DNA from: a virus
Lineage: Duplodnaviria; Caudoviricetes
Reading direction: 5' to 3' (one strand)
DNA: 64,000 nt
IMG/VR virus record: IMGVR_UViG_3300021387_001709
Span: 96,001 to 160,000 of that record
The position numbers were made by a program, and so were the translations under genes. The notes under the pieces were generated by a model. That model had not been told where the DNA came from and did no database searches. It saw only the letters and a list, made by a program, of their open reading frames with translations. Each line of letters begins with the position of its first letter. Positions within the stretch are counted from its first letter, which is position 1. Positions 1 to 64,000 of this stretch are shown in pieces.

Positions 1-239
1 CTCAACGTATAACAATCCGGGCATGTGTCTGGGAGATTCTACCTTGTATATCCTTTTGATTTTAAATATGAACCCCATACATAATTAGAAGAGGGCATAT
101 CAGATAACTTATAAGCCTCAGCCATAAGTTCGATAAAAATATCATTCCATCCTTTTCCTTCAATTCGCGAGATAGCTCTAATAACACAATCACCAACCAT
201 TTTTCCGGCTGGATTAGGATTAAAATAAATATACCCCAT
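1..239 (-). CDS. conserved phage protein, runs off window; TAG at 39-41 read through
   Basis: RBS GAGGTGA before ATG 239; frame continues past TAG as ...GYTR(Q)NLPDTCPDCYTL. Confidence 0.7.
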
Positions 240-259
240 TAAATCACCTCGATTAATAA

Positions 260-697
260 TCAATTATCTATAGTAGTTACCGTTATTTCCGTGCGCGGAT
301 TTTCTTTGTCATATCCCATACGTAGCGTGAGAGAAGCAAGGTGTTTATAATCATCGTCCACAATAAATCCTGCTTCGGTAAGTCCATCTAATATGAACTT
401 TGGTACCGTGTTGTCGCAATCCGATCTCCGGCGAGTCGGCATATACGTTATCACATCCACAGTGAATTTATCCAACATTAAACCGGAATAACCTAATTTC
501 TTACACATCCATATAGTGAAAAATTTCCATTTCTGTTTTATATTATTCATTTGTACCCGTGGTAATATCATCCAGATGTTAAGAAGCGGATGACGCGGTT
601 TGTCTATTGCCGGTTTTCTAGCACGAGGATATTTTTTGAAATAATATTTGTTATATTCATCAACCAACTATTGGTCTATTATTATTTTGTATTCCAT
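260..697 (-). CDS. rusA: RusA-like Holliday junction resolvase (1 in-frame TAG)
   Basis: RRRSDCDN..PKFILDGL...FIVDDD motifs; ATG 697 gives MEYKIIIDQ(TAG)LVDEY. Confidence 0.75.
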
Positions 698-724
698 TTA
701 TAATTATCACCTATCTATTCATTC

Positions 725-937
725 TTATTCACCGGCAGCAGCAAGCATTATCTTTGCAATATCTCTTACGCATCCTTTATTATCAAGATCTCTGATTATT
801 GCCATCGCAAGATTTGCTTCCCAGTAATAAATAAAATGATCCTCTTCTGGACTAATATCATCTAAATGTGCAAGTCGATCGGTGATATCTATGAATTTCT
901 CAACAAACTCTTTGATATTTTTATAACTTTTCATCAT
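725..937 (-). CDS. hypothetical protein
   Basis: ORF with GAGGTG RBS. Confidence 0.6.
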   Translation of the reverse strand: MMKSYKNIKEFVEKFIDITDRLAHLDDISPEEDHFIYYWEANLAMAIIRDLDNKGCVRDIAKIMLAAAGE

Positions 938-943
938 AACACC

Positions 944-1975
944 TCACATATCCGATAAAGAACTCTGTTTGACGTCTTTAATTCCGTTCTCGTCAAAATA
1001 CTGAGAGAGCGTATCCTCAATAGTTGCGTCATTATATAAATTAACCATATCTGCACTTTCCCAGCCGATTATTTCTTGCACAACAGAAGACGGTAAATTT
1101 TTCTTTAATAACGTAGTGCAATACATATGCCGGAGGCTGTGCCAGTAGAAGGGTTTTCCTAAAAATCTGCTATACGTGTCCACCCAATTGTCGAGGCTTT
1201 CCGGCTTAATCGGTTCGTCTGGATTATTTGCGGATGGAAATAGCCACTCACTAACAATTCCATTTTCTTTTCTATAATCAAGCCATAATTTTAAATAAGG
1301 ATCGAATTCCTTTTTCAACACATATAATTCCAACATCTTACCGCGAGAACCACGACCTTTAGTTTTAACCTTTTCAGGCGTTTTATACAATGAGCCGAGA
1401 AATACATTTTCCTCGTCAAAATATGACACTTTAAACCTTGGCAACTCAGCTTTCCGTCTTCCGGAATACATTGCTAGCGCAAGGATACAAGCTTGCATAT
1501 ATTTCTCTTGTTCAACAAGATGGGAGAGTAATAGTTGTATTTCTTCCGGTTCAAATACTGTTTTTTCACGAACTGCCTCTTTGACTGGAGATTCGATTTT
1601 TCTAATAATTGCTCGATAACCTTCGAATTCTTCTTCCTCATCAAGAATGTTTTCTATGAAATTACTCATTGAAGAAATGACAGATTTTACCCGGCGAATT
1701 CTGTTGGAACTCCATCCCCAGTTGTTAAGACAATGATTCTGAAACTTTGCAAATTCTCGTTTTGTTATTTTGATAAATGGTTTATTGTTGTTATATTCTA
1801 AATTCCACACCCAAAATATTTTTAAATCACTTTTATACTGTTCAATAGTATTAGGTGATCTATCTATAGATTGAAGATATTCTATAAAGTCGTCACCTAG
1901 CTGCTTATTCTCCGGAAGAATCTGTTCGATTAATTCCGGCGTTGTTATATTGTTATACACTGTTTTACGTCCTAT
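944..1975 (-). CDS. tyrosine recombinase (SPbeta YomM-like position), probable ATA start
   Basis: SGRRKAE (R), HSLRH (HxxR), IIGW, terminal LY; RBS AGGGAGTGA then ATA GGA CGT AAA at 1975. Confidence 0.85.
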   Translation of the reverse strand: MGRKTVYNNITTPELIEQILPENKQLGDDFIEYLQSIDRSPNTIEQYKSDLKIFWVWNLEYNNNKPFIKITKREFAKFQNHCLNNWGWSSNRIRRVKSVISSMSNFIENILDEEEEFEGYRAIIRKIESPVKEAVREKTVFEPEEIQLLLSHLVEQEKYMQACILALAMYSGRRKAELPRFKVSYFDEENVFLGSLYKTPEKVKTKGRGSRGKMLELYVLKKEFDPYLKLWLDYRKENGIVSEWLFPSANNPDEPIKPESLDNWVDTYSRFLGKPFYWHSLRHMYCTTLLKKNLPSSVVQEIIGWESADMVNLYNDATIEDTLSQYFDENGIKDVKQSSLSDM

Positions 1976-2000
1976 AACAGATCACTCCCTTCTTTAAAAT

Positions 2001-2255
2001 TTAGCTTTCATCAACCAAGTAATATTCTATGGTTAATGGTATAACCACAAACTCAGTATTTGTTTGAAAGTCTTCCATATAGTTTCTAAGAACAGTAATT
2101 GCAATATCTCGATCATATGTTTTAGTAGCCAGTTCAATATTAGTTACAATTTCCCACTTATGGTCGTGCAATGAACGTAGATATACAGTTTTACCCTCTG
2201 CGTCAATAGAGGCTATTACATATTTATTTATAGTTTTTTCCAATTGTTTTCTCAT
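2001..2255 (-). CDS. hypothetical protein
   Basis: ORF in operon with RBS. Confidence 0.6.
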   Translation of the reverse strand: MRKQLEKTINKYVIASIDAEGKTVYLRSLHDHKWEIVTNIELATKTYDRDIAITVLRNYMEDFQTNTEFVVIPLTIEYYLVDES

Positions 2256-2260
2256 AATAT

Positions 2261-3394
2261 TTATTTCCTTTTAACTCCTTTAGCATTTATTAGTTTTAAA
2301 TTATCAATAACATAGTCAATGTCTGATTGTGTTGTTTCGTAATCTAGTGAAAATCGAATAGAAGCGTTCGCATCATCATCAGATAAACCAATCGCTTTCA
2401 GCACATATGACGGCTCATTAGAGTCAGAATTACATGCAGACCCGGTAGAAACATAAATTCCGCTCATGTCTAGCATTCTTAATATTTGCTCTCCGCGACA
2501 TCCTTTAAAACATACGTTCAAATTTCCAGGTAGCCGATTGCCAATATCACCATTGATGGTTACGTTATCAAATTCACTTATTAATTTTGAGTAAAGATAA
2601 TTGCGTAAATAAAGGATATGTGCGATATCTCTACTATTCTCTAAATTGTTTATAGCGTCAGAAATGCAACCAAATCCAGCAATCGCCAATACATTTTCTG
2701 TTCCTGAACGCTTTCCAGACTCTTGACCACCACCATAAATAAGCGGCGGTATATCTATTCCGTTCCGCACATATAAAAACCCAATCCCCTTAGGACCATG
2801 AGTTTTATGAGCACTTACACTCATCATATCAATATGTAGTTTGTTTACATCAATGGGAATATGACCGTATGCTTGAACAGCATCAGTGTGAAAGATTATA
2901 TTATTTTTACGAGCAATTCTGCCAATTTCTTCAATAGGCTGAATTGTCCCAATTTCATTATTGGCGGTCATTATAGATATTAGCTTTGTATTAGGAGTTA
3001 CGGCATTGGCTACATCTTGCGGATTAATAGCCCCGAACTTATCAACTCCTACATATGTTACTTTAACACCTTTTTTCTCAAGTGCCCAGCACTTATTTAA
3101 AATAGCATGATGCTCTATTACGCTAGTTATTAAATGATCTCCTGGCTCTAATATATTTAATACCCAATTATCACTCTCGGTCCCACCGGATGTAAAATAT
3201 ATTTCTTCCGGCATACAATTAATCGTTGTAGCTAGGTCAGTTCGCGAAACATCAATTAAATTCCTCGCCACAATCCCAGCCCTATGAGTAGAAGATGGAT
3301 TCCCATAAACTTTGGAATACGCATTAAGCATCTGTTCAATCACTCCAGGATATGGTTTTGTTGTAGCTGCATTATCTAAATATACTTCTCGCAT
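2261..3394 (-). CDS. iscS: cysteine desulfurase (IscS/NifS family)
   Basis: YLDNAATT, FTSGGTESDN, HTDAVQA, SAHK (PLP Lys), STGSACNS (catalytic Cys); RBS before ATG 3394. Confidence 0.92.
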   Translation of the reverse strand: MREVYLDNAATTKPYPGVIEQMLNAYSKVYGNPSSTHRAGIVARNLIDVSRTDLATTINCMPEEIYFTSGGTESDNWVLNILEPGDHLITSVIEHHAILNKCWALEKKGVKVTYVGVDKFGAINPQDVANAVTPNTKLISIMTANNEIGTIQPIEEIGRIARKNNIIFHTDAVQAYGHIPIDVNKLHIDMMSVSAHKTHGPKGIGFLYVRNGIDIPPLIYGGGQESGKRSGTENVLAIAGFGCISDAINNLENSRDIAHILYLRNYLYSKLISEFDNVTINGDIGNRLPGNLNVCFKGCRGEQILRMLDMSGIYVSTGSACNSDSNEPSYVLKAIGLSDDDANASIRFSLDYETTQSDIDYVIDNLKLINAKGVKRK

Positions 3395-3404
3395 AATATT
3401 CTCC

Positions 3405-3641
3405 TTACGTAAGTTCATGTTTACACCAAAGGTCAAAATACTTTTTACTTTGTTCTCGATTGAAAATAAAACATAATATTGGATCCCCCGTGTTAAAATC
3501 TACGCTAATATATAAATCAAGAAGTTCACATCCGTGTTTTAAATATAAAGTAGCTTGCTTCACATTGACTATTCGAACACCGTCCTATGGATAATAATCT
3601 TTTCCCGTTATTTCTGAATGTATATCATTAATATCTCTCAT
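3405..3641 (-). CDS. hypothetical protein, 78 aa (1 in-frame TAG; absent from ORF track)
   Basis: ATG 3641 with RBS, MRDINDIHSEITGKDYYP(TAG)DGVRIVN...WCKHELT-TAA. Confidence 0.7.
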
Positions 3642-3674
3642 TCCTTTTAATTCCTTCCTTGAAAAAATCGTAAA

Positions 3675-3715
3675 AAAAGGGGACAGCCACAAAATGAATG
3701 TGTAGTCGTCCCCTA
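3675..3715 (-). terminator. intrinsic terminator-like hairpin
   Basis: AGGGGAC...GTCCCCT followed by T-run on minus strand. Confidence 0.55.
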
Positions 3716-3770
3716 ATATGTGATCCGGTCATGCCGGTTCACTCCGTATTTTATAATCACATTCACTAAT

Positions 3771-4250
3771 TTATTTTGCCGCAAATTTTGGCTTAATCTT
3801 TTTATTCTGATAATTCTTATTTCTATTATCATTCAGAGGTTTATCTTCATTGACAATTGTATTGTCTTCTGAGGTTTTCTCCGGTTCTTCATGCTTTACT
3901 TCCTCAGCAGCCAGTTTAACTTCCGGCGATTCGTTCTTTAATGCCGACATAATTGCTTTAGCATTAGTAGTATCAATCTGCTGAAGCTGATTAATTGCAT
4001 CTTTTATCCAATCCGGAAGTTTTTCAATATACTCTTTATCAAGCGTAAGTTCACTAAGTCTAGCCGCTTCAACCTCTGGTTCAAGCCAATGATTTAAAAA
4101 GCCCGCAGTAATGTTGTATATTTCCTTGCATCTCTCAGAACAATAAGCGTCCATCCAGCGAGGAAGCTTATCAAAATCTGAACAATTAGGGCAGAACTGA
4201 TACTTGCTTGAGCAAATACTGCAGCTTCGTTCAAATTTCTTTTTAGCCAT
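3771..4250 (-). CDS. hypothetical tail-region protein with N-terminal Cys cluster
   Basis: CxxC/CxxC/CxxxC N-terminus, RBS GGAGG. Confidence 0.7.
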   Translation of the reverse strand: MAKKKFERSCSICSSKYQFCPNCSDFDKLPRWMDAYCSERCKEIYNITAGFLNHWLEPEVEAARLSELTLDKEYIEKLPDWIKDAINQLQQIDTTNAKAIMSALKNESPEVKLAAEEVKHEEPEKTSEDNTIVNEDKPLNDNRNKNYQNKKIKPKFAAK

Positions 4251-4264
4251 TATTCTTTTCCTCC

Positions 4265-5539
4265 TTAAAAATTAATAATAGGTTTTTCGATATCTGTATC
4301 TATAGTATTTAATTTCATAACGTCAATATAACTATATATGTCAAACGGTTTATCAATACCGTGTTTCTTTCTTATCTCATTTATATACTCCTGAAGTTGC
4401 TCTGGGGTATTGTTTTTTGCTCCATACTTATGATGAAACGAACCATATATAAACATATTATGATATTTTTTATCCAATATAATGGTGTTCCACTCTTCAA
4501 ACATATATTCTGGATATGTTGACATGGGATATATATGATGTAATTCCAGATTATCTGTAACTGTATTGGTAATATAACAAACGGATCCATATTTTTTAAT
4601 AATTGAATCTCTCCAATGTTTATACGGTTTACTACTTCTAATCCTTTGATTTAGTGTTTTTTCTCCGCCTTTCCAGTTGGGATTATTTTCTCCGGTATAA
4701 TGCCAGCCACCGCCACAGGTTTTGGCGTCACCTTTTCGTAAAACACTACCTCTGATACTTACATCGTTTCCACATGAACAATGACAAAACCAATACGGTA
4801 CTCCGTCAACGGATTTATCAAAAGCCGTTACGGTTAATTCCCCATATTGTTTTCCTACTAAGTCAATAAGACCAATCCCTAATCTGGCACACTCAGGACA
4901 TTCAAAATGTTTAATTTTAGACTGAGCAATTTCTCTTAAGTAATCATCATGTTTCCCATTATTGCATTTCCAATACACTTTTTTATTTGAATTACAATAA
5001 TAATCATATGGAGTCATTTCATTTTTATTTGACCAATAAAGAATGCTGTCTGGGTATATGACTCCTAAAGATTTTTCTTTTTTTACAGCGGCATCGTTCG
5101 GAATCCATTTACCTTTTGGCCTAAAAAATCTTTCTGGAACAATTGTTTTTACTCCACCATTATCCAAATCATTTATTTTAATATCAATCTTAGACCTAAA
5201 GCTAATATCCCATGGGGTGAAACCATTGTCTTCGTTCCAAATTTTTTCTAAATAATCAATGCCATATTTATCTATAACATGTTGGGCAAAACTAGAACAT
5301 GCTCTACATGCCAGTTCTTGATGTTCTCCATTTAACCTCCCAAGTGGATATATTTTATGTGATTCACTTTCATGAATACCCCTTGGACATTTTAACCAAA
5401 CATCTTTTTCAGAACCCATTGATAATTCGCCTGGACTAAAAGCATTCTTTTCATAATCCCACCTATTTAATAAATCGAATCTAGAATGATCGTTACACCA
5501 TTTATCAAAATAATATTTTTCTTTCTTTCCCATTTTCAT
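4265..5539 (-). CDS. free-standing HNH-type homing endonuclease with zinc-ribbon repeats
   Basis: Repeated WxCxxGxH...CxxC units, NPNWKGG, C-terminal LELHHIYP...N...H...FH; AT-rich insertion in tail module. Confidence 0.7.
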   Translation of the reverse strand: MKMGKKEKYYFDKWCNDHSRFDLLNRWDYEKNAFSPGELSMGSEKDVWLKCPRGIHESESHKIYPLGRLNGEHQELACRACSSFAQHVIDKYGIDYLEKIWNEDNGFTPWDISFRSKIDIKINDLDNGGVKTIVPERFFRPKGKWIPNDAAVKKEKSLGVIYPDSILYWSNKNEMTPYDYYCNSNKKVYWKCNNGKHDDYLREIAQSKIKHFECPECARLGIGLIDLVGKQYGELTVTAFDKSVDGVPYWFCHCSCGNDVSIRGSVLRKGDAKTCGGGWHYTGENNPNWKGGEKTLNQRIRSSKPYKHWRDSIIKKYGSVCYITNTVTDNLELHHIYPMSTYPEYMFEEWNTIILDKKYHNMFIYGSFHHKYGAKNNTPEQLQEYINEIRKKHGIDKPFDIYSYIDVMKLNTIDTDIEKPIINF

Positions 5540-5571
5540 TTCTCCTTATAATGAATCTCCTAAATTTAGAC

Positions 5572-5640
5572 AAAATAAAAGAGCGGGATAGGAGTTTCCC
5601 GCTCTTGTCAGTTGGGTTGCAAAACCAACCTATTTATTTT
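5572..5640 (-). promoter_or_regulatory. three-way-junction RNA element upstream of HNH gene
   Basis: Outer stem AAAATAAA/TTTATTTT, TTGCAA-loop hairpin, second hairpin with anti-SD loop CTCCTA; same architecture at 16858-16925. Confidence 0.55.
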
Positions 5641-5696
5641 TAAATAAAACCGCCGGATTTGACCCCGACGGCTCTTGATAGTTAAACGATAATAAA

Positions 5697-6509
5697 TTAT
5701 TCGTCTTCCTCGTCATCTTCAACAACATAGATGCTATAGAGTCTCTTATCAGCGTCGCAATAAGAAACCTGAAGCTGTCCATTAAAGTCGATAGTCTGAT
5801 TGTCGGAACTCAGTGACACTTCGCTTTCCGGCGATACCTAGAAGGACGGAATGTCGATATATGCTGCGCGGAGTGTGTCTGCGGAACAAGGATCGACACA
5901 AAGAACCTTAAGGATAAGACGGATAGTCCCCGGGAACTTATCAGCTTTATTAATCATCTCAACAGCACCAGCCGTTGCAGCGGTGCCATCAAGTTCACGG
6001 TCATAACGAATCAGATACTGAGTATAATCGTTGCTAAGCGGAAGAGTAAGTACACCGGTTCCATCATCATAAGTAAATGTGGAAGCAGTAGCACTACCGC
6101 CGGTCTGGAATGCAATACCGAGAGTACCGTTGTTTTCCATACCATACACCTTCGGCGTACCGGTTACATACTTAAGTGTAACGGTCGGGCCATCAGATGC
6201 CTTAGCAATTGTGATTCCCGGTGCGGTAATCTTATGGTTTGCACTAGCTTCAACCTTTCCAGAACCAGCTTCAGATCCGAGAATATTAAGGTTAATAAAA
6301 GCGTTAGTTGCTGTAAACTCACCGGTTTTTGCTCTCCAGAAACGTTTCACGAGGTTGCCGTCTTTATCGGTAACATCATTAGATTCTGCGGAAATATTAA
6401 GAGTAGCTTCCTAAAGCTGGGTGAGTGTATAGAGAACGTTGCCGTCAAAGTCTTCAGCAGTTGCGACCTAGATACGGTCAATAATAAGATCATCGAGCTT
6501 GAATGCCAT
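5697..6509 (-). CDS. major tail tube protein, 270 aa (3 in-frame TAG)
   Basis: RBS GAAAGGAG, MAFKLDDLIIDRI(TAG)VATAE...; TAG at 6468, 6411, 5838; TAA at 5697; position after neck genes. Confidence 0.8.
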
Positions 6510-6580
6510 AATACATTTCTCCTTTCATAATATATTTTATCATTTTATTGTATTAACCGATTATTTCGGGTTATACCAAA

Positions 6581-7375
6581 TTATTTATTGTCACTATTTA
6601 AATCTCTCATAAAATTAAATGATTCCTTCGGAACTTTAGACATATCAGCAAATCCGCTCATACTGCCGGCTAACAATGCCCGTGTATTTTCATAGATTTG
6701 CAAACGTTGCACAGAATCCATAAACACAACATAGTTAATATCCTTAAGCTGCTCAAGGTTGTACTTAAACCCTGGGTGATTAATGCATGCAGAAACTAAC
6801 GGCAACAACGCGGAAGTAGGAGCATCCCCATCTTTTTTTTGACGAGCCAAATTCTGCTCATCTTCCCAAATGATTGCCTCCTTTGTCGCTTTACCTTTGG
6901 CCTTTTCAACCTTTGGATGAATGTTGAAAGCAGTGCGATAATACTCTGAAATTGTAGTATAATCCTCTTCACTAATTTCTATATCATCCGCGGCATCATA
7001 AAGCGTTACTACCTATGAATCAACCAGATTGCCATCTTCATCCGCTTGCTAAACATTTTTGGCATATAAGTCGAATTTCTCCCAGTCTATGTCACCAAAC
7101 AATAATTTTGTAACCTCAGGAGTTTGACCCTTATATAGCATAAGGAACAGCTAGTAATCTGTTATTTTATTCCAATCAACCCCGGCTTTCCAGAGTTGGA
7201 GTCGGTATGTTGTAGGATTACTAACCCATATGTTTAATGAGCCGTAAAACGTAATGTCAGCATCCGGCAAATAGAGAATATCTCCAATTGTTGGGATATG
7301 CAGTGTCATGCCATTACCGACTTCATACGGTAGTCCAAAGTACATCTTTAGAGGATTGAATTTAAACTCGCCCAT
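6581..7375 (-). CDS. tail/neck-region virion protein, 264 aa (3 in-frame TAG)
   Basis: ORF fragments 7151-7384 and 6581-6850 share one frame broken only by TAG. Confidence 0.75.
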
Positions 7376-7376
7376 A

Positions 7377-7943
7377 TTAACCACCTATTTTATTTACCAC
7401 GCGCGAAACATTATCTTTGGTTTTAACAATATCTTTGCCCATAACCATTTCGAATGTTATAGTGCGAGTAGCATAGTCATTATCCGTGACAGACGGTAAA
7501 TCTGATAGCACATGACATTGTGTTCCAAATTTATTTGTCCAATTAAATAAATGTTTTATTCTGGCAGCAATTAAATCGTGGCGAGCAATACCGGTAAGTT
7601 TTTCAGTACCGTTCTTTTCTTCACAAAGTATATAGAAAATAATATCTACATACATAAGGCTGTCATTATATCTAGGCGTTTCTTTAAATTGCACCTCATA
7701 ACAAATAAAATTCTAAACATTGTGCTGAGTAGGATGAATCATATAGTACGGAAGTATATTAACATCTAAATAATCGCTTGGGTCTGCATTCTCATCCTCA
7801 AGTTCCTTGTTGTTTAATAAATAAATAATCAAAGGATCATCTATGAGAGTTTTTTTAATAATTTCTTTAAAACGTATATTGTTATCATCCATTGTAGATT
7901 TATAGGCACGAAGTTCCTGAAGTTGTTCAGTTGTTAATTCCAT
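7377..7943 (-). CDS. putative tail completion/terminator protein, 188 aa (1 in-frame TAG)
   Basis: Fragments 7713-7943 and 7377-7694 joined by TAG 7713: HNV(Q)NFICYEV. Confidence 0.75.
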
Positions 7944-7956
7944 AACTCATACCTCC

Positions 7957-9407
7957 TTACAACGCAATGATTTCAATTGGCAGCGAAGCGATTATATCTT
8001 CGCCATCAACTTTATAGGTTACAGTAAGTATTTTGCCGATATACGAATCGTCTCCCAAGAACTTAACCTTAACATGATTATCTGTTGCAGATAACGTCAG
8101 CAATTCTTGCGGAACGGAATTCCCATCTATAGAAAAATCCCAAGTACCTGGAAGTGCATCTACCGGCATACCGTCTTTGTCGGCAAATACCACAGTGAAT
8201 GTTTTAGCAGAGCCGCCTATACGAATCTGCTGTTTACCGGAGCATGTAATTGTAGCGGTGGTAGTGGGAGAAGGAGTAATATCATCTACAGGAATTGCCG
8301 GAGTCGGCTCTACTTCACTAGCTTTCCAATCCGCCCACCAAGCAATTACATTACCATCAACATCATAATCAGCCTTAAGTGTATGTTGATTAGCAAGATC
8401 TTGCGCACAAGTAAAAATCGCAATTCCTTTGGAATTACTGCGATTGACCTTACTAATCTAAAAAACTCTAGGCTCAGTTAGCACATTGGCATCTATCACT
8501 AAAAACGTATTGTAATATAGGTGTTCCGTGTCTCGATTTAATGGAAGACAAAACTGAGTCTAGTCTTCTACTTGCGTCACCTTGTAGTCAGTCCACAATC
8601 CGCTCATTATGTTATCATAAGGCTTTTTATCCTTATTTCTTACCGTCGCCGGTAAGATCAGCATATGTTTTCTCCATATCATTAATCGACTTAGGAGTCG
8701 GACACTCGTGGGAATATTATATTTATTCAATTCCTATGCGTTACAATACTTCGCGACCTTTCGCTATTCGCGAAGTTATCTCGGCGTTGTCTACAGGAGA
8801 GTTTCACCGATTTTGCCCGATTTTCACTTATAAGTTTCCTTATAAGGCAACAATTTTTATTGTACGAATTCTGGCTTCTGCTAACCCCCGGGAACTCATA
8901 ATATTTCCCATCTTTAATCCAGCGGAACACTTCATCGCAACGAAGCACCTCCCAAGTCGGAAACATATTTTCATCCCGGTCGGCTGTAGCAACCACTAAC
9001 CATCTGCGGTATATGTCATCTTCTCCCTTTAGCCAAACATAAAGACCAACTGGATATCTGGCTCTATACCGCTTACCAAACACTTCTTCGTAATAATCAA
9101 CCTCGCACTCATGACCAGGTCTAAACTGAATATGCATAGTTACCTCGTCTTTCTAAAATGTTTTTTTCGAGTGTGCAATAAATTTCACATCTATAGGTGT
9201 TGGATTTGTATCCTCTTCCGGATTAAATCCTTCAAGACGAAGTCTATTCTACGGCGCAGTATGGTAGTAATCGAAGAAATATCCTACCTAATACTAAACA
9301 TCCTATGTAAACGTAGCATCCATGATTACATCACTTTGCTACTTCCTCGCCCTCCCCGGTACACTAATATTATTGTGCATTGCCTGAAAATCTCTGTAGG
9401 TAATCAT
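7957..9407 (-). CDS. neck/head-closure-region virion protein, 398 aa; exons 8859-9407 and 7957-8604; 8 in-frame TAG
   Basis: Spliced junction RSQNSYN|SGLWTDY; RBS AAGGTGA before ATG 9407; TAA at 7957. Confidence 0.75.
8605..8858 (-). mobile_element. group I intron, ORF-less, 254 nt
   Basis: 5' exon ends U (CAAU pairs IGS GUUG), terminal G, P7 GCAUA/UAUGC, frame restored. Confidence 0.85.
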
Positions 9408-9408
9408 A

Positions 9409-9741
9409 TCAATCACCTTCCTTTATTTTCATAATCTCCGCACCGGCATCTAGGATAAGCTTCCGGTAATTTTTAAAATCAAAACTTTCACTTAGGTACT
9501 CGGATTTCGCCGACTCAAGAATGCTCATTGTAAGCACAAGTTCCGGCGGTTCGCGCAAAATACCATTTAAACCATTTAATTTATATTGTAAGCTATGGAA
9601 TGCCTCCACAACATCAATATTGGGATATTCTTCCTTAGTATTCGGATCCACATAAAGCAACAGGAAGAAAATTGCCTTACGCAAAGAAATTTTAGTAGAA
9701 TGAATCTGAGCAGAAGAGTAGTCGCCATACCGAGTTTTCAT
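9409..9741 (-). CDS. head-tail region protein
   Basis: ATGA overlap with upstream gene. Confidence 0.7.
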   Translation of the reverse strand: MKTRYGDYSSAQIHSTKISLRKAIFFLLLYVDPNTKEEYPNIDVVEAFHSLQYKLNGLNGILREPPELVLTMSILESAKSEYLSESFDFKNYRKLILDAGAEIMKIKEGD

Positions 9742-10202
9742 ACAGTATCAACCCCATTGATAACGGATAAACTATATCCATAATCTCGGATAAGTTTGCG
9801 AAGATCAGTTTGAGCTTTGGTGTACATAGCATGAAGCTCGTTCATTTGAGTTGACTATGCATAGAACTTCTATTCGCTGTTCGATATTAATTGTGATGTC
9901 AACAGCGTAGAATGGTATTTGGGATCTAGCCACCGTTCAACCATCCCCAAAGCCAATACTTCCTCCACAAAATCCTTATCGGAATCCTCGTCCAGAGAAT
10001 TCCGCAATTCGTATTCTATCTCTTCTATATCTTCATCCAGCGTTACCGACTAAAAAAGCCTACGCACCATTGGTTTGGATAGCGTAGACTTCAAGTAGCC
10101 GAGTAACATTTGCTTTACTAATTTTTCTTCTAATCCCGATGTCTCGTAATCTTTTACACGCAGGTAAAAGCGAGAATATATTTCATCAAATTCAGAGGTC
10201 AT
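9738..10202 (-). CDS. putative head-tail adaptor, 154 aa (3 in-frame TAG; absent from ORF track)
   Basis: RBS GGAGG, MTSEFDEIYSRFY...SE(TAG)KFYA(TAG)STQ; TGA overlaps next ATG. Confidence 0.78.
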
Positions 10203-10217
10203 GGGATACCTCCTTTA

Positions 10218-10895
10218 TTAGATAAACTCTTTAATTCCGGTGCCCAGAATATTATCAATAATGACGAGTTTCTGCAAAGACGGATAGTTTTCATTACGAA
10301 TCATATCCATTGCGGTATATTCAATAACAGATTTAAACGTATCCGAAGATTCGTTTAACATCTTTTCAAACTCCTCGTCTGATTTTTCGAAAAACTCTTC
10401 TGGGTAATCTACACCTAAATATTTCTGATAAACATTTCCAATATCATGTTTCCACTGGTCACAAATATCCGGGTCTTCAATCATAATCATAGCATCCATA
10501 ATTACCGGTTTTCTACGCCATGACTGAAGATCTCTATAAGCAACATATTCGATGTCTCCAAAATGAGGCCATTTATATGTCGTCATCTTATCAAGACCTA
10601 CGGTTTCAAGATACCATGGGACAATACTTCTACATGGGATCAAGTCATCAGGTGCAAATTTCTTTACAACTTTGGGAGGTACTGTTTTTCGCTGCTTTGT
10701 AGAAGCAGTAGTTTTCGCAACAGTAGCAGTAGGAGTCTTTGAAACAGGTTTCGCAAAATTATCCCTAGCGTCTTTAATCATAGCTTCGTCAACAGACTGC
10801 ATATGACTAGAAATTTTATAACCTTTGCTTTTTAAGAAATCAATTAACTCCTTATTCTTCACTCCCAGCTCTTTAGATAATTCATTTACAATCAT
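10218..10895 (-). CDS. post-capsid protein with IF2 N-terminal-like domain
   Basis: MIVNELSKELGVKNKELIDFLKSKGYKISSHMQSV resembles IF2_N. Confidence 0.7.
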   Translation of the reverse strand: MIVNELSKELGVKNKELIDFLKSKGYKISSHMQSVDEAMIKDARDNFAKPVSKTPTATVAKTTASTKQRKTVPPKVVKKFAPDDLIPCRSIVPWYLETVGLDKMTTYKWPHFGDIEYVAYRDLQSWRRKPVIMDAMIMIEDPDICDQWKHDIGNVYQKYLGVDYPEEFFEKSDEEFEKMLNESSDTFKSVIEYTAMDMIRNENYPSLQKLVIIDNILGTGIKEFI

Positions 10896-10927
10896 CTCAA
10901 TACTCCTTTTAATCCATTAAGAAAAAA

Positions 10928-13201
10928 TCAAGCGTTATCAATAATCACACCAAACAGCTCATCAATAACAACGCCGATTCCCTCGTAGTACCAGATCTCA
11001 GCTTCAATTGTACGATCCTGAAGAGAGCCGTCCATTCCACGTTCGAAGTATTCTACGTCGCCCTCATTAACTCTCTTAATCGGTTTGAAAGAGTCATCAA
11101 TCGGAACGATGAAAATCTTCTTATTATCATTAGCGGTAAAGATAGAGGTACGAGTGCCTTCCTCATTTACTCTGTCAAGAACAAGACAATCATAGCCTTC
11201 CCACATTCCAAGCATACCTTTTTCATGGAGTTCCTGTTTCATATCATTACTCCACATTTTGTAATTCACGGTATTCTGAAGTTTCTGCATTGCAACACGA
11301 GTACCTACAAGCATAACATCCTTACCGGTTGTAGCTTTAACTGCCTCAATTTTATCAATGATAGAATCTTTAGTAGCCTCAGTAATTGCAATACTAGCTT
11401 TCATATCAGCCGGAAGATAAGAGTCAAGGCTCATGAATGCAGTATAAAGCGCAGAATAACGATGTTTTTCGATGCTTCTATACATAAGGTCTACCATTTC
11501 GGAGAAATCAACCTTGCCAAGCATAAACATCTCAAAATCAGTATAAACTTTAATTACATACGGATAAGTATCAATCGAGAATCCTTTTCCCGGAAGGACT
11601 TTCTGACGTACACTTTTTTGTTTAACATATATTATTTTTCCAAATTTTTATCATCAAATATAAAATGCCAATGGTATCCTCCGCAGGTATGACGTTCACC
11701 ACGGCAAGCTTTTAGAATTCCTCCGCTTTCCAGTTGTAATTCCTTTGAAGCAGTAGAGGCATTTATATATTCCATATTTAACTCTTCACAGAATACTTTA
11801 GTATAATTTTTATTATAAGGTTCGTAATGTTTCTCTTTTTTCGCATCACTTATTTTCTTTTTTGTCTCCTCTGTATGATGCTTTCCATACATAACATTAT
11901 TCTCACCAAGTATTCTTTCTTTATTTAAAGGATTTTCCCAATAGCGTCTTGTAGTCTCACTCCTTCGTTGTCTCAAATCCCCATTTTCATATGAGCGTTT
12001 AACGGACTCACTCATTTTATTTTTTATTTCATCCGTATAATATGAGGAGCAATTCTACCCACCTGTTTTTTTATTATATCCATACTTTCTGTTTAATGCG
12101 TTATAATATTCAATATAATATATTTCTTTTTCATCAAGTTCATTTGCATCACATTCCTCTATAATATAAAAAATGAAATTATTTTCTCCATATTTATTCC
12201 AAGAATTCTGCAAATGACTATTCCCATGATAGTTTGACTTCAATGCATTTTTATGTTTTCTCCATCTGTCATATATATCATGTGCCTATCCGACATATTT
12301 TTTATGATTAACTATATTTTCTATACAATATATCCCAGATATTATATCTTTCTTCATTATTACCTACCTTTTTTATATTTGGAAAAATAATTTTATTGGG
12401 GTCGCTACTCCCAGTTCGGTTTAAAACCGCTCAAGCTTTCACTTGAGAACAGACTATATCTTTTTCGTTAAATAACGAACACACCATTTCCATTTAAGGG
12501 GTTTTCACCCACCCGCTTGGGCCGTACTCCTATTGTCACATTATATGACCATGGGATAGTCGTTGAACATTCTCTTATTTAGAGCTTTGCTGCTGATTGC
12601 CCATTACCAAAACAACAGGGGATTTAACCTCGTTGTCATACAATTAATTTTTTCTACTTTCGTAACCATCACATTTGTACTTATTCATTACTCTGTTGTG
12701 GTTTAATTGTCTTTGGGGTTTCCCAGCAATTAGATGTGTATTTTAACATACAGCTTACGCTATACGGACACTGTTTTAGCCAATGTCATGATGATTGCCA
12801 GCCCATTTGCTAACCTGAAGAAGAGCAGTATTATTAGCTGTGAAATAATTCATATCACCGCGAGCAATATTAACATCCTCTACATAGTTCATAAAACGAG
12901 CATTCGTAGAATCCCAGCCGGAAACCATCTTGTCAGCAAGGACATTTTCGATTACAGAACAGATCTCAATGCCATGTGCTCTCCAAGCCTGTCTACGCTC
13001 CATACGTTTGGCATTCTTAAAGTCAATACCAAGAATCTTATTAAACTAGTTACGAATAATCTCAGAAGTCTGAGCCTTAGAATATTTTTCATAAACACCA
13101 TTTGTGGCGTCCATCATAAGATCGTTGAACTGAAGCATATTCTCATAGTTATTATCAAATTTTGCAACAACATTATTGCTAAAGCATGTAATATCTTTCA
13201 T
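10928..13201 (-). CDS. major capsid protein, 367 aa; exons 12783-13201 and 10928-11612; 1 in-frame TAG (13046)
   Basis: RBS GAGGTG, ATG 13201; spliced junction GNHHDI|VRQKVLPG; size and position after scaffold and decoration genes. Confidence 0.82.
11613..12782 (-). mobile_element. group I intron, 1170 nt, carrying a GIY-YIG ORF
   Basis: P1 GACAU/GUGUC with U.G, P10 ACA/UGU, R UUCAACGACUA, S AAGAUAUAGUCU, terminal G 11613. Confidence 0.9.
11632..12357 (-). CDS. intron-encoded GIY-YIG homing endonuclease, 241 aa (2 in-frame TAG)
   Basis: SGIYCIEN...KKYVG(TAG)AHDIYDRW..H; NUMOD3-like GKHHTEETKKKIS; C-terminal TCGGYHW. Confidence 0.88.
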
Positions 13202-13226
13202 TTCTTTTCACCTCTCTTCCTTACCA

Positions 13227-13835
13227 TTAGTTATTATTATCCACGTTCTGAATCACATAAATACGAACAAGAGTATAATCATTGTTTGTATAAATGCTAT
13301 GAACACGACCAACAAAACCAAAGTTTGCCATTGTCGGAGCGGCTACCTGAGCAACATATTTTCCTGTTCCATCAAGAACAACATATGCGTCCTCTCTTAC
13401 ATTAGTCTGAGAAGCTTCGGTAAACATGTTGAGAGATACTCCAAAAATGTCTCCATCATATTTGTCGCCAACTACCTCATAAACCTTAGAGTCCTGTCCG
13501 GCTTTATTGTAGAAGAATCCCTCGGATGCTTCATACTGGCTTCTCGCATCTTTAATAAGTGCGGGAGAACCAACGATTCCGACTTTATCCTTAACACCGG
13601 CGATTGTCGCATAACGCTCCTGGAGACCTTTATCATTATGAGTGAAGTCCCCAACTTTCACCGCAACGGCATTATCTACGTTGATAGGTGTTCTTGTGAT
13701 GTTTGCACCGGTGCCGGTCTCGGTTACTACAAGGCAATCCCAGAGGTGTCCGGAAATTGTACTTTTGAGCAGGGAGGATTCGAAAATCCCATGAGTACCG
13801 CCGGCAAGTTCAGTTAAATTACTAAAAATAGCCAT
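13227..13835 (-). CDS. putative head decoration protein
   Basis: Between scaffold and capsid genes, RBS AAAGGAG, no TAG. Confidence 0.65.
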   Translation of the reverse strand: MAIFSNLTELAGGTHGIFESSLLKSTISGHLWDCLVVTETGTGANITRTPINVDNAVAVKVGDFTHNDKGLQERYATIAGVKDKVGIVGSPALIKDARSQYEASEGFFYNKAGQDSKVYEVVGDKYDGDIFGVSLNMFTEASQTNVREDAYVVLDGTGKYVAQVAAPTMANFGFVGRVHSIYTNNDYTLVRIYVIQNVDNNN

Positions 13836-13919
13836 AGTTTTTATTTCTCCTTTCTTTATAATAAATTTCAAAATGATAAGAGATTTTACTCTCCATTATT
13901 AACTAACTTTTTAATAGAA

Positions 13920-15629
13920 TCATTTCCTAGAATTAAGAAGCCCATCTAAAAACGAACTGTTATGTTCTACCCTTGCAAATGCAAAGAAATCTTTCTTCGG
14001 TTCTTCTTTCTTCTCGGAAGTATCTGCCGCAAAATTTAACTTACCGGCCTTTGCATACTGAAGCAGAATTGCGTCAGCTTTATCTTTGACTTCATCAACC
14101 GTAAGATTAAAATAATTCTCACGTTTCTTAAGATCTTCAAATTCCTGAGTACCGGCAATACTTGTATAATCTGCGGAATTAAGAACTTCAACCTTCTCCG
14201 GTTCAGATTCATATTTAGCAAGTTTATCAGAAATATCAGAATAATTACTCTTCATAGACTCAAGCTGAGCTTGCTCGTCCTTGCTTAAATACGTACAGAA
14301 CACCTCGGTGCGATCACCCTTTAAGGAATATACATCTTTCTTCACCTGATAAGATTGACGGTAATGTTTCCCATTCCAATAATCATGCATATACACGATT
14401 TTCTCATCTTCCAGTGCGTCCACGTCATACCAGGCATTATCGCTTTCTCCGTAAGTGGAATTCACAAGCTCATAAAGTGCGTTAAGTTTCTCCATCAGAG
14501 TAGAAGAGAACGTCTTTACTTCACCGTTAAAAGACACAGTTTTGTTAATACTATATTCCTTCTGCTGACCATTGTTTAGAACACCGTCATCAGTTACGGC
14601 GTCTTCCGGTTCTTCTTCCTCAGAATCGTCGGTGGTGTCTTCGTCATCAGAAGTGCCTTCGCCATCCGAATCATCTTCTCCATCAAATTCATCAACCACT
14701 TCGGGAGTTTCTTCGGTAACTTCTTCATCCACTTTTTCAGAAGATTCTGTCTCGGTAACCTGAGTTTCCTCATCAATGGTTTCATTCAATTCGATGTTTT
14801 CTTCCTCAATAGTCTCATCTGCTTTGTTTTCATCAAATTCCAAACCATGTTCCTCCTTTCTTTGGTCGTTATTTATATGATTATCAAGCTTATTCATAAC
14901 AGCTTGCGTAATCTCATCAATCAATTCTGCCTTATTAAACATAACAGAATTATTTTCGGCGCTAAAATCAGCAATATCTAATCTGGCGCCCTCCATGCCT
15001 TCACCAATTTCTTCTCCGGAAACGGGATCTACTCCGAGTAATGTGGCACCTAACACAACCACATCTTCAAGGACAAGTTCCTTCTCCTTTGAATCATAAG
15101 ACATTTTATTTACACCCAATTCAGCAGAAAGTTTCGTCCCGCCTTTGCGTTCAATTATATCGGCAGCAGCAGTGTAGTTTCTCGGAATTGCGCATTTCGC
15201 AAACAAATATTTTCTGTCTTCATGCTCAGAATCCTATTCGATATAAGGTTTATCTGCTGTAAAGCATCCCACTTGTTTTTCATAGTATGTAATAGAACCA
15301 TCATCATTAAACTCAAAATCGTGAGAAGTAAAATCCAGTTCTCCGTTTACATCTGTAAAATTTGCAAGAATCGGTTTATACGCAACAGTAGAAGCGCTAT
15401 TCTTCAAACCTTCTTCTGTTAAATTTGACCGGTTTTTGTTGCGTCCGCAATGCATCAGCTTAACCGTACCAATTAACAAAGAATCATCTTCTGAATCTTC
15501 CTTATCAAATACCGCCGGCACTTGTACACTTAGCTGATATCCAGTCTCTTTCGAATCAAAAGAATTAAAATTCTGCTATTCACAAAATTCAATTAAATTC
15601 TCTAATGTCAGAATTTTCTTCTTCAACAT
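13920..15629 (-). CDS. prohead protease/scaffold protein, 569 aa (2 in-frame TAG)
   Basis: RBS GGGAGG, ATG 15629; HCGRNKNRS, acidic linker, coiled-coil C-terminus; internal RBS plus TTG at 14843. Confidence 0.78.
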
Positions 15630-15676
15630 ACTTCCTCCCTTCTTTTTAGAATTTCTCTCCAAAGAATAGGAGAGTA

Positions 15677-15859
15677 TCAAAATGTTATTTTATTCGTAAA
15701 ATTTAACTTCATACCGTCATCAGCGGAAAACGTCAAATTAGTATTATTAATAAATACCCATTGACTCCCTTCTTTCGGAAGTTCTTCGTAACCGAGTTGG
15801 CGCAATTTCTCGGCGGTTTCCTCATCAGATGTATGAATAAAAAATTGTTTATTTCCCAT
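15677..15859 (-). CDS. hypothetical protein
   Basis: RBS AGGTGA before ATG 15859. Confidence 0.6.
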   Translation of the reverse strand: MGNKQFFIHTSDEETAEKLRQLGYEELPKEGSQWVFINNTNLTFSADDGMKLNFTNKITF

Positions 15860-15863
15860 AATA

Positions 15864-16088
15864 TCACCTACAAACATCATTAATTATGTCAGCGGTTTTT
15901 GTAAGTTCTTCGCGAGCCTTTTCACTAAACCCTGTGTCAGCAACTAATGCCTATGCAAGATACAGACAAAAATTTAGAAGAAATTCATCCTCAACATCAG
16001 TAGTAGATTCATCACTATTAAATACCTTATCTGATATTTGGTTATATTTTTCTATACACTCAGTTGTGTTTGGGTAAAAATTTTTCAT
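15864..16088 (-). CDS. hypothetical protein, 74 aa (1 in-frame TAG)
   Basis: RBS AAGGA, ATG 16088, TGA 15864. Confidence 0.55.
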
Positions 16089-16095
16089 TTTCCTT

Positions 16096-16818
16096 TTATC
16101 TCCTTTTATAATTTATATTTTCAAGTAATAGTTTATATTTATCCGGAAGTTCATTTAGACGATACCAAAAATATCCGTAAGCCTTGTGTGTTTTACTAGT
16201 AATAGTATAGGCTAATTTTAACGTTTTCTATTTAAATTCTGGATTTAAAGAAATAATTATACTCGGTGAATCATATACACCTATTATTTCAGTACAAGCA
16301 TCATTCATCTATATGATGCCACCGTATTTTTGCTTGAACTTAAGCGTACATATCTCACTGCTTGATAACCATTTAATATTATGTTTTAGTAATATTTTTT
16401 TAATCGTTTCGGGTGATACCTAAAAATATTTCGCCGTAAGACCAGCTATATAATTATTCTATATATGGATATTAATAACTTTCTCTTCGTCCAAATTTAA
16501 ATAACTTTTGCCATCTCCGCCGAGAGTCCCATTATATCCCTTACAATCTTTGTATCCTACATATGCACGATATTTTTCAATGTAATATTTTTCTCTATCA
16601 CATAAATACTAACCATTTTCAGCTTCTTCAATTACATCAAAATGAAAATGCTCTACGCCATAACAATTCATCGCGTCATATAAAGGGCGCTTTTCAAATC
16701 TCCGGCGCTTATAATCACTCTAGTGTTCTTTCCATCTATCATAAGGATTATTATCCTCTGTTTTCCCAATATAAACTTTATCATTAATGTCGCAAGTTAT
16801 TTTATAAATCCAACCCAT
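16096..16818 (-). CDS. free-standing GIY-YIG endonuclease, 240 aa (5 in-frame TAG; absent from ORF track)
   Basis: MGWIYKIT...KVYIGKT...RWKEH, REKYYI, GYNGTLGGDG, C-terminal KAYGYFW; RBS AGGAGG. Confidence 0.85.
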
Positions 16819-16857
16819 AATTTTACCTCCTAGTGTAATATAACCTAGCTATCATAA

Positions 16858-16925
16858 ACACAGAATAGGAGAGAGCTAGGACATCTCTCCATATAAGGTT
16901 TGCAACTCCTTATATTATTCTGTGT
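16858..16925 (-). promoter_or_regulatory. three-way-junction RNA element upstream of GIY-YIG gene
   Basis: Outer stem ACACAGAATA/TATTCTGTGT, TTGCAA-loop hairpin, hairpin with anti-SD loop TCCTAGC. Confidence 0.6.
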
Positions 16926-16928
16926 GAG

Positions 16929-17000
16929 CAAGGGCGCCAGGTGCCGTCCCCGGTCCTCGCGGGTTAGAGCCGCGCGCACTAGCTGGTATGCTACGCCCCT
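16929..17000 (-). tRNA. amber suppressor tRNA (anticodon CUA), presumed Gln
   Basis: Acceptor AGGGGCG/CGCCCTT+G73, D stem GCAT/GTGC, anticodon arm CGCGG-CTCTAAC-CCGCG, T arm CCGGG-GACGGCA-CCTGG; CCA not encoded. Confidence 0.88.
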
Positions 17001-17047
17001 ATAAAACATTAACGCATTACCGCGCTAAATTCATTAAATAAAATAAT

Positions 17048-17072
17048 AGAGCGGGAGCTTAATCCCGCTCTT
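17048..17072 (-). terminator. terminator-like hairpin
   Basis: AGAGCGGGA/TCCCGCTCT stem followed by T-rich tail. Confidence 0.45.
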
Positions 17073-17081
17073 AATTACCAA

Positions 17082-17489
17082 TTATAAATATTTGTCATAA
17101 AATTCATCATTAACTAAATCAACAACTTTATCAAGAATATCAAGGTTTTTAATAGCATCATTTAATTCTTTATAAAGATATCTATTCGGAACAGGATTAT
17201 GTGCTACATCTCCATAAACACGAAAATCATGTTCTGCACAATCTACAAAAGATTTACACTCAGTTTCATCTATATTATAAAATACTACGCCAACTGTCTC
17301 TTCATATTTCCCAGTAGAATCATTATATTTGCAAATCAAATAATTATCATCCGGATAATCTGTAGACTTAAACCATGATATTATTTCATCACCCGGTTCA
17401 TTATCGCAACTATAAATAACATCATAATCAACGCGATAAACCGCACCACATATACTCAATATATTATTTAGTTTTAGAATTTTATACAT
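17082..17489 (-). CDS. hypothetical protein
   Basis: RBS AAGGAG, no TAG. Confidence 0.65.
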   Translation of the reverse strand: MYKILKLNNILSICGAVYRVDYDVIYSCDNEPGDEIISWFKSTDYPDDNYLICKYNDSTGKYEETVGVVFYNIDETECKSFVDCAEHDFRVYGDVAHNPVPNRYLYKELNDAIKNLDILDKVVDLVNDEFYDKYL

Positions 17490-17517
17490 TTGTTTCTCCT
17501 TTTAAATCCTATAGTTT

Positions 17518-19098
17518 TTATGCTATTTCAGAACCAGTATTTCTACTTCTTTCAGCACTACCGCTTAAATCATCGTCATCTGATCTAGGTCTTCCGACAG
17601 TATTACTGGAAGTATTATAACTTGATTGTAGTGGCTTCATCATATCCTTAATACCAATAGCATTCTCAAACCTAATCTTGTTGATTGCTTTATACGGTGT
17701 TCCTTCAACAACAGATAAATAATCCAATGCCGGGCCGCCAAGTGTCGCGGAGTCTTTATATCTCTGAATATAATCATCCTCGTTAAACCAGGTTATTCTC
17801 AGTATTTCAAAGATATATCCCTTTGATATATTTTCTGCAATATAAAAATTCAGCCAAGATTCTAACCTATTTACCCAGACCCACACATTTGATTGATCCG
17901 CAAGCTGAGCAAATTTAATAGCCAGATTAGAAGTAGAATTACCGCCGGACACAACTGTTTGTGTTAATCCGCTGTTAGAAAACAGATTATTTATAGATTT
18001 CGCTAACGCATCTGTATCCGACGCATGTGACGTGTCATTAAACGTGATTTTATCGATATCAAATGGAGCAGTAATAACACCGACCAAATCCGGCACTGAC
18101 TGTTCCTCAAGCTGTCGAAAATAATTAACCATCTCCATTGAGATAGCAAAATCATCAACATCCCCGCTATTACCATTGTCCACTAACGGTATCTTATTCA
18201 CAATCAAAGCATAATTCTCAAGTTCTGTTTTAGATTGAAGAATCTGCTACAAATCAAGCAAATCTAATAAATCCGTAAACAGCGGAAGAAAATATGGCAA
18301 TGGGAAAGAGAACTCATCTTCCGGACCAATTAACAAAACACAACATTTTTCGGGAGGTAATCTAAACCATTGATAATCTCGTCCGCCATCCTTATATGAA
18401 CGATATCCGTTAATAAATACTTCATCCCATGTTGCATAACTTCCTTGTCCGTCAACTCCAAGGACAAACTCACTATTGTTGGCTGCATCAAAAAATGCCG
18501 CATTAAAATACACAACCCACTCGCCATACTCATTTTTTCCTACAATCCTACAATACTGAACATCTAACGGCATTAAAAATGTTCTTCCCTATTTATTCTC
18601 GTAAACATACCCAGCATAAAATCCGTCACGGATTGCAAGATATAATGCGGTATACATATCTTTTTTTAGGCTGAATTTATCAAAAGTCTCGAGTACTTTT
18701 TGATAACCTTTAAGTGCTTTATCAACATCTATATCTTCAGACAAATCATTTGCTTGAGTAATTGTATAATAGAACAACGGCATCGCCGCCATATACATAA
18801 TCATTTTTTGATATAACATTGAGTTCCTGACTAAAAATCTCGAAATTTCTCGAAGAGTATCTTGATTGTTAGCCGGAGACTAAACATATGTTTTTACGAG
18901 ATCTTTAGTGTATTGCGTGAAAGTTCTGTTTACAGACCTAGTGGCGTTACGCTGAAGAATTTCTTCCATTTTTGCGAATGTCATTGTCTGCGCACGTTCA
19001 CGCTTATATGAAAAATCCTCCACATCCGTGGGAATTGTAGTTATTTTAGTTTCATTATTTTTGGGGCCGCGGTCAGCGGTTTTCTTTCTTGTTGCCAT
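17518..19098 (-). CDS. portal protein, 526 aa (3 in-frame TAG)
   Basis: Four ORF fragments in one frame joined by TAG at 18880, 18589, 18247; PLQSSYNT...VGRP tail; follows terminase. Confidence 0.82.
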
Positions 19099-19113
19099 GC
19101 GGCACCTCCTTCA

Positions 19114-21171
19114 TTATTTAAATCTGGTTACTTTTTTGGGTTGACGGAATGTAAATTGAGAAAATAGCTATTGTGGATCTTGATTTTTAGGCTTTTTCAA
19201 AATATCACTTCTACGTTCTTGAAGTAAAGCCCATCCAAGCAAAGCGCAAGTATATGCGCGATCATCGTGCATTTTATTTGCCTTTTCCGGTGTTAATTCA
19301 AAAGAATCTTTGCCTGTATCTCTCTTCTTCCTCACCATATTTACCAATTCTTCTTTTAATATATCTATATTAACAAGACCAATTTCATCTCGCCAATCCA
19401 ACTTAATAGTTTTCGTTTTTACCGATTGTAGTTTATTAAGTTCCTCTTTTAACTTTTCTTCAAACTCTTTCCCTACAATCTTTTGTTTCTTTAATTTTTC
19501 AGTTATCTTTTTTGTCTCTTCATCAATCATTTTCTAATCAACATCAAAAACAGTAAGATATCCTTTATGATCGTAATTAGCGGTAAAACTAATTTTATTC
19601 TAATTTAACATTTCTATAAGTGCTTCGTACATCTACGATTTATAAGCACTTGGATTCATCATATGGAGTTTTCCCTAAACCGCGTCCGGAAATCTTTTAA
19701 CGTACTCCTCAGAATATTCCTTATCTATAAAACCTCTGTGTTCAACCCCGGCTTTATCGACCCAGTTTTGCATTAACATATCCGCAATAATTGGACCACC
19801 CCCACCAGAACCGGCATCTATATAAATTCCAAGAATATTATCATAATTATCAGCACCACCATTATAATCAAGAATCATTTGTCTTAAATATTCAACTTGA
19901 TCCGGTGTTTGCATAGGTGATTTTATTTTTTTACCTACGTCTAACAGATTAACTAAATTAACAATTCTCGCTTTATATTCCTTCGACCCATCAGGAAGTG
20001 GAGATTCGTAACGCTCAGCAACTAAAACTACAGAATTATCTCTCATCCTAGCTGGATCATAACAAATCCAAAATTTCCTATTACCGATATCATTACTATG
20101 AACTGGTTTTCTCGTTTCTTCGTTACGAGTAATGACTCCGCGCTTTACAATAGCATCAGCTCCAGCCTCTGTGGTAAATTGACAATAATATTCTCGTCTA
20201 GCCTTTTCGGGATTTGTTCTCATTTCATAATCAACTGTTGAGCGAGATAGAAGAGGAGCAACAAGTTCTCCTCTAATTGTAGGTTTAAATGCCAACTCAC
20301 AATCCATATGAAGAACAACATACTCCGGATTACCCATTATCATATTTTTCGCGAATTCTCTATATAACCTATAGAATGCAGTATCCGTACTACTTGCGGA
20401 ACTAATATATATTTTTTGATATCCAATTCCTTGTGGAAAACATCTCTATCTAATTGGGTCTATAGATTTACCACTAGCGTCCTTACCAGTTTTAAGATTT
20501 TTATTTACAGCAGCAAACGCTCCATAAACGTTCATCAATTCATCAGATAAAAATCCACTTTCATCAAACACAATCGTGCCTCTGTAGCCACGGTGTGCAT
20601 CTATATTAGCATTTAACGTTTGGGAAAAAGAACCATTATACAAAGTATATTTAAAGCCGTCGGAAGAATGGCTAAAACCATCTCCAGACGCATTGCTAAT
20701 GACAATCTCATCCTTAAATATCTTTCCAGTAGAACCTGTAAAGGTATCAATATTATCATTTGCTAATTTTTCAAGAGTAGTGAAAGTATTCTGTGCCTAA
20801 CTACCGGACCCACTAGCAATATATGCCCAATAATTATTGAATAACATCCCCTTAGACATTAACTCCAGATCAATTACTGTCGATTTACCAAAACCTCGCG
20901 TACAAACAAGGAGAGAATTTGGAGTAAACCATGTTCTCTATACGGCGAGCGACTACATATCTAATAACTCAATATTGAAAAAATTATCAATAAATCTAAC
21001 AGGATTACATTGATAATACTTCTGCATTTCTGCAATTGCTAACAAAGACTCAATTTTTCTACTAGACATAGGATAATCAATTGGCTTGACAAATACACCG
21101 TAATCTTTATAAAAGTCCTTGTCATAATCCAAATAGCCAAAATCATAAACTGGAGAAATCAGCGTCTTCAT
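19114..21171 (-). CDS. terminase large subunit, 685 aa (9 in-frame TAG)
   Basis: LLDM(Q), Walker A CTRGFGKST, Walker B IVFDESG, YISSAS, nuclease YDPARMRDNS / IDAGSGGGG / HDDRAY. Confidence 0.9.
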
Positions 21172-22501
21172 TTTCGTCGTCCTCCTCGTTTTCATCATTG
21201 GCAAAAACAGAATATAGATCTCTTAAATTCCTATATTGATTACTAATATCAATTCCTTTTTCTTCTAAATAATCTTTAAGATCAAGATTCTCCTAGAGAA
21301 GTATTCTATTAATCTCTTTATATGAATTACATTCTTCACGAAGTTCTTGGATGGTTTTTCTCATAGTCGCAACCATATCTGACCATTCTGACTCATCAAG
21401 AGCCAATTGCTTCATAAGAGAGGCATCGGCGATTTCTTGTACTTGCTACATACCTCGACAAGTTCCAATATCAAAACCGTTTACTTGCCCATCTCTTAAA
21501 TTTAATTCCTATATCTTTTTAAGTTTTCCGGTCCAAGTGTTTTCGCCTCTGATAGAATGTTTACTGTTCTTTAAAGAAATGCAGCTCTCTTTGGCAAGAT
21601 TATTCACGCTACTCAAAATTTGCGCTTTCATCTATTGAAGGGCTTTGATAGTGGCTATATTCTTTTCAGCATTCCTAAAATCTTGCGATAACTGAGCAAC
21701 CATGTCATCAATATTTGAAGCCTATAAAAAACCACGAACGATGGATATAATAGAAGCAGTTCTCATCATATCATCGTTGCCTTCTTCAGATGAATCTAAA
21801 AAACCTATTAACTACGAATATAAAAACGGCTAGTCGGATAGCTTTTCTTTATCAAAAGGAAGATACCCCAATAACCGCAAAGTGTCATTTTTATTTTTTT
21901 CAAATTGTTCAATAATTTCCTAGTCCTTTGGTAAAGCATTTTCCGCCATATCTTCAAGAGACATTGCGCCACCGGTATAATTGTCAGACTCTCTATAAGT
22001 CATTGTATAATAATTAACCATCTGGATATTTTTGCAATATGAAGTATAAACATTACTTTTGCCTTTCCCAGATGCTCCGTTAGCAGCTTCGAGAAGAGAT
22101 GCTTCCCATACAGTTTCCAACATTGGTTTGTTTAAAAAATACATAGCGTCGTCAACCGTTTGTTTGGTTGGTTGCTATTTTTCTCCATTAACAACTGGCA
22201 GTGCAATTTCTTCCGCACATTGCTTACATCCGTCCGTTAATCCAGATGCTTGTCCGGGAGCAGTAGAAACATAGAATTTATCTTTTGTTTTAACGTGACC
22301 ACAATGCTGACACGTAAAGAATTTACTCCCAACGCCAATCGCTTCGAGTGCTTTTATCTAATCACTAGGTTTAAGCGTATCAAACAATTCGCATAACTAA
22401 TCAATCGTCTTATCTATTTCTTTTAGGTTTGTAGTTTTACCGGCTTCCTTCGGTGAAACCGGCTTTTTCTAACCTTTTTTCACTATTCTGGTTGCAGACA
22501 A
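21143..22501 (-). CDS. pre-terminase zinc-finger protein (possible small terminase), 452 aa (12 in-frame TAG)
   Basis: RBS AGGAGG plus TTG 22501; CQHC...CKQC; continuous frame to TGA 21143 only if TAG is sense. Confidence 0.75.
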
Positions 22502-22556
22502 AACCTTTTACCTCCTTTTAATCATATTGATTTTACCATATTTATCACTGGCAAAT

Positions 22557-22625
22557 AGAATATGTACGACTCGAACGTCTCCCCTTCGTCCCAGGCGAAG
22601 TGTGCTACCATTACACCACATACTC
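22557..22625 (-). tRNA. tRNA-Pro(UGG)-like, degenerate
   Basis: GAGTATG/CATATTC acceptor, CTTCG-CCTGGGA-CGAAG anticodon arm, TTCGAGT T loop; C33 and a defective T stem. Confidence 0.6.
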
Positions 22626-22637
22626 TAAAATAATAAA

Positions 22638-22706
22638 TTTCACCCCAGGAATCGAACCCGAAGCAGAAGAGTAATAGTTACTCTCCCGCGTACCAACATG
22701 AACGAA
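22638..22706 (-). pseudogene. tRNA-like remnant with CTA at the apex of an extended stem
   Basis: T arm TCGGG-TTCGATT-CCTGG; GGAGAGTAA-CTA-TTACTCTTC hairpin; poor acceptor and D arms. Confidence 0.35.
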
Positions 22707-22808
22707 TCAATGCGTTATTAATTTAACAACATTGCAAAATGCAACCGTCATACTCCAACCGCCAAGAACGGCTACAAGGTTGCAAATAATTTTGTCGCGT
22801 AGGCGCAT
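22707..22808 (-). CDS. small hydrophobic peptide, 33 aa
   Basis: RBS AGGAGGTGA; MRLRDKIICNLVAVLGGWSMTVAFCNVVKLITH. Confidence 0.55.
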   Translation of the reverse strand: MRLRDKIICNLVAVLGGWSMTVAFCNVVKLITH

Positions 22809-22836
22809 AAACTCACCTCCTTGAAATTACTGATAG

Positions 22837-22910
22837 TAGCGAGGGCCGGCTCTGCCCCGACGATCTCCAGAACATGACTCTGGCGAGATGACTGACTTCT
22901 CTACCTCGCA
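22837..22910 (-). tRNA. tRNA with CAU anticodon, initiator-like acceptor, atypical loops
   Basis: U1xU72 mismatch, GCGAGG/CCTCGC, A11-U24, CCAGA-GTCATGT-TCTGG, T loop GGCAGAG. Confidence 0.75.
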
Positions 22911-23007
22911 TTAATAGTAGCGTATAACCATTACTTAGCTACTACCATGGTGCGCATCCACAAGTTTTTCATGTATTAGGAATAACGGCCTCGTCGGCCA
23001 AAAAATA

Positions 23008-23559
23008 TCAACCCAAAAAATCGGTATTAATAATATTGACAATAGTTTCTCTGGTGAGGGCTTTAGATCCTCTATACGTAAACTGATGATGTCCGTATTC
23101 ATCATCATAGCAGAAGCAGAAGCCGCGATTATCATCATCCACGCAAAGAGAATGAGATACATGCTCGTCTTCCTCATAAAACTCCGGCTCACCGATAATC
23201 ATTGGGAATACATCGCCATCAACATGAGGATAGTCCTCAATATAATCATAGGCATAATCCGAATCAATAAAGTAATAGTCTGCCTCACAATATACAAACA
23301 TCTTATCCCCCACATATTTCTCGGGGTCTGTAAACGCCGGCTGTACCCAAATAGTACGCTCATCAATGCTAATAATATACGGCCCATTATCTTCTTCCGT
23401 GAATTCGGAACAATCACCGAGTTCGCAACCGAAGCGGATTCCAATATTGATAAAGTCCCTAGCATCGTCATAATCGGCGATAATTGCAAATCTCAATTCA
23501 TCGTCCCAATAATCATTAAAGAAACAATCAACGTCTCTGATAATTTCAACATTTCTCAT
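23008..23559 (-). CDS. acidic hypothetical protein
   Basis: ORF with RBS, no TAG. Confidence 0.7.
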   Translation of the reverse strand: MRNVEIIRDVDCFFNDYWDDELRFAIIADYDDARDFINIGIRFGCELGDCSEFTEEDNGPYIISIDERTIWVQPAFTDPEKYVGDKMFVYCEADYYFIDSDYAYDYIEDYPHVDGDVFPMIIGEPEFYEEDEHVSHSLCVDDDNRGFCFCYDDEYGHHQFTYRGSKALTRETIVNIINTDFLG

Positions 23560-23596
23560 AATAATCCATCCTTTTAATCATAGCGGTCAAGTAAAG

Positions 23597-24814
23597 TCAA
23601 TCCTTAAACTTAACATCATATATACAATCAAGACCCTCTTTCTCGTCAATAACAAGAACAGTCTGCTCGGGGTAGTTATTTAATCGCTTGCTAATTGCAA
23701 ACGAATCGGTGCCGGACAAACAGCCGGTTTGCACAACTTTAACGTTGCTCCTTGTCATATAAGCATTGGTGTGGCGATGACCCAGGAGAATTAAATTGAA
23801 CTTAATCCCCGTCAGCTGAATAAGGTTATCAATAACATTATCCGGGGTATCTTTATCGCCGTGAACAAACGCCACGTTTATACCGCGAACGGCAAACATC
23901 GCAATACCTTGTTCAATGTCGTTAGTGTGGAAAGTGACATTCTTAAAATTCTGAAGTTTGGCACTCAAGAACGGAATCACCAAATTATCAAAATTCTCAT
24001 GATCGAGACTTTCTTTAATGTTGGGAGTAATTCGTGAGTGATTCCCAGGCGCTACATATACATTTACTTCATTAAATCTATAGCTAAGTGCCGCAATAAA
24101 ATCGGCAACATAATCCATCACCATAAGAAACTGGTCAATCAAATCTTGGTTATTCTCGATCCTAAGCGTAGAATGGATTGCCCCGGAAATAAGCTCACTA
24201 AGCAACACGTAGGCATTCTGACAACCATTGGTGAGTTGTATTTCGAATATACGGTCAAGATAGTGATTTAACCGTTTCTTCAATACATCCTCGTTATACT
24301 CATTCCAAAAGTTATTAATATTAATGCCGGCATGGACATCACTCAACGGAATAATCATATCCTTATCAGAAGTAATAGCACCGTGAAAACGAGCATTTTC
24401 CTCGTACTCCAGAGCGTGAGAATCCGTAGCTTCTTTAATAGAGCGAACAATTTGCTCCATATAGGATTCTTTCCTCGCTTGTTCACGAAGTAATCGCCTA
24501 TACTCATTGCGCTCATCGCGAACTTTGATACGCTCCTTCTCAAGTTCTCGGCGAAGTTCACGCAGCTCCTCAGCATCCGCAGATTGAGTAGCATCACCAA
24601 AATCTTCGCGGAATTTGCGAACCAGCGCATACTTCTTCCTAAAAACTGAATCTGTCACGTACTCGTCAGGGTTATCATTGAGTTCCTTATTAATACACTC
24701 GGCCAATTCGGGCCAAGTCATATCAATAAGTCCTTCATATTTTTTATCACCCAGTCGGGTAATGTATTGGAGTTCTGTTTCTCCAGGTAAACGTTTGGTA
24801 ATTGATTCTATCAT
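23597..24814 (-). CDS. calcineurin-like metallophosphoesterase (SPbeta YonJ-like)
   Basis: SDVHAG, GNHSR, HGDKD, GHRH motifs. Confidence 0.82.
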   Translation of the reverse strand: MIESITKRLPGETELQYITRLGDKKYEGLIDMTWPELAECINKELNDNPDEYVTDSVFRKKYALVRKFREDFGDATQSADAEELRELRRELEKERIKVRDERNEYRRLLREQARKESYMEQIVRSIKEATDSHALEYEENARFHGAITSDKDMIIPLSDVHAGININNFWNEYNEDVLKKRLNHYLDRIFEIQLTNGCQNAYVLLSELISGAIHSTLRIENNQDLIDQFLMVMDYVADFIAALSYRFNEVNVYVAPGNHSRITPNIKESLDHENFDNLVIPFLSAKLQNFKNVTFHTNDIEQGIAMFAVRGINVAFVHGDKDTPDNVIDNLIQLTGIKFNLILLGHRHTNAYMTRSNVKVVQTGCLSGTDSFAISKRLNNYPEQTVLVIDEKEGLDCIYDVKFKD

Positions 24815-24831
24815 TAATTACCTCCCGCGAA

Positions 24832-25053
24832 TCATTCCTCATCTTCGAAGGAATCCGTCAAATCCATCTCGTCCTTAGTAGAAATACTCACATCAATAGC
24901 CTCGCCGCGAAACGGCTTAAAACAATCCAGAATAGAAATTGTCTTAGACTCGGCGTCGCCGTTAATATACTCAAGGGTAGTACCATCCGCCGAAAGAGTG
25001 CCCTTGATGTTGAACTTCGAGTTAACAAGTTTCTTATACTTATAATTCTGCAT
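24832..25053 (-). CDS. YonK-like small protein
   Basis: IKGTL...FRGEAIDVSI pattern and position. Confidence 0.55.
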   Translation of the reverse strand: MQNYKYKKLVNSKFNIKGTLSADGTTLEYINGDAESKTISILDCFKPFRGEAIDVSISTKDEMDLTDSFEDEE

Positions 25054-25087
25054 AGTTTATTTCTCCTTTTAATCCTTTAATAAATAA

Positions 25088-25393
25088 TCAATTAAGTTTC
25101 ACCGAGGCGCCGGAAGTTTTCGCAGCGTAATCTCTGGTGCTTCTAATAGTAGCGAGTAACACATCCATTGCCTGAGTCGGCTTAAACCCGGCTTTGACTA
25201 AAGCATCATACTTTTTCTTATAATGAGTAGCTTCAACCATATAGTACTCATCATTACCGACCAAATCTTTATACATGGTAAGAAGTTCCCCTCCCACAGA
25301 ATAAATAATCGGCTTAGCGGTTTGAATAACTCGGGTAATCGCAGAATTAATTTCATCTGGATTACTCATCAATGCTTGTAATAGTTCTTCCAT
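25088..25393 (-). CDS. hypothetical protein
   Basis: ORF with RBS. Confidence 0.65.
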   Translation of the reverse strand: MEELLQALMSNPDEINSAITRVIQTAKPIIYSVGGELLTMYKDLVGNDEYYMVEATHYKKKYDALVKAGFKPTQAMDVLLATIRSTRDYAAKTSGASVKLN

Positions 25394-25462
25394 AATCCTT
25401 TTATCTCCTTAAAAATACTGCGGAAATCCCCATCCCGAAATCTCCGCAGCTATATCAATATA

Positions 25463-26077
25463 TTATGCAAGTACCTCATCAAGGGTACAATCGATACCAA
25501 TTATCTTATCAACAACACCAAGTTCCTTGGCTTCGGTAGAATACATATAGTATTCTTGTTCAAAGATACTGTCATAAAATTCTCCGGTCATCTTTGTACG
25601 ATCAAGAACAAACTTTTTATTCTCATTTTCCATATTTTCGAAGAAATTCATGGTGTCACGCGCTTTTTTTGAACTGTTGGAAATACTAATAGTCCCATCA
25701 TGCTGGAGATAAATTGTATTTTTAAAACCAACGCGTTCATGACAAGCCAAAAAGACATGATAGCAAGCGGAAGCAACCAGAGATAATCCAATGCCGATAA
25801 CAGGCGTTTTACTCTGGAGAATTACGTCCGCGACATTCTGCGCAACAAACGTGTCTCCACCGACGCTACTGAACAATATTTTAATCGGCTTACGCTTTTC
25901 GACCGGGATATCAACGTCATCCATATTCCATTTGAGAATATACATCACAACGTTTTCTACCATGTTATCATCAACTTCTTCATTAAAAACGAGAATTCTT
26001 TTATTTAAGAACTCCCGGTATAATTCATCATATGTGTCCGACTGAGAGCCGGAAATCGGCAGTATAAAATCATTCAT
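25463..26077 (-). CDS. clpP: ClpP-like protease subunit
   Basis: PIKILFSSVGGD, VASAC (Ser), LQHDG (His), EAKELGVVDKI. Confidence 0.85.
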   Translation of the reverse strand: MNDFILPISGSQSDTYDELYREFLNKRILVFNEEVDDNMVENVVMYILKWNMDDVDIPVEKRKPIKILFSSVGGDTFVAQNVADVILQSKTPVIGIGLSLVASACYHVFLACHERVGFKNTIYLQHDGTISISNSSKKARDTMNFFENMENENKKFVLDRTKMTGEFYDSIFEQEYYMYSTEAKELGVVDKIIGIDCTLDEVLA

Positions 26078-26104
26078 ATATAATTTACCCCCGTTAGTTA
26101 TTAA

Positions 26105-26413
26105 TTATTCCTCGCTCATTGCCTTAAGACGAGCCTCGACCTCACGGCGAACTCGTTCTTCAAAATCGGCCTCACGGTCACGCTTACGAGTCTCCATGAT
26201 CTTGTCAAGAGATGCCTGAAATTCAGGTGTATCTTCGAAAACAAAGACCGATCTTTTCTTTTCACTATCTGCGGCATCTGCCTTAATGTCAATAATTCTG
26301 TGACCCTCACGCAGAAGCTGGCGGGCAATATAACTCTTTTTAATAACCTTGCCCTTAGGGGTATTTTGTGTTTCTGTAGTTGTAGCATCTTGTTTAATTG
26401 TTCTGATTTCCAT
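26105..26413 (-). CDS. hypothetical protein
   Basis: ARQLLREGHRIIDIK...SVFVFE pattern. Confidence 0.65.
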   Translation of the reverse strand: MEIRTIKQDATTTETQNTPKGKVIKKSYIARQLLREGHRIIDIKADAADSEKKRSVFVFEDTPEFQASLDKIMETRKRDREADFEERVRREVEARLKAMSEE

Positions 26414-26449
26414 AATCGTTTTCTCCTTTTAATTCATATTTATATATTA

Positions 26450-27655
26450 TCAAAAATACATATTTGCAAACATCTTGGAAGTAGTAGATCTAACATCCTC
26501 TTCCAAATATATACAACCAAATTTCGGATTTCCTTTAAAGAAATTACACATCTTAATTAGCGAATTCTCTTTAGTATTTAGTATTTCACTCTGCTTGTAA
26601 TCCCCGCTAAATATTATTCGGCTTTCTTCCCCAAGACGAGTACCGATTAACCTAATCTGTTTTTCAGTTAAATCTTCGCTTTCCTCGCATATCATATATT
26701 GAGAAATAAAAGTCCTACCTTTAATATAATGCGGAGTTATTACTTCCAGTTGACCTCTCTGTTGAAGAGTATTAAACTCAAATTCTTTCCCATTTAATTG
26801 CTCCTCAATTGGCTTGAAATACAATCCGATTTTCTCATCTAATGTGCCGGGTAAATACCCACTCTCTCTGCCGGATGAAATGGGTTCCCTACAAACAGTA
26901 ATTCCTTGTTGATAACCTTTTTCTTGTACGGCATAAACACCATACCTTACACTTAAATAATCCTTCCCGCCGCCCGGTGTTCCCAGCAACGCACATATGG
27001 TTATATTCTGATTATTAAGTAAGTCCAGCGCACATCTTTGGAGAGAGTTCTTCCCCTTTATTATTTTTGACGGCGGTAACTTCAACGGTACAAACATTGA
27101 ACCGTCAAACCGCATTTCCTTAATAGAATCGTCGTCTGTATTATTAATAATGATATACTCATTTGTATACCATTTAGAATAGTCTAAGTTATTCATATAG
27201 TTATTAATATACTCGGTATCTCCGGTAATCTTAACGTATCCCTTATAAATTTCATCCTGATGTTCGAATTCCTCAACGTCTAATCCAAACACTTGCTCGG
27301 CAATTACGCGACATCCCACATCAAAAGTAATAAATCTAATCGGGATTACATTAGTAGAATACCACGCCGCACACGCACAAATAATATTATCCGGCGTCTC
27401 GGGTATATTGTAAGAATTGATTAATTCCTTAATGGAATTATTATAGACAATGACCTCATATTGATCTTTATGTTCGTTTAAGAATCGAATTGCCTTACGC
27501 GCGGCAGAACGAACGTCGTCCGCCTTAGACCGGCTACTTTTAATTTCTTCGAGTTCAAACAGCGTTTTATCAGAAATGATAAACGACATCTCATCAAAGT
27601 AGTCCGGATTCTCAATCAACACATTAGTGTCGAGAAATAGTTTTGCATCGCTCAC
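26450..27655 (-). CDS. phoH: PIN-domain PhoH family ATPase
   Basis: LDTNVL PIN start, GTPGGGKD, GYLPG, IKGRTF, TRLGEES, GDYKQ. Confidence 0.88.
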   Translation of the reverse strand: MSDAKLFLDTNVLIENPDYFDEMSFIISDKTLFELEEIKSSRSKADDVRSAARKAIRFLNEHKDQYEVIVYNNSIKELINSYNIPETPDNIICACAAWYSTNVIPIRFITFDVGCRVIAEQVFGLDVEEFEHQDEIYKGYVKITGDTEYINNYMNNLDYSKWYTNEYIIINNTDDDSIKEMRFDGSMFVPLKLPPSKIIKGKNSLQRCALDLLNNQNITICALLGTPGGGKDYLSVRYGVYAVQEKGYQQGITVCREPISSGRESGYLPGTLDEKIGLYFKPIEEQLNGKEFEFNTLQQRGQLEVITPHYIKGRTFISQYMICEESEDLTEKQIRLIGTRLGEESRIIFSGDYKQSEILNTKENSLIKMCNFFKGNPKFGCIYLEEDVRSTTSKMFANMYF

Positions 27656-27678
27656 GGCTCAAACCCCCTTGCGGAATA

Positions 27679-27864
27679 TTATCTTGTAAACGTAGTAACG
27701 GTTTTGGAGTTTCTGTACTCATCAAGTAACCGCATCGATTTTGGGGACGTAGTCAAATAGTAGCGTTTTGCCTTAGCATGATGCGTTGCGCTACTCATAT
27801 GGACATCATGACCGCGATTTTTGCTTCTTAAAAATTTTGCCTCATCAGCAGAAATTTTAATCAA
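27679..27864 (-). CDS. hypothetical protein
   Basis: ORF with RBS. Confidence 0.6.
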   Translation of the reverse strand: MIKISADEAKFLRSKNRGHDVHMSSATHHAKAKRYYLTTSPKSMRLLDEYRNSKTVTTFTR

Positions 27865-27902
27865 ATAATTTCACATCCTTATAATATATTTTTGGTTTTA
27901 CA

Positions 27903-27935
27903 AAAAAATAAAGGGAGTGTTGTTTCACTCCCTTT
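27903..27935 (-). terminator. intrinsic terminator after HU gene
   Basis: AAAGGGAGTG/CACTCCCTTT stem plus T-run. Confidence 0.6.
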
Positions 27936-27956
27936 AATAAATAATCAAATAAAAAA

Positions 27957-28232
27957 TTATGCGTTAACAGCTTCCTTTACGCTTGCACCAAATTTTACCT
28001 TCGGCGCTTCTTTAGCCGGAATAGCAAGAGGTTCGCCATTCTGCGGATTGCGTCCGGTATAAGCGTCTTTGTGAACCGTATAGAACTTCATACCGGTAAA
28101 CGGAGTAACGCCGTCCTCGGTCTTCATAGCCTCTACAATAGCCTCGCCGACACCGACAAGAACTTCCCTCATATCCTTCTGGGAAAGATTACATTTAGCT
28201 GCGCAAAGTTTTACAAAATCAAGTTTCTTCAT
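27957..28232 (-). CDS. hup: HU-like DNA-binding protein
   Basis: GRNPQNGEPLAIPAK..PKVKFGASVKEAVN. Confidence 0.9.
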   Translation of the reverse strand: MKKLDFVKLCAAKCNLSQKDMREVLVGVGEAIVEAMKTEDGVTPFTGMKFYTVHKDAYTGRNPQNGEPLAIPAKEAPKVKFGASVKEAVNA

Positions 28233-28393
28233 AATATAGTTCTCCTTTTTTTCCTTAATATAATTGTATAATTGAATTTACGCCATTCTCGGCAATATAG
28301 CGTAAATGTAGTAAACATAAGGGTTTATGATCCCTCATGAGGTGACGATATGGCAATCCCCAAAACCCTTATATTTACTGGGTTTTTAATACT

Positions 28394-31338
28394 TCATTTT
28401 TTCTTATGTGATCCCACATTTTTAGGCAATTCCTTTTTAAAACAAGACAAAAACACCTTCGGATTTACTTCGTATAATACCTTCATAAGTATTGATTTAT
28501 TTTTATCAGTCTTTCTGGCTATAGTGTCGGCTTGTCCCTTAACAGAAGGAGATAGCGAAAATGCCCTATTGATTAAATAGCATACTAAATCTTTATATTT
28601 CATACTCATGCGGATTTGTCTAATGTCATTGATTAAATCATCAAAATCACTTCTTGCCAAAAGAAACTCCTTCTCGTATTCTCCGTCTTCTATATATCCG
28701 TCGCGGATTGTATCATAGAATTTAATAGAGTATTTCTCAATCAACTCCTCAATTTTACGGCTTACTTTTCTATCCCCTTTAAATGGGATATGCTCCATAA
28801 AGTCCCACAAGTCAACAGTATCTTTAGTAAACTTGGATTTATCTATTTTGAGGTCTGCTAAATAATTCATAGGGCAGTGAAGATCATAATTTATTTTATC
28901 CGCAGAAAATCCTCTTTTGATAATACGCCAAAATTTCGGATAACCGTTAGTGTCTATATCCATGTCTTTCTGAATACGTGCAATCTCGTCCGAAATAGAA
29001 ATATCAAATTGGCGCTTCGCGGAATCAATAGCCGCCTGGGCTATAACGCTAAGGATTGCCACATAGTCGTCATATTTCCTATCATGGAACGTATATGAAT
29101 AAGTCTGGGCAAGCTGGGCGAGGTTGGATGATAACCCTATATCAAGCTGCGATTTTGCCAGTGCGTTATCAATCGCCGCATAATCGTCCATAGTATTATT
29201 GTATTTGTTAGTGTCCTTAGGAATATTATTAACAATAGTAGGATAGGTTCTATAGCAATACTCCGCATGACGGACAATGTCCGGTTGATTAGTAACATAC
29301 ATTGAATCGCTGTCCTGATCTGCAATTCTTATTAATGAGGCTCTTTATCCTCATGCCGGAATTTCTCCCGGGATTGGACTATCTCTTCACCAATGATTTA
29401 TCATTACGGTGTTCCGCACTCGTGTTCAAAATCTTTTTCGTCAGATTTTGATTAGTCTCTAAACTTGTGTTGCCTACTTTAACCGAATTCGGCAACCTTA
29501 GTAATTGATTGGCATACGGCGAATTCTCACCGGTTAGCGTTCCAATTTTCACGGAATAGTTTTTGAACCGGGTTTCCCCGGAACCGGCCCAGTTAGACAA
29601 AGCCATTGCAACGATCTTGTACATCTGTACCAATCATATTGACCGCAATTATCTGGTCACTAAACTTAAAATACTTTTTCATCCTATCATCATAATGATT
29701 ATGCATATGCATCATGTTAAACTTGCCGTTAAACGGACTACGAAATCCCGCCAAATATTCGTCATCATCAAATCGGCTGGTATAGCACTGAACAGTTCCT
29801 TGCTCCTTGAGCAATGTATTATCTAAATCTACATCATCCGGATTACCGGTAGCTGCGTACAACAACATAGCATACGGCGATCCAACAATGACAAGATTGT
29901 CTGCATTTTGGATAAGTTTACCGCTTTTGATATTTTTAACATAGTTATAAATTATGTATTTCTTTCTGTCGCGGTAATACGAACACCGGGTAAACTCCTG
30001 ATTCCATTCACATAACGCCAAAAGTACGGCGTAGTCATTTGCGAAGTTTATATTCTTTCTTAGGTAATCATGAAATACAGCCTCGTCATTTTTTAACTGC
30101 TGAATGTAATTAACTGTTTCGGCACATACAGCGTCCATTGTATCCTCGTCTAACGAATTTATAACTTGATACGACATCCTCTGATAGTTACCTAGTTTAC
30201 TGGGATGAGAATACTTCACCACGCCAAACCGACACCCGTTTGACTCAACCCATTTACACCAATAATCATACGACAGATCAAACTTAATCCATTTGACGGC
30301 GTTGTTGGTAGTAATTAACTCTATATCTTTAACATAATGATCATTACCCCAAATGTCCTTCACAGTATATGTGGCGTAATCCTCACCGTGTTCCTCACAC
30401 CAATCTCGGAAGAATTGTTTTATATTTGCATGAAACGCAGCCATCTTAGTAAAGTGATGGCGTAACAACACATATCCATTCGCCCACTCCGGAAACACTG
30501 AATCATCAATCAACGCCTGACCGTCAAACAATTCGTTACTTAGTTCATATTCATCCAGCCATTTTGCATAACAATGGCGACGCTCATCAGTTTCTATAGT
30601 AACAACATCTCGCGTGAAATACCGCTTGACATCATTAAGCACCAATATATTACGAGGATTAATAATTGCATAGCCAACAATCCCACTGGCAACCAGTGGA
30701 GCATAAGCAGATATCTCTACAATAGGTGCATTTGTTGCAGGCAGTTTAATCCCCATATAGAGGAAATTCCGCGCTTTATCAAACAATTCATCACGGATAA
30801 ACATACAGCTACCTTTTTTAGCTTTACCCGTGGAGCGGAAGAGCATTTTGTAATGGATGACTTCTTCCTTATATATAGTACCGTCTTTTTTCCGCGACAC
30901 GTACTTTACGTCAACACCATTATTATAGTAATCACTACGAACCCGATCTTTCATCCGCCGAGTGTATTGATCCTTATTCTCGTAGGTAGCTTCGAATAAT
31001 TGATTGAGTTTGGCAATTTTGTTTTTAGCCTTGGCAATCAAATATTCGTCATCTTTGACCACGGCACTCCGGTATTCGTTACGGGCAGTTTTCAGTGTTT
31101 TATATAAGTGGTCGATTTCGTCCCGGTAAGATCTAGTCTTGAAGTTAAACTCCAAACCAATCACATCCCGTGTGGCACCACTGTTGCTAACGAATAGCCC
31201 GTTCTCCATTAAGAAGTCGAGGAACAAGCTATTTACCAACATCGCCCGTTTATACTCAAAGTGATCGCGTAATCCCAAATTATACTCATAATTTGTACTG
31301 GCTTCTATATTTTTAATTTCAACTCCGTACTCGCTGAT
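28394..31338 (-). CDS. yonO: YonO-like single-chain RNA polymerase; exons 29601-31338 and 28394-29322; probable ATC start; no TAG
   Basis: RSTGKAKKG, DGQALID, FRSP, spliced catalytic RCNGSDQDSD, AIDSAKR; adjacent to HU as in SPbeta. Confidence 0.85.
29323..29600 (-). mobile_element. group I intron, ORF-less, 278 nt, in RNAP active-site motif
   Basis: P1 GGCU/GGCC with U.G, R AGAGACUA, S AGAGAUAGUCC, terminal G 29323. Confidence 0.88.
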
Positions 31339-31671
31339 TTATACCGCCCCCTCAGTGGATAAACCAAATAAATAATCATACAGCTCTTCGGGCGATTTCA
31401 TAGAATGCTTGATACCGTGAGGATCGGTATATTCCTGGTTGGCTTTGCCGTGTCCGTAGTTCTTCTCCAGACAAAACGTAGTCACCGCGTCGAAGTCTGT
31501 ATCTTCTGGAATAAGTAGTTTCAGTAGCTTAAGAACCACCTCATTATTATCCGGTTCAATTAAATAACCGTCCACATTATGTTTTTTGTATAAACTGTTT
31601 TTGGCGTTCTGATAATCATCCACCCGCGCCATTGACTCAATCGCCGCCACAAAATCTGATTTAGTTATCAA
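31339..31671 (-). CDS. hypothetical protein, paralog of 31661-32014
   Basis: Shared FC.E.N(Y/F)G and LYDYL motifs. Confidence 0.7.
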   Translation of the reverse strand: MITKSDFVAAIESMARVDDYQNAKNSLYKKHNVDGYLIEPDNNEVVLKLLKLLIPEDTDFDAVTTFCLEKNYGHGKANQEYTDPHGIKHSMKSPEELYDYLFGLSTEGAV

Positions 31672-32014
31672 TAGTATCTCTCCCCTTATTTTTATCCATC
31701 ATCATTATCAAATAATCATACAAAGCTCCGGCTGTATTAAGCGGATATTCCTCTCCGTCAACAACATTCTTAAATTCGCCGCCATAATACTTACCGAAAT
31801 TCAATTCAAAACAAAACCAACTTATGACTTCCAGTTTGTCATCAAACATCGCTTCAAGAACATCCGCCAGTTTAAACACACAATTTTGCGGACACCAATC
31901 AACATAATATCCATCGGAAAATTCCCGCCCTGCTTCATTGATAGCATCATCAAAACGTATTGTTTGTTCCATAGCAGATATAGTCGCAAGAAAAGCTTCC
32001 TTATTTAATAGCAT
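31661..32014 (-). CDS. hypothetical protein, paralog of 31339-31671
   Basis: Shared motifs. Confidence 0.7.
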   Translation of the reverse strand: MLLNKEAFLATISAMEQTIRFDDAINEAGREFSDGYYVDWCPQNCVFKLADVLEAMFDDKLEVISWFCFELNFGKYYGGEFKNVVDGEEYPLNTAGALYDYLIMMMDKNKGRDTIDN

Positions 32015-32027
32015 GGATAATTCCCCC

Positions 32028-32786
32028 TTACTGATTGTACTTGCGAATCATTGCGCGGACACATCCCCTTACTAAGTCAGCGCCTGAAATTTGAGGGGCA
32101 GTGTTTGGCGTCACCGGTCCGGCTATATTTTCATACACATTAGTAACTACCTTTTTCATTTCGACGTCAGTGAAATTCCCCTTGAGCTTATTACAGGTTG
32201 GGTGTACGGCGCGGAGATTGTCTATATTATTCGTACCGCCGCGAGACAATGGGATTCTATGATCGATAGAGTACTGGAATCTAGATATTGGCTTTCCGCA
32301 AATCTCGCACGTTCCACCGGACCTTCGGAATACTTCTTCTTTGATAGCTTTAGGAATAAGCACACGCTCAGACGAATCCATGCCGGAGAACGTATCAGAA
32401 GTAGGTTTCTTAACAGGGGTAGTTTTTCCCATCTGTTTTACGTGGCGAAATTTGTCATCAATAACGATTCGTAAATCTCGATCTATATAATCCAGCACAG
32501 ATTCCATATGGGAATATGCTTCCTCAGCAGTCGCAAACGCTCGTGCTTTCTTGACGTCATTAACAGTAGTATCATCATTGCTCAAAAACTTCATTCTGGT
32601 AGTAACGACGTAGTCATTACCTTTGGATGAGGTTCTGGTCCTGTACCACATATAGGTATCCGGCGAACGATTGACTGCTCTCTGGGCATCCGCCATCTTC
32701 ATATGAGTGGCTGCAGACGGGGTAGGGGCAAATTGCCCGATTCCCCGCAAAAACTGAATGTTATTAGCTATATAATATTTGCTCAT
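32028..32786 (-). CDS. HNH endonuclease domain protein
   Basis: CEICG...IDHRIPLSRGGTNNIDNL...HPTCNKLKG. Confidence 0.85.
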   Translation of the reverse strand: MSKYYIANNIQFLRGIGQFAPTPSAATHMKMADAQRAVNRSPDTYMWYRTRTSSKGNDYVVTTRMKFLSNDDTTVNDVKKARAFATAEEAYSHMESVLDYIDRDLRIVIDDKFRHVKQMGKTTPVKKPTSDTFSGMDSSERVLIPKAIKEEVFRRSGGTCEICGKPISRFQYSIDHRIPLSRGGTNNIDNLRAVHPTCNKLKGNFTDVEMKKVVTNVYENIAGPVTPNTAPQISGADLVRGCVRAMIRKYNQ

Positions 32787-32801
32787 TGTAATCATCCCTC
32801 C

Positions 32802-33848
32802 TTACTTCGCCGCTGCAAGTTCCTGAAGCGCATTTACCAAGTTCGGAAATTTACTAACCGCGAACCATACGTTGCATCTATCAATGTTGAACTCATCATG
32901 AATCTGAGAAACAATATCTGCCTCACTCATATTTGTAGCTTGCAAAATCTGGCGAAGAATTTTACGGTACTGAACTCCGGACGGACGAGAAGCACCGGTA
33001 ATTTTTTTGATCAGCGCAGAAATGTCGCCGGGACATCTGTGGGATTCTGCATAGCTTACTTTCGGCGCTTTCGCTTTAATACCTTCTACAGATTTAACAT
33101 AATTCTTATAGTGAATATTATTGATACGTTTCTCCACACTAAGACGAAGAGCGTCAGAGTTCGCACACATCTTGATAATATCTGCGGTAGAATCAATCTT
33201 TTTATACTGGGAGAGAAGCTCCCCCACATCATAATGATCGACCCTTTTCATGTCAGAATAAAGAATCTCATAGAATTCATCGGTAGTTTTGCAACCGGTT
33301 TCCAGACACTTTGTGCAAGCAATCCCATCAATCCTTTTAATCCACATAGTTTTATCATTTTCATCAAAGGTGGAGTAGAATAACCCGTTAACATCTATGG
33401 GCTTATTAGCTGATGAAAATGCTTTTTCAGTTTTGGCAGCATTCACATAGATAGCCTTGGCGATAGTGTCTGAAGCGGTTTTGTTTGATTCAACAAGCTT
33501 ATTAAGCGCTAATTCCTGATGCTTCTGAGAAAAACATAAATCCTGGACGCACTTAGCGATATCAGCATTTGATTTCGCAAAGGTACTTATCCCGTCGGCA
33601 ATTCTATTAAATGCATTAGTCTGGTGTCCAAGAACAAGCATCATGTCCTGTATATTCTCCGAAAATTTTTTTAATTCAGATACTGTTGAGTTAAGAGATT
33701 TGATTGCTTCTTTTGTCTGAGTGAGTAATTCAATAACGGCATTCTTTTCCGGGACTCCCAAAATCTCGCGGAATGTAGCAAGTTCATCATGAGTAAGAGA
33801 AGAAGCAGCAGTAGTCGCCGGTGTGAAGGTGCTTTCAGTTGTGCTCAT
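32802..33848 (-). CDS. coiled-coil hypothetical protein
   Basis: 348-aa ORF, RBS GGAGG. Confidence 0.7.
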   Translation of the reverse strand: MSTTESTFTPATTAASSLTHDELATFREILGVPEKNAVIELLTQTKEAIKSLNSTVSELKKFSENIQDMMLVLGHQTNAFNRIADGISTFAKSNADIAKCVQDLCFSQKHQELALNKLVESNKTASDTIAKAIYVNAAKTEKAFSSANKPIDVNGLFYSTFDENDKTMWIKRIDGIACTKCLETGCKTTDEFYEILYSDMKRVDHYDVGELLSQYKKIDSTADIIKMCANSDALRLSVEKRINNIHYKNYVKSVEGIKAKAPKVSYAESHRCPGDISALIKKITGASRPSGVQYRKILRQILQATNMSEADIVSQIHDEFNIDRCNVWFAVSKFPNLVNALQELAAAK

Positions 33849-33895
33849 AGTATTCCTCCAAATTTAATAAATAATTAATTACATATAGTTGTTAG

Positions 33896-34966
33896 TTACT
33901 CAACATCAATTATAGTAGGTGCTTTAAAACGCTTAAGAACGTCCTCCGCAGCGCAAATAACTTTAGTGCAAGCGTCGATTATATGGGTGCCGCATAAATT
34001 GTCTTGATTGTTAATAATCAAATCATCATAAAGCATTGGGGCAAGAACTGTGTCTATGTAGGTCTTAGTTGCTTGCCAGAAGGTATACGCAACGTTGGCA
34101 TCGCGACCCTCTGCAGATGTACTGCGACTACGTAGAATTTCAACTTCCTTTTTATAAGTAGCTAATTCGCTGCGAAGGTATTCAATTTCATTAGATGAAG
34201 CACTAGATTGATTATAAGAATTCACAGATTCTAATGCCGCAATTTTAGATTCCATTTCTTTTATCTGAGAATTTTTTAAATTGGATTCTTCTTGTAATTT
34301 TTTTATTTTTTCTTCGGCTTGTCTTTGAGATATGTAGGTACCGTCCGTAATAAGTTCGCCAGCTAATTTTTTCTGTTGATCCTGTGGCAGCTGCCTCATA
34401 ATCGCAAGAGCCGTAGTAGAGGTTATAACTCCGGTAGTAATAAGTTCCTCAATTTCGGGGATAGCATCCGCGAGTTTCTTATAATTATGATATGAAGGAA
34501 TAGACATATTATATTCTTCGGCAAGTTCCTTTTGAGTTTTTGAGGACTTATAATTATTAGAAGTCCCCGATATCTGATTATTCCCATGGTGAATTCCATA
34601 ATATCCTTCAAGGAATTTCAAACACTTGCCTAACTTAATAGGATTATTATTCCCTGATACTCGCTGTTTGAGATTTGATTCGATCAAATCCTTTACGTCT
34701 TTTGGATAATCGCCCCCGAGTTCTTCGTCTGAATATGTTATACGAATATATGGAATGGAGGCAATTCCCAAAATTTCGCATGCCCGGACACGTTGATGCC
34801 CAGAGATTATCACATTGTTATTATCTATAGTTATTGCGTTAGTAATCCCGGAAGTTTTTATAGATTGCAAAAAGTCTTCCCAGTTGTCGCCGGTGATATC
34901 ATCAAAGTAGTAGCTGTTTAGTGGATGTGGTGTGAGCAAAGTAATGGGGATTAGTTCGGCGCTCAT
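33896..34966 (-). CDS. ParB/Srx N-terminal domain protein with HTH
   Basis: LTPHPLN, IISGHQRVRAC, IESNLKQR, TQKELAEEY. Confidence 0.85.
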   Translation of the reverse strand: MSAELIPITLLTPHPLNSYYFDDITGDNWEDFLQSIKTSGITNAITIDNNNVIISGHQRVRACEILGIASIPYIRITYSDEELGGDYPKDVKDLIESNLKQRVSGNNNPIKLGKCLKFLEGYYGIHHGNNQISGTSNNYKSSKTQKELAEEYNMSIPSYHNYKKLADAIPEIEELITTGVITSTTALAIMRQLPQDQQKKLAGELITDGTYISQRQAEEKIKKLQEESNLKNSQIKEMESKIAALESVNSYNQSSASSNEIEYLRSELATYKKEVEILRSRSTSAEGRDANVAYTFWQATKTYIDTVLAPMLYDDLIINNQDNLCGTHIIDACTKVICAAEDVLKRFKAPTIIDVE

Positions 34967-35016
34967 AATATATTCCTTCCTAATGATAATACGGAATTTA
35001 ATAATTAATTAGTCGG

Positions 35017-35067
35017 TTATATTTGCTACTAATACGGCGGTGGCAGTTGATAGCGGAAAATTCTCAT
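35017..35067 (-). CDS. candidate leader peptide MRIFRYQLPPPY(TAG)(TAG)QI
   Basis: AGGAGG RBS 8 nt before ATG, between promoter and ParB gene. Confidence 0.55.
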
Positions 35068-35105
35068 AGTTGGTACCTCCTGGCTAAAATTATCTCGGTA
35101 GGTTA

Positions 35106-35134
35106 ACTATAGCATAGCGATTTACTTATGTCAA
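35106..35134 (-). promoter_or_regulatory. sigmaA promoter
   Basis: TTGACA-17-TATAGT with extended TG. Confidence 0.75.
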
Positions 35135-35319
35135 GCGGATTTAATAAATAATCATAAGATAATAAACCGCCGGATGTGAAAGTGTGAAAAATCGAGGGTA
35201 TTTTGGAACGATTTGTCACATATGTGCTAAAATAAGCACAAATTCACATGAGCCAATTTATACTACCATGTCCAAAAAATTCCAAATTTAGCACATGTGT
35301 TACTGTGAGGGAACACCAC

Positions 35320-36561
35320 TTAGTTAGCGATGGCGCTAACTTCATCAATCCAGGCTATTAACAGTTCCCTCATTCGGCGACTGGGAATATAAATCCAAAT
35401 TTCTTTACCGTCTCGAATTGCCGATCTCCAAATCCACTGTAGCATTTCGGAAAGTGCATAGCCGTCTTCATCAACAGTAACGCCATTCATAGTGAAGTAA
35501 TTTTTAATAAACACATTAATATACTTATTAATAGGATAAGCAATCACGTTACGATCTCTGTAGTCATTTGTTGCTCTTAAATTACTCGGGATATATCCGC
35601 GCCCATAACCTTTGCCGGAAATATACTTTTTGTAATCCTTGAAACAAGTCCATAAATTATTAGAAGTCGGCGACTTCATAATATTATGGAAGTAATTAAA
35701 CATATTGTCCTTAAGTCGTTTTATAACCACATTCTCGGATTGGCAATTTCGCATATACCAACTTTTGCTTAGATCAGTGTCTAGATTGCCGATCGCATTC
35801 AGCTTGGCGTTATCACATATATGGATGAGTGATTTATAATCGGTAGTTAATACTGTATCTTCCGGAGTAGCGGAAAATCTATAATTGCTTACATCATCTC
35901 CATTTACATACAAATAGGAATATTCTAACTCATAATAATCATAGTAATACTTTTGGATTTGCGCTTCAAACATATAAGTGAGTATATATATTTTGTTAAA
36001 CGCATTAAATGCCTGGATTGGGAATAGCCATACAACAATTTCATCATCATATTTTGCCAGACAGCCGAGATCACACAGCCTTTTTTCTTTGGAAAATTTT
36101 CCGCCGTTATAATTTTTCTTGGACGGTTTCCAATTAAGAAGTCTGGTGGTAGGATCTACATCTACATATTTTTCTAGCAATGTAGCGGCATCGTCGGATT
36201 TTATATCATATTTTTCCACTACGTTACTTACTTCGTCCATAATTAATGTATAGTTCTGGCTTCGGCAAATATCAATCAGCTCCTGATCAAACAAACTAAA
36301 CAACGCGTGAGTGGAAGCAATATTTTTACCGCGATTCATCAACATTTTGAGGTGGCGGGTCTTGGTGCCGTATTTATCCTCCGGCATTACAAAATTTTTA
36401 TCTCGGCAGCTCGGAATTATACGTTCGTTAATTTCCTGGAGATATGGAGTAATATATAGGTATCTTTCGTCATCATGGGAATTAATATAGTTTATTGCCG
36501 CCCAGGATTTACCTCGTCCCATTATCTCATCAACAACAAATACTTCACAATTATACTTCAT
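35320..36561 (-). CDS. superfamily 2 helicase-like protein (SPbeta YonV-like)
   Basis: VDEIMGRGKS, YITPY, THALF, LIMDEV, LQWIWRSAIR. Confidence 0.78.
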   Translation of the reverse strand: MKYNCEVFVVDEIMGRGKSWAAINYINSHDDERYLYITPYLQEINERIIPSCRDKNFVMPEDKYGTKTRHLKMLMNRGKNIASTHALFSLFDQELIDICRSQNYTLIMDEVSNVVEKYDIKSDDAATLLEKYVDVDPTTRLLNWKPSKKNYNGGKFSKEKRLCDLGCLAKYDDEIVVWLFPIQAFNAFNKIYILTYMFEAQIQKYYYDYYELEYSYLYVNGDDVSNYRFSATPEDTVLTTDYKSLIHICDNAKLNAIGNLDTDLSKSWYMRNCQSENVVIKRLKDNMFNYFHNIMKSPTSNNLWTCFKDYKKYISGKGYGRGYIPSNLRATNDYRDRNVIAYPINKYINVFIKNYFTMNGVTVDEDGYALSEMLQWIWRSAIRDGKEIWIYIPSRRMRELLIAWIDEVSAIAN

Positions 36562-36574
36562 AATTTCCTCCTAA

Positions 36575-36810
36575 TAATTTTAACACCTTTTCGCGCAGAA
36601 TTCATGATTTTGTAGGTTGTACCTACGGTAAAGTTAATTTTAACACCTTTTTTATACCTTTTCTTTTAAGGGGGCAGAATTTTTTTTGTAGGAAAACACT
36701 GGAAAAAAATGATGCGAAAAACCCATTTTAACACCTTTATACCCATGTAATTTTTTATTATTGCATTTTGAACCAGTATTTATCTGGTTTAAAAGTAACA
36801 CCAAAGGTGT
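36575..36810 (+). repeat. iteron-like direct repeats ATTTTAACACCTTT
   Basis: TAATTTTAACACCTTTT at 36575 and 36635, ATTTTAACACCTTT at 36725, TAACACCAAAGGTGT at 36796. Confidence 0.6.
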
Positions 36811-36963
36811 GAATATCCCCAAAAGCAATAAACGAAATTTTTAAGTCAGTGTTTTACTGGGTTTGAAATTCAAATCCTTATAAGTGGGGTGTCAAAAAGC
36901 AATAAATAAAAAAAACAGCATAGAGATATTCCATAACTGGTAAAATGATTATTTATTAAATGG

Positions 36964-36992
36964 AGTATACCGGAAGGATTGTGTTCTGTCAA
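36964..36992 (-). promoter_or_regulatory. sigmaA promoter flanked by two operator-like 14-mers
   Basis: TTGACA-17-TATACT; motifs at 36947 and 36994. Confidence 0.7.
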
Positions 36993-37239
36993 TAGTTAAT
37001 TATTAAATGTAAGAAGATAAAGTATGTATTCTATCGAAGATACGCTTAGCTCGGCTGATTCTAATGAAGTTTATTATTCTAGGTTGGGCCTCGCTGCAAG
37101 TTGTGTCTGCGACGCTTCGCTGCAGTCAAACTTGCGAATATAATCTTTTTATTGATATTTAGAGATTAATTCTAAATAAAGTACGGATCTTGATTTCTCG
37201 CAATAAAGATTATGACTAACCACTAGGTTTTCTTACGTA

Positions 37240-37760
37240 ATTAGGTACGTGGGTTTATTAGCTGAGGAATGTGGATGTGGGTGTTGATTAGCTGCGGGGA
37301 TTTTGCTGGGCGGGAGGTATGGGGGTTGGTTATCCGCAATTAGGCTGTGAGCGGGCGCATACCGGGCTTTATCCGCACCACGGATGGTATTGGCGCCCCT
37401 TGTGGGGTGGTATGGGTGAAATATTGGATCAATATATTATTTGCTGTAATGGTGGGGAGTAGAGCAGATATATTAGGTGATTGAGGTACTATCCGGATGT
37501 GGAAGGTAATGGGGGGAGATAATGTTGGAGGCAATATGGGAGGATTACCAAACTCGAGGATTTATATGTGGTCAGTTATTATATGAGGAGAAAAATAAGT
37601 GAGTAAATTATTGGATCGGTAGTGCTGGATTTATTTTGGGGGTGTGGGGTGGGACGATATTGGGGGCGATGAGGGTTGGTGATGGGATGAATGATGGTAT
37701 GTTAGAGATTTATTGGGGTTGGATTTTTTGGGTAGTGTGTTAGTGAAGTAGCATCCCCTC
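37240..37760 (+). other. strongly G/T-skewed non-coding tract at the strand switch
   Basis: G-run clusters and few C on plus strand; no credible ORF. Confidence 0.6.
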
Positions 37761-37827
37761 TGCCAGGCGGATTTGAGCGAAAAAATGCTGAAAAATGGGG
37801 CAGTTTTTGCCAAAAAATAACTATTTA

Positions 37828-37910
37828 TTGACAAAATCACTTGACAGTTATACCATTTGACCATAGTCAACGGCGACTGTCGCCGGGGGCTATGCGGTAC
37901 CTTGACAATA
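37828..37910 (+). promoter_or_regulatory. early sigmaA promoter followed by boxB/boxA-like elements
   Basis: TTGACA-17-TACCAT; hairpin CGGCGA-CTG-TCGCCG; GTACCTTGACAATA. Confidence 0.55.
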
Positions 37911-38134
37911 AAGCACGACGACGACGGAAACAAGCCGGACGCAAGGCGACGGCGAGTTATTCCATTTATGGTGATTCTGTGAACGCCTGGACCGTTCGAC
38001 CTAGTGCGGAATATCGTTAGTTTTCACCAGTGGTGAAGACATTAGGACTTTTTCCGGGATTAGCACCTAAAACCATTATTTAGATGTTAATCCGGGGAAA
38101 AGTCCCGGCTATTAAAGAAAGAGAGGAAAAAGCT

Positions 38135-38827
38135 ATGTTAAAACTTAAAGCTATCGAAACAAAAGAGGGTAAAACCTACAGCGTTGAAAGAATCGGATTC
38201 ATTATTCCGAATTACATCGACTTAGACCAAGCCGATGATTTCAGAAGTGGAGTTTTTTCTGTATCCGATAATTATCTTGTTTCCGGTTTGACGCCTACTA
38301 AAAGTAAGGACGAGTGGACAGACGAGGACAAAGAGAACGTCGAAAAAGTCCATGCAATCACAGATAGCCCATTGTATACGGATTCTAATGTAGTATTTTA
38401 TGGTAGAGCGCAAAAGGCTTTTGCAATCGGTTTAAAGCATATCAGATGCACAGCTGTCCCGGAAGAGTTCGCCACAGTTTTTGACCATGCCGTCAAGTAT
38501 GCTAGAAAGTACATTAGCATTACAGAGTGGGACGACGACCGGAAAACAGAGTTCAACGACATTCGAAAAGAGTGTGTCGCAGCTTTTGATACTATCTTTG
38601 ATGGATATATCAAAGATGGGTTTGCACTGAAACTTTCTAGCAAGTCGCTTAATGTGTTCTTAAACAGCATTATCACCTTTAAGAACACAACCGGAAAGAG
38701 TAAAGAGACAGCGACGACGTACAAAGTCGCCGATATCTATACGGCATTTGTTAGCTATATGCAGATGATTAACACCAACACCGGAGTATTCCGGGAGAAA
38801 AAGGTCAAGACAATAAATGTATTTTAA
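38135..38827 (+). CDS. first early hypothetical protein
   Basis: RBS GAGG, followed by terminator. Confidence 0.75.
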   Translation: MLKLKAIETKEGKTYSVERIGFIIPNYIDLDQADDFRSGVFSVSDNYLVSGLTPTKSKDEWTDEDKENVEKVHAITDSPLYTDSNVVFYGRAQKAFAIGLKHIRCTAVPEEFATVFDHAVKYARKYISITEWDDDRKTEFNDIRKECVAAFDTIFDGYIKDGFALKLSSKSLNVFLNSIITFKNTTGKSKETATTYKVADIYTAFVSYMQMINTNTGVFREKKVKTINVF

Positions 38828-38828
38828 T

Positions 38829-38868
38829 CAAAAGCCCCCGGCTTTAGCCGGTCGGGGGCTTTTTTTAT
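38829..38868 (+). terminator. intrinsic terminator
   Basis: AAAAGCCCCCGGC...GTCGGGGGCTTTTTT. Confidence 0.75.
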
Positions 38869-38962
38869 TGCATGAACAAAGAACCGGACGCCGGGCAGGC
38901 GTTAAACCCCGGTTCTTTTTTGATGCAATAAAACTGTTATCAATGAGAGGAGATATAAAACC

Positions 38963-39649
38963 ATGAAACCATGTAATCAGACTCGCGACTGGAGTGTAAC
39001 CATTTTCGGCGAAACGCTCCCGAGGTATGAATTTTACGGCAAGATCAACAACATTACATACCGGGCGGATTATTTCACCGGGCGCCTTTTAATCCGTGAC
39101 ACCAAACACAACACCTGGAAACCGTCCACACTTGACAAGAACGCCCGTATCTATAATGCTGTGAAAGCGTACATTGTCGAAAACGGACTTCTCGGCGATC
39201 ACGTCGAAATCTGCCATCATCGCCAAGCCGAGAAAAAAGAAGCGTTCTATCGCACTAAAACATTTGAACGCCGGCGTCGTGTTGAACGTGACCGGGAAAT
39301 TATGGAATCCGCGCCGGTAATGCGCAAGGCGACAATCAGCGCATTTGGAGCAGCAGCGCACGATTATGACGGCAGTCGTCGCCGTGTCGCAGTTGAAACA
39401 GACCACATATTTGAACTTGGCGGATACCGTGGGATATCCGCAGACGAGCGAGATCGTGGATATGCACAGCCCTTCGAAATGGGGCAGAATACATCCGGTA
39501 CAGCCGGCGAATATACACGTTCCGGATTTGAAACCCGGGACGGAATGAAGATCGCCCAGAATAAAATCAGACCGGAGAAAAAGCCGGTCAAACGGGAAAA
39601 GTTAATAATTAGGGTAAACGGCAAAATCGTTTACCATGAGGAAAACTAA
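38963..39649 (+). CDS. hypothetical protein
   Basis: RBS GAGGAG. Confidence 0.75.
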   Translation: MKPCNQTRDWSVTIFGETLPRYEFYGKINNITYRADYFTGRLLIRDTKHNTWKPSTLDKNARIYNAVKAYIVENGLLGDHVEICHHRQAEKKEAFYRTKTFERRRRVERDREIMESAPVMRKATISAFGAAAHDYDGSRRRVAVETDHIFELGGYRGISADERDRGYAQPFEMGQNTSGTAGEYTRSGFETRDGMKIAQNKIRPEKKPVKREKLIIRVNGKIVYHEEN

Positions 39650-39653
39650 TAAC

Positions 39654-39690
39654 AAGCGGTTACTCATTCCGGTGAGTAGCCGCTTTTTTA
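39654..39690 (+). terminator. intrinsic terminator
   Basis: AAGCGGTTACTCA...TGAGTAGCCGCTTTTTT. Confidence 0.7.
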
Positions 39691-39744
39691 TGCCCAAATA
39701 AACGAGGTAAAAAATGATAAAAAATAATTTATATGCCCTTTTTA

Positions 39745-40115
39745 CCAAAAGCGCACACGCCACAAGTGCGCAATAACATAAATAGTGTGTGGTGGGTTTG
39801 TGAGCGTACCAAACGCCACACTTGTTATCACACGCAAGTTATCCCGGGGTAGGTATCCCTTGGAGTGTGTCGTGGTGGTTTCATGCAATATTAACCCGTC
39901 GGTCCGGTAAACCGATGAAATTAGCCACAAACCGGAACTACCAAGTCCGGTTAATAGTGTTGGGCGGTCGCCTTGTGTAGGTATGCATACACGAGGATTC
40001 CCAGAACGTGGATTAGCTACCCACGGGGTAAACGACCGTCTTTTTTCATGGAGAAAAGTGGCTTTGATTATCCACGTAGTAGGACTCGCGCCGGGTTCAA
40101 TCCCCGGGCGTGGAT
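39745..40115 (+). ncRNA. candidate structured RNA ending in a tRNA-like minihelix
   Basis: Serial hairpins; ATCCACG/CGTGGAT stacked on CCGGG-TTCAATC-CCCGG at 40070-40115. Confidence 0.4.
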
Positions 40116-40154
40116 TTTGTAACACGTCAACAAATTTTTACGGGAGGTAAGATT

Positions 40155-40463
40155 ATGAATTTTAATGTCAAAGATATCTACGTTGTGGGGTACTCGTATA
40201 TTCACGAGGACGGCGAAATTGTAACCGGGGAACTTGTTGTTTTTGAGCGTGATAATGCGCTAAAGGTAGCAGAGGGCAAATGGGATAGACTCGAAGATTC
40301 CGATTATGCCCATGTAATAGTTCGTCCCGGCAGACCAGATGCCAACGGGATTATTGTGGAATGTACCGAAGACGACCCGATCTTTAACCGAGAGACCGAG
40401 TATGAGGACATATCCCGGGATGATTTTTGGGATGATGACGCGGAGTATGAACTCGCGGACTAA
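40155..40463 (+). CDS. hypothetical protein
   Basis: RBS GGAGG. Confidence 0.7.
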   Translation: MNFNVKDIYVVGYSYIHEDGEIVTGELVVFERDNALKVAEGKWDRLEDSDYAHVIVRPGRPDANGIIVECTEDDPIFNRETEYEDISRDDFWDDDAEYELAD

Positions 40464-40583
40464 CTGTCCCTATCTGCCTATGTGCAGATACCAGACCGTG
40501 AACACGTTCATGATTTGGTATGTGCGCATAGTCCGTAACCGCAAGGTTACCCTATGAATAATGCACAGAAAGAAGGTGAGATT

Positions 40584-40760
40584 ATGCTCACCCTTCAACA
40601 GCTAAAGGACGGGACATTCCGGCTTACCCTGGACCTCACCGTCGGCAATAACCACATCCACAAGGTGTGGTACTTCGCCGAGGTCGAACCGGGGGATTTA
40701 TCCGCTGCAGAACCCGACCAACACGGTCAAGGATTCCGCTTTAGGATAGTCGTCGAGTAA
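40584..40760 (+). CDS. hypothetical protein
   Basis: RBS AAGGTG. Confidence 0.55.
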   Translation: MLTLQQLKDGTFRLTLDLTVGNNHIHKVWYFAEVEPGDLSAAEPDQHGQGFRFRIVVE

Positions 40761-40975
40761 GTCCGTCCAAACCGGGGAGTGTGGGAGCAATCTTGCACTC
40801 CCTCGCTGTTGATAAACGTAACTAGGTAACCACCCTGTCCGCATACCGGTATCGCCGCTCATGGATTAGCTACGTGCAATCTGTGGGTGTGTTGGGGTTA
40901 TGCGAGGGGAACGGCAACCCGTTAACGACACGGATAAACCGTATCTTTTTTGATGCTCAGAAAGAGGTGGTTATC

Positions 40976-41110
40976 ATGAGCATTTTTAGGCGAAAATATT
41001 TCGTGACTGACATCTCCGTAGGTCGATATGAAACCCGAAAATTATCTCGGGAAGAGGTTGAAAACCTTCGCAACCTGGGATACATTGTGGAGCCGATTCG
41101 CCACGAGTAA
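40976..41110 (+). CDS. hypothetical protein
   Basis: RBS GAGGTG. Confidence 0.55.
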   Translation: MSIFRRKYFVTDISVGRYETRKLSREEVENLRNLGYIVEPIRHE

Positions 41111-41145
41111 GGCTCGCATCCTCATAGAACAGGAGGCGTGTATGT

Positions 41146-41349
41146 ATGAGGATAACGATGAACGAGTTTGAAACTCTCAAACTCGGAGAGTGCGAGAATG
41201 CACTTTATAACCGCATTGCTCGGAAATTCCGGGCGATGCTCCCGGAGACAATGTGTAACAAGCTCTTGGAGAGGTTCTGGAGTTATACACTCCGGGAATT
41301 ATCCTGCAACAGCATGGTCAATATCATGGATTGTTTCGTCATAATTTGA
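41146..41349 (+). CDS. hypothetical protein
   Basis: RBS AGGAGG. Confidence 0.6.
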   Translation: MRITMNEFETLKLGECENALYNRIARKFRAMLPETMCNKLLERFWSYTLRELSCNSMVNIMDCFVII

Positions 41350-41476
41350 CGAGGCAATCCTGTTTTACCTAGACCGTGTCCGCAAGGCGAACCTTCCGGA
41401 TGCGGATGTGGGTAAAACCACGCAACAATAACCAAATTCCCCCGGAAGCTGACCGGGTGAACAACAGCTTAGAAAA

Positions 41477-41812
41477 ATGACGATCATCAACTTAACCCCT
41501 CACTCAATCAATTTTGTGGACGCCTCCGGCGCTCCGCTTGTAACTGTTGAACCTTCTGGGCAGCTTGCCCGAGTAACTGCTCACACCGTCACCACCGGCA
41601 GTGTGTCTGTCGGTGACGTAACCATTCCCACAACTGGAACAACCTACGGCGAAGTCGAGGGGCTTCCGGCTCCGGAAGAAGGCACAATATATATTGTGTC
41701 GTCCCTCGTGGCTTCCAGATGTCCAGATCGGACGGACGTTTTTATCCCGAATGAATCCGTCCGGGATGAGAAGGGACGCATCATTGGATGTAAGTCCCTC
41801 GGACGAGTATAA
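41477..41812 (+). CDS. conserved phage protein (NLTPH...IIGC family)
   Basis: INLTPH, GLPAPEEGTIYIVS, RDEKGRIIGC motifs. Confidence 0.75.
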   Translation: MTIINLTPHSINFVDASGAPLVTVEPSGQLARVTAHTVTTGSVSVGDVTIPTTGTTYGEVEGLPAPEEGTIYIVSSLVASRCPDRTDVFIPNESVRDEKGRIIGCKSLGRV

Positions 41813-41951
41813 AAGGAGGACACTATGACAATTATATATAACGAGCAGACAGGTATCATGTACTACTACGATGAGGACGGCAACCTCGTCGATGTAGTAG
41901 ACACTAACTAAAACACCGTCCACGGGTATCAGTGGGAGAAAGGAGCCAACC

Positions 41952-42158
41952 ATGGCTAAAAATGCAACCGTAACTATCAACCTCACACCCGAGAAGATAA
42001 CCAAAAATACGGTTAGATTCTCCGAACAGTTGGAGTCGGAATTCTCCGCTCCGGTCATTGGAACAATCTATGTCCCAAAGGTAACCCTGGGACAGTTAGG
42101 GTATAAGGAAGGAAACGTCCTTACCCTTACCCTTGGGATTGGAGGTGATGAGAAATGA
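41952..42158 (+). CDS. hypothetical protein
   Basis: RBS AAGGAG. Confidence 0.65.
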   Translation: MAKNATVTINLTPEKITKNTVRFSEQLESEFSAPVIGTIYVPKVTLGQLGYKEGNVLTLTLGIGGDEK

Positions 42159-42426
42159 TTATCACACTATCCAAAGGGAAATCTAGCATTCGTGTTTCCA
42201 TCAACACAGATGCTAGTTACCGCATCTGGCTCAATAACCGATGGAGTGTAACATACCCAGACTTCGCGGAAAAGTATATCCAGCTCCGCGATGCCGGATT
42301 TGTGGAAACACGTTCATAGTCAGACTATGGATACAAGGAAAATCATTATCTTGTATCCATAGATGTGGTTATGAACCGCAAATATATGGTTATGCCTTAT
42401 CTTCAAAGGCAAACGGAGGGAACATT

Positions 42427-42777
42427 ATGAAGAAATTTACAGATTACTGTCCGCTTAATGATGATATCGACTTTTGGATTGATGTTAAGATTATGCCTGA
42501 TTACAAGAACTGGGAATCCTTGGAATACACCAAGGAACTCAAGTCCAAGATGTTCGAGGAAGTTTCCACAACGGAAACTGCTCCTCATGGAACTCGTAGA
42601 CCCACAACTCGCGGAGATCGCCGGAAAGCTACCGCTAAGGCAAAGCAGCGCCGTGCGGAGATTGTAGTCATCCGCAAGGCAAAAGCACGCCGTACCTGGA
42701 GCGATGTTTGCCGTCACCCGTGGGAGTTCTACGGCAAGAATATTGACCGCTTGATGGGGGAGGTGGTAGTAAGATGA
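42427..42777 (+). CDS. hypothetical protein
   Basis: RBS GGAGGG. Confidence 0.6.
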   Translation: MKKFTDYCPLNDDIDFWIDVKIMPDYKNWESLEYTKELKSKMFEEVSTTETAPHGTRRPTTRGDRRKATAKAKQRRAEIVVIRKAKARRTWSDVCRHPWEFYGKNIDRLMGEVVVR

Positions 42778-43070
42778 AGAAGGCAATTCTCGTCGGACTT
42801 CTGGCACTCACCATCACCACACCCGTCAACGCTGCGGTCTATCCCCACATGGGGGAAGTAGTGGAAGTACTCCCCAAGGCAAATGGGGAATACGAAATTA
42901 CCTTTGAGGACGGAGCCGGTCGACCCTACTCATGGATTGACGATTCCGGGGATTGGTTGCCCGGAGATTTTGTTGCAACCATTATGGACGACAACGGAAC
43001 TCCGCGCAACTGTTATGATGACCTTGTGGTCGATGCAAGGTACGTCGGATACTTAGAAATGTTTGAGTAA
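42774..43070 (+). CDS. secreted/signal-peptide hypothetical protein
   Basis: MKKAILVGLLALTITTPVNA signal-like N-terminus. Confidence 0.7.
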   Translation: MKKAILVGLLALTITTPVNAAVYPHMGEVVEVLPKANGEYEITFEDGAGRPYSWIDDSGDWLPGDFVATIMDDNGTPRNCYDDLVVDARYVGYLEMFE

Positions 43071-43088
43071 GGGAAAGGAGCTGATTGT

Positions 43089-43307
43089 ATGAGTTTCACA
43101 AAAGAAGAGAAAATCTTCATGGAGATTATCAAAAGCAACCTTGCTAGTTTCAACGCTAACAAGCGCAAGGGAAAGTTAACCGTCGATTACGTAGTAGACG
43201 GCGGTAACCGGGCAGAAATCCGCAAGGACGGAGAGCTGCTGTTGGATGTAACGATTGACCAGGCATGGGCTGCTGTCGCAGCTATTATTAGATATAAGGA
43301 GGTTTAA
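43089..43307 (+). CDS. hypothetical protein
   Basis: RBS AAGGAG. Confidence 0.65.
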   Translation: MSFTKEEKIFMEIIKSNLASFNANKRKGKLTVDYVVDGGNRAEIRKDGELLLDVTIDQAWAAVAAIIRYKEV

Positions 43308-43308
43308 C

Positions 43309-44001
43309 ATGAAAACATTATACTTCGAAGGCGCCGGATGTGAGAACACCAACGTAAACGATGTAGAAAATTGCCGTATCCGTACGGCATTCCGCACCGA
43401 TGACGGAAGGGAATTCTATCTGGAGTTATTTTCCGGCTGCGAGAATTACCACTGGTATGACGCACCGCCGGGAGCTGTGAAGAAAGGAAACCACCATGAT
43501 TATTACTATACTTGCTCGGACATGATTATTGTAGATTTCTGCTTTGAGATTCACAATGGAAACGGAGATTGCAATACATACATTCACCCTATTGAACGTA
43601 AGAGAACCGGTTTGTCCTATACCAAGGCAAACATTCTCAAGCTAGTAAACGAGAACCTTGGGTGTAGCTTTACAGATATGATTGTGTTGCCTTGGTTAGC
43701 CGGTTACCGTGTACATTCCGGCAATCCCAAACGGAAATATAACTTGATGGACGACTATACTGACGTCCCGGAACGTACCGCAGAGCGAAACCGCATCTAT
43801 CATGAGGTCGCTCGTGATTACTTTAACCGGATTTATCAGTCCCACATCAAGGCAAATCCAAGGGTTGCTCGTTTACTTAGTAAATACGAGACCTGGAGTC
43901 TTGTAAAGTACACCGATAAAACGATCACAATCCGTTCTCATACGTACAAGGAACTGATTGATGATGCGGAGCGTGTTCATACATTCCGCGTTAATTATTA
44001 A
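43309..44001 (+). CDS. hypothetical protein
   Basis: RBS AGGAGG; LYFEGAG...NCRIRTAF. Confidence 0.75.
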   Translation: MKTLYFEGAGCENTNVNDVENCRIRTAFRTDDGREFYLELFSGCENYHWYDAPPGAVKKGNHHDYYYTCSDMIIVDFCFEIHNGNGDCNTYIHPIERKRTGLSYTKANILKLVNENLGCSFTDMIVLPWLAGYRVHSGNPKRKYNLMDDYTDVPERTAERNRIYHEVARDYFNRIYQSHIKANPRVARLLSKYETWSLVKYTDKTITIRSHTYKELIDDAERVHTFRVNY

Positions 44002-44017
44002 GAAGGGAGATGAGCAT

Positions 44018-44218
44018 ATGCCTCCACAGATAGTAACAAAAAGGGACGCATACAACGCAGGTGGATACCGCGAACGCTATGCAATGGATAACGGAGACCG
44101 GGAAATCCGCGTGGTAAATGGTCACCGCTTGTGGATATATACCTACTCAAATGGAAATCCGTACCAGGATGCAAATGGTGCGACGTTCGATTGCAAGGAA
44201 AGGAAGTGGATTGGATAA
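44018..44218 (+). CDS. hypothetical protein
   Basis: RBS GGGAG. Confidence 0.6.
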   Translation: MPPQIVTKRDAYNAGGYRERYAMDNGDREIRVVNGHRLWIYTYSNGNPYQDANGATFDCKERKWIG

Positions 44219-44326
44219 TGGCACTATTCGGCTTGGGATTAATCATTGGATGGCTCGTCGGAGCGGTCATGATTGGTTTAGAATTGCAAAGAAGCGAAAT
44301 CAGTTTACGGAAGGGAGGTCGCTATC

Positions 44327-44536
44327 ATGGCTAACAAATTATTAAACTACTGCCTTCAGAAGCCGTACTTCCGGCTGATGCAGACATATAACGATATTTA
44401 TTGGGCGGTAAAGAAAACCGCCATCAGCTTCCTCTACGACACATTCTGCGATGAGGAAGTTCTTAATCCGGAAGTTCTCCGGGAAGTAACCGAAAGCATC
44501 CTTGCTATCAATGGAAAAGAGGTGGTAACCACATGA
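44327..44536 (+). CDS. hypothetical protein
   Basis: RBS GGAGG. Confidence 0.6.
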   Translation: MANKLLNYCLQKPYFRLMQTYNDIYWAVKKTAISFLYDTFCDEEVLNPEVLREVTESILAINGKEVVTT

Positions 44537-44802
44537 CAAAAAGAGAGGCAGTTCGCAAATTCCAGGAAGACTTCGCATATCTTTATATGAGTGAAGTTGA
44601 TTATTGGAAGGCAGAAGAATGGTGGTCATATTTTGTGGATGACCTCAACCGAAACGGTATCATTACCAATCGTCAAAGGGAAAATTGGGCAGCCCCATTT
44701 CCATATGGTAAACATTTGAAACTTACTCGATGGATGGTTAAGCAAGGTTACCCGACACTTGCTAGATTAAAAGAACTGGAATATTGCGAAGAATATAACT
44801 AA
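44533..44802 (+). CDS. hypothetical protein
   Basis: ATGA overlap. Confidence 0.65.
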   Translation: MTKREAVRKFQEDFAYLYMSEVDYWKAEEWWSYFVDDLNRNGIITNRQRENWAAPFPYGKHLKLTRWMVKQGYPTLARLKELEYCEEYN

Positions 44803-44834
44803 TTATTAAAGCGAAAGGATAAGGTAAAATAATC

Positions 44835-45707
44835 ATGATGGATTTAAGAAAAGTAGCATATGACTCTATTATTAACAACGCACATAAAACGAAAACAGGC
44901 AGAATGAACGCCGTCATTCCGGTATCTATGTTGGATGTAGATCCGCTATACCAGCGCGTTGAAGGTAGAAACGAAGCGAAACTCCGCAAGCTAAAAGATG
45001 AATGGGATTATAACCTTATGGATGCAATTCTGGTTGTGCCTCATCCGGAAACCCATAACTTCTTTGTTGTCGATGGTCTTGGTAGATTAACCGTTGCAAA
45101 GGAAAAGGGAATCGAGGAACTTGATTGTGTTATCCTTTTTGGTCCGGCTGATTATCTTGCTCGGCGTAAATTCGAAGCTCAGTACTTTTTGCGTCAGGCC
45201 ATCTGCACCGATCCGCTCCGTCCGGCAGCCATGCACAATGCGAGAGTACTCAACGGAGATCCGATTGCATTAGCTATCGAAGCTATCTGCGAGGAGTATG
45301 GAGTCGCCATCATGAACACCAAAGGAAATCGAACCACTAAGAAGCTCGGTTCTTACGATAGGACATTCAACGTTATAAAGCGAAACGGCGAGGATGCTCT
45401 CCGCTTTGCTTTTGATGTTATCAAATATGCTGGGTTTGACGAGGAGAAGAATGGATACTCCGGTCGTCTGGTAACAATCCTCGGAAAGTTCCATGATGGA
45501 TATAAGAACGTCAAAGCGAAAGACCTCGGCGAGTTCCTTCGTCCGATGAGTCCGATAGTCTTCCAAGCGAACGCGGTTGCGAAATATCCGCAGAGAGCGC
45601 ATACTCCGGAGATTCCCATGATTCTTTATCTTCAGGATTGGGCAATCGAACACGGAGAAAAGGAAGTGGTGTTTGGCTCTAACGGAAAGAAGATGAAGGT
45701 TGCCTAA
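44835..45707 (+). CDS. ParB-like N-terminal domain protein
   Basis: VDPLYQR, FVVDGLGR motifs. Confidence 0.7.
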   Translation: MMDLRKVAYDSIINNAHKTKTGRMNAVIPVSMLDVDPLYQRVEGRNEAKLRKLKDEWDYNLMDAILVVPHPETHNFFVVDGLGRLTVAKEKGIEELDCVILFGPADYLARRKFEAQYFLRQAICTDPLRPAAMHNARVLNGDPIALAIEAICEEYGVAIMNTKGNRTTKKLGSYDRTFNVIKRNGEDALRFAFDVIKYAGFDEEKNGYSGRLVTILGKFHDGYKNVKAKDLGEFLRPMSPIVFQANAVAKYPQRAHTPEIPMILYLQDWAIEHGEKEVVFGSNGKKMKVA

Positions 45708-45796
45708 CCCTTGTGCTTAGATAAAGCCGGTGAGAATTATCCTCGCCGGCTTCAATGTAACCATAAGGGAGAATGATTAATCAAGGAGATGATACA

Positions 45797-46057
45797 ATGA
45801 AGCTAAAAAACTTGTTACCCGAGATTGAGCGTAGATATGCGCTCTATGTCAAGGATAAAGAATTCCGCTATTTCCTTGCGGAAGGCAAATCCAATCATTG
45901 GTACAGAAAGGACTTTGCCACCTGGGCGGCGAACGTTCTTAAGAACGCATTGTTCAAGCCCGACGAAATTTGTGAGTGGTACAAACAATACGACTGTAAT
46001 GACACTCACATCACCACTGTGTTCAAACATTTTATTAAAGAAAGGGGAATCATCTAA
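45797..46057 (+). CDS. hypothetical protein
   Basis: RBS AAGGAG. Confidence 0.6.
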   Translation: MKLKNLLPEIERRYALYVKDKEFRYFLAEGKSNHWYRKDFATWAANVLKNALFKPDEICEWYKQYDCNDTHITTVFKHFIKERGII

Positions 46058-46217
46058 TGAAAGAAAAATCAATCAAGGTTAGTAAATGCAACGATCCTCG
46101 TAAGTGCTTCGCCAAGGTATTCGGCGGATGTATGGTACTGGACACCACATATCCCGAGGGAAAGCAGTGTCCATTCTGCAAACCCACAAGAAATATCACC
46201 AAAGGGAAAAAATATGA

Positions 46218-46256
46218 TTGACAAACGTCAATCTCTGGATATAATTAATTATTAAA
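46218..46256 (+). promoter_or_regulatory. sigmaA promoter overlapped by operator-like 14-mer
   Basis: TTGACA-16-TATAAT; AATTAATTATTAAA at 46243. Confidence 0.7.
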
Positions 46257-46267
46257 GGAGAAGCACT

Positions 46268-46501
46268 ATGAAGGAAATCATTATTGAGATTCCGGAGATC
46301 GATTACGTATTAATCCACTGGCCGGAGAACACATGCACACCATGGGTCGCCGCCTGGGCATACCGTCCCAACCGCAATAGCTGGGGACAAGGTCACTACT
46401 TTATGAACAAGGCAGATGCACTCGAGTATCTTGTAGATATTTACAAAGAGCGTTATCCGGTATATATGGAACGCCGGATAAGAGAAATCCTGGCAGCGTA
46501 A
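46268..46501 (+). CDS. hypothetical protein
   Basis: RBS; SWGQGHYF motif. Confidence 0.7.
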   Translation: MKEIIIEIPEIDYVLIHWPENTCTPWVAAWAYRPNRNSWGQGHYFMNKADALEYLVDIYKERYPVYMERRIREILAA

Positions 46502-46512
46502 GGAGGAATGTT

Positions 46513-47001
46513 ATGAAATTGCGTAAACGCTATACAATCGAGTACATTGACAATAAACATGATATGGAACTCGCCGAAACAACACAGAACCCTTGGGAAT
46601 ACTTCAAGACAAAAGTATTTGAAGAGCCAAAAGCAAAAGAGGTATATACGGGCGAAAAGTCGCTTGATGCAGAAGCCTGGAAAACCTATCTCCTTTGGGC
46701 GATTTGCCCGGATCAGATATATTTGAGTAACGCAAACAATGTGACTCATCCATTGTTTTGCCAAATGTGGATGGAACTGCTAGATGAGGACGACAAGGTT
46801 GTATATGAGGATTACTGTGAACTCCCAGGGACAATCCGGAATACGCTTTTTACCGCTGTTAACAATCAAGCAAATAAGGAGCGTGACTCAGCAAGAGAAA
46901 CAGTTAATGCTCTTGAAAAGGAACTCGCACTGTACAAATCATTTATTAAAAAGTGCAACGGCGAGAAGTTGTTTGATGAATTTAGAAGGGAGGCTGAATA
47001 A
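46513..47001 (+). CDS. hypothetical protein
   Basis: RBS AGGAGG. Confidence 0.7.
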   Translation: MKLRKRYTIEYIDNKHDMELAETTQNPWEYFKTKVFEEPKAKEVYTGEKSLDAEAWKTYLLWAICPDQIYLSNANNVTHPLFCQMWMELLDEDDKVVYEDYCELPGTIRNTLFTAVNNQANKERDSARETVNALEKELALYKSFIKKCNGEKLFDEFRREAE

Positions 47002-47378
47002 TGAAAGTCTATTATGAAGAGACATATGGCGGCTATTATGATGTAGACGCCGACAATCCCGAAGCCGCCGAAAAAGAATTGCTTTACTTAATCGGCGAAG
47101 GTAAAGAGAATGGTCCGGATCAGTGTGAGAATAGCATAGTCGTTCCGCTCATTGGCAACGGAAAGCCGGACTTCCAGATAATGGGTGGTCGAATTGATGC
47201 CATGGGAGAGGACGAAAAGAAGTTCTACTTGTGGCATCTACTCCGCTACTACTATAAACCGCGACTTATTGCGGGCAAAAAGAAGTATGTGGATAATCAC
47301 GATACGGTTGATATGATTGATTCGGTACTCAATGCGGTAGACGCGATCGATGCTGTTCTATGTTATGAGATTTATTAA
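47001..47378 (+). CDS. hypothetical protein
   Basis: Coupled ORF. Confidence 0.65.
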   Translation: MKVYYEETYGGYYDVDADNPEAAEKELLYLIGEGKENGPDQCENSIVVPLIGNGKPDFQIMGGRIDAMGEDEKKFYLWHLLRYYYKPRLIAGKKKYVDNHDTVDMIDSVLNAVDAIDAVLCYEIY

Positions 47379-47389
47379 AGGAGGTAGTC

Positions 47390-47614
47390 ATGAAAAATAG
47401 AAAACTCTATGATGCGATTACCGACTTCGCCACGGAGTACGGTTCGCTCAAATGGAACGATGATGAGAACGTCGCAGCGTTCCGAAATCTGGTTGACCTC
47501 AGTATTAAAGCCGGGAAAATTCCGGAGTGCAACAGAAATGAACCGTCCACTTGGAATAGACTTCAGGCGGCGGTTACTTACTATGATAACAGATTGAGAT
47601 TTTGCAGTGATTAA
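47390..47614 (+). CDS. hypothetical protein
   Basis: RBS AGGAGG. Confidence 0.65.
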   Translation: MKNRKLYDAITDFATEYGSLKWNDDENVAAFRNLVDLSIKAGKIPECNRNEPSTWNRLQAAVTYYDNRLRFCSD

Positions 47615-47627
47615 GGAGGTAGTCACA

Positions 47628-47831
47628 ATGACAAGAGAAGACATCAGATCTAACGTTGAGGGGATGGTCGAAAAGGCTATCGAAAATATATTTCTCAACA
47701 TGCAGTATAACTTGAATGTTGCCGACGGGTTTATTGACCCGTGGGATTCATATAAGTTAGATGTAAAGGAATCGGAAATCACAGAGCTGATTACCGATAT
47801 ATTACTCAATCAGCCCAGAGAGGAGGAATGA
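47628..47831 (+). CDS. hypothetical protein
   Basis: RBS AGGAGG. Confidence 0.65.
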   Translation: MTREDIRSNVEGMVEKAIENIFLNMQYNLNVADGFIDPWDSYKLDVKESEITELITDILLNQPREEE

Positions 47832-48031
47832 TTATGAATAATCCTTACTGGCGAGTAGTTCTTGACTACGGAAACCGCCGGGAATATGTCCCGGTTCACT
47901 CCTCGGAGTTCGCCGCAAACCTTATTGCTAACAACTACCGATTACTTGCCAAGGCAAATCATTTTAATGTAATCGCAATCACGGTCGAGCGTGTTATGGT
48001 TGTTAATAACATCATCAGGAAGGTAGGGTGA
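47828..48031 (+). CDS. hypothetical protein
   Basis: Coupled ORF. Confidence 0.6.
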   Translation: MIMNNPYWRVVLDYGNRREYVPVHSSEFAANLIANNYRLLAKANHFNVIAITVERVMVVNNIIRKVG

Positions 48032-48035
48032 TAGC

Positions 48036-48317
48036 ATGTTGAGGTATTTAGTAACCTACAAAATGGAGGGAGAACTTAGAGATCCGCAGATTTATACTAG
48101 CAATCGGATATTTGATACCATGGATATGGATGATTGCTATGATATAGAAATTGACCGTATCTACTTAATCTCCGCGGCTAATGCACCAATTGAGTGTGAA
48201 TTCAAGGGAACTTGGTGTTGCAAAGATGAGGACGGCAGATGGGACTCACTCCGTATGGAGATTGTGGATAAAACAACCGGTGAAATATATTCAGTCGGTC
48301 GCGGAACCGATCATTAA
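48036..48317 (+). CDS. hypothetical protein
   Basis: ORF with RBS. Confidence 0.65.
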   Translation: MLRYLVTYKMEGELRDPQIYTSNRIFDTMDMDDCYDIEIDRIYLISAANAPIECEFKGTWCCKDEDGRWDSLRMEIVDKTTGEIYSVGRGTDH

Positions 48318-48330
48318 GGAGGTAGATACT

Positions 48331-48747
48331 ATGACAATCGGCTACAAAGGGAGAATTACTATGGAAGTAACGCTCGTACATCGTTGTGCAACTCATAAAA
48401 CATTCTACGTCAAGGCAGACACACTTAGTTCTGCATTGGTAGACATTGCAAACAAGCTGGATGAGGAAGATGACACAGGTTATTTCTTCGAAGCAGCAAC
48501 AGCGGACATGGATTACATCCGCACTCATAAGAACTTCCATATTATTCCATACTATGGAAGAGATATGGTGTGTGAAGTGGCTGACTATGGGGAAACAAAC
48601 ACTATGGAACGGCTCAATCAGTTTCTTAAAGACCATGACCCATACGAGTACATGGATAATGATATGAGCTTGGATAAGGTAAAAGAAATGGATTGCGACA
48701 CAATTATAAACTACTTACTTGATGTAATCGAAGAAATGGAGGATTAA
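48331..48747 (+). CDS. hypothetical protein
   Basis: RBS AGGAGG. Confidence 0.65.
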   Translation: MTIGYKGRITMEVTLVHRCATHKTFYVKADTLSSALVDIANKLDEEDDTGYFFEAATADMDYIRTHKNFHIIPYYGRDMVCEVADYGETNTMERLNQFLKDHDPYEYMDNDMSLDKVKEMDCDTIINYLLDVIEEMED

Positions 48748-48749
48748 TT

Positions 48750-49358
48750 ATGATTAACAAAGTTATTAACGTAAACGAGAACCACCCGATGCACGACAAG
48801 CTCATGAATATGATGAACAACACGACCGATGAGAATCTCATCATTGTAGCGCGCAGCTACAAGAACCGCAAAAATGATGCTATTGAGCCGATCGAAGTAA
48901 AGAACGGAATTTACTTCTATGTTGCATATAATCTCGATGGTGCGCTTGCATATCCGGCGGAAATCACTCCTCACCAGATTGCAATAGCGAAATCCAACAC
49001 CGCATATAAAGCAAGACTTGGCACAATGCCGACCACACGGCTGACAGACGGTTTTGGTAGGTTTATGAAACATGTAGACGAGTTCACTGCCTGGGATGAG
49101 CCGATGATATTGCTTACCACCGACGAACTCGCGAATGGCGCAGGGATACTCCTGAATAAGTATGTGTTGTCTGCTATCAAAGAGAAACTCGGAGACTACT
49201 ACATTCTTCCGAGTAGCATCCATGAGTTACTCATTGTTCCGGCTCACATAATGAGCATCCTTGATGCAACCGAAATGGTTGTGAACGCAAATGAAACGGT
49301 AGTAACCGATGATGTATACCTCGCCGGCAGAGCATTCCATGTTGACGAGTGGTTATAA
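48750..49358 (+). CDS. DUF5688-like protein
   Basis: NGAGIL...GDYYILPSSIHELLIVP...MV..N motif. Confidence 0.7.
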   Translation: MINKVINVNENHPMHDKLMNMMNNTTDENLIIVARSYKNRKNDAIEPIEVKNGIYFYVAYNLDGALAYPAEITPHQIAIAKSNTAYKARLGTMPTTRLTDGFGRFMKHVDEFTAWDEPMILLTTDELANGAGILLNKYVLSAIKEKLGDYYILPSSIHELLIVPAHIMSILDATEMVVNANETVVTDDVYLAGRAFHVDEWL

Positions 49359-49371
49359 GGAGATAGAGATT

Positions 49372-49638
49372 ATGTGGGAACATTACCGCTATATGGGTAA
49401 CGATTATAAAATCGTCTGGAAACAAAACGGAGAGGAGTTCGATCTCGACGCTCCGGAAAACGAGCGAATCTGGGAATCAATCGCATCCTACATGGATGAC
49501 GATATAAGGGAAAGCGTACACGCTGAGCTTGCTCCGTGTACAAATACGGAGTTCCTTAACTCGTATCTGGAAAAAGACCCCGATTTTGAGGAGAATATTC
49601 TCCATGGAGAATTCGGGATTACATGTGACTACGAATAA
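49372..49638 (+). CDS. hypothetical protein
   Basis: MDDDIRESVHAELAPCT..EFL..Y. Confidence 0.65.
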   Translation: MWEHYRYMGNDYKIVWKQNGEEFDLDAPENERIWESIASYMDDDIRESVHAELAPCTNTEFLNSYLEKDPDFEENILHGEFGITCDYE

Positions 49639-49657
49639 AAGTCGGATTTGAAGGGAG

Positions 49658-49849
49658 ATGACCACAATGGAATTTATTTATTCCACCGACATTGAACTCG
49701 CGGATATTCAGCAGACGGTTAGTTTATTAACAGAGAAACTTAATCACTACAAGGCAAATTATCCATACGCAATTTATGAAATTGATCGTATGGAAGTTGC
49801 ACTTGATGTGTTGAATGACCTTGAAAACGATGTAGCGGAGGCTGAATAA
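49658..49849 (+). CDS. hypothetical protein
   Basis: RBS GGGAG. Confidence 0.6.
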   Translation: MTTMEFIYSTDIELADIQQTVSLLTEKLNHYKANYPYAIYEIDRMEVALDVLNDLENDVAEAE

Positions 49850-50088
49850 TGAAAAGCTGGTTTGTGTATGTTATTAACAACGAGAAAATTGGCACCTGGG
49901 CAAACAATTCTGATGAAGCAGAGCGGAATCTGCGAAAGGAATATGGTGATGTTCCAATGGAGTATGTCGGTGTTAATTACGCCGGTATTGGTCCGCGACC
50001 GGACAAGGTTATTCGGTGTGGTATGAGTCCTATAGATACCATGCTCGCTTATGGGCTTGGTAATATGTTGGCTAGTCTTAGATATTGA
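49849..50088 (+). CDS. hypothetical protein, paralog of 54351-54596
   Basis: MKSWFVY.IN..KIGTWANN shared. Confidence 0.7.
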   Translation: MKSWFVYVINNEKIGTWANNSDEAERNLRKEYGDVPMEYVGVNYAGIGPRPDKVIRCGMSPIDTMLAYGLGNMLASLRY

Positions 50089-50100
50089 AGGGAGGTTGCA

Positions 50101-50328
50101 ATGGAAAAATACTACATGATTCATAGTTCACTATTCGAGCATATTGGTAACAATACATTCAAATGTATTGCATCCACCAGAAAGAACATGCTCGGCACAA
50201 TGATAATAAAACCCGATTTGCATCAGCCCTGGGTTCATTCGGTCACATCCAAAGATGAAGCAATCCACTGGATGAAAGAGGATGCGTATTGGGATAACGT
50301 TGAAGTATATACACTTGAAGGGAGATGA
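50101..50328 (+). CDS. hypothetical protein
   Basis: RBS GGAGG. Confidence 0.6.
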   Translation: MEKYYMIHSSLFEHIGNNTFKCIASTRKNMLGTMIIKPDLHQPWVHSVTSKDEAIHWMKEDAYWDNVEVYTLEGR

Positions 50329-50332
50329 TACA

Positions 50333-50614
50333 ATGATAAATATCAAAGCTAATAAATGGTCGTTAATTAACTACTTCGACGTCTGGGGAAACGCAGACGA
50401 CGGTTACTTTGTAAACAACCAGTGCGTTGAGGTAGACGACCTCAATATCACTGAGGACGCAAACGAAAAGGATATTCTCCAATATCTTGAGTCGATTGGA
50501 TTCCTCGGTACTTCCGACCGCCGGAGAGTTCGGCTTGAGGATTCTGGTAACATGATTGAGATCTACGCGGTCAAGGGGCATTATCCCCTTGGTTGCTTGA
50601 TGATGAACTATTAA
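50333..50614 (+). CDS. hypothetical protein
   Basis: DVWGNADDGYFVN motif. Confidence 0.65.
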   Translation: MINIKANKWSLINYFDVWGNADDGYFVNNQCVEVDDLNITEDANEKDILQYLESIGFLGTSDRRRVRLEDSGNMIEIYAVKGHYPLGCLMMNY

Positions 50615-50629
50615 AAAGGAGATAACGCT

Positions 50630-50818
50630 ATGAGGAGAGCAACAAATATCATGTGGGATTATGATGAGGATGAGTTTGGTGGAACGGCATTATTTTTAGG
50701 CTTGCCCGATCACGTTGACATTCCAAGCGAAATTGACGACGAAGATATTGCTGACTATTTATCGGATACTTATGACTTTTGCGTATTTGTATTTGATATT
50801 GAGGAGGTGGCATCATGA
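50630..50818 (+). CDS. hypothetical protein
   Basis: RBS AAGGAG. Confidence 0.6.
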   Translation: MRRATNIMWDYDEDEFGGTALFLGLPDHVDIPSEIDDEDIADYLSDTYDFCVFVFDIEEVAS

Positions 50819-51198
50819 GAATTATGAACTGCTCTATTCCGAATTGTGTACCGGAATATAATCGTTCTCGCTTCGAAGATGAAGCCCACGAAGCGGAAAA
50901 GGAATGGGAACGGCTGACATGGTACGAGAAAAACAAAGCGTACCGCCGGCAGAAGTACATCGACGGTTGCAATGAACTTCAGTTCTATCCAACGGAATGT
51001 GAGAAATGTCCATACGGAGAGGAAGCGATGCCGGACTCCGAGATGGACGATATTCCCACCATGATTTGTAGCAACTGGAAAAACTGCCAGGTGTACCGAA
51101 ATGATGCAGACGAACATTTTCCGACAGTACCATGGGAAGAATATTGTAGCTGGAGAGAAGAGTATGTAGAAAAGCTTAAGAAGGGAGAAGCGGAATAG
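50815..51198 (+). CDS. hypothetical protein ending TAG TGA
   Basis: Coupled ORF. Confidence 0.6.
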   Translation: MRIMNCSIPNCVPEYNRSRFEDEAHEAEKEWERLTWYEKNKAYRRQKYIDGCNELQFYPTECEKCPYGEEAMPDSEMDDIPTMICSNWKNCQVYRNDADEHFPTVPWEEYCSWREEYVEKLKKGEAE

Positions 51199-51500
51199 TG
51201 AAAGAAAGAGAATATGTCATATACATGGCACCAATGAGTGTGAGTTACACATTCAGAGATTTTGATTTCGCCATGGCTCATGATTGGAAGATGGCTGATT
51301 ACGTTCCGGTTTGGCGCGGAACAATATCAAGCGAAACGGTAAACGGAGCGCTTGAAAGACTGTTTGTTATATTCAATACAGACGAACGTCCGTCACAGTA
51401 TTGTGGAAGATCACTTAGCATGTCAGATGTGGTAGTGCTTGATGGAATTCCGTACTACTGTGACAACATTGGATGGAGCGAATGTCCGAGAGATTATTAA
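51198..51500 (+). CDS. YodL-like domain protein
   Basis: LERLFVIFN..RP..Y.GRSLSMSDVVVLDG..YYCD.IGW. Confidence 0.75.
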   Translation: MKEREYVIYMAPMSVSYTFRDFDFAMAHDWKMADYVPVWRGTISSETVNGALERLFVIFNTDERPSQYCGRSLSMSDVVVLDGIPYYCDNIGWSECPRDY

Positions 51501-51518
51501 ACGAAAGGAGACTACCAC

Positions 51519-51728
51519 ATGAGAGTAACAACTTACCGAAATAACAGAAATCCACACAAATTCCTCGATGTCAAGCATACCGCCGACCGTCACTACATGT
51601 GGCGGCAGCGAATGGTGTTTGATAACGGAGTAACCAATCATGTCGGTACTCCCAAAGGTGGATTTCGCCGGCAGAGTAAGGCAACTATTGATGAAGTGTT
51701 GATGGATTATGAGGAGGTAATAGCATGA
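51519..51728 (+). CDS. hypothetical protein
   Basis: RBS AAGGAG. Confidence 0.6.
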   Translation: MRVTTYRNNRNPHKFLDVKHTADRHYMWRQRMVFDNGVTNHVGTPKGGFRRQSKATIDEVLMDYEEVIA

Positions 51729-52000
51729 ATATGAGTTATTGCAGATACGAGAATACACTCCATGATCTTAGAGATTGCATCAATGATGCACTTGCCCATG
51801 TAAATGAAGAAGCGAAATACCCAGTGAGCAAGTCGGAAATTGGTTGCTTCCGTCGGATGGTAAAAGAATTTTACCAGATGATGGATTTCTGTGACATGAT
51901 TAACGATGACGGCACACTCAATGAAGAGGAACTCGATAATTGCTGCTCTATGATGGAACACGGATATGATGTGGATGACGATGATGAAGGGTGGTGGTAA
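51725..52000 (+). CDS. hypothetical protein
   Basis: NMSYCRYENT..DL.DC motif. Confidence 0.65.
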   Translation: MNMSYCRYENTLHDLRDCINDALAHVNEEAKYPVSKSEIGCFRRMVKEFYQMMDFCDMINDDGTLNEEELDNCCSMMEHGYDVDDDDEGWW

Positions 52001-52002
52001 TT

Positions 52003-52197
52003 ATGGAAACGATTGAAAAGGAAGTATATGTCTTATATGGCTATATTTTCGACCCGAGTCATTACACTGTATTCGGTGTATATGAGAACTTGCAAGACGC
52101 AAAAGAGAAATATGCGGAGTTAAAAAAGTATGAAAAATATGGCGCAAATATAAAAGACAAAGTTATTAAAGCAGTGATGAATGCAGAGGAGAAATGA
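52003..52197 (+). CDS. hypothetical protein
   Basis: ORF in array. Confidence 0.55.
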   Translation: METIEKEVYVLYGYIFDPSHYTVFGVYENLQDAKEKYAELKKYEKYGANIKDKVIKAVMNAEEK

Positions 52198-52412
52198 TTA
52201 TGGATTTTGAAAAGGAAATCGAAGATAGCATCAAGGAAGCTATTAAAAACAATAGCTACATCGAAGCCGAAGACGGCGATGGAGTTCTTTTCCCAACGGT
52301 TGAGAACGTCCGGACATTTAAAGAAGCGAGTATTCTGACGACTGACAAGGGAGTTGTAATTGATTTGAATGACGGCTCCACCGTGTATCTTACAATCCAG
52401 GCATATAAATAA
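52194..52412 (+). CDS. hypothetical protein
   Basis: VRTFKEASILTTDKGVVI motif. Confidence 0.65.
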   Translation: MIMDFEKEIEDSIKEAIKNNSYIEAEDGDGVLFPTVENVRTFKEASILTTDKGVVIDLNDGSTVYLTIQAYK

Positions 52413-52424
52413 GGAGGATTAGCT

Positions 52425-52727
52425 ATGAAAATGACGCCGGAGTTTAGAGAGTTCCTTGAGGAATTTGAATTGACACATTATTTTGACCTTGGTTACGAAC
52501 GGGACTTGCTCGTAGCATATGAATTATCCAAGAGAGTTCCATCAATCAAAACATTCGAGGACTTCGATGCTTACGCAGAGGTTCTCGAATCAAAGAAACT
52601 TGACCATGACATAGACTACTATATGTACAACAAGGCACTTGAAAAAGTGTTAGGTCATCCGGTGTTTAATGACGAGGATGAAGATGAAGACTTTTGGGAT
52701 AAGATTATTGACGAAGAAGGGAGATAA
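52425..52727 (+). CDS. hypothetical protein
   Basis: RBS AGGAGG. Confidence 0.65.
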   Translation: MKMTPEFREFLEEFELTHYFDLGYERDLLVAYELSKRVPSIKTFEDFDAYAEVLESKKLDHDIDYYMYNKALEKVLGHPVFNDEDEDEDFWDKIIDEEGR

Positions 52728-52731
52728 TACT

Positions 52732-52932
52732 ATGTTGACGATTGACAATTTACTCGACTACACAAACCTTGAAGGCCCAGTAAGAGTAACTCGCTGGACG
52801 GATGATGGTTGCGAAGTTCTCTTTGAGGATGACGCATGGGAACTCAGCCGTGTCGATGCTGATTGGATGAACACGGAAATTCGAGTTATATTCCCTGGTA
52901 CCGACGGAAAACTTGTTATTGAGGTAGCATAA
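52732..52932 (+). CDS. hypothetical protein
   Basis: RBS GGGAG. Confidence 0.6.
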   Translation: MLTIDNLLDYTNLEGPVRVTRWTDDGCEVLFEDDAWELSRVDADWMNTEIRVIFPGTDGKLVIEVA

Positions 52933-52948
52933 GAAGGGGGGTGATTAC

Positions 52949-53425
52949 ATGACATTTAGAGATAGCGAAATAAACCAGATAGAAATCGACATGAATACTT
53001 TATGGATTTATGATGAAGAACAGCAAAGGGTAGTGGTTGATTTTTATCCAGGATATTCAATACGGAGACGAGTACTGGATTTTCTCGGCTTGGATTTGGA
53101 TAACATCTTCACCGACATGTGGCTTGATGCCACGGCGATGATCGATCCGGTTCGCCGGATTGTAACGGGATTGTACTTCGAGGTTCCGCTTGACGAGTAT
53201 AACGGGATGCCGCCAACGGAGTTGTCACTGTCGATTACTAACTATCCCGAGGGTAAGTTGTTCTTCGACCGCCTTATGGAAACAAGCAACGGCGGTCTTG
53301 AAGAATTTATTAAAGAGTATGATGACGCTGCTCCAAAACTTAAGCATCATACGCTTGACCCAATACTCTATAAAACAAATATCCTCGGCGAATTTGGAAC
53401 CGGGAAAGCTTACGAAAGGAAATGA
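52949..53425 (+). CDS. hypothetical protein
   Basis: ORF with RBS. Confidence 0.65.
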   Translation: MTFRDSEINQIEIDMNTLWIYDEEQQRVVVDFYPGYSIRRRVLDFLGLDLDNIFTDMWLDATAMIDPVRRIVTGLYFEVPLDEYNGMPPTELSLSITNYPEGKLFFDRLMETSNGGLEEFIKEYDDAAPKLKHHTLDPILYKTNILGEFGTGKAYERK

Positions 53426-53429
53426 TTAT

Positions 53430-53648
53430 ATGATTACAGCAAAAGGAATTAAAAAAGCGGTTCGCGCTAATGAAAGATACATCGACATTCCGAGCCGCTC
53501 CCATATGGATAACATGGTTTATTTTGTCGCTGACTTATTAAAGGAATCCGGTGACGTGGAAACAGCGGCTAAGGTGAGGGAATTCTATGGAAAACTGGAA
53601 GACATGGATACAGCCAAACTTGTGAAAGAAAGAATCTGGATTGGGTAA
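53430..53648 (+). CDS. hypothetical protein
   Basis: RBS AAAGGA. Confidence 0.55.
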   Translation: MITAKGIKKAVRANERYIDIPSRSHMDNMVYFVADLLKESGDVETAAKVREFYGKLEDMDTAKLVKERIWIG

Positions 53649-53685
53649 CAATGAAAACCGAGTTTAATCAAAAGGAGAAATCATT

Positions 53686-53970
53686 ATGAGAAAATACGTA
53701 GTAGTTAAGACACACAACTTCGACACAGAAACAGAAGCGACAGAGTTTAATGACTATAGAAAAGCAACCGCTTATCTTCACTGGATGTGGGAAACATATC
53801 TCAATGAAGAGATTGCAAATGATAGCGATCTTGACGAAGAATGGTGTTATCACGAAGAAACCTATGGAAGGATTCGGTGGAAAGACGGAGATTATACAGA
53901 ATTCAATCTGATTGAAGTTTATGAACCTAGGGAAGACTTCCCGGTTAACTGGGAAAAATATGCAATGTAA
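53686..53970 (+). CDS. cassette protein, paralog of 54038-54322
   Basis: HNFD...KA.AYLHW.WE.Y.NEEI shared. Confidence 0.7.
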   Translation: MRKYVVVKTHNFDTETEATEFNDYRKATAYLHWMWETYLNEEIANDSDLDEEWCYHEETYGRIRWKDGDYTEFNLIEVYEPREDFPVNWEKYAM

Positions 53971-54037
53971 TAAAACAACGATTTCATAGGGAAGCATACC
54001 ACAATATATAGTATATAAATGAAAGGAGATGCACGAT

Positions 54038-54322
54038 ATGATGTATGCAGTAGTAATTAATCACAACTTTGATGCCGATACAAGAGTAACCGTGTTTGAT
54101 AATTATGATAAGGCAAAGGCTTATCTTCACTGGATTTGGGAAAAATATTATAACGAGGAGATAGAGGCCGAGAGTCATCTGAATGAAGCAGATTGTTGGC
54201 ATCAGGATGAACTCGCAAAAGTAACATGGGATGATGGGTGTTACACATATTTTGAACTTGTCAGTCCTTATGAAAAACCCGAGGAAGAATTCAATCAGAT
54301 TGATTGGAAACGCTACCTGTAA
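54038..54322 (+). CDS. cassette protein, paralog of 53686-53970
   Basis: Shared motifs. Confidence 0.7.
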   Translation: MMYAVVINHNFDADTRVTVFDNYDKAKAYLHWIWEKYYNEEIEAESHLNEADCWHQDELAKVTWDDGCYTYFELVSPYEKPEEEFNQIDWKRYL

Positions 54323-54350
54323 TAAAACGATTATTGAAGGGAGAACGCCT

Positions 54351-54596
54351 ATGAAATCTTGGTTTGTGTATCTTATCAACGGAAAAAAGATTGGCACCTG
54401 GGCGAACAACACAGAAGAAGCAGAGAGAAATCTGAGAACTGAATATGGTGATGTACCAATGGAATTCATTGGTATTAACTACGGAAAACTTGGCGCACAG
54501 CCAGAGAAAGTAATCCATCGTGGAATGAGTGCGGTGGACACAATGATTGCAACTGGAATGATGAACATGCTTGTTGGTCTTAGATATGGGAGGTGA
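54351..54596 (+). CDS. cassette protein, paralog of 49849-50088
   Basis: Shared motifs. Confidence 0.7.
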   Translation: MKSWFVYLINGKKIGTWANNTEEAERNLRTEYGDVPMEFIGINYGKLGAQPEKVIHRGMSAVDTMIATGMMNMLVGLRYGR

Positions 54597-54600
54597 TCAC

Positions 54601-54771
54601 ATGGATAAAAATAAACTGCGTGTAAAAGTAGAGGCAATAGCGGAAGCATTTGAAAATTATTGTGAAACACTTGATGCAACAGAATATGAGTTATTCTATG
54701 ACGCACTTAATGATGTACTTGCACTTTGTGATGGAAATGATGTTTCGGCAATTTGTAACGACAACAAATAA
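54601..54771 (+). CDS. hypothetical protein
   Basis: RBS GGAGG. Confidence 0.55.
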   Translation: MDKNKLRVKVEAIAEAFENYCETLDATEYELFYDALNDVLALCDGNDVSAICNDNK

Positions 54772-54799
54772 AACGGTTATTTGAAAGGAGACACAAGAT

Positions 54800-55009
54800 A
54801 TGGAAAACAATATTAAACTTTACAACGTAATCGGAACTGATGACCTTGAAGGCACGACATTTTGCAGATGTACGTCTTATGAGAAAGCACTCAATGCTTT
54901 AGAACTTTTAGAAGACCAGGGATTTGATGGGTTACTTGATATAGTTCAGGATGAAATGCCTGTTGATGTTATAGAAATTGACGGAGTTCTTGTGGAATTA
55001 GAAGACTAA
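54800..55009 (+). CDS. cassette hypothetical protein
   Basis: Bounded by 18-bp sites. Confidence 0.65.
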   Translation: MENNIKLYNVIGTDDLEGTTFCRCTSYEKALNALELLEDQGFDGLLDIVQDEMPVDVIEIDGVLVELED

Positions 55010-55042
55010 TAAAAGATAGGTTTGATGAAGGGAGATGATTCT

Positions 55043-55315
55043 ATGGCAATAACTCGTACATGGAAAGTATACGGTGCGGACGGTCATCGGCAGCGTGAAA
55101 GTTTTGGTCCATCGGTCAAGTGGGATTGGTCAAATAAGGAAGACGGTGTTCGGATTTTCGAGGCTAATAACTTCGATAAGACCGGCACACATGATTACTC
55201 GATTATCCGTATTACTCGTAACACTTGGGAAGAATGTGACGAGGAAATGGAAGGGCAGATAAGTGATGGATACTTTGAAAATTCAAGAGTTGGCAAGGTA
55301 GTTGAGGTTATTTAA
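55043..55315 (+). CDS. cassette hypothetical protein
   Basis: WKVYGADGHRQRESF...GQISDGYFEN. Confidence 0.7.
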   Translation: MAITRTWKVYGADGHRQRESFGPSVKWDWSNKEDGVRIFEANNFDKTGTHDYSIIRITRNTWEECDEEMEGQISDGYFENSRVGKVVEVI

Positions 55316-55333
55316 AGAGAGGAGAATAGCAAA

Positions 55334-55564
55334 ATGTCAATAGGCTCATTAGTAAAGGTAATTGTTGACATGCCGGACGGTTGCTATAACACCCATGTTT
55401 ATGGTGAAATCGGCGTTATAAGCGAAATATACCGCTATGATAACGGCACGTATGATTATACCGTCCATAATAAATATGGCGATTTTGTGTACGGTCGCGA
55501 TCAGATAAGGGAACTTACAGACAAGGAGTGTAGAGATGCACTGCATGATATGTTGATTAATTAA
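55334..55564 (+). CDS. hypothetical SH3-like protein
   Basis: IGSLVKV...GEIGVI pattern. Confidence 0.6.
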   Translation: MSIGSLVKVIVDMPDGCYNTHVYGEIGVISEIYRYDNGTYDYTVHNKYGDFVYGRDQIRELTDKECRDALHDMLIN

Positions 55565-55576
55565 GGAGATAGCATT

Positions 55577-55906
55577 ATGTTGAATCCGAAACAGAATCTT
55601 ATCCGATTAATAAAAGAAATCAGTTCGAAGAGCGACGCAGAAACGATTGTATCAGATACAATGTACGGTATATTTTCAACACCAGGTCAGTTATATTCGT
55701 TAGCAGATAATACTAATAAAGAGTTGTGTATTGAGTTCCTTTCGACTGACTACAAAAGAAAAGAAGATATCTATGGTAGCAATCCGAACGTAAACGAGTA
55801 TGCTCTCGTTGTGTTCTGGAATGATGATATTGTATATGATGAATACTTCCAGCACGATGTTACGGATAAGATGATAGAAGAAGTGAAAGAGATTTGGTAT
55901 CAATAA
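55577..55906 (+). CDS. hypothetical protein
   Basis: RBS AAGGAG. Confidence 0.65.
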   Translation: MLNPKQNLIRLIKEISSKSDAETIVSDTMYGIFSTPGQLYSLADNTNKELCIEFLSTDYKRKEDIYGSNPNVNEYALVVFWNDDIVYDEYFQHDVTDKMIEEVKEIWYQ

Positions 55907-55930
55907 AAAACAGCTTTTATAGAAGGGAGA

Positions 55931-56206
55931 ATGCAAATGAAATATGTTGTAACCGCATACGTTGATGAGAACAAGAAGTACGAGGTAAATGTAACTGTAA
56001 AGCGTAATGCCAAAAAGAGAACGGTATTTATTAAATGCATGAATGCGGTTGGTCAGATGTTAGTAAATGATAAAATCCTCACCACAGGCAAATACGGATT
56101 TGAAACTCCGTGTTTAAATAATGGCTGTCTTGGTGCTGCATGGTTTAACGATCCATTCATTAATATAACTATTCAAGAAGAAACCGGTGCCTGGATAGCA
56201 CTCTAA
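55931..56206 (+). CDS. cassette hypothetical protein
   Basis: Bounded by junction sites. Confidence 0.65.
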   Translation: MQMKYVVTAYVDENKKYEVNVTVKRNAKKRTVFIKCMNAVGQMLVNDKILTTGKYGFETPCLNNGCLGAAWFNDPFINITIQEETGAWIAL

Positions 56207-56239
56207 TGAAACCGGTTTTATGAAGGGAGAAGTGGTCAC

Positions 56240-56443
56240 ATGAAGAATGAATTGGTAATCTGGATTGACGGGACTATGTCATATATTTATTTCAAGACAA
56301 ATCAGACAACAGCCGAACATGCTCTTGCAGAATTCGACGTATTGATGGATCGACTTGGAGTAGATACATGCAATTTAGGTATCTCTGAAATTGAATTAAG
56401 AGATGCAAACACAAACGAAACTATTGACAAAGTTGTGTACTAA
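56240..56443 (+). CDS. cassette hypothetical protein
   Basis: Bounded by junction sites. Confidence 0.65.
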   Translation: MKNELVIWIDGTMSYIYFKTNQTTAEHALAEFDVLMDRLGVDTCNLGISEIELRDANTNETIDKVVY

Positions 56444-56473
56444 TAAAACTAGCCTTTGAGAGGAGATGATAAT

Positions 56474-56665
56474 ATGACAGTAAAGGAACTCACAAATATT
56501 CTCAATACTTGCGATCCGGATATTCAGGTTGTGATTTTCCAGAAAGGAAATAATGATCCATATTCCGTAAGATACGGAATTAAATCTGTAGAACAGGTTG
56601 AGAATTATTCATTGCATGACGAAGATGAATGGCCGTATACAGTAGAAATCAGAATAGGTAGATAA
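56474..56665 (+). CDS. hypothetical protein (MTVKEL family)
   Basis: MTVKEL..IL...DPD..V. Confidence 0.65.
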   Translation: MTVKELTNILNTCDPDIQVVIFQKGNNDPYSVRYGIKSVEQVENYSLHDEDEWPYTVEIRIGR

Positions 56666-56684
56666 AATGAATGGAGATGATTAC

Positions 56685-56852
56685 ATGAAAACATATATCA
56701 TTGATTACGTTGTTGGTAACACATATAAAGTAAAGAAAATAAAAGCGGAAACGGTTGAACAGGCAATCAGGAAAGCAAGAGTTAAATCGATTGTTGATAT
56801 TAACATTGAAGAATACATCGTGAAAGATAAGTATCAGCTGAGAGACTTTTAA
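56685..56852 (+). CDS. hypothetical protein
   Basis: RBS GGAG. Confidence 0.55.
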   Translation: MKTYIIDYVVGNTYKVKKIKAETVEQAIRKARVKSIVDINIEEYIVKDKYQLRDF

Positions 56853-56880
56853 TAAACGTTTAATGAAGGGAATTTATAAC

Positions 56881-57075
56881 ATGCCAAAAGAAATAGAACT
56901 GAGAACAAACTTAGACTGGGCCGGAGAATTCCAGACGATGGCAGAAAGAATGAGACTTTGTGGATCCGAAGAGCAGATGTATAGACAGCTTCAGAAGTTT
57001 AAAGAAGAATTCAATAGCGAGTACGGAAGACTTAGCAGAACGCAGCGAAGTAAAACCGGGTTTAGATGGAAATAA
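56881..57075 (+). CDS. cassette hypothetical protein
   Basis: Bounded by junction sites. Confidence 0.6.
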   Translation: MPKEIELRTNLDWAGEFQTMAERMRLCGSEEQMYRQLQKFKEEFNSEYGRLSRTQRSKTGFRWK

Positions 57076-57105
57076 AACACACGTTTGATGAAAGGAGAGA
57101 ATTAT

Positions 57106-57516
57106 ATGTCAACAAGATCTTATGTAGGAATTATTAAAGATGGTATGGTTAAATATGGATATCATCATTGTGATTCACATTTAGAATCACTTGGTATTGA
57201 GTTATTCAACATCAAGACGGAATCTGAATTGCTCACTAAAATTGATGCTCTTGCGGAATTTGATATGGGTGGTTGTGTATCTGTAAATGATTATTTCAGA
57301 ATACCAAAAGAAGATGTATTCATGGAATTCTGTTATGGATTCAATGTTGATGATAATGAATGGTATGTAAGTTCATGTCATTTTATAAATCAGGACAAAA
57401 TGTACAAGCTGACTGAGTTGATTAAAAATGATGAAGAAATGGAACATTATCTTGATATGTATTATGAAAGATATAGAAAAGAAATATTAAATATAATTAG
57501 AAATGGGATTAAATGA
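57106..57516 (+). CDS. cassette protein (MSTRS..G family)
   Basis: MSTRSYVG...YHHCD; bounded by 18-bp sites. Confidence 0.7.
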   Translation: MSTRSYVGIIKDGMVKYGYHHCDSHLESLGIELFNIKTESELLTKIDALAEFDMGGCVSVNDYFRIPKEDVFMEFCYGFNVDDNEWYVSSCHFINQDKMYKLTELIKNDEEMEHYLDMYYERYRKEILNIIRNGIK

Positions 57517-57544
57517 AAATCAAGTTTGATAGGAGGAAAACATT

Positions 57545-57886
57545 ATGAAGAACTATAGAGTCGTAGTAAATTTTAGTTTTTTCGGAGCAGACGATGAGTT
57601 CTATGTGGAAGCTGACAACGAAAACAAGGCAAAGGAAATCGCCTTAGATCTTGCAAGTGAGAACCTCGACGTCGTTTCTGTTGATGTAGATGATGACGAT
57701 GATTCATTCGTTAAGGACTACAGAGTCACGGTTAACTTTGGCTTTGTAGGTTGTGACGAAGAGTATATTGTTGATGCAACCAATAAGGAAGTGGCTATGG
57801 ATGATGCCCTCCAGTGGGCGAAGGACGAACTTAGGATTGTGTCCATTGAAAAAGCTGATGACTATGATAATGAAGAAGGGAGATGA
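57545..57886 (+). CDS. protein with an internal tandem domain duplication
   Basis: KNYRVVVNFSFFGADDEFYVEA / KDYRVTVNFGFVGCDEEYIVDA. Confidence 0.7.
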   Translation: MKNYRVVVNFSFFGADDEFYVEADNENKAKEIALDLASENLDVVSVDVDDDDDSFVKDYRVTVNFGFVGCDEEYIVDATNKEVAMDDALQWAKDELRIVSIEKADDYDNEEGR

Positions 57887-57890
57887 TATT

Positions 57891-58055
57891 ATGAAGTACG
57901 AAGTAGTAATAACCTATGAAGAAAAACACCGTTATTTCGTTGAAGCAGAAAACGAGGAAGAAGCGAAAAAGATTGCATGTGCCAGAGATGAAAAGGACGA
58001 TGATAATGATGGTATGTGCTGGGGCACTGATTATGATGTATGCGTTGTCGATTAA
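57891..58055 (+). CDS. DpnD/PcfM-like small protein
   Basis: MKYEVVIT...VEAENEEEAKKIA. Confidence 0.55.
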   Translation: MKYEVVITYEEKHRYFVEAENEEEAKKIACARDEKDDDNDGMCWGTDYDVCVVD

Positions 58056-58226
58056 GGAGGGACACAAATGGAATTCAGAACCGCAATTGTAGACGAAACG
58101 GGCTGCGTAATGTTTTGGGTTGACACACTCCAGGGTGACGATCAGGTAGAGGCAATTCTTACAGCCCATCTGGAGTGGTCATGTGTAGCGATTGAGCAGT
58201 GATTATTAAAGAAGGGAGATAATCTG

Positions 58227-58592
58227 ATGAGAGGAAAAATTGTAGAACTGGTTGACAGCTTCAATAAAGATAAAACATATTGCAAATACATTAGCAATAG
58301 GGGTATCAATTATCAGTTGCTCGAAGGTATGACAATTGGTAAAGGTCGTTTTACCTCGAATATGGTGTTTATCATTTTAGAAATAGACTGTAATTTAGAT
58401 TCCCACACGGAAAGCGAATTATTTAAACTTTGTGATTCGTGGTCTCAATTGGTCGATTTCCATTATATGGCCGGTGACGAAGAGACATATGGACTTGAAG
58501 AGGAGTATATAAAAGACGTTATTGATAAATATGAGGAAGACCATAAGGAACTGATTGACTTCATAATTGCTAACAACATAGAAACTTATTAA
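58227..58592 (+). CDS. hypothetical protein
   Basis: RBS GGGAG. Confidence 0.65.
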   Translation: MRGKIVELVDSFNKDKTYCKYISNRGINYQLLEGMTIGKGRFTSNMVFIILEIDCNLDSHTESELFKLCDSWSQLVDFHYMAGDEETYGLEEEYIKDVIDKYEEDHKELIDFIIANNIETY

Positions 58593-58610
58593 AGAATGGA
58601 GCGTGATACA

Positions 58611-58835
58611 ATGAGCAAGACAATAGAAAGCTGCGCAACTACAGACGGAAAGATGATGTGTGAATTGGTAACCGGCAAACACTACGGAGCAACGGTATAT
58701 GTGGTTCATGTGTATGAAACATCGGATTACGTAAATTATAAGGAAACTCACCGCTCTTATCCTACTGGCAACAAGGTAAAAGCGAAGACGCTGTATAAGA
58801 AGTATACAAACATTTACTTAAGGAATAGGAAATAA
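58611..58835 (+). CDS. hypothetical protein
   Basis: ORF in array. Confidence 0.6.
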   Translation: MSKTIESCATTDGKMMCELVTGKHYGATVYVVHVYETSDYVNYKETHRSYPTGNKVKAKTLYKKYTNIYLRNRK

Positions 58836-58854
58836 TTACTGAGGAGGAAGATAA

Positions 58855-59130
58855 ATGAAATTATTAAAAACACTGAGAGTTAATCAGAAAGCGAGAGTCA
58901 AACTTGATTACTTCATGGGGACAGACACTTACAAAGATATCTATCTGCCGATGGTCGTCAAGGCAGAATATCCTACATGGTATCTGTGTGAGGTGCTTCC
59001 CCATATGAATCCTCGCGGATGGAAAACATCTGCGCCGTATCCCGTAACAATCAGCAAATGGAATCTTGCTCACGGTTTTGTTAGCGTAATTCCATACAAT
59101 GAAAATAACCCCGTACTTTATATGGTATAA
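58855..59130 (+). CDS. hypothetical protein
   Basis: RBS GAGGAGG. Confidence 0.65.
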   Translation: MKLLKTLRVNQKARVKLDYFMGTDTYKDIYLPMVVKAEYPTWYLCEVLPHMNPRGWKTSAPYPVTISKWNLAHGFVSVIPYNENNPVLYMV

Positions 59131-59144
59131 ATGTGTCAATAACC

Positions 59145-59176
59145 AAAGGAACTGGCTTCGGCTAGTTCCTTTTTTA
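59145..59176 (+). terminator. intrinsic terminator
   Basis: AAAGGAACTGGC-TTCG-GCTAGTTCCTTTTTT. Confidence 0.75.
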
Positions 59177-59229
59177 TATAGAGAAAACAATTATTCATTA
59201 TTAATTAATTATTAAGGAGTGTGCGTATA

Positions 59230-60030
59230 ATGATGAGAAAAAAAGAATTCTTTGGAAGCTATGGAATCGAGTACAGAACAAAAGATAACAAAATCCTCGC
59301 ACCGTGGGGACAGTGGGTATCACTTCCGCTCACATGGGGTTCCAAAACTCATTGCTATGGATGGAGCATGTTAGCCGGTACAAAGTCCTGGAAAGTAGAG
59401 TTCAACGGCTCCACTCAGATTATGAAGGGAACTTGCCCACTTCAGTGTGAACATTGCTATGGTTGCAACGGCAGATATGCAATGGCTTCGGTATATAACA
59501 GCATTGCTTGGAAAACAGTAGCTGCTCGTCAGCATATGGATTGGCTCGAGAACGCTATCACCGCTCAGATTAACTGGGGCAAATATGGAAAACCGCTTGA
59601 CTTTGTCCGCGTCCATATCACCGGGGATTTCTTCTCGTTTGATTACATCAACATGTGGAAGCGCATCAAGGCAAACTGCCCGACCACTCGTATGTGGGCT
59701 TACACCAAGAACCCCGTTGCCGAGAACGCATTTGATGATGTTGAGGGATTCAACATTGTCAAGAGTTTGGTTCCTGGGTTTGGTCTGAATTATGGTCACT
59801 GCGATCATGTGATGGAAATGTACAAGGCATTGAGATCCGCCGGAATTGAAACGCATATTTGCAGATGTGCAGTTGACGGAGAACAGCATTGTGATAGCTG
59901 CCGAGCTTGCCAGGATCTGAAGCATGTTCTGTTTCTTGAGCATGGTACTAGCTACAATCCAGAAACGGATCCGCTCTGGGATGAGTTTGTTGCACTGGTT
60001 GAGAGTGAAGAAAATACTCGTCACATTTAA
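59230..60030 (+). CDS. Gp88-like protein with CxxxCxxC motif
   Basis: TCPLQCEHCY, VRVHITGDF, WAYTK, CDSCRAC. Confidence 0.7.
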   Translation: MMRKKEFFGSYGIEYRTKDNKILAPWGQWVSLPLTWGSKTHCYGWSMLAGTKSWKVEFNGSTQIMKGTCPLQCEHCYGCNGRYAMASVYNSIAWKTVAARQHMDWLENAITAQINWGKYGKPLDFVRVHITGDFFSFDYINMWKRIKANCPTTRMWAYTKNPVAENAFDDVEGFNIVKSLVPGFGLNYGHCDHVMEMYKALRSAGIETHICRCAVDGEQHCDSCRACQDLKHVLFLEHGTSYNPETDPLWDEFVALVESEENTRHI

Positions 60031-60062
60031 TAGAATCCATTGATTAATTATTAAATAAGGTA

Positions 60063-60091
60063 TTGACAAATAGAAAGGAATGTGGTAATAT
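60063..60091 (+). promoter_or_regulatory. sigmaA promoter preceded by operator-like 14-mer
   Basis: TTGACA-17-TAATAT; GATTAATTATTAAA at 60042. Confidence 0.6.
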
Positions 60092-60110
60092 GATGGGCGA
60101 AAAAAATAAT

Positions 60111-60647
60111 ATGATTACAAAAACAGCAACCGGTTACAAGCTTTTCGAGATGAACGACCGAGGTGAATTATTTCCACTGTTTATCGACAAAAACACGCCG
60201 GTGCCGATCGGTGAGTGGATGAAAGCCGAATTTCATCCCACTAAGGGATTCGCAGCTAGAGGCGGCTGGCATATTGGTGCCGACGTTCCGGATGCACCAT
60301 GGCTGAAATCTTATGATGGAACAGATACTGGTTATTACAAACCTCGTTGGAAACATGGCAAGCGAGTTTGGTGCGAGATTGAGTACAACGCAAGCACCGA
60401 TTATAATAAGGAAGTAAGTGAATTACCAAAAAAGTGCTTTACGGATAAAGTTCCCGATAACGGATACTATTTCTTTCGCGAAGTCGGTAAGGGAGTTTGG
60501 GTTATTACTTCCGATATTAAAGTAATCAGGGTTTTGGATGAGGATGAACGCATTGAAATAATGGATGCAATTGGGTATAATGAGGTAGAAGCATTTAGCA
60601 AGTACAAAGCAACTTTTGAGAAGCGTATGAAGATTGCGGCAGCGTAA
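60111..60647 (+). CDS. hypothetical protein
   Basis: GYKLF...LFPLFI, RGGWH, RVWCEIEY. Confidence 0.7.
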   Translation: MITKTATGYKLFEMNDRGELFPLFIDKNTPVPIGEWMKAEFHPTKGFAARGGWHIGADVPDAPWLKSYDGTDTGYYKPRWKHGKRVWCEIEYNASTDYNKEVSELPKKCFTDKVPDNGYYFFREVGKGVWVITSDIKVIRVLDEDERIEIMDAIGYNEVEAFSKYKATFEKRMKIAAA

Positions 60648-60661
60648 GGGAGGTTGATATT

Positions 60662-60811
60662 ATGGGAGCGTTTCTGATGTTAATTGTAATCATTTGTTTA
60701 TTTGGAATTTATGCTGGAGTTCGCTTAACAACCGACGGTAGTTCTGCTGGCCCAATACTTGTGTTCGTTTGTGGTACATTAGCAGCGGGAATTCTTGGCG
60801 CATTGAGATAA
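60662..60811 (+). CDS. small two-helix membrane protein
   Basis: RBS GGAGG; 49 mostly hydrophobic residues. Confidence 0.55.
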   Translation: MGAFLMLIVIICLFGIYAGVRLTTDGSSAGPILVFVCGTLAAGILGALR

Positions 60812-60829
60812 TATTATAAGAAAGGAAAA

Positions 60830-61420
60830 ATGATTATGGGAATTTTAGGAGCATTTTTGGCAGTAGGTTGGCTCGGAGGAAATTTAGCAAAAGACGCAAC
60901 AAAGACAGCAAAAATAACTCCGGCTATGAACGCTAGTCTTCCGGATAGAATTGAATGGCGCAATGGTAATTATTATGATACCGTAACAGGGAAAAGGGTT
61001 AGACGAGAATTTTTTACAGATCCTATTACTGGGATAAAGAACACTACCGCATGGGTAAATGCTAAAACAGGATGCGTGATTTATGTACCTTCAAGAGAAA
61101 AATATTTTGAAGAACAGGAAGTTGCTAAAAAAGAAATTGAACGATTAAAAGCAGAAAAAGATGCGGTTTGGCTTCAGGAGGCGATTGATAATAATGATAG
61201 ATTTGCAAAAGTAATATTACCTTTTAGAGATGGAGTGTGTAATGTTGCGGAAGGATATTATGACAGAAAACAAATTGTAGAAAATGAGGAAGATAGAGTT
61301 TTTTATTTCGCCAATAAGTGGGGTTTTATGTATAAAGCAATTATAGAAAATGGATATTGGAAACCAAACAAATATGGTTCATATTGGAAACTCAGTGAAA
61401 GATACGATAAAAATATTTAA
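60830..61420 (+). CDS. membrane-anchored hypothetical protein
   Basis: Hydrophobic N-terminus. Confidence 0.65.
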   Translation: MIMGILGAFLAVGWLGGNLAKDATKTAKITPAMNASLPDRIEWRNGNYYDTVTGKRVRREFFTDPITGIKNTTAWVNAKTGCVIYVPSREKYFEEQEVAKKEIERLKAEKDAVWLQEAIDNNDRFAKVILPFRDGVCNVAEGYYDRKQIVENEEDRVFYFANKWGFMYKAIIENGYWKPNKYGSYWKLSERYDKNI

Positions 61421-61439
61421 ATTATATAGAGGTGGTTAG

Positions 61440-61601
61440 ATGAGAAAACGAACGAATATGTTTACATCATATCTTACATGTAATAAATGCGGAAAGCAAT
61501 TTCCTATTATGCGTAGCAAAGGATATAAACGCGAAAAGGGACACATTAAGGATTTATGGTGTCCATTTTGTAAGACTGAGAGTAAATTTAAAGAATTTTG
61601 A
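61440..61601 (+). CDS. small zinc-ribbon protein, 53 aa
   Basis: CNKCGKQFPIMR...REKGHIKDLWCPFC; RBS GAGGTG. Confidence 0.7.
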   Translation: MRKRTNMFTSYLTCNKCGKQFPIMRSKGYKREKGHIKDLWCPFCKTESKFKEF

Positions 61602-61629
61602 AATATATCAATAGGAGAAAAAAGTAATT

Positions 61630-62580
61630 ATGACTGGAAGACAGGAAGATGAAATAAAACTAAAAAATAAAATACAAAAAATGTTAATTGACAAACCTAT
61701 TATATTAAAAAAATATTATGCGTATATGGGGGAGAATAAAACAGAAAAAACAAAAAATTTGTATATATTAGGTCTTATAAGATATAATAATTTTTTAATT
61801 ATAAATAATCATACCGTAGAAGATTTTGATTATTTGCAAAATCAGAAAAAAACAAATATTAACGAATACATAGAAGAGTTAAAATATAGAAATGTTAATG
61901 GAAAAATAATAAATAACAGCAGAAGTAATATTAGGACTAATTTATATGCGGTAAAATCTTTTTTTGAGTTTTTGGAGGATGAGGAATATATTACGAAGAA
62001 TCCATTTTATAATTTTAAGTTCCCAAAATTAAATGAAATTATTGAAGTTCGTCCGATAGAAAAGTCTGATATTAAAGAAATCAAAGCAAATATTCGAGCT
62101 TTTAGTAAAAATCCAGAAAGAGACGAGGCCATATTTGTTATAGGTATTAAAACTGGTTTGCGAGCATCTGCAATAACAGAAATAAATATCTCGGATATTA
62201 ATTGGGAAGATCATACGATAAAGGTAACAGAAAAAGGTAACGTAACTAGATTAGTTTATTTTGGTGAAAATACTGAAACTGCTTTGATTAAATGGCTTGA
62301 TGTTAGAAAAGAAACTCCAAATTGCGACGCGTTGTTTATTAATAATAGGGGGCAAAGAATTAATTATAGTATTATCAATAGAATGTTAAAAAAATATGGA
62401 CTGGGCAATGTTCCGCATAATTTGAGAAAAACATATGGGACAAATCTTTATGATGAGTCTGGGGATATTTATTTAACTGCAGAAGGGCTAGGGCATAAAA
62501 ATATTCAAAACACGAAAAGATACGCGCGAGTATCAGAAAAGAAGAAATTACAAGCAGCAAGATTAGTAGATAAAATATAA
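61630..62580 (+). CDS. tyrosine recombinase (SPbeta YopP-like position)
   Basis: TGLRASA, EKGN, PHNLRKT, LGHKNIQNTKRY. Confidence 0.88.
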   Translation: MTGRQEDEIKLKNKIQKMLIDKPIILKKYYAYMGENKTEKTKNLYILGLIRYNNFLIINNHTVEDFDYLQNQKKTNINEYIEELKYRNVNGKIINNSRSNIRTNLYAVKSFFEFLEDEEYITKNPFYNFKFPKLNEIIEVRPIEKSDIKEIKANIRAFSKNPERDEAIFVIGIKTGLRASAITEINISDINWEDHTIKVTEKGNVTRLVYFGENTETALIKWLDVRKETPNCDALFINNRGQRINYSIINRMLKKYGLGNVPHNLRKTYGTNLYDESGDIYLTAEGLGHKNIQNTKRYARVSEKKKLQAARLVDKI

Positions 62581-62597
62581 TAATAGTTAAAATGCGC

Positions 62598-62626
62598 TTG
62601 CAACCAATGCAATTATGTTGTATTAT
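62598..62626 (+). promoter_or_regulatory. probable sigmaA promoter
   Basis: TTGCAA-17-TATTAT. Confidence 0.45.
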
Positions 62627-62649
62627 TAAATACAGAAAGGAGGCTCACC

Positions 62650-63888
62650 ATGATAAACGGCGAAGCAAGCAGAGCGGAACTAAACAGTTATCTTAATGAT
62701 AAGCTGATGGAAATGACTAACCGGCGCGAAAGGATGGAACTGTACAAACAGATTTATTCCAGGTTCAACATTTCTATTGAAGTAACTACCGATTACTTCA
62801 CATTCAAGAAGGACATAGCGGAAGCATCCAACTTTGAGGTGTTCGCATTCTTGTATTTTATTAAAAGAAACCGTCTTCATTTATACTTCACAGACAATGA
62901 AATCGAAGTGTTTAGCAACGAAAAGGTAGAAGATAAAACTATCACATTTCCGTTGGTATTCAAGGACATTGTCCAGGTAAGTGAAGATCAGTGGATCGGG
63001 CGTACATCATTTCAAGAGCTGATGGCAATGAAGGACGCTCGCTTGATTAACTACGACGAAAACGAGCAGCGAACATTCCGTCACATCAAATCCGGCAACA
63101 CGGAAATCATGCGAGTGTTCATCAACAAGAAGTCCGTCCAGGAGATTAAGGAAGCACTGAAAACAGGCCGCTACATCCCGGATGACATTACACTCAATAT
63201 CCCACAGGGATCGGAATTTAGTTTTAGTAACAACACGCTCAAAATATATAGTTTGCTGAATGGTAAGTTCAATATTATTGACGGCTATCATCGCTGGCTT
63301 GGAATGGCGGAGATATATAACTTCAATAAAGAGTTTGATTATCCGATGGAAATCAGATTTGTTAACTACTCAACGGAGAAAGCAAATCAGTTTATCTATC
63401 AGAAGGATCAAAAAACTCAGATGAAAAAATCTGACTCAGCGTCTTATAATCAGTATAACATTGCAAATCGTGTGGTCAAGCGACTCAACGAAGACCCAAT
63501 GAGCAATCTCCAGGGTATGATTGCTCGTAATGACGGGCTAATTAAAGAAGCTGACCTCGCAGCCGTAATTGATTCTTTCTATGTTAAGGGAAAAGAAATC
63601 GGCAACGAAACTTTAGCGGTTGTAACTATTAAAAATGACATTCAAAAGAAATTTAATTCAGTATCTGAGGTAAATCCCGATTATTTAAATAAGAAGTATA
63701 CCGTGAAGGATTTAATAATCCTAATGTTTGTATTTACATCCGACGTAGAAGTTAATAAGTATGATGAACTGATTGATTATCTAGTTTCAAAGAAAATTAA
63801 TTCTTCATATTATACATTTAATCGCGGCTATGTAAGAAAAAAGGTTATCAATGAGTTAAATAATGCGTTAGCAGAATGGAGGCGCTAA
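62650..63888 (+). CDS. DndB/DGQHR-like protein (SPbeta YopQ-like)
   Basis: NEQR, ITLNI, IIDGYHR motifs. Confidence 0.75.
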   Translation: MINGEASRAELNSYLNDKLMEMTNRRERMELYKQIYSRFNISIEVTTDYFTFKKDIAEASNFEVFAFLYFIKRNRLHLYFTDNEIEVFSNEKVEDKTITFPLVFKDIVQVSEDQWIGRTSFQELMAMKDARLINYDENEQRTFRHIKSGNTEIMRVFINKKSVQEIKEALKTGRYIPDDITLNIPQGSEFSFSNNTLKIYSLLNGKFNIIDGYHRWLGMAEIYNFNKEFDYPMEIRFVNYSTEKANQFIYQKDQKTQMKKSDSASYNQYNIANRVVKRLNEDPMSNLQGMIARNDGLIKEADLAAVIDSFYVKGKEIGNETLAVVTIKNDIQKKFNSVSEVNPDYLNKKYTVKDLIILMFVFTSDVEVNKYDELIDYLVSKKINSSYYTFNRGYVRKKVINELNNALAEWRR

Positions 63889-63890
63889 TC

Positions 63891-64000
63891 ATGTATAACG
63901 CAGAACGTAAACATCAGTTCCTTAATGAACGCAGAAGCGAAGTGGAGTTATCTCCAAACACAGAAATCTGGTTTGAATCAATGGAATATTTTGAGAAGGA
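63891..64000 (+). CDS. start of probable MrpR/YopR-like recombinase-derived repressor (truncated by window)
   Basis: RBS GGAGG; MYNAERKHQFL...; follows recombinase and DndB-like genes as in SPbeta. Confidence 0.5.
   Translation, partial: MYNAERKHQFLNERRSEVELSPNTEIWFESMEYFEK

Follow-up and report, generated by a model that had tools for sequence, protein, structure and literature searches.

In lambdoid phages, mosaic joints lie at gene boundaries, and the classical 'linker' or 'boundary sequence' idea proposed short conserved sequences there as crossover points. Integrons recombine at attC sites of 57-141 bp, which carry R''-L''/L'-R' cores (RYYYAAC ... GTTRRRY) and adopt a single-stranded fold. 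For the PeSL (promoter-early stem-loop) cassettes of T4-type phages, mini-circles were shown, and exchange was put down to recombination between the repeated motifs rather than the action of a site-specific enzyme (Arbiol et al., 2010, PMC2839356; Comeau et al., 2014, PMC4122927). Repeated elements are also known as regulatory sites: SPBRE, a 15-bp element found in about ten promoter regions per genome of SPbeta-like phages, is bound by the repressor MrpR, whose family has a recombinase fold (PMC10516654).

The locus compared here with these systems lies in a 64,000-nt window (positions 96,001 to 160,000 of IMG/VR record IMGVR_UViG_3300021387_001709) of a 189.8-kb phage genome. Nine ATRAAA-N6-TTT matches are clustered on the + strand at 49.6-57.5 kb (49635-57530). 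A pattern scan returned all nine of the 6-6-6 sites that an initial annotation of this DNA had listed there, each on or near a stop codon just 5' of a ribosome-binding site, and three variants with shorter spacers (54322, 56206 and 56852) were also seen as described. The sites begin at, or in frame with, the preceding stop codon and finish 0-4 nt 5' of the Shine-Dalgarno sequence (SD). The window has 20 matches to ATRAAA-N6-TTTNAD, where shuffled sequence gave a mean expectation of 1.77 and 0 of 100 shuffles reached 20. For the whole-linker pattern there were 24 occurrences against 6.5 expected, 18 of them within two + strand small-gene arrays. Another cluster of this linker is found beyond the window, at ~16.4-28.2 kb of the genome; the motif is restricted to both small-gene arrays and has about background frequency in the late arm. 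The linker is a feature of the early or accessory small-gene arrays in a single clade of related rumen phages (~65-205 kb), whose hosts seem to be Firmicutes.

At the head of the small-gene operon is a sigma-70-type promoter (46218-46245, + strand; TTGACA-16-TATAAT, 12/12 matches), and at its end a strong intrinsic terminator with a 12-bp stem followed by a T-run (59145-59172, + strand). Pattern matching detected no comparable promoter between the two, in agreement with the earlier remark that the units have no evident promoter of their own; likewise, a pattern search gave no promoter-like match inside the short linkers and no terminator-like match at the linkers. A different AT-rich motif, ATTATTAAR, was found at recognisable promoters. 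The sequence supports the view that the region is an array of shuffled small accessory genes within one long, predicted transcription unit. The earlier division of this array into units of 1-3 genes holds for 53.6-57.5 kb only, since the sites at 49635 and 53651 are separated by some 19 genes.

The linker is a gene-to-gene spacer of ~27-33 nt. Its 5' part consists of the stop codon, in many cases doubled in frame (TAA/TGA then T[AG]A), and an A-run; the centre of 3-7 nt is loosely conserved as (a/g)AcAnG; and the 3' part is a T-run, TTT(G/T)AT, followed by an extended SD, GAAGGGAGATGAT, ~8-9 nt 5' of the ATG. At 12 of 13 positions this SD agrees with the complement of the Bacillus-type 16S rRNA 3' tail, and GGAG is found 12-13 nt upstream of the ATG in 33/43 linkers. 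Common to all linkers are the ends, TAATAAAA on the left and TTTGATGAAGGGAGAT on the right. Because the T[AG]A of the left arm is offset from the stop codon by 0 (23 linkers), +3 (19) or +6 (1), the left arm is in frame with the stop in 43/43 linkers. By length, gene junctions sort into three groups: genes that overlap, gaps of 10-20 nt that hold just an SD, and gaps of 27-33 nt that hold a linker.

Two properties that had been ascribed to the 6-bp core did not survive this comparison. Its length is not fixed, being 6 in 26 of 43 linkers and 3 (n=2), 4 (n=6), 5 (n=8) or 7 (n=1) in the rest; nor does it differ every time, since it has a consensus and the same cores (GATAGG, CGGTTA, CAACGA, nACACG, AACAGC, ATCAAG and GTCGGA) recur in related phages. 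The description of the arms as imperfect inverted repeats is right in that an A-run faces a T-run, but the arms pair no better than permuted partners (5.05 vs 4.97 of 6 pairs, P ~0.1, no covariation), and the inverted-repeat look arises because the consensus itself sets the A-run opposite the T-run. RNA structure prediction for 44 linkers indicated none (mean z -0.06, minimum free energies 0 to -7.5 kcal/mol), and the linkers had no match among Rfam families.

The individual linkers, all on the + strand, illustrate how they are reused. Linker 1 (49636-49666; stop TAA, AAA, GTCGGA, TTTGAAGGGAG, ATG at 49667) marks the point, 49635, at which homology with relative L003 precisely begins. Linker 2 (53646-53685) reads TAA CAA TGA AAA CCGAG TTTAAT and then SD, with the TGA in frame with the stop, and in relatives B and E its unit is joined directly to the CAACGA unit. 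The CAACGA linker itself is a long form (53968-54037), in which TAA TAAAA CAACGA TTTCAT and the SD are separated by a ~40-nt insert that contains a TATA-like box and a small palindrome. The gene pairs that flank the unit of the CGGTTA linker (54769-54799) are not the same in L001, L002 and L003, and the GATAGG linker (55007-55042; tandem stop TAA TAA) has five different downstream contexts among relatives. Further along are linkers with cores AACAGC (55904-55936; right arm TTTTAT), CTAGCC (56441-56473; tandem stop), CACACG (57073-57105) and ATCAAG (57514-57544; stop TGA); in relatives B and C, the CACACG core and right arm are the final codons of the preceding gene. Short cores are found at 54320-54350 (TAA TAAAAC GA TTATTGAAGGGAG), 56204-56239 (TAA TGAAA CCGG TTTTATGAAGGGAG) and 56850-56880 (TAA TAAACG TTTAATGAAGGGAA; likely start 56881), and homology with L003 starts within the right arm of the last of these, at 56862.

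We compared nine related phage arrays (471 genes in 293 families, from home-made gene calls that missed some genes). Gene order is heavily shuffled across them. Co-circulating relatives share entire linkers of 25-30 nt without a single difference, and identical linkers (GACACG, GATAGG, CGGTTA and CAACGA) stand between different gene pairs, with flanks that differ on both sides; one upstream gene is followed by different linkers, and one linker has different upstream and downstream genes among the relatives. Motif-bearing junctions are preferential synteny breakpoints and the least conserved adjacencies in the nine arrays: 9% of the motif junctions kept their adjacency, compared with 16% of those that are short and 30% of those that overlap, and in the close trio A/B/E the figures were 1/15 against 30/53 (P = 8e-4). 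This hot-spot statistic is confounded, since motif junctions concentrate where the array varies most, and its counts are phylogenetically non-independent.

The mapped crossovers are scattered over ~35 nt 5' of the start codon, with the SD as the largest class. The ends of homology blocks peak at -15..-6 from the ATG and have secondary peaks at -25..-16 and -35..-26. The expectation that breakpoints of gene gain and loss would fall in the N6 core was not borne out when related genomes were aligned: the core zone (-30..-21) holds 23/165 of the 5' ends and 17/159 of the 3' ends of homology blocks (11-14%), and the mode is in the SD. Among nine clean indels, five crossed in the SD, including one with a 16-17-nt direct repeat flanking the gene at 58227-58592; one each crossed at the left edge of the motif, at the arm/core boundary and in the region of the coding end and stop, and one was ambiguous. 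A tenth case, a composite linker at 53672, also has its crossover at the arm/core boundary. At several of the clean indels, a 6-6-6 site is missing from one end or from both.

The PeSLs are among the closest parallels to this array. In both cases, a short conserved intergenic motif is repeated in hyperplastic regions of small ORFan genes, and indels, replacements and transpositions between related phages start and stop at the motif. On the other hand, a PeSL comprises a strong sigma-70 early promoter and a stem-loop terminator, whereas our linkers lie mid-operon with neither, are shorter (27-33 nt) and consist of stop codon(s), A-run, T-run and extended SD. The hosts are apparently Firmicutes and not Gram-negative bacteria. 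A TATA-like box and a small palindrome are seen here only in long-form linkers, such as the one at 53968-54037. With respect to the boundary sequences of lambdoid phages, the present motif is a defined, repeated and statistically enriched one that coincides with the least conserved adjacencies.

The likeness to an integron lies in small accessory genes, mostly without promoters of their own, that all point one way downstream of one promoter, in imperfect inverted repeats that bound the units, and in gene content that varies between relatives. Three proteins with matches to PF00589 (phage integrase family) are encoded in the genome. As reported earlier, two tyrosine recombinases lie in the window: an Xer-like one that is conserved in relatives, ~4 kb downstream of the array (61630-62580, + strand), and a second one 48 kb from the array (944-1960, - strand). 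The top matches of both are generic XerC/XerA-type models, under those models' own cut-offs, and with the integron-integrase model TIGR02249 they scored 28.6 bits (61630) and 16.1 bits (944) against a cut-off of 265, so that we rejected both as integron integrases. Unlike an integron, the array is therefore without an IntI-type integrase. Unlike attC, the linkers are 27-33 nt long, their consensus TAATAAAA(g)ACAnGTTTGAT fits neither RYYYAAC nor GTTRRRY, and their folding z is -0.06; moreover, the site and the upstream ORF do not move together as in an integron cassette, and crossovers occur at no single fixed position. Membership in the IntI/attC integrons was rejected on the integrase score, the attC form and the cassette co-movement; the promoterless genes behind one predicted promoter did agree with an integron.

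We suggest, from the sequence of the linker, that its primary role is probably translational punctuation. The in-frame stop or stops would firmly terminate the upstream gene, an AU-rich unstructured spacer would separate the neighbouring genes, and the extended SD would provide strong independent initiation of the next gene. Because the linkers share their ends and are identical over 25-30 nt between relatives, they can also serve as short-homology patches. The reading that we prefer, with moderate confidence, is that the motif is a linker for translational punctuation that at the same time offers a patch of short homology at which gene modules can be exchanged. Recombination or template switching at the linkers, on either side of the centre, would insert, delete, duplicate or transpose single genes or blocks of 2-3 genes. 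Exact matches between linkers within one genome have a median of 6-8 nt and a maximum of 17. Matches this short do not exceed the length that homologous recombination normally requires, so another mechanism, for instance template switching or an enzyme of a different kind, may do the joining. A Sak4-type AAA_24 protein is encoded at 169912-170490 of the genome.

The initial annotation had proposed a phage system that shuffles accessory genes by a recombinase, of which the shuffled gene order and the breakpoints at motif junctions are supported and the exchange in the N6 core is not. Stated in full, a phage tyrosine recombinase would act on the sites as core-type targets with inverted 6-bp arms, would tolerate a heterologous 6-bp overlap as in Tn916, and would excise and re-insert gene cassettes. 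Although a dyad consensus with a modal 6-nt centre, the lowest adjacency conservation at motif junctions, the presence of one linker between different gene pairs, and three PF00589 proteins, with the conserved Xer-like one close to the array, all speak for it, as do two or three crossovers at the arm/core boundary (57077, the 53672 composite and 56862), we regard it as very improbable. At a core-type site of the Xer/Cre/Int or Tn916-like kind, the overlap is fixed at 6-8 bp; here the spacer is 3-7 nt and other than 6 in 17/43 linkers, breakpoints peak in the SD and only 11-14% of them lie in the core zone, and the five indels that cross in the SD do so at junctions of which at least one lacks a 6-6-6 site. 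Each arm has just ~5 informative bases, the left one coincides in every case with an in-frame stop codon, the right one merges into the SD, and neither flanking gene retains 'its' site. Both recombinases are of a generic Xer-like type, with 16-29 bits where the integron-integrase model has its cut-off at 265, and the neighbouring gene that starts at 63891 is MrpR-like, of a family of repressors that share a recombinase fold (PMC10516654). A broader form, in which the dyad ATnAAA-~6 nt-TTTnAT is bound by an Xer-like or MrpR-like protein that promotes cassette exchange with tolerant heterologous centres, is likewise highly doubtful. If true, it would mean a phage-borne system of gene capture and shuffling mechanistically distinct from attC integrons, and the SD crossovers would be a separate background class of events.

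It is also conceivable, though rather unlikely, that the dyad is a regulatory recognition site on DNA or RNA and that the shuffling there is a side effect; a dimeric phage protein could use it as an operator or roadblock to turn the array off, or a translational repressor or a processing endonuclease could act on it in the polycistronic mRNA. The perfect symmetry of ATnAAA-N6-TTTnAT with its invariant A before the stop codon, the confinement of the motif to two small-gene arrays and its conservation across the clade while flanking genes differ would suit such a site, and MrpR/SPBRE is a precedent for a recombinase-fold repressor on repeated elements (PMC10516654). However, our sites lie mid-operon, away from promoters, whereas SPBRE is promoter-associated at about ten regions per genome, a contrast in position. 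In addition, the centre varies in length, the arms lack covariation and predicted RNA structure, the recognisable promoters carry ATTATTAAR instead, and the in-frame stop and adjoining SD explain much of the conservation. Alternatively, the motif may have no function of its own: a single ancestral leader would have been carried along with genes that were duplicated or imported, its copies would have diverged, and common descent and AT-rich composition alone would account for the resemblance. Paralogous array genes do carry related flanks (53686/54038 with downstream TAATAAAAC, and 45797/49849/54351), and a core consensus is expected of one diverged sequence. This explanation seems quite improbable in view of the identical linkers between unrelated gene pairs in several genomes with both flanks differing, the strict phasing with stop codon and SD, the quantised linker lengths and the roughly tenfold enrichment over shuffles.

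Finally, some details of the stop region deserve mention. The consensus ATnAAA-N6-TTTnAT is a perfect dyad, and the base 5' of the stop codon is A in 37/37 cases; this symmetry and the invariant A go beyond the obvious needs of termination and initiation and would suit a dimeric DNA-binding protein. The left arm is TAG in 0 cases, and TAG terminates just 19 of the 471 called genes, a scarcity at gene ends that agrees with TAG recoding in this genome.

The ATRAAA-N6-TTT repeat is real and statistically solid. The window contains 20 copies of the pattern ATRAAA-N6-TTTNAD where 1.77 are expected, and none of 100 shuffles reached 20. The nine 6-6-6 sites of the initial annotation are all plus-strand matches between 49635 and 57530, and its three variants with shorter spacers are likewise present in the sequence. 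With a stricter pattern for the whole gene junction, or linker (stop-like T[AG]AA, 3-7 nt, YTT, Shine-Dalgarno (SD) sequence and start codon), 24 matches were found genome-wide versus 6.5 in Markov simulations. Eighteen of the 24 are located in two plus-strand arrays of small genes, namely the array of the window and a second one that spans roughly 16.4-28.2 kb of the genome, and the minus-strand late arm carries the pattern at background level. The second cluster, outside the window at 16423-28219 of the 189.8-kb genome (G000), consists mainly of ATGAAA-N6-TTTCAT, and four successive genes at G000 17361-18125 have one linker each. The strict motif with TTTGATGAAGGGAG as its right side was found only in about 12 IMG/VR contigs of 67-205 kb, and this version of the motif is therefore specific to one clade.

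The source record is a single IMG/VR virus of 189,811 bp with a completeness estimate of 98%; the window covers its bases 96001-160000. An exact-protein look-up found the same phage in a sheep rumen assembly, the sole further match being a 2.2-kb Logan contig with identical gene order. No GenBank phage matched the array by megablast or blastn, and the relatives compared here are all IMG/VR contigs. The 6-6-6 sites fall in a plus-strand stretch containing some 80 small genes. A perfect sigma-70 promoter (TTGACA-16-TATAAT, plus strand, 46218-46245) and a strong intrinsic terminator (plus strand, 59145-59172), both found by pattern matching, place the sites at 49.6-57.5 kb within one long operon of roughly 55 genes, each of 45-200 codons. 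This small-gene region is an "ORFanage". A search of 20 array proteins against Pfam or PHROGs yielded just three named families, AcrIC5, DUF5688 and YodL, and two weak PHROGs matches of unknown function. The 88-aa product of the plus-strand gene at 49372-49638, directly upstream of the first linker, belongs to the AcrIC5 anti-CRISPR family of Pfam (E = 1.1e-11, 45 bits against a cut-off of 27), and DUF5688 was a profile match at 48750-49358. The plus-strand gene at 51198-51500 encodes a 100-aa member of a YodL-like family (E = 7e-11) and, because YodL of Bacillus perturbs MreB and cell shape, is likely by analogy a host-takeover gene.

To describe the linkers, genes were called in nine non-redundant related arrays, that is, the window and eight IMG/VR contigs. 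Their junctions form three length groups: overlapping ones, those of 10-20 nt with an SD only, and a separate class of 27-33 nt bearing the motif. The sites had been placed on or next to stop codons, and their left arm indeed provides an in-frame stop in all 43 unique linkers of this class, often as the second of a tandem pair; its T[AG]A is offset from the upstream stop by 0 (23 linkers), +3 (19) or +6 (1). The A/G alternation in this arm is explained by the two stop codons TAA and TGA. TAG never serves as the left arm in the 43 linkers, and it terminates only 19 of the 471 genes called in the nine arrays. The gene at 50815-51198 ends with TAG TGA (51196-51201), and its orthologue in the related contig E has TGG TGA there. 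These observations suggest that TAG is avoided or read through in the early arm. Neither the fixed 6-bp length nor the ever-changing sequence first attributed to the core holds: the centre is 6 nt in 26 of the 43 linkers and 3-7 nt in the others, it follows the consensus (a/g)AcAnG, and identical centres recur across genomes. The motif does stand just before a ribosome-binding site, as GAAGGGAGATGAT comes 0-4 nt after the T-run, and GGAG lies 12-13 nt upstream of ATG in 33 of 43 linkers. This GAAGGGAGATGAT segment agrees at 12 of 13 positions with the complement of the Bacillus-type 16S rRNA 3' tail, and is therefore an extended SD.

The arms were also regarded as imperfect inverted repeats. 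They pair well (5.05 of 6 positions), yet permuted left and right arms do about as well (4.97, P about 0.1), and at the sole variable arm pair the commonest combination is an A/G mismatch. The "inverted repeat" is an A-run opposite a T-run, with a stop codon at one end and the other end merging into the ribosome-binding site. An RNA hairpin at the linkers was ruled out (mean z of -0.06 versus shuffled sequences, arms without covariation), and an Rfam search of the linkers matched no family. A sigma-70 promoter within the motif was ruled out by a hexamer scan with inspection of spacing, and an intrinsic terminator by a terminator scan. Moreover, stop closure in all three frames is not distinctive as the purpose of the motif, being found in 20 of 43 motif linkers and 12 of 40 equally long junctions without the motif.

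Cassette-like shuffling is real. The nine arrays contain 471 genes of 293 families in strongly rearranged order, in agreement with the shuffling of accessory genes that the initial annotation had proposed. The neighbours of families 3, 5, 14, 15 and 16 vary between phages, and a fixed terminal block (Xer-like recombinase, 412-aa protein and MrpR-like protein) closes the array in most relatives. Compared by blastn, the window and its closest relative, contig L003 (relative B), share gene-sized blocks of 74-96% identity with unrelated DNA between them. Identical linkers, centre included, separate different gene pairs in different relatives. The GACACG linker occurs in five genomes with five upstream and five downstream families, all different, and the GATAGG, CGGTTA and CAACGA linkers occur at five, six and five junctions, respectively. 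One upstream gene can be followed by different linkers and one downstream gene preceded by different linkers; neither flank retains its own. Motif junctions are also special as to neighbour conservation, though this statistic has caveats. Where the upstream family was present in the other genome, the downstream neighbour was retained at 9% of motif, 16% of short SD-only and 30% of overlapping junctions. In the close trio A/B/E it was retained at 1 of 15 motif junctions versus 30 of 53 short (P = 8e-4) and 36 of 52 overlapping ones (P = 2e-5), although such adjacencies are not independent events and the motif junctions cluster where the array varies most.

At L003:9950-9990, and likewise in relatives C, F and I, the linker core and right arm (ACACAGTTTTGATGAAGGGAG) form the final codons and stop of a 73-aa gene (family 16); in front of one and the same downstream gene, this stretch can thus be either coding sequence or non-coding linker. 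The array also contains paralogous genes of about 70-78% DNA identity. Among those at 45797-46057, 49849-50088 and 54351-54596, similarity begins exactly at the ATG and stops at the stop codon. The tandem pair at 53686-53970 and 54038-54322 also has the downstream TGTAATAAAAC in common, as expected from unequal exchange between linkers.

Breakpoints show a clear association with the entire linker. In 37 close orthologue pairs whose upstream neighbours differ, upstream homology stops 0-34 nt before the ATG. Among nine clean indels with conserved flanks, the crossover is in the SD for five, none of which requires a pair of 6-6-6 sites; one is at the left edge of the motif (49635), one at an arm/core boundary (57077), one in the coding end/stop region and one is unclear. 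One of the five SD events concerns the gene at 58227-58592, whose presence varies and which is flanked by two copies, 16-17 nt long, of TTATTAAAGAA(G/T)GGAG. In a tenth case, a fused ACCGAG-CAACGA linker in relatives B and E corresponds to the window gene 53686-53970, with the crossover at the arm/core boundary and only the bases AAA shared. For all pairwise blast blocks, 5' ends peak at -15 to -11 and 3' ends at -10 to -6 from the ATG, namely at the SD, with secondary peaks over the right and left arms; the centre zone (-30 to -21) holds 23 of 165 5' ends and 17 of 159 3' ends. With the mode at the SD, few block ends at the centre and most clean-indel crossovers elsewhere, the breakpoints are therefore largely unrelated to the N6 core, where exchange had been supposed to occur. 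Exact matches between linkers of one genome have a median of 6-8 nt and a maximum of 17. Within one genome, the idea that longer homology at motif linkers explains the hot spots finds little support (median longest shared run 6-8 nt, versus 6-7 nt). Better recombination substrates are probably the identical linkers of 25-30 nt common to co-infecting relatives.

The best-supported reading of these sequences, and a fairly probable one, is that the linker is a standardised element of translational punctuation made up of a tandem stop, an unstructured AU-rich spacer and an extended SD; it would double as a short-homology patch because its ends are common to many junctions. The signals closing one gene and opening the next would be standardised as a common linker. 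A gene bearing it could be inserted, lost, duplicated or moved with its expression undisturbed, and the short-homology patch would let accessory genes be exchanged as modules. Two features, the perfect symmetry of the consensus and the A that invariably precedes the stop codon, are not fully covered by such punctuation, and for this reason we retain, as rather unlikely, the idea that the dyad is a regulatory site, either an operator, a roadblock or a recognition site at the RNA level.

That the 6-6-6 sites are recombinase sites is very improbable. The genome has three PF00589 matches, with recombinase-fold proteins at 944 and 61630 of the window and at genome 41835, and the two tyrosine recombinases reported in the window are present but are generic Xer-like proteins, not of the integron type (28.6 and 16.1 bits with the integron-integrase model, cut-off 265). 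The 412-aa protein at 62650-63888, downstream of the Xer-like recombinase, matches the DGQHR domain only weakly (26.9 bits, under the cut-off), and a recombinase-fold, MrpR-like protein with MrpR domains extends from 63891 to the window end. According to PMC10516654, MrpR of SPbeta has a recombinase fold but no catalytic activity, and acts as a repressor by binding a repeated element of 15 bp at about ten promoters. Given this precedent and the generic Xer-like scores, more ordinary roles are likely for the recombinase-fold proteins of the phage. No RecT, RecA or ERF was found in the genome, the only match of the classical-recombinase search being an AAA_24 (Sak4-type) protein at genome 169912-170490, and no convincing inverted repeats that might be other targets were seen near the recombinase genes. 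In integrons, the ORF and attC travel together, whereas here linkers differ and stay with neither flank. With this, the low integron-integrase scores and the crossovers outside the core, an integron-like site-specific mechanism is unsupported.

The closest described system is the promoter-early stem-loop (PeSL) cassette of T4-type phages (PMC2839356, PMC4122927). Location, ORFan content and breakpoint behaviour are common to both, but PeSLs are promoter-plus-terminator units and the present linkers have neither element. On present evidence, the locus is not a new recombination system; the sequence variant is new, and this kind of phage mosaicism is already known. As a concrete case from outside the T4 group, defined at the sequence level, it illustrates how an accessory "ORFanage" is kept fluid in large phages, and the common linker helps account for gene-precise mosaicism in uncultured rumen and gut phages. 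The linker is also a practical marker for the bounds of exchangeable modules, and modular polycistronic constructs for Firmicutes could be designed on the same rule.

Long-form linkers only (e.g. 53968-54037) are extended by about 40 nt that hold a TATA-like box and a small palindrome; this insert is located after the TTTCAT arm at 53984-54020 of the window and at 7566-7605 and 8231-8270 of the related contig L001. The boxes are gTATAag, aTATAac and gTATAga, and the palindromes show compensatory changes (CACAA/TTGTG, ATAC/GTAT, ACAC/GTGT). A conserved leader, GAAAGGAGATACAAGAT, lies 3' of the insert and precedes genes of different families. The insert could be an internal promoter plus an operator or 5' hairpin, in which case long-form linkers would be nearer to a true PeSL. 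A second junction motif, WTTATTAAR (often AATTAATTATTAAAGGAG), runs in the direction of the genes and was counted 33 times, with 11 expected; it may be an analogue of SPBRE, the MrpR operator of SPbeta-like phages, or a second class of linker. In the window it is found on the plus strand at 43994, 44802, 46248, 51493, 58202, 58860, 59208, 60047 and 62622. It lies directly 3' of the -10 box at the clearest promoters (46218-46256, and genome 1934, 12160 and 24064), and in several genes it forms the final codons and stop.
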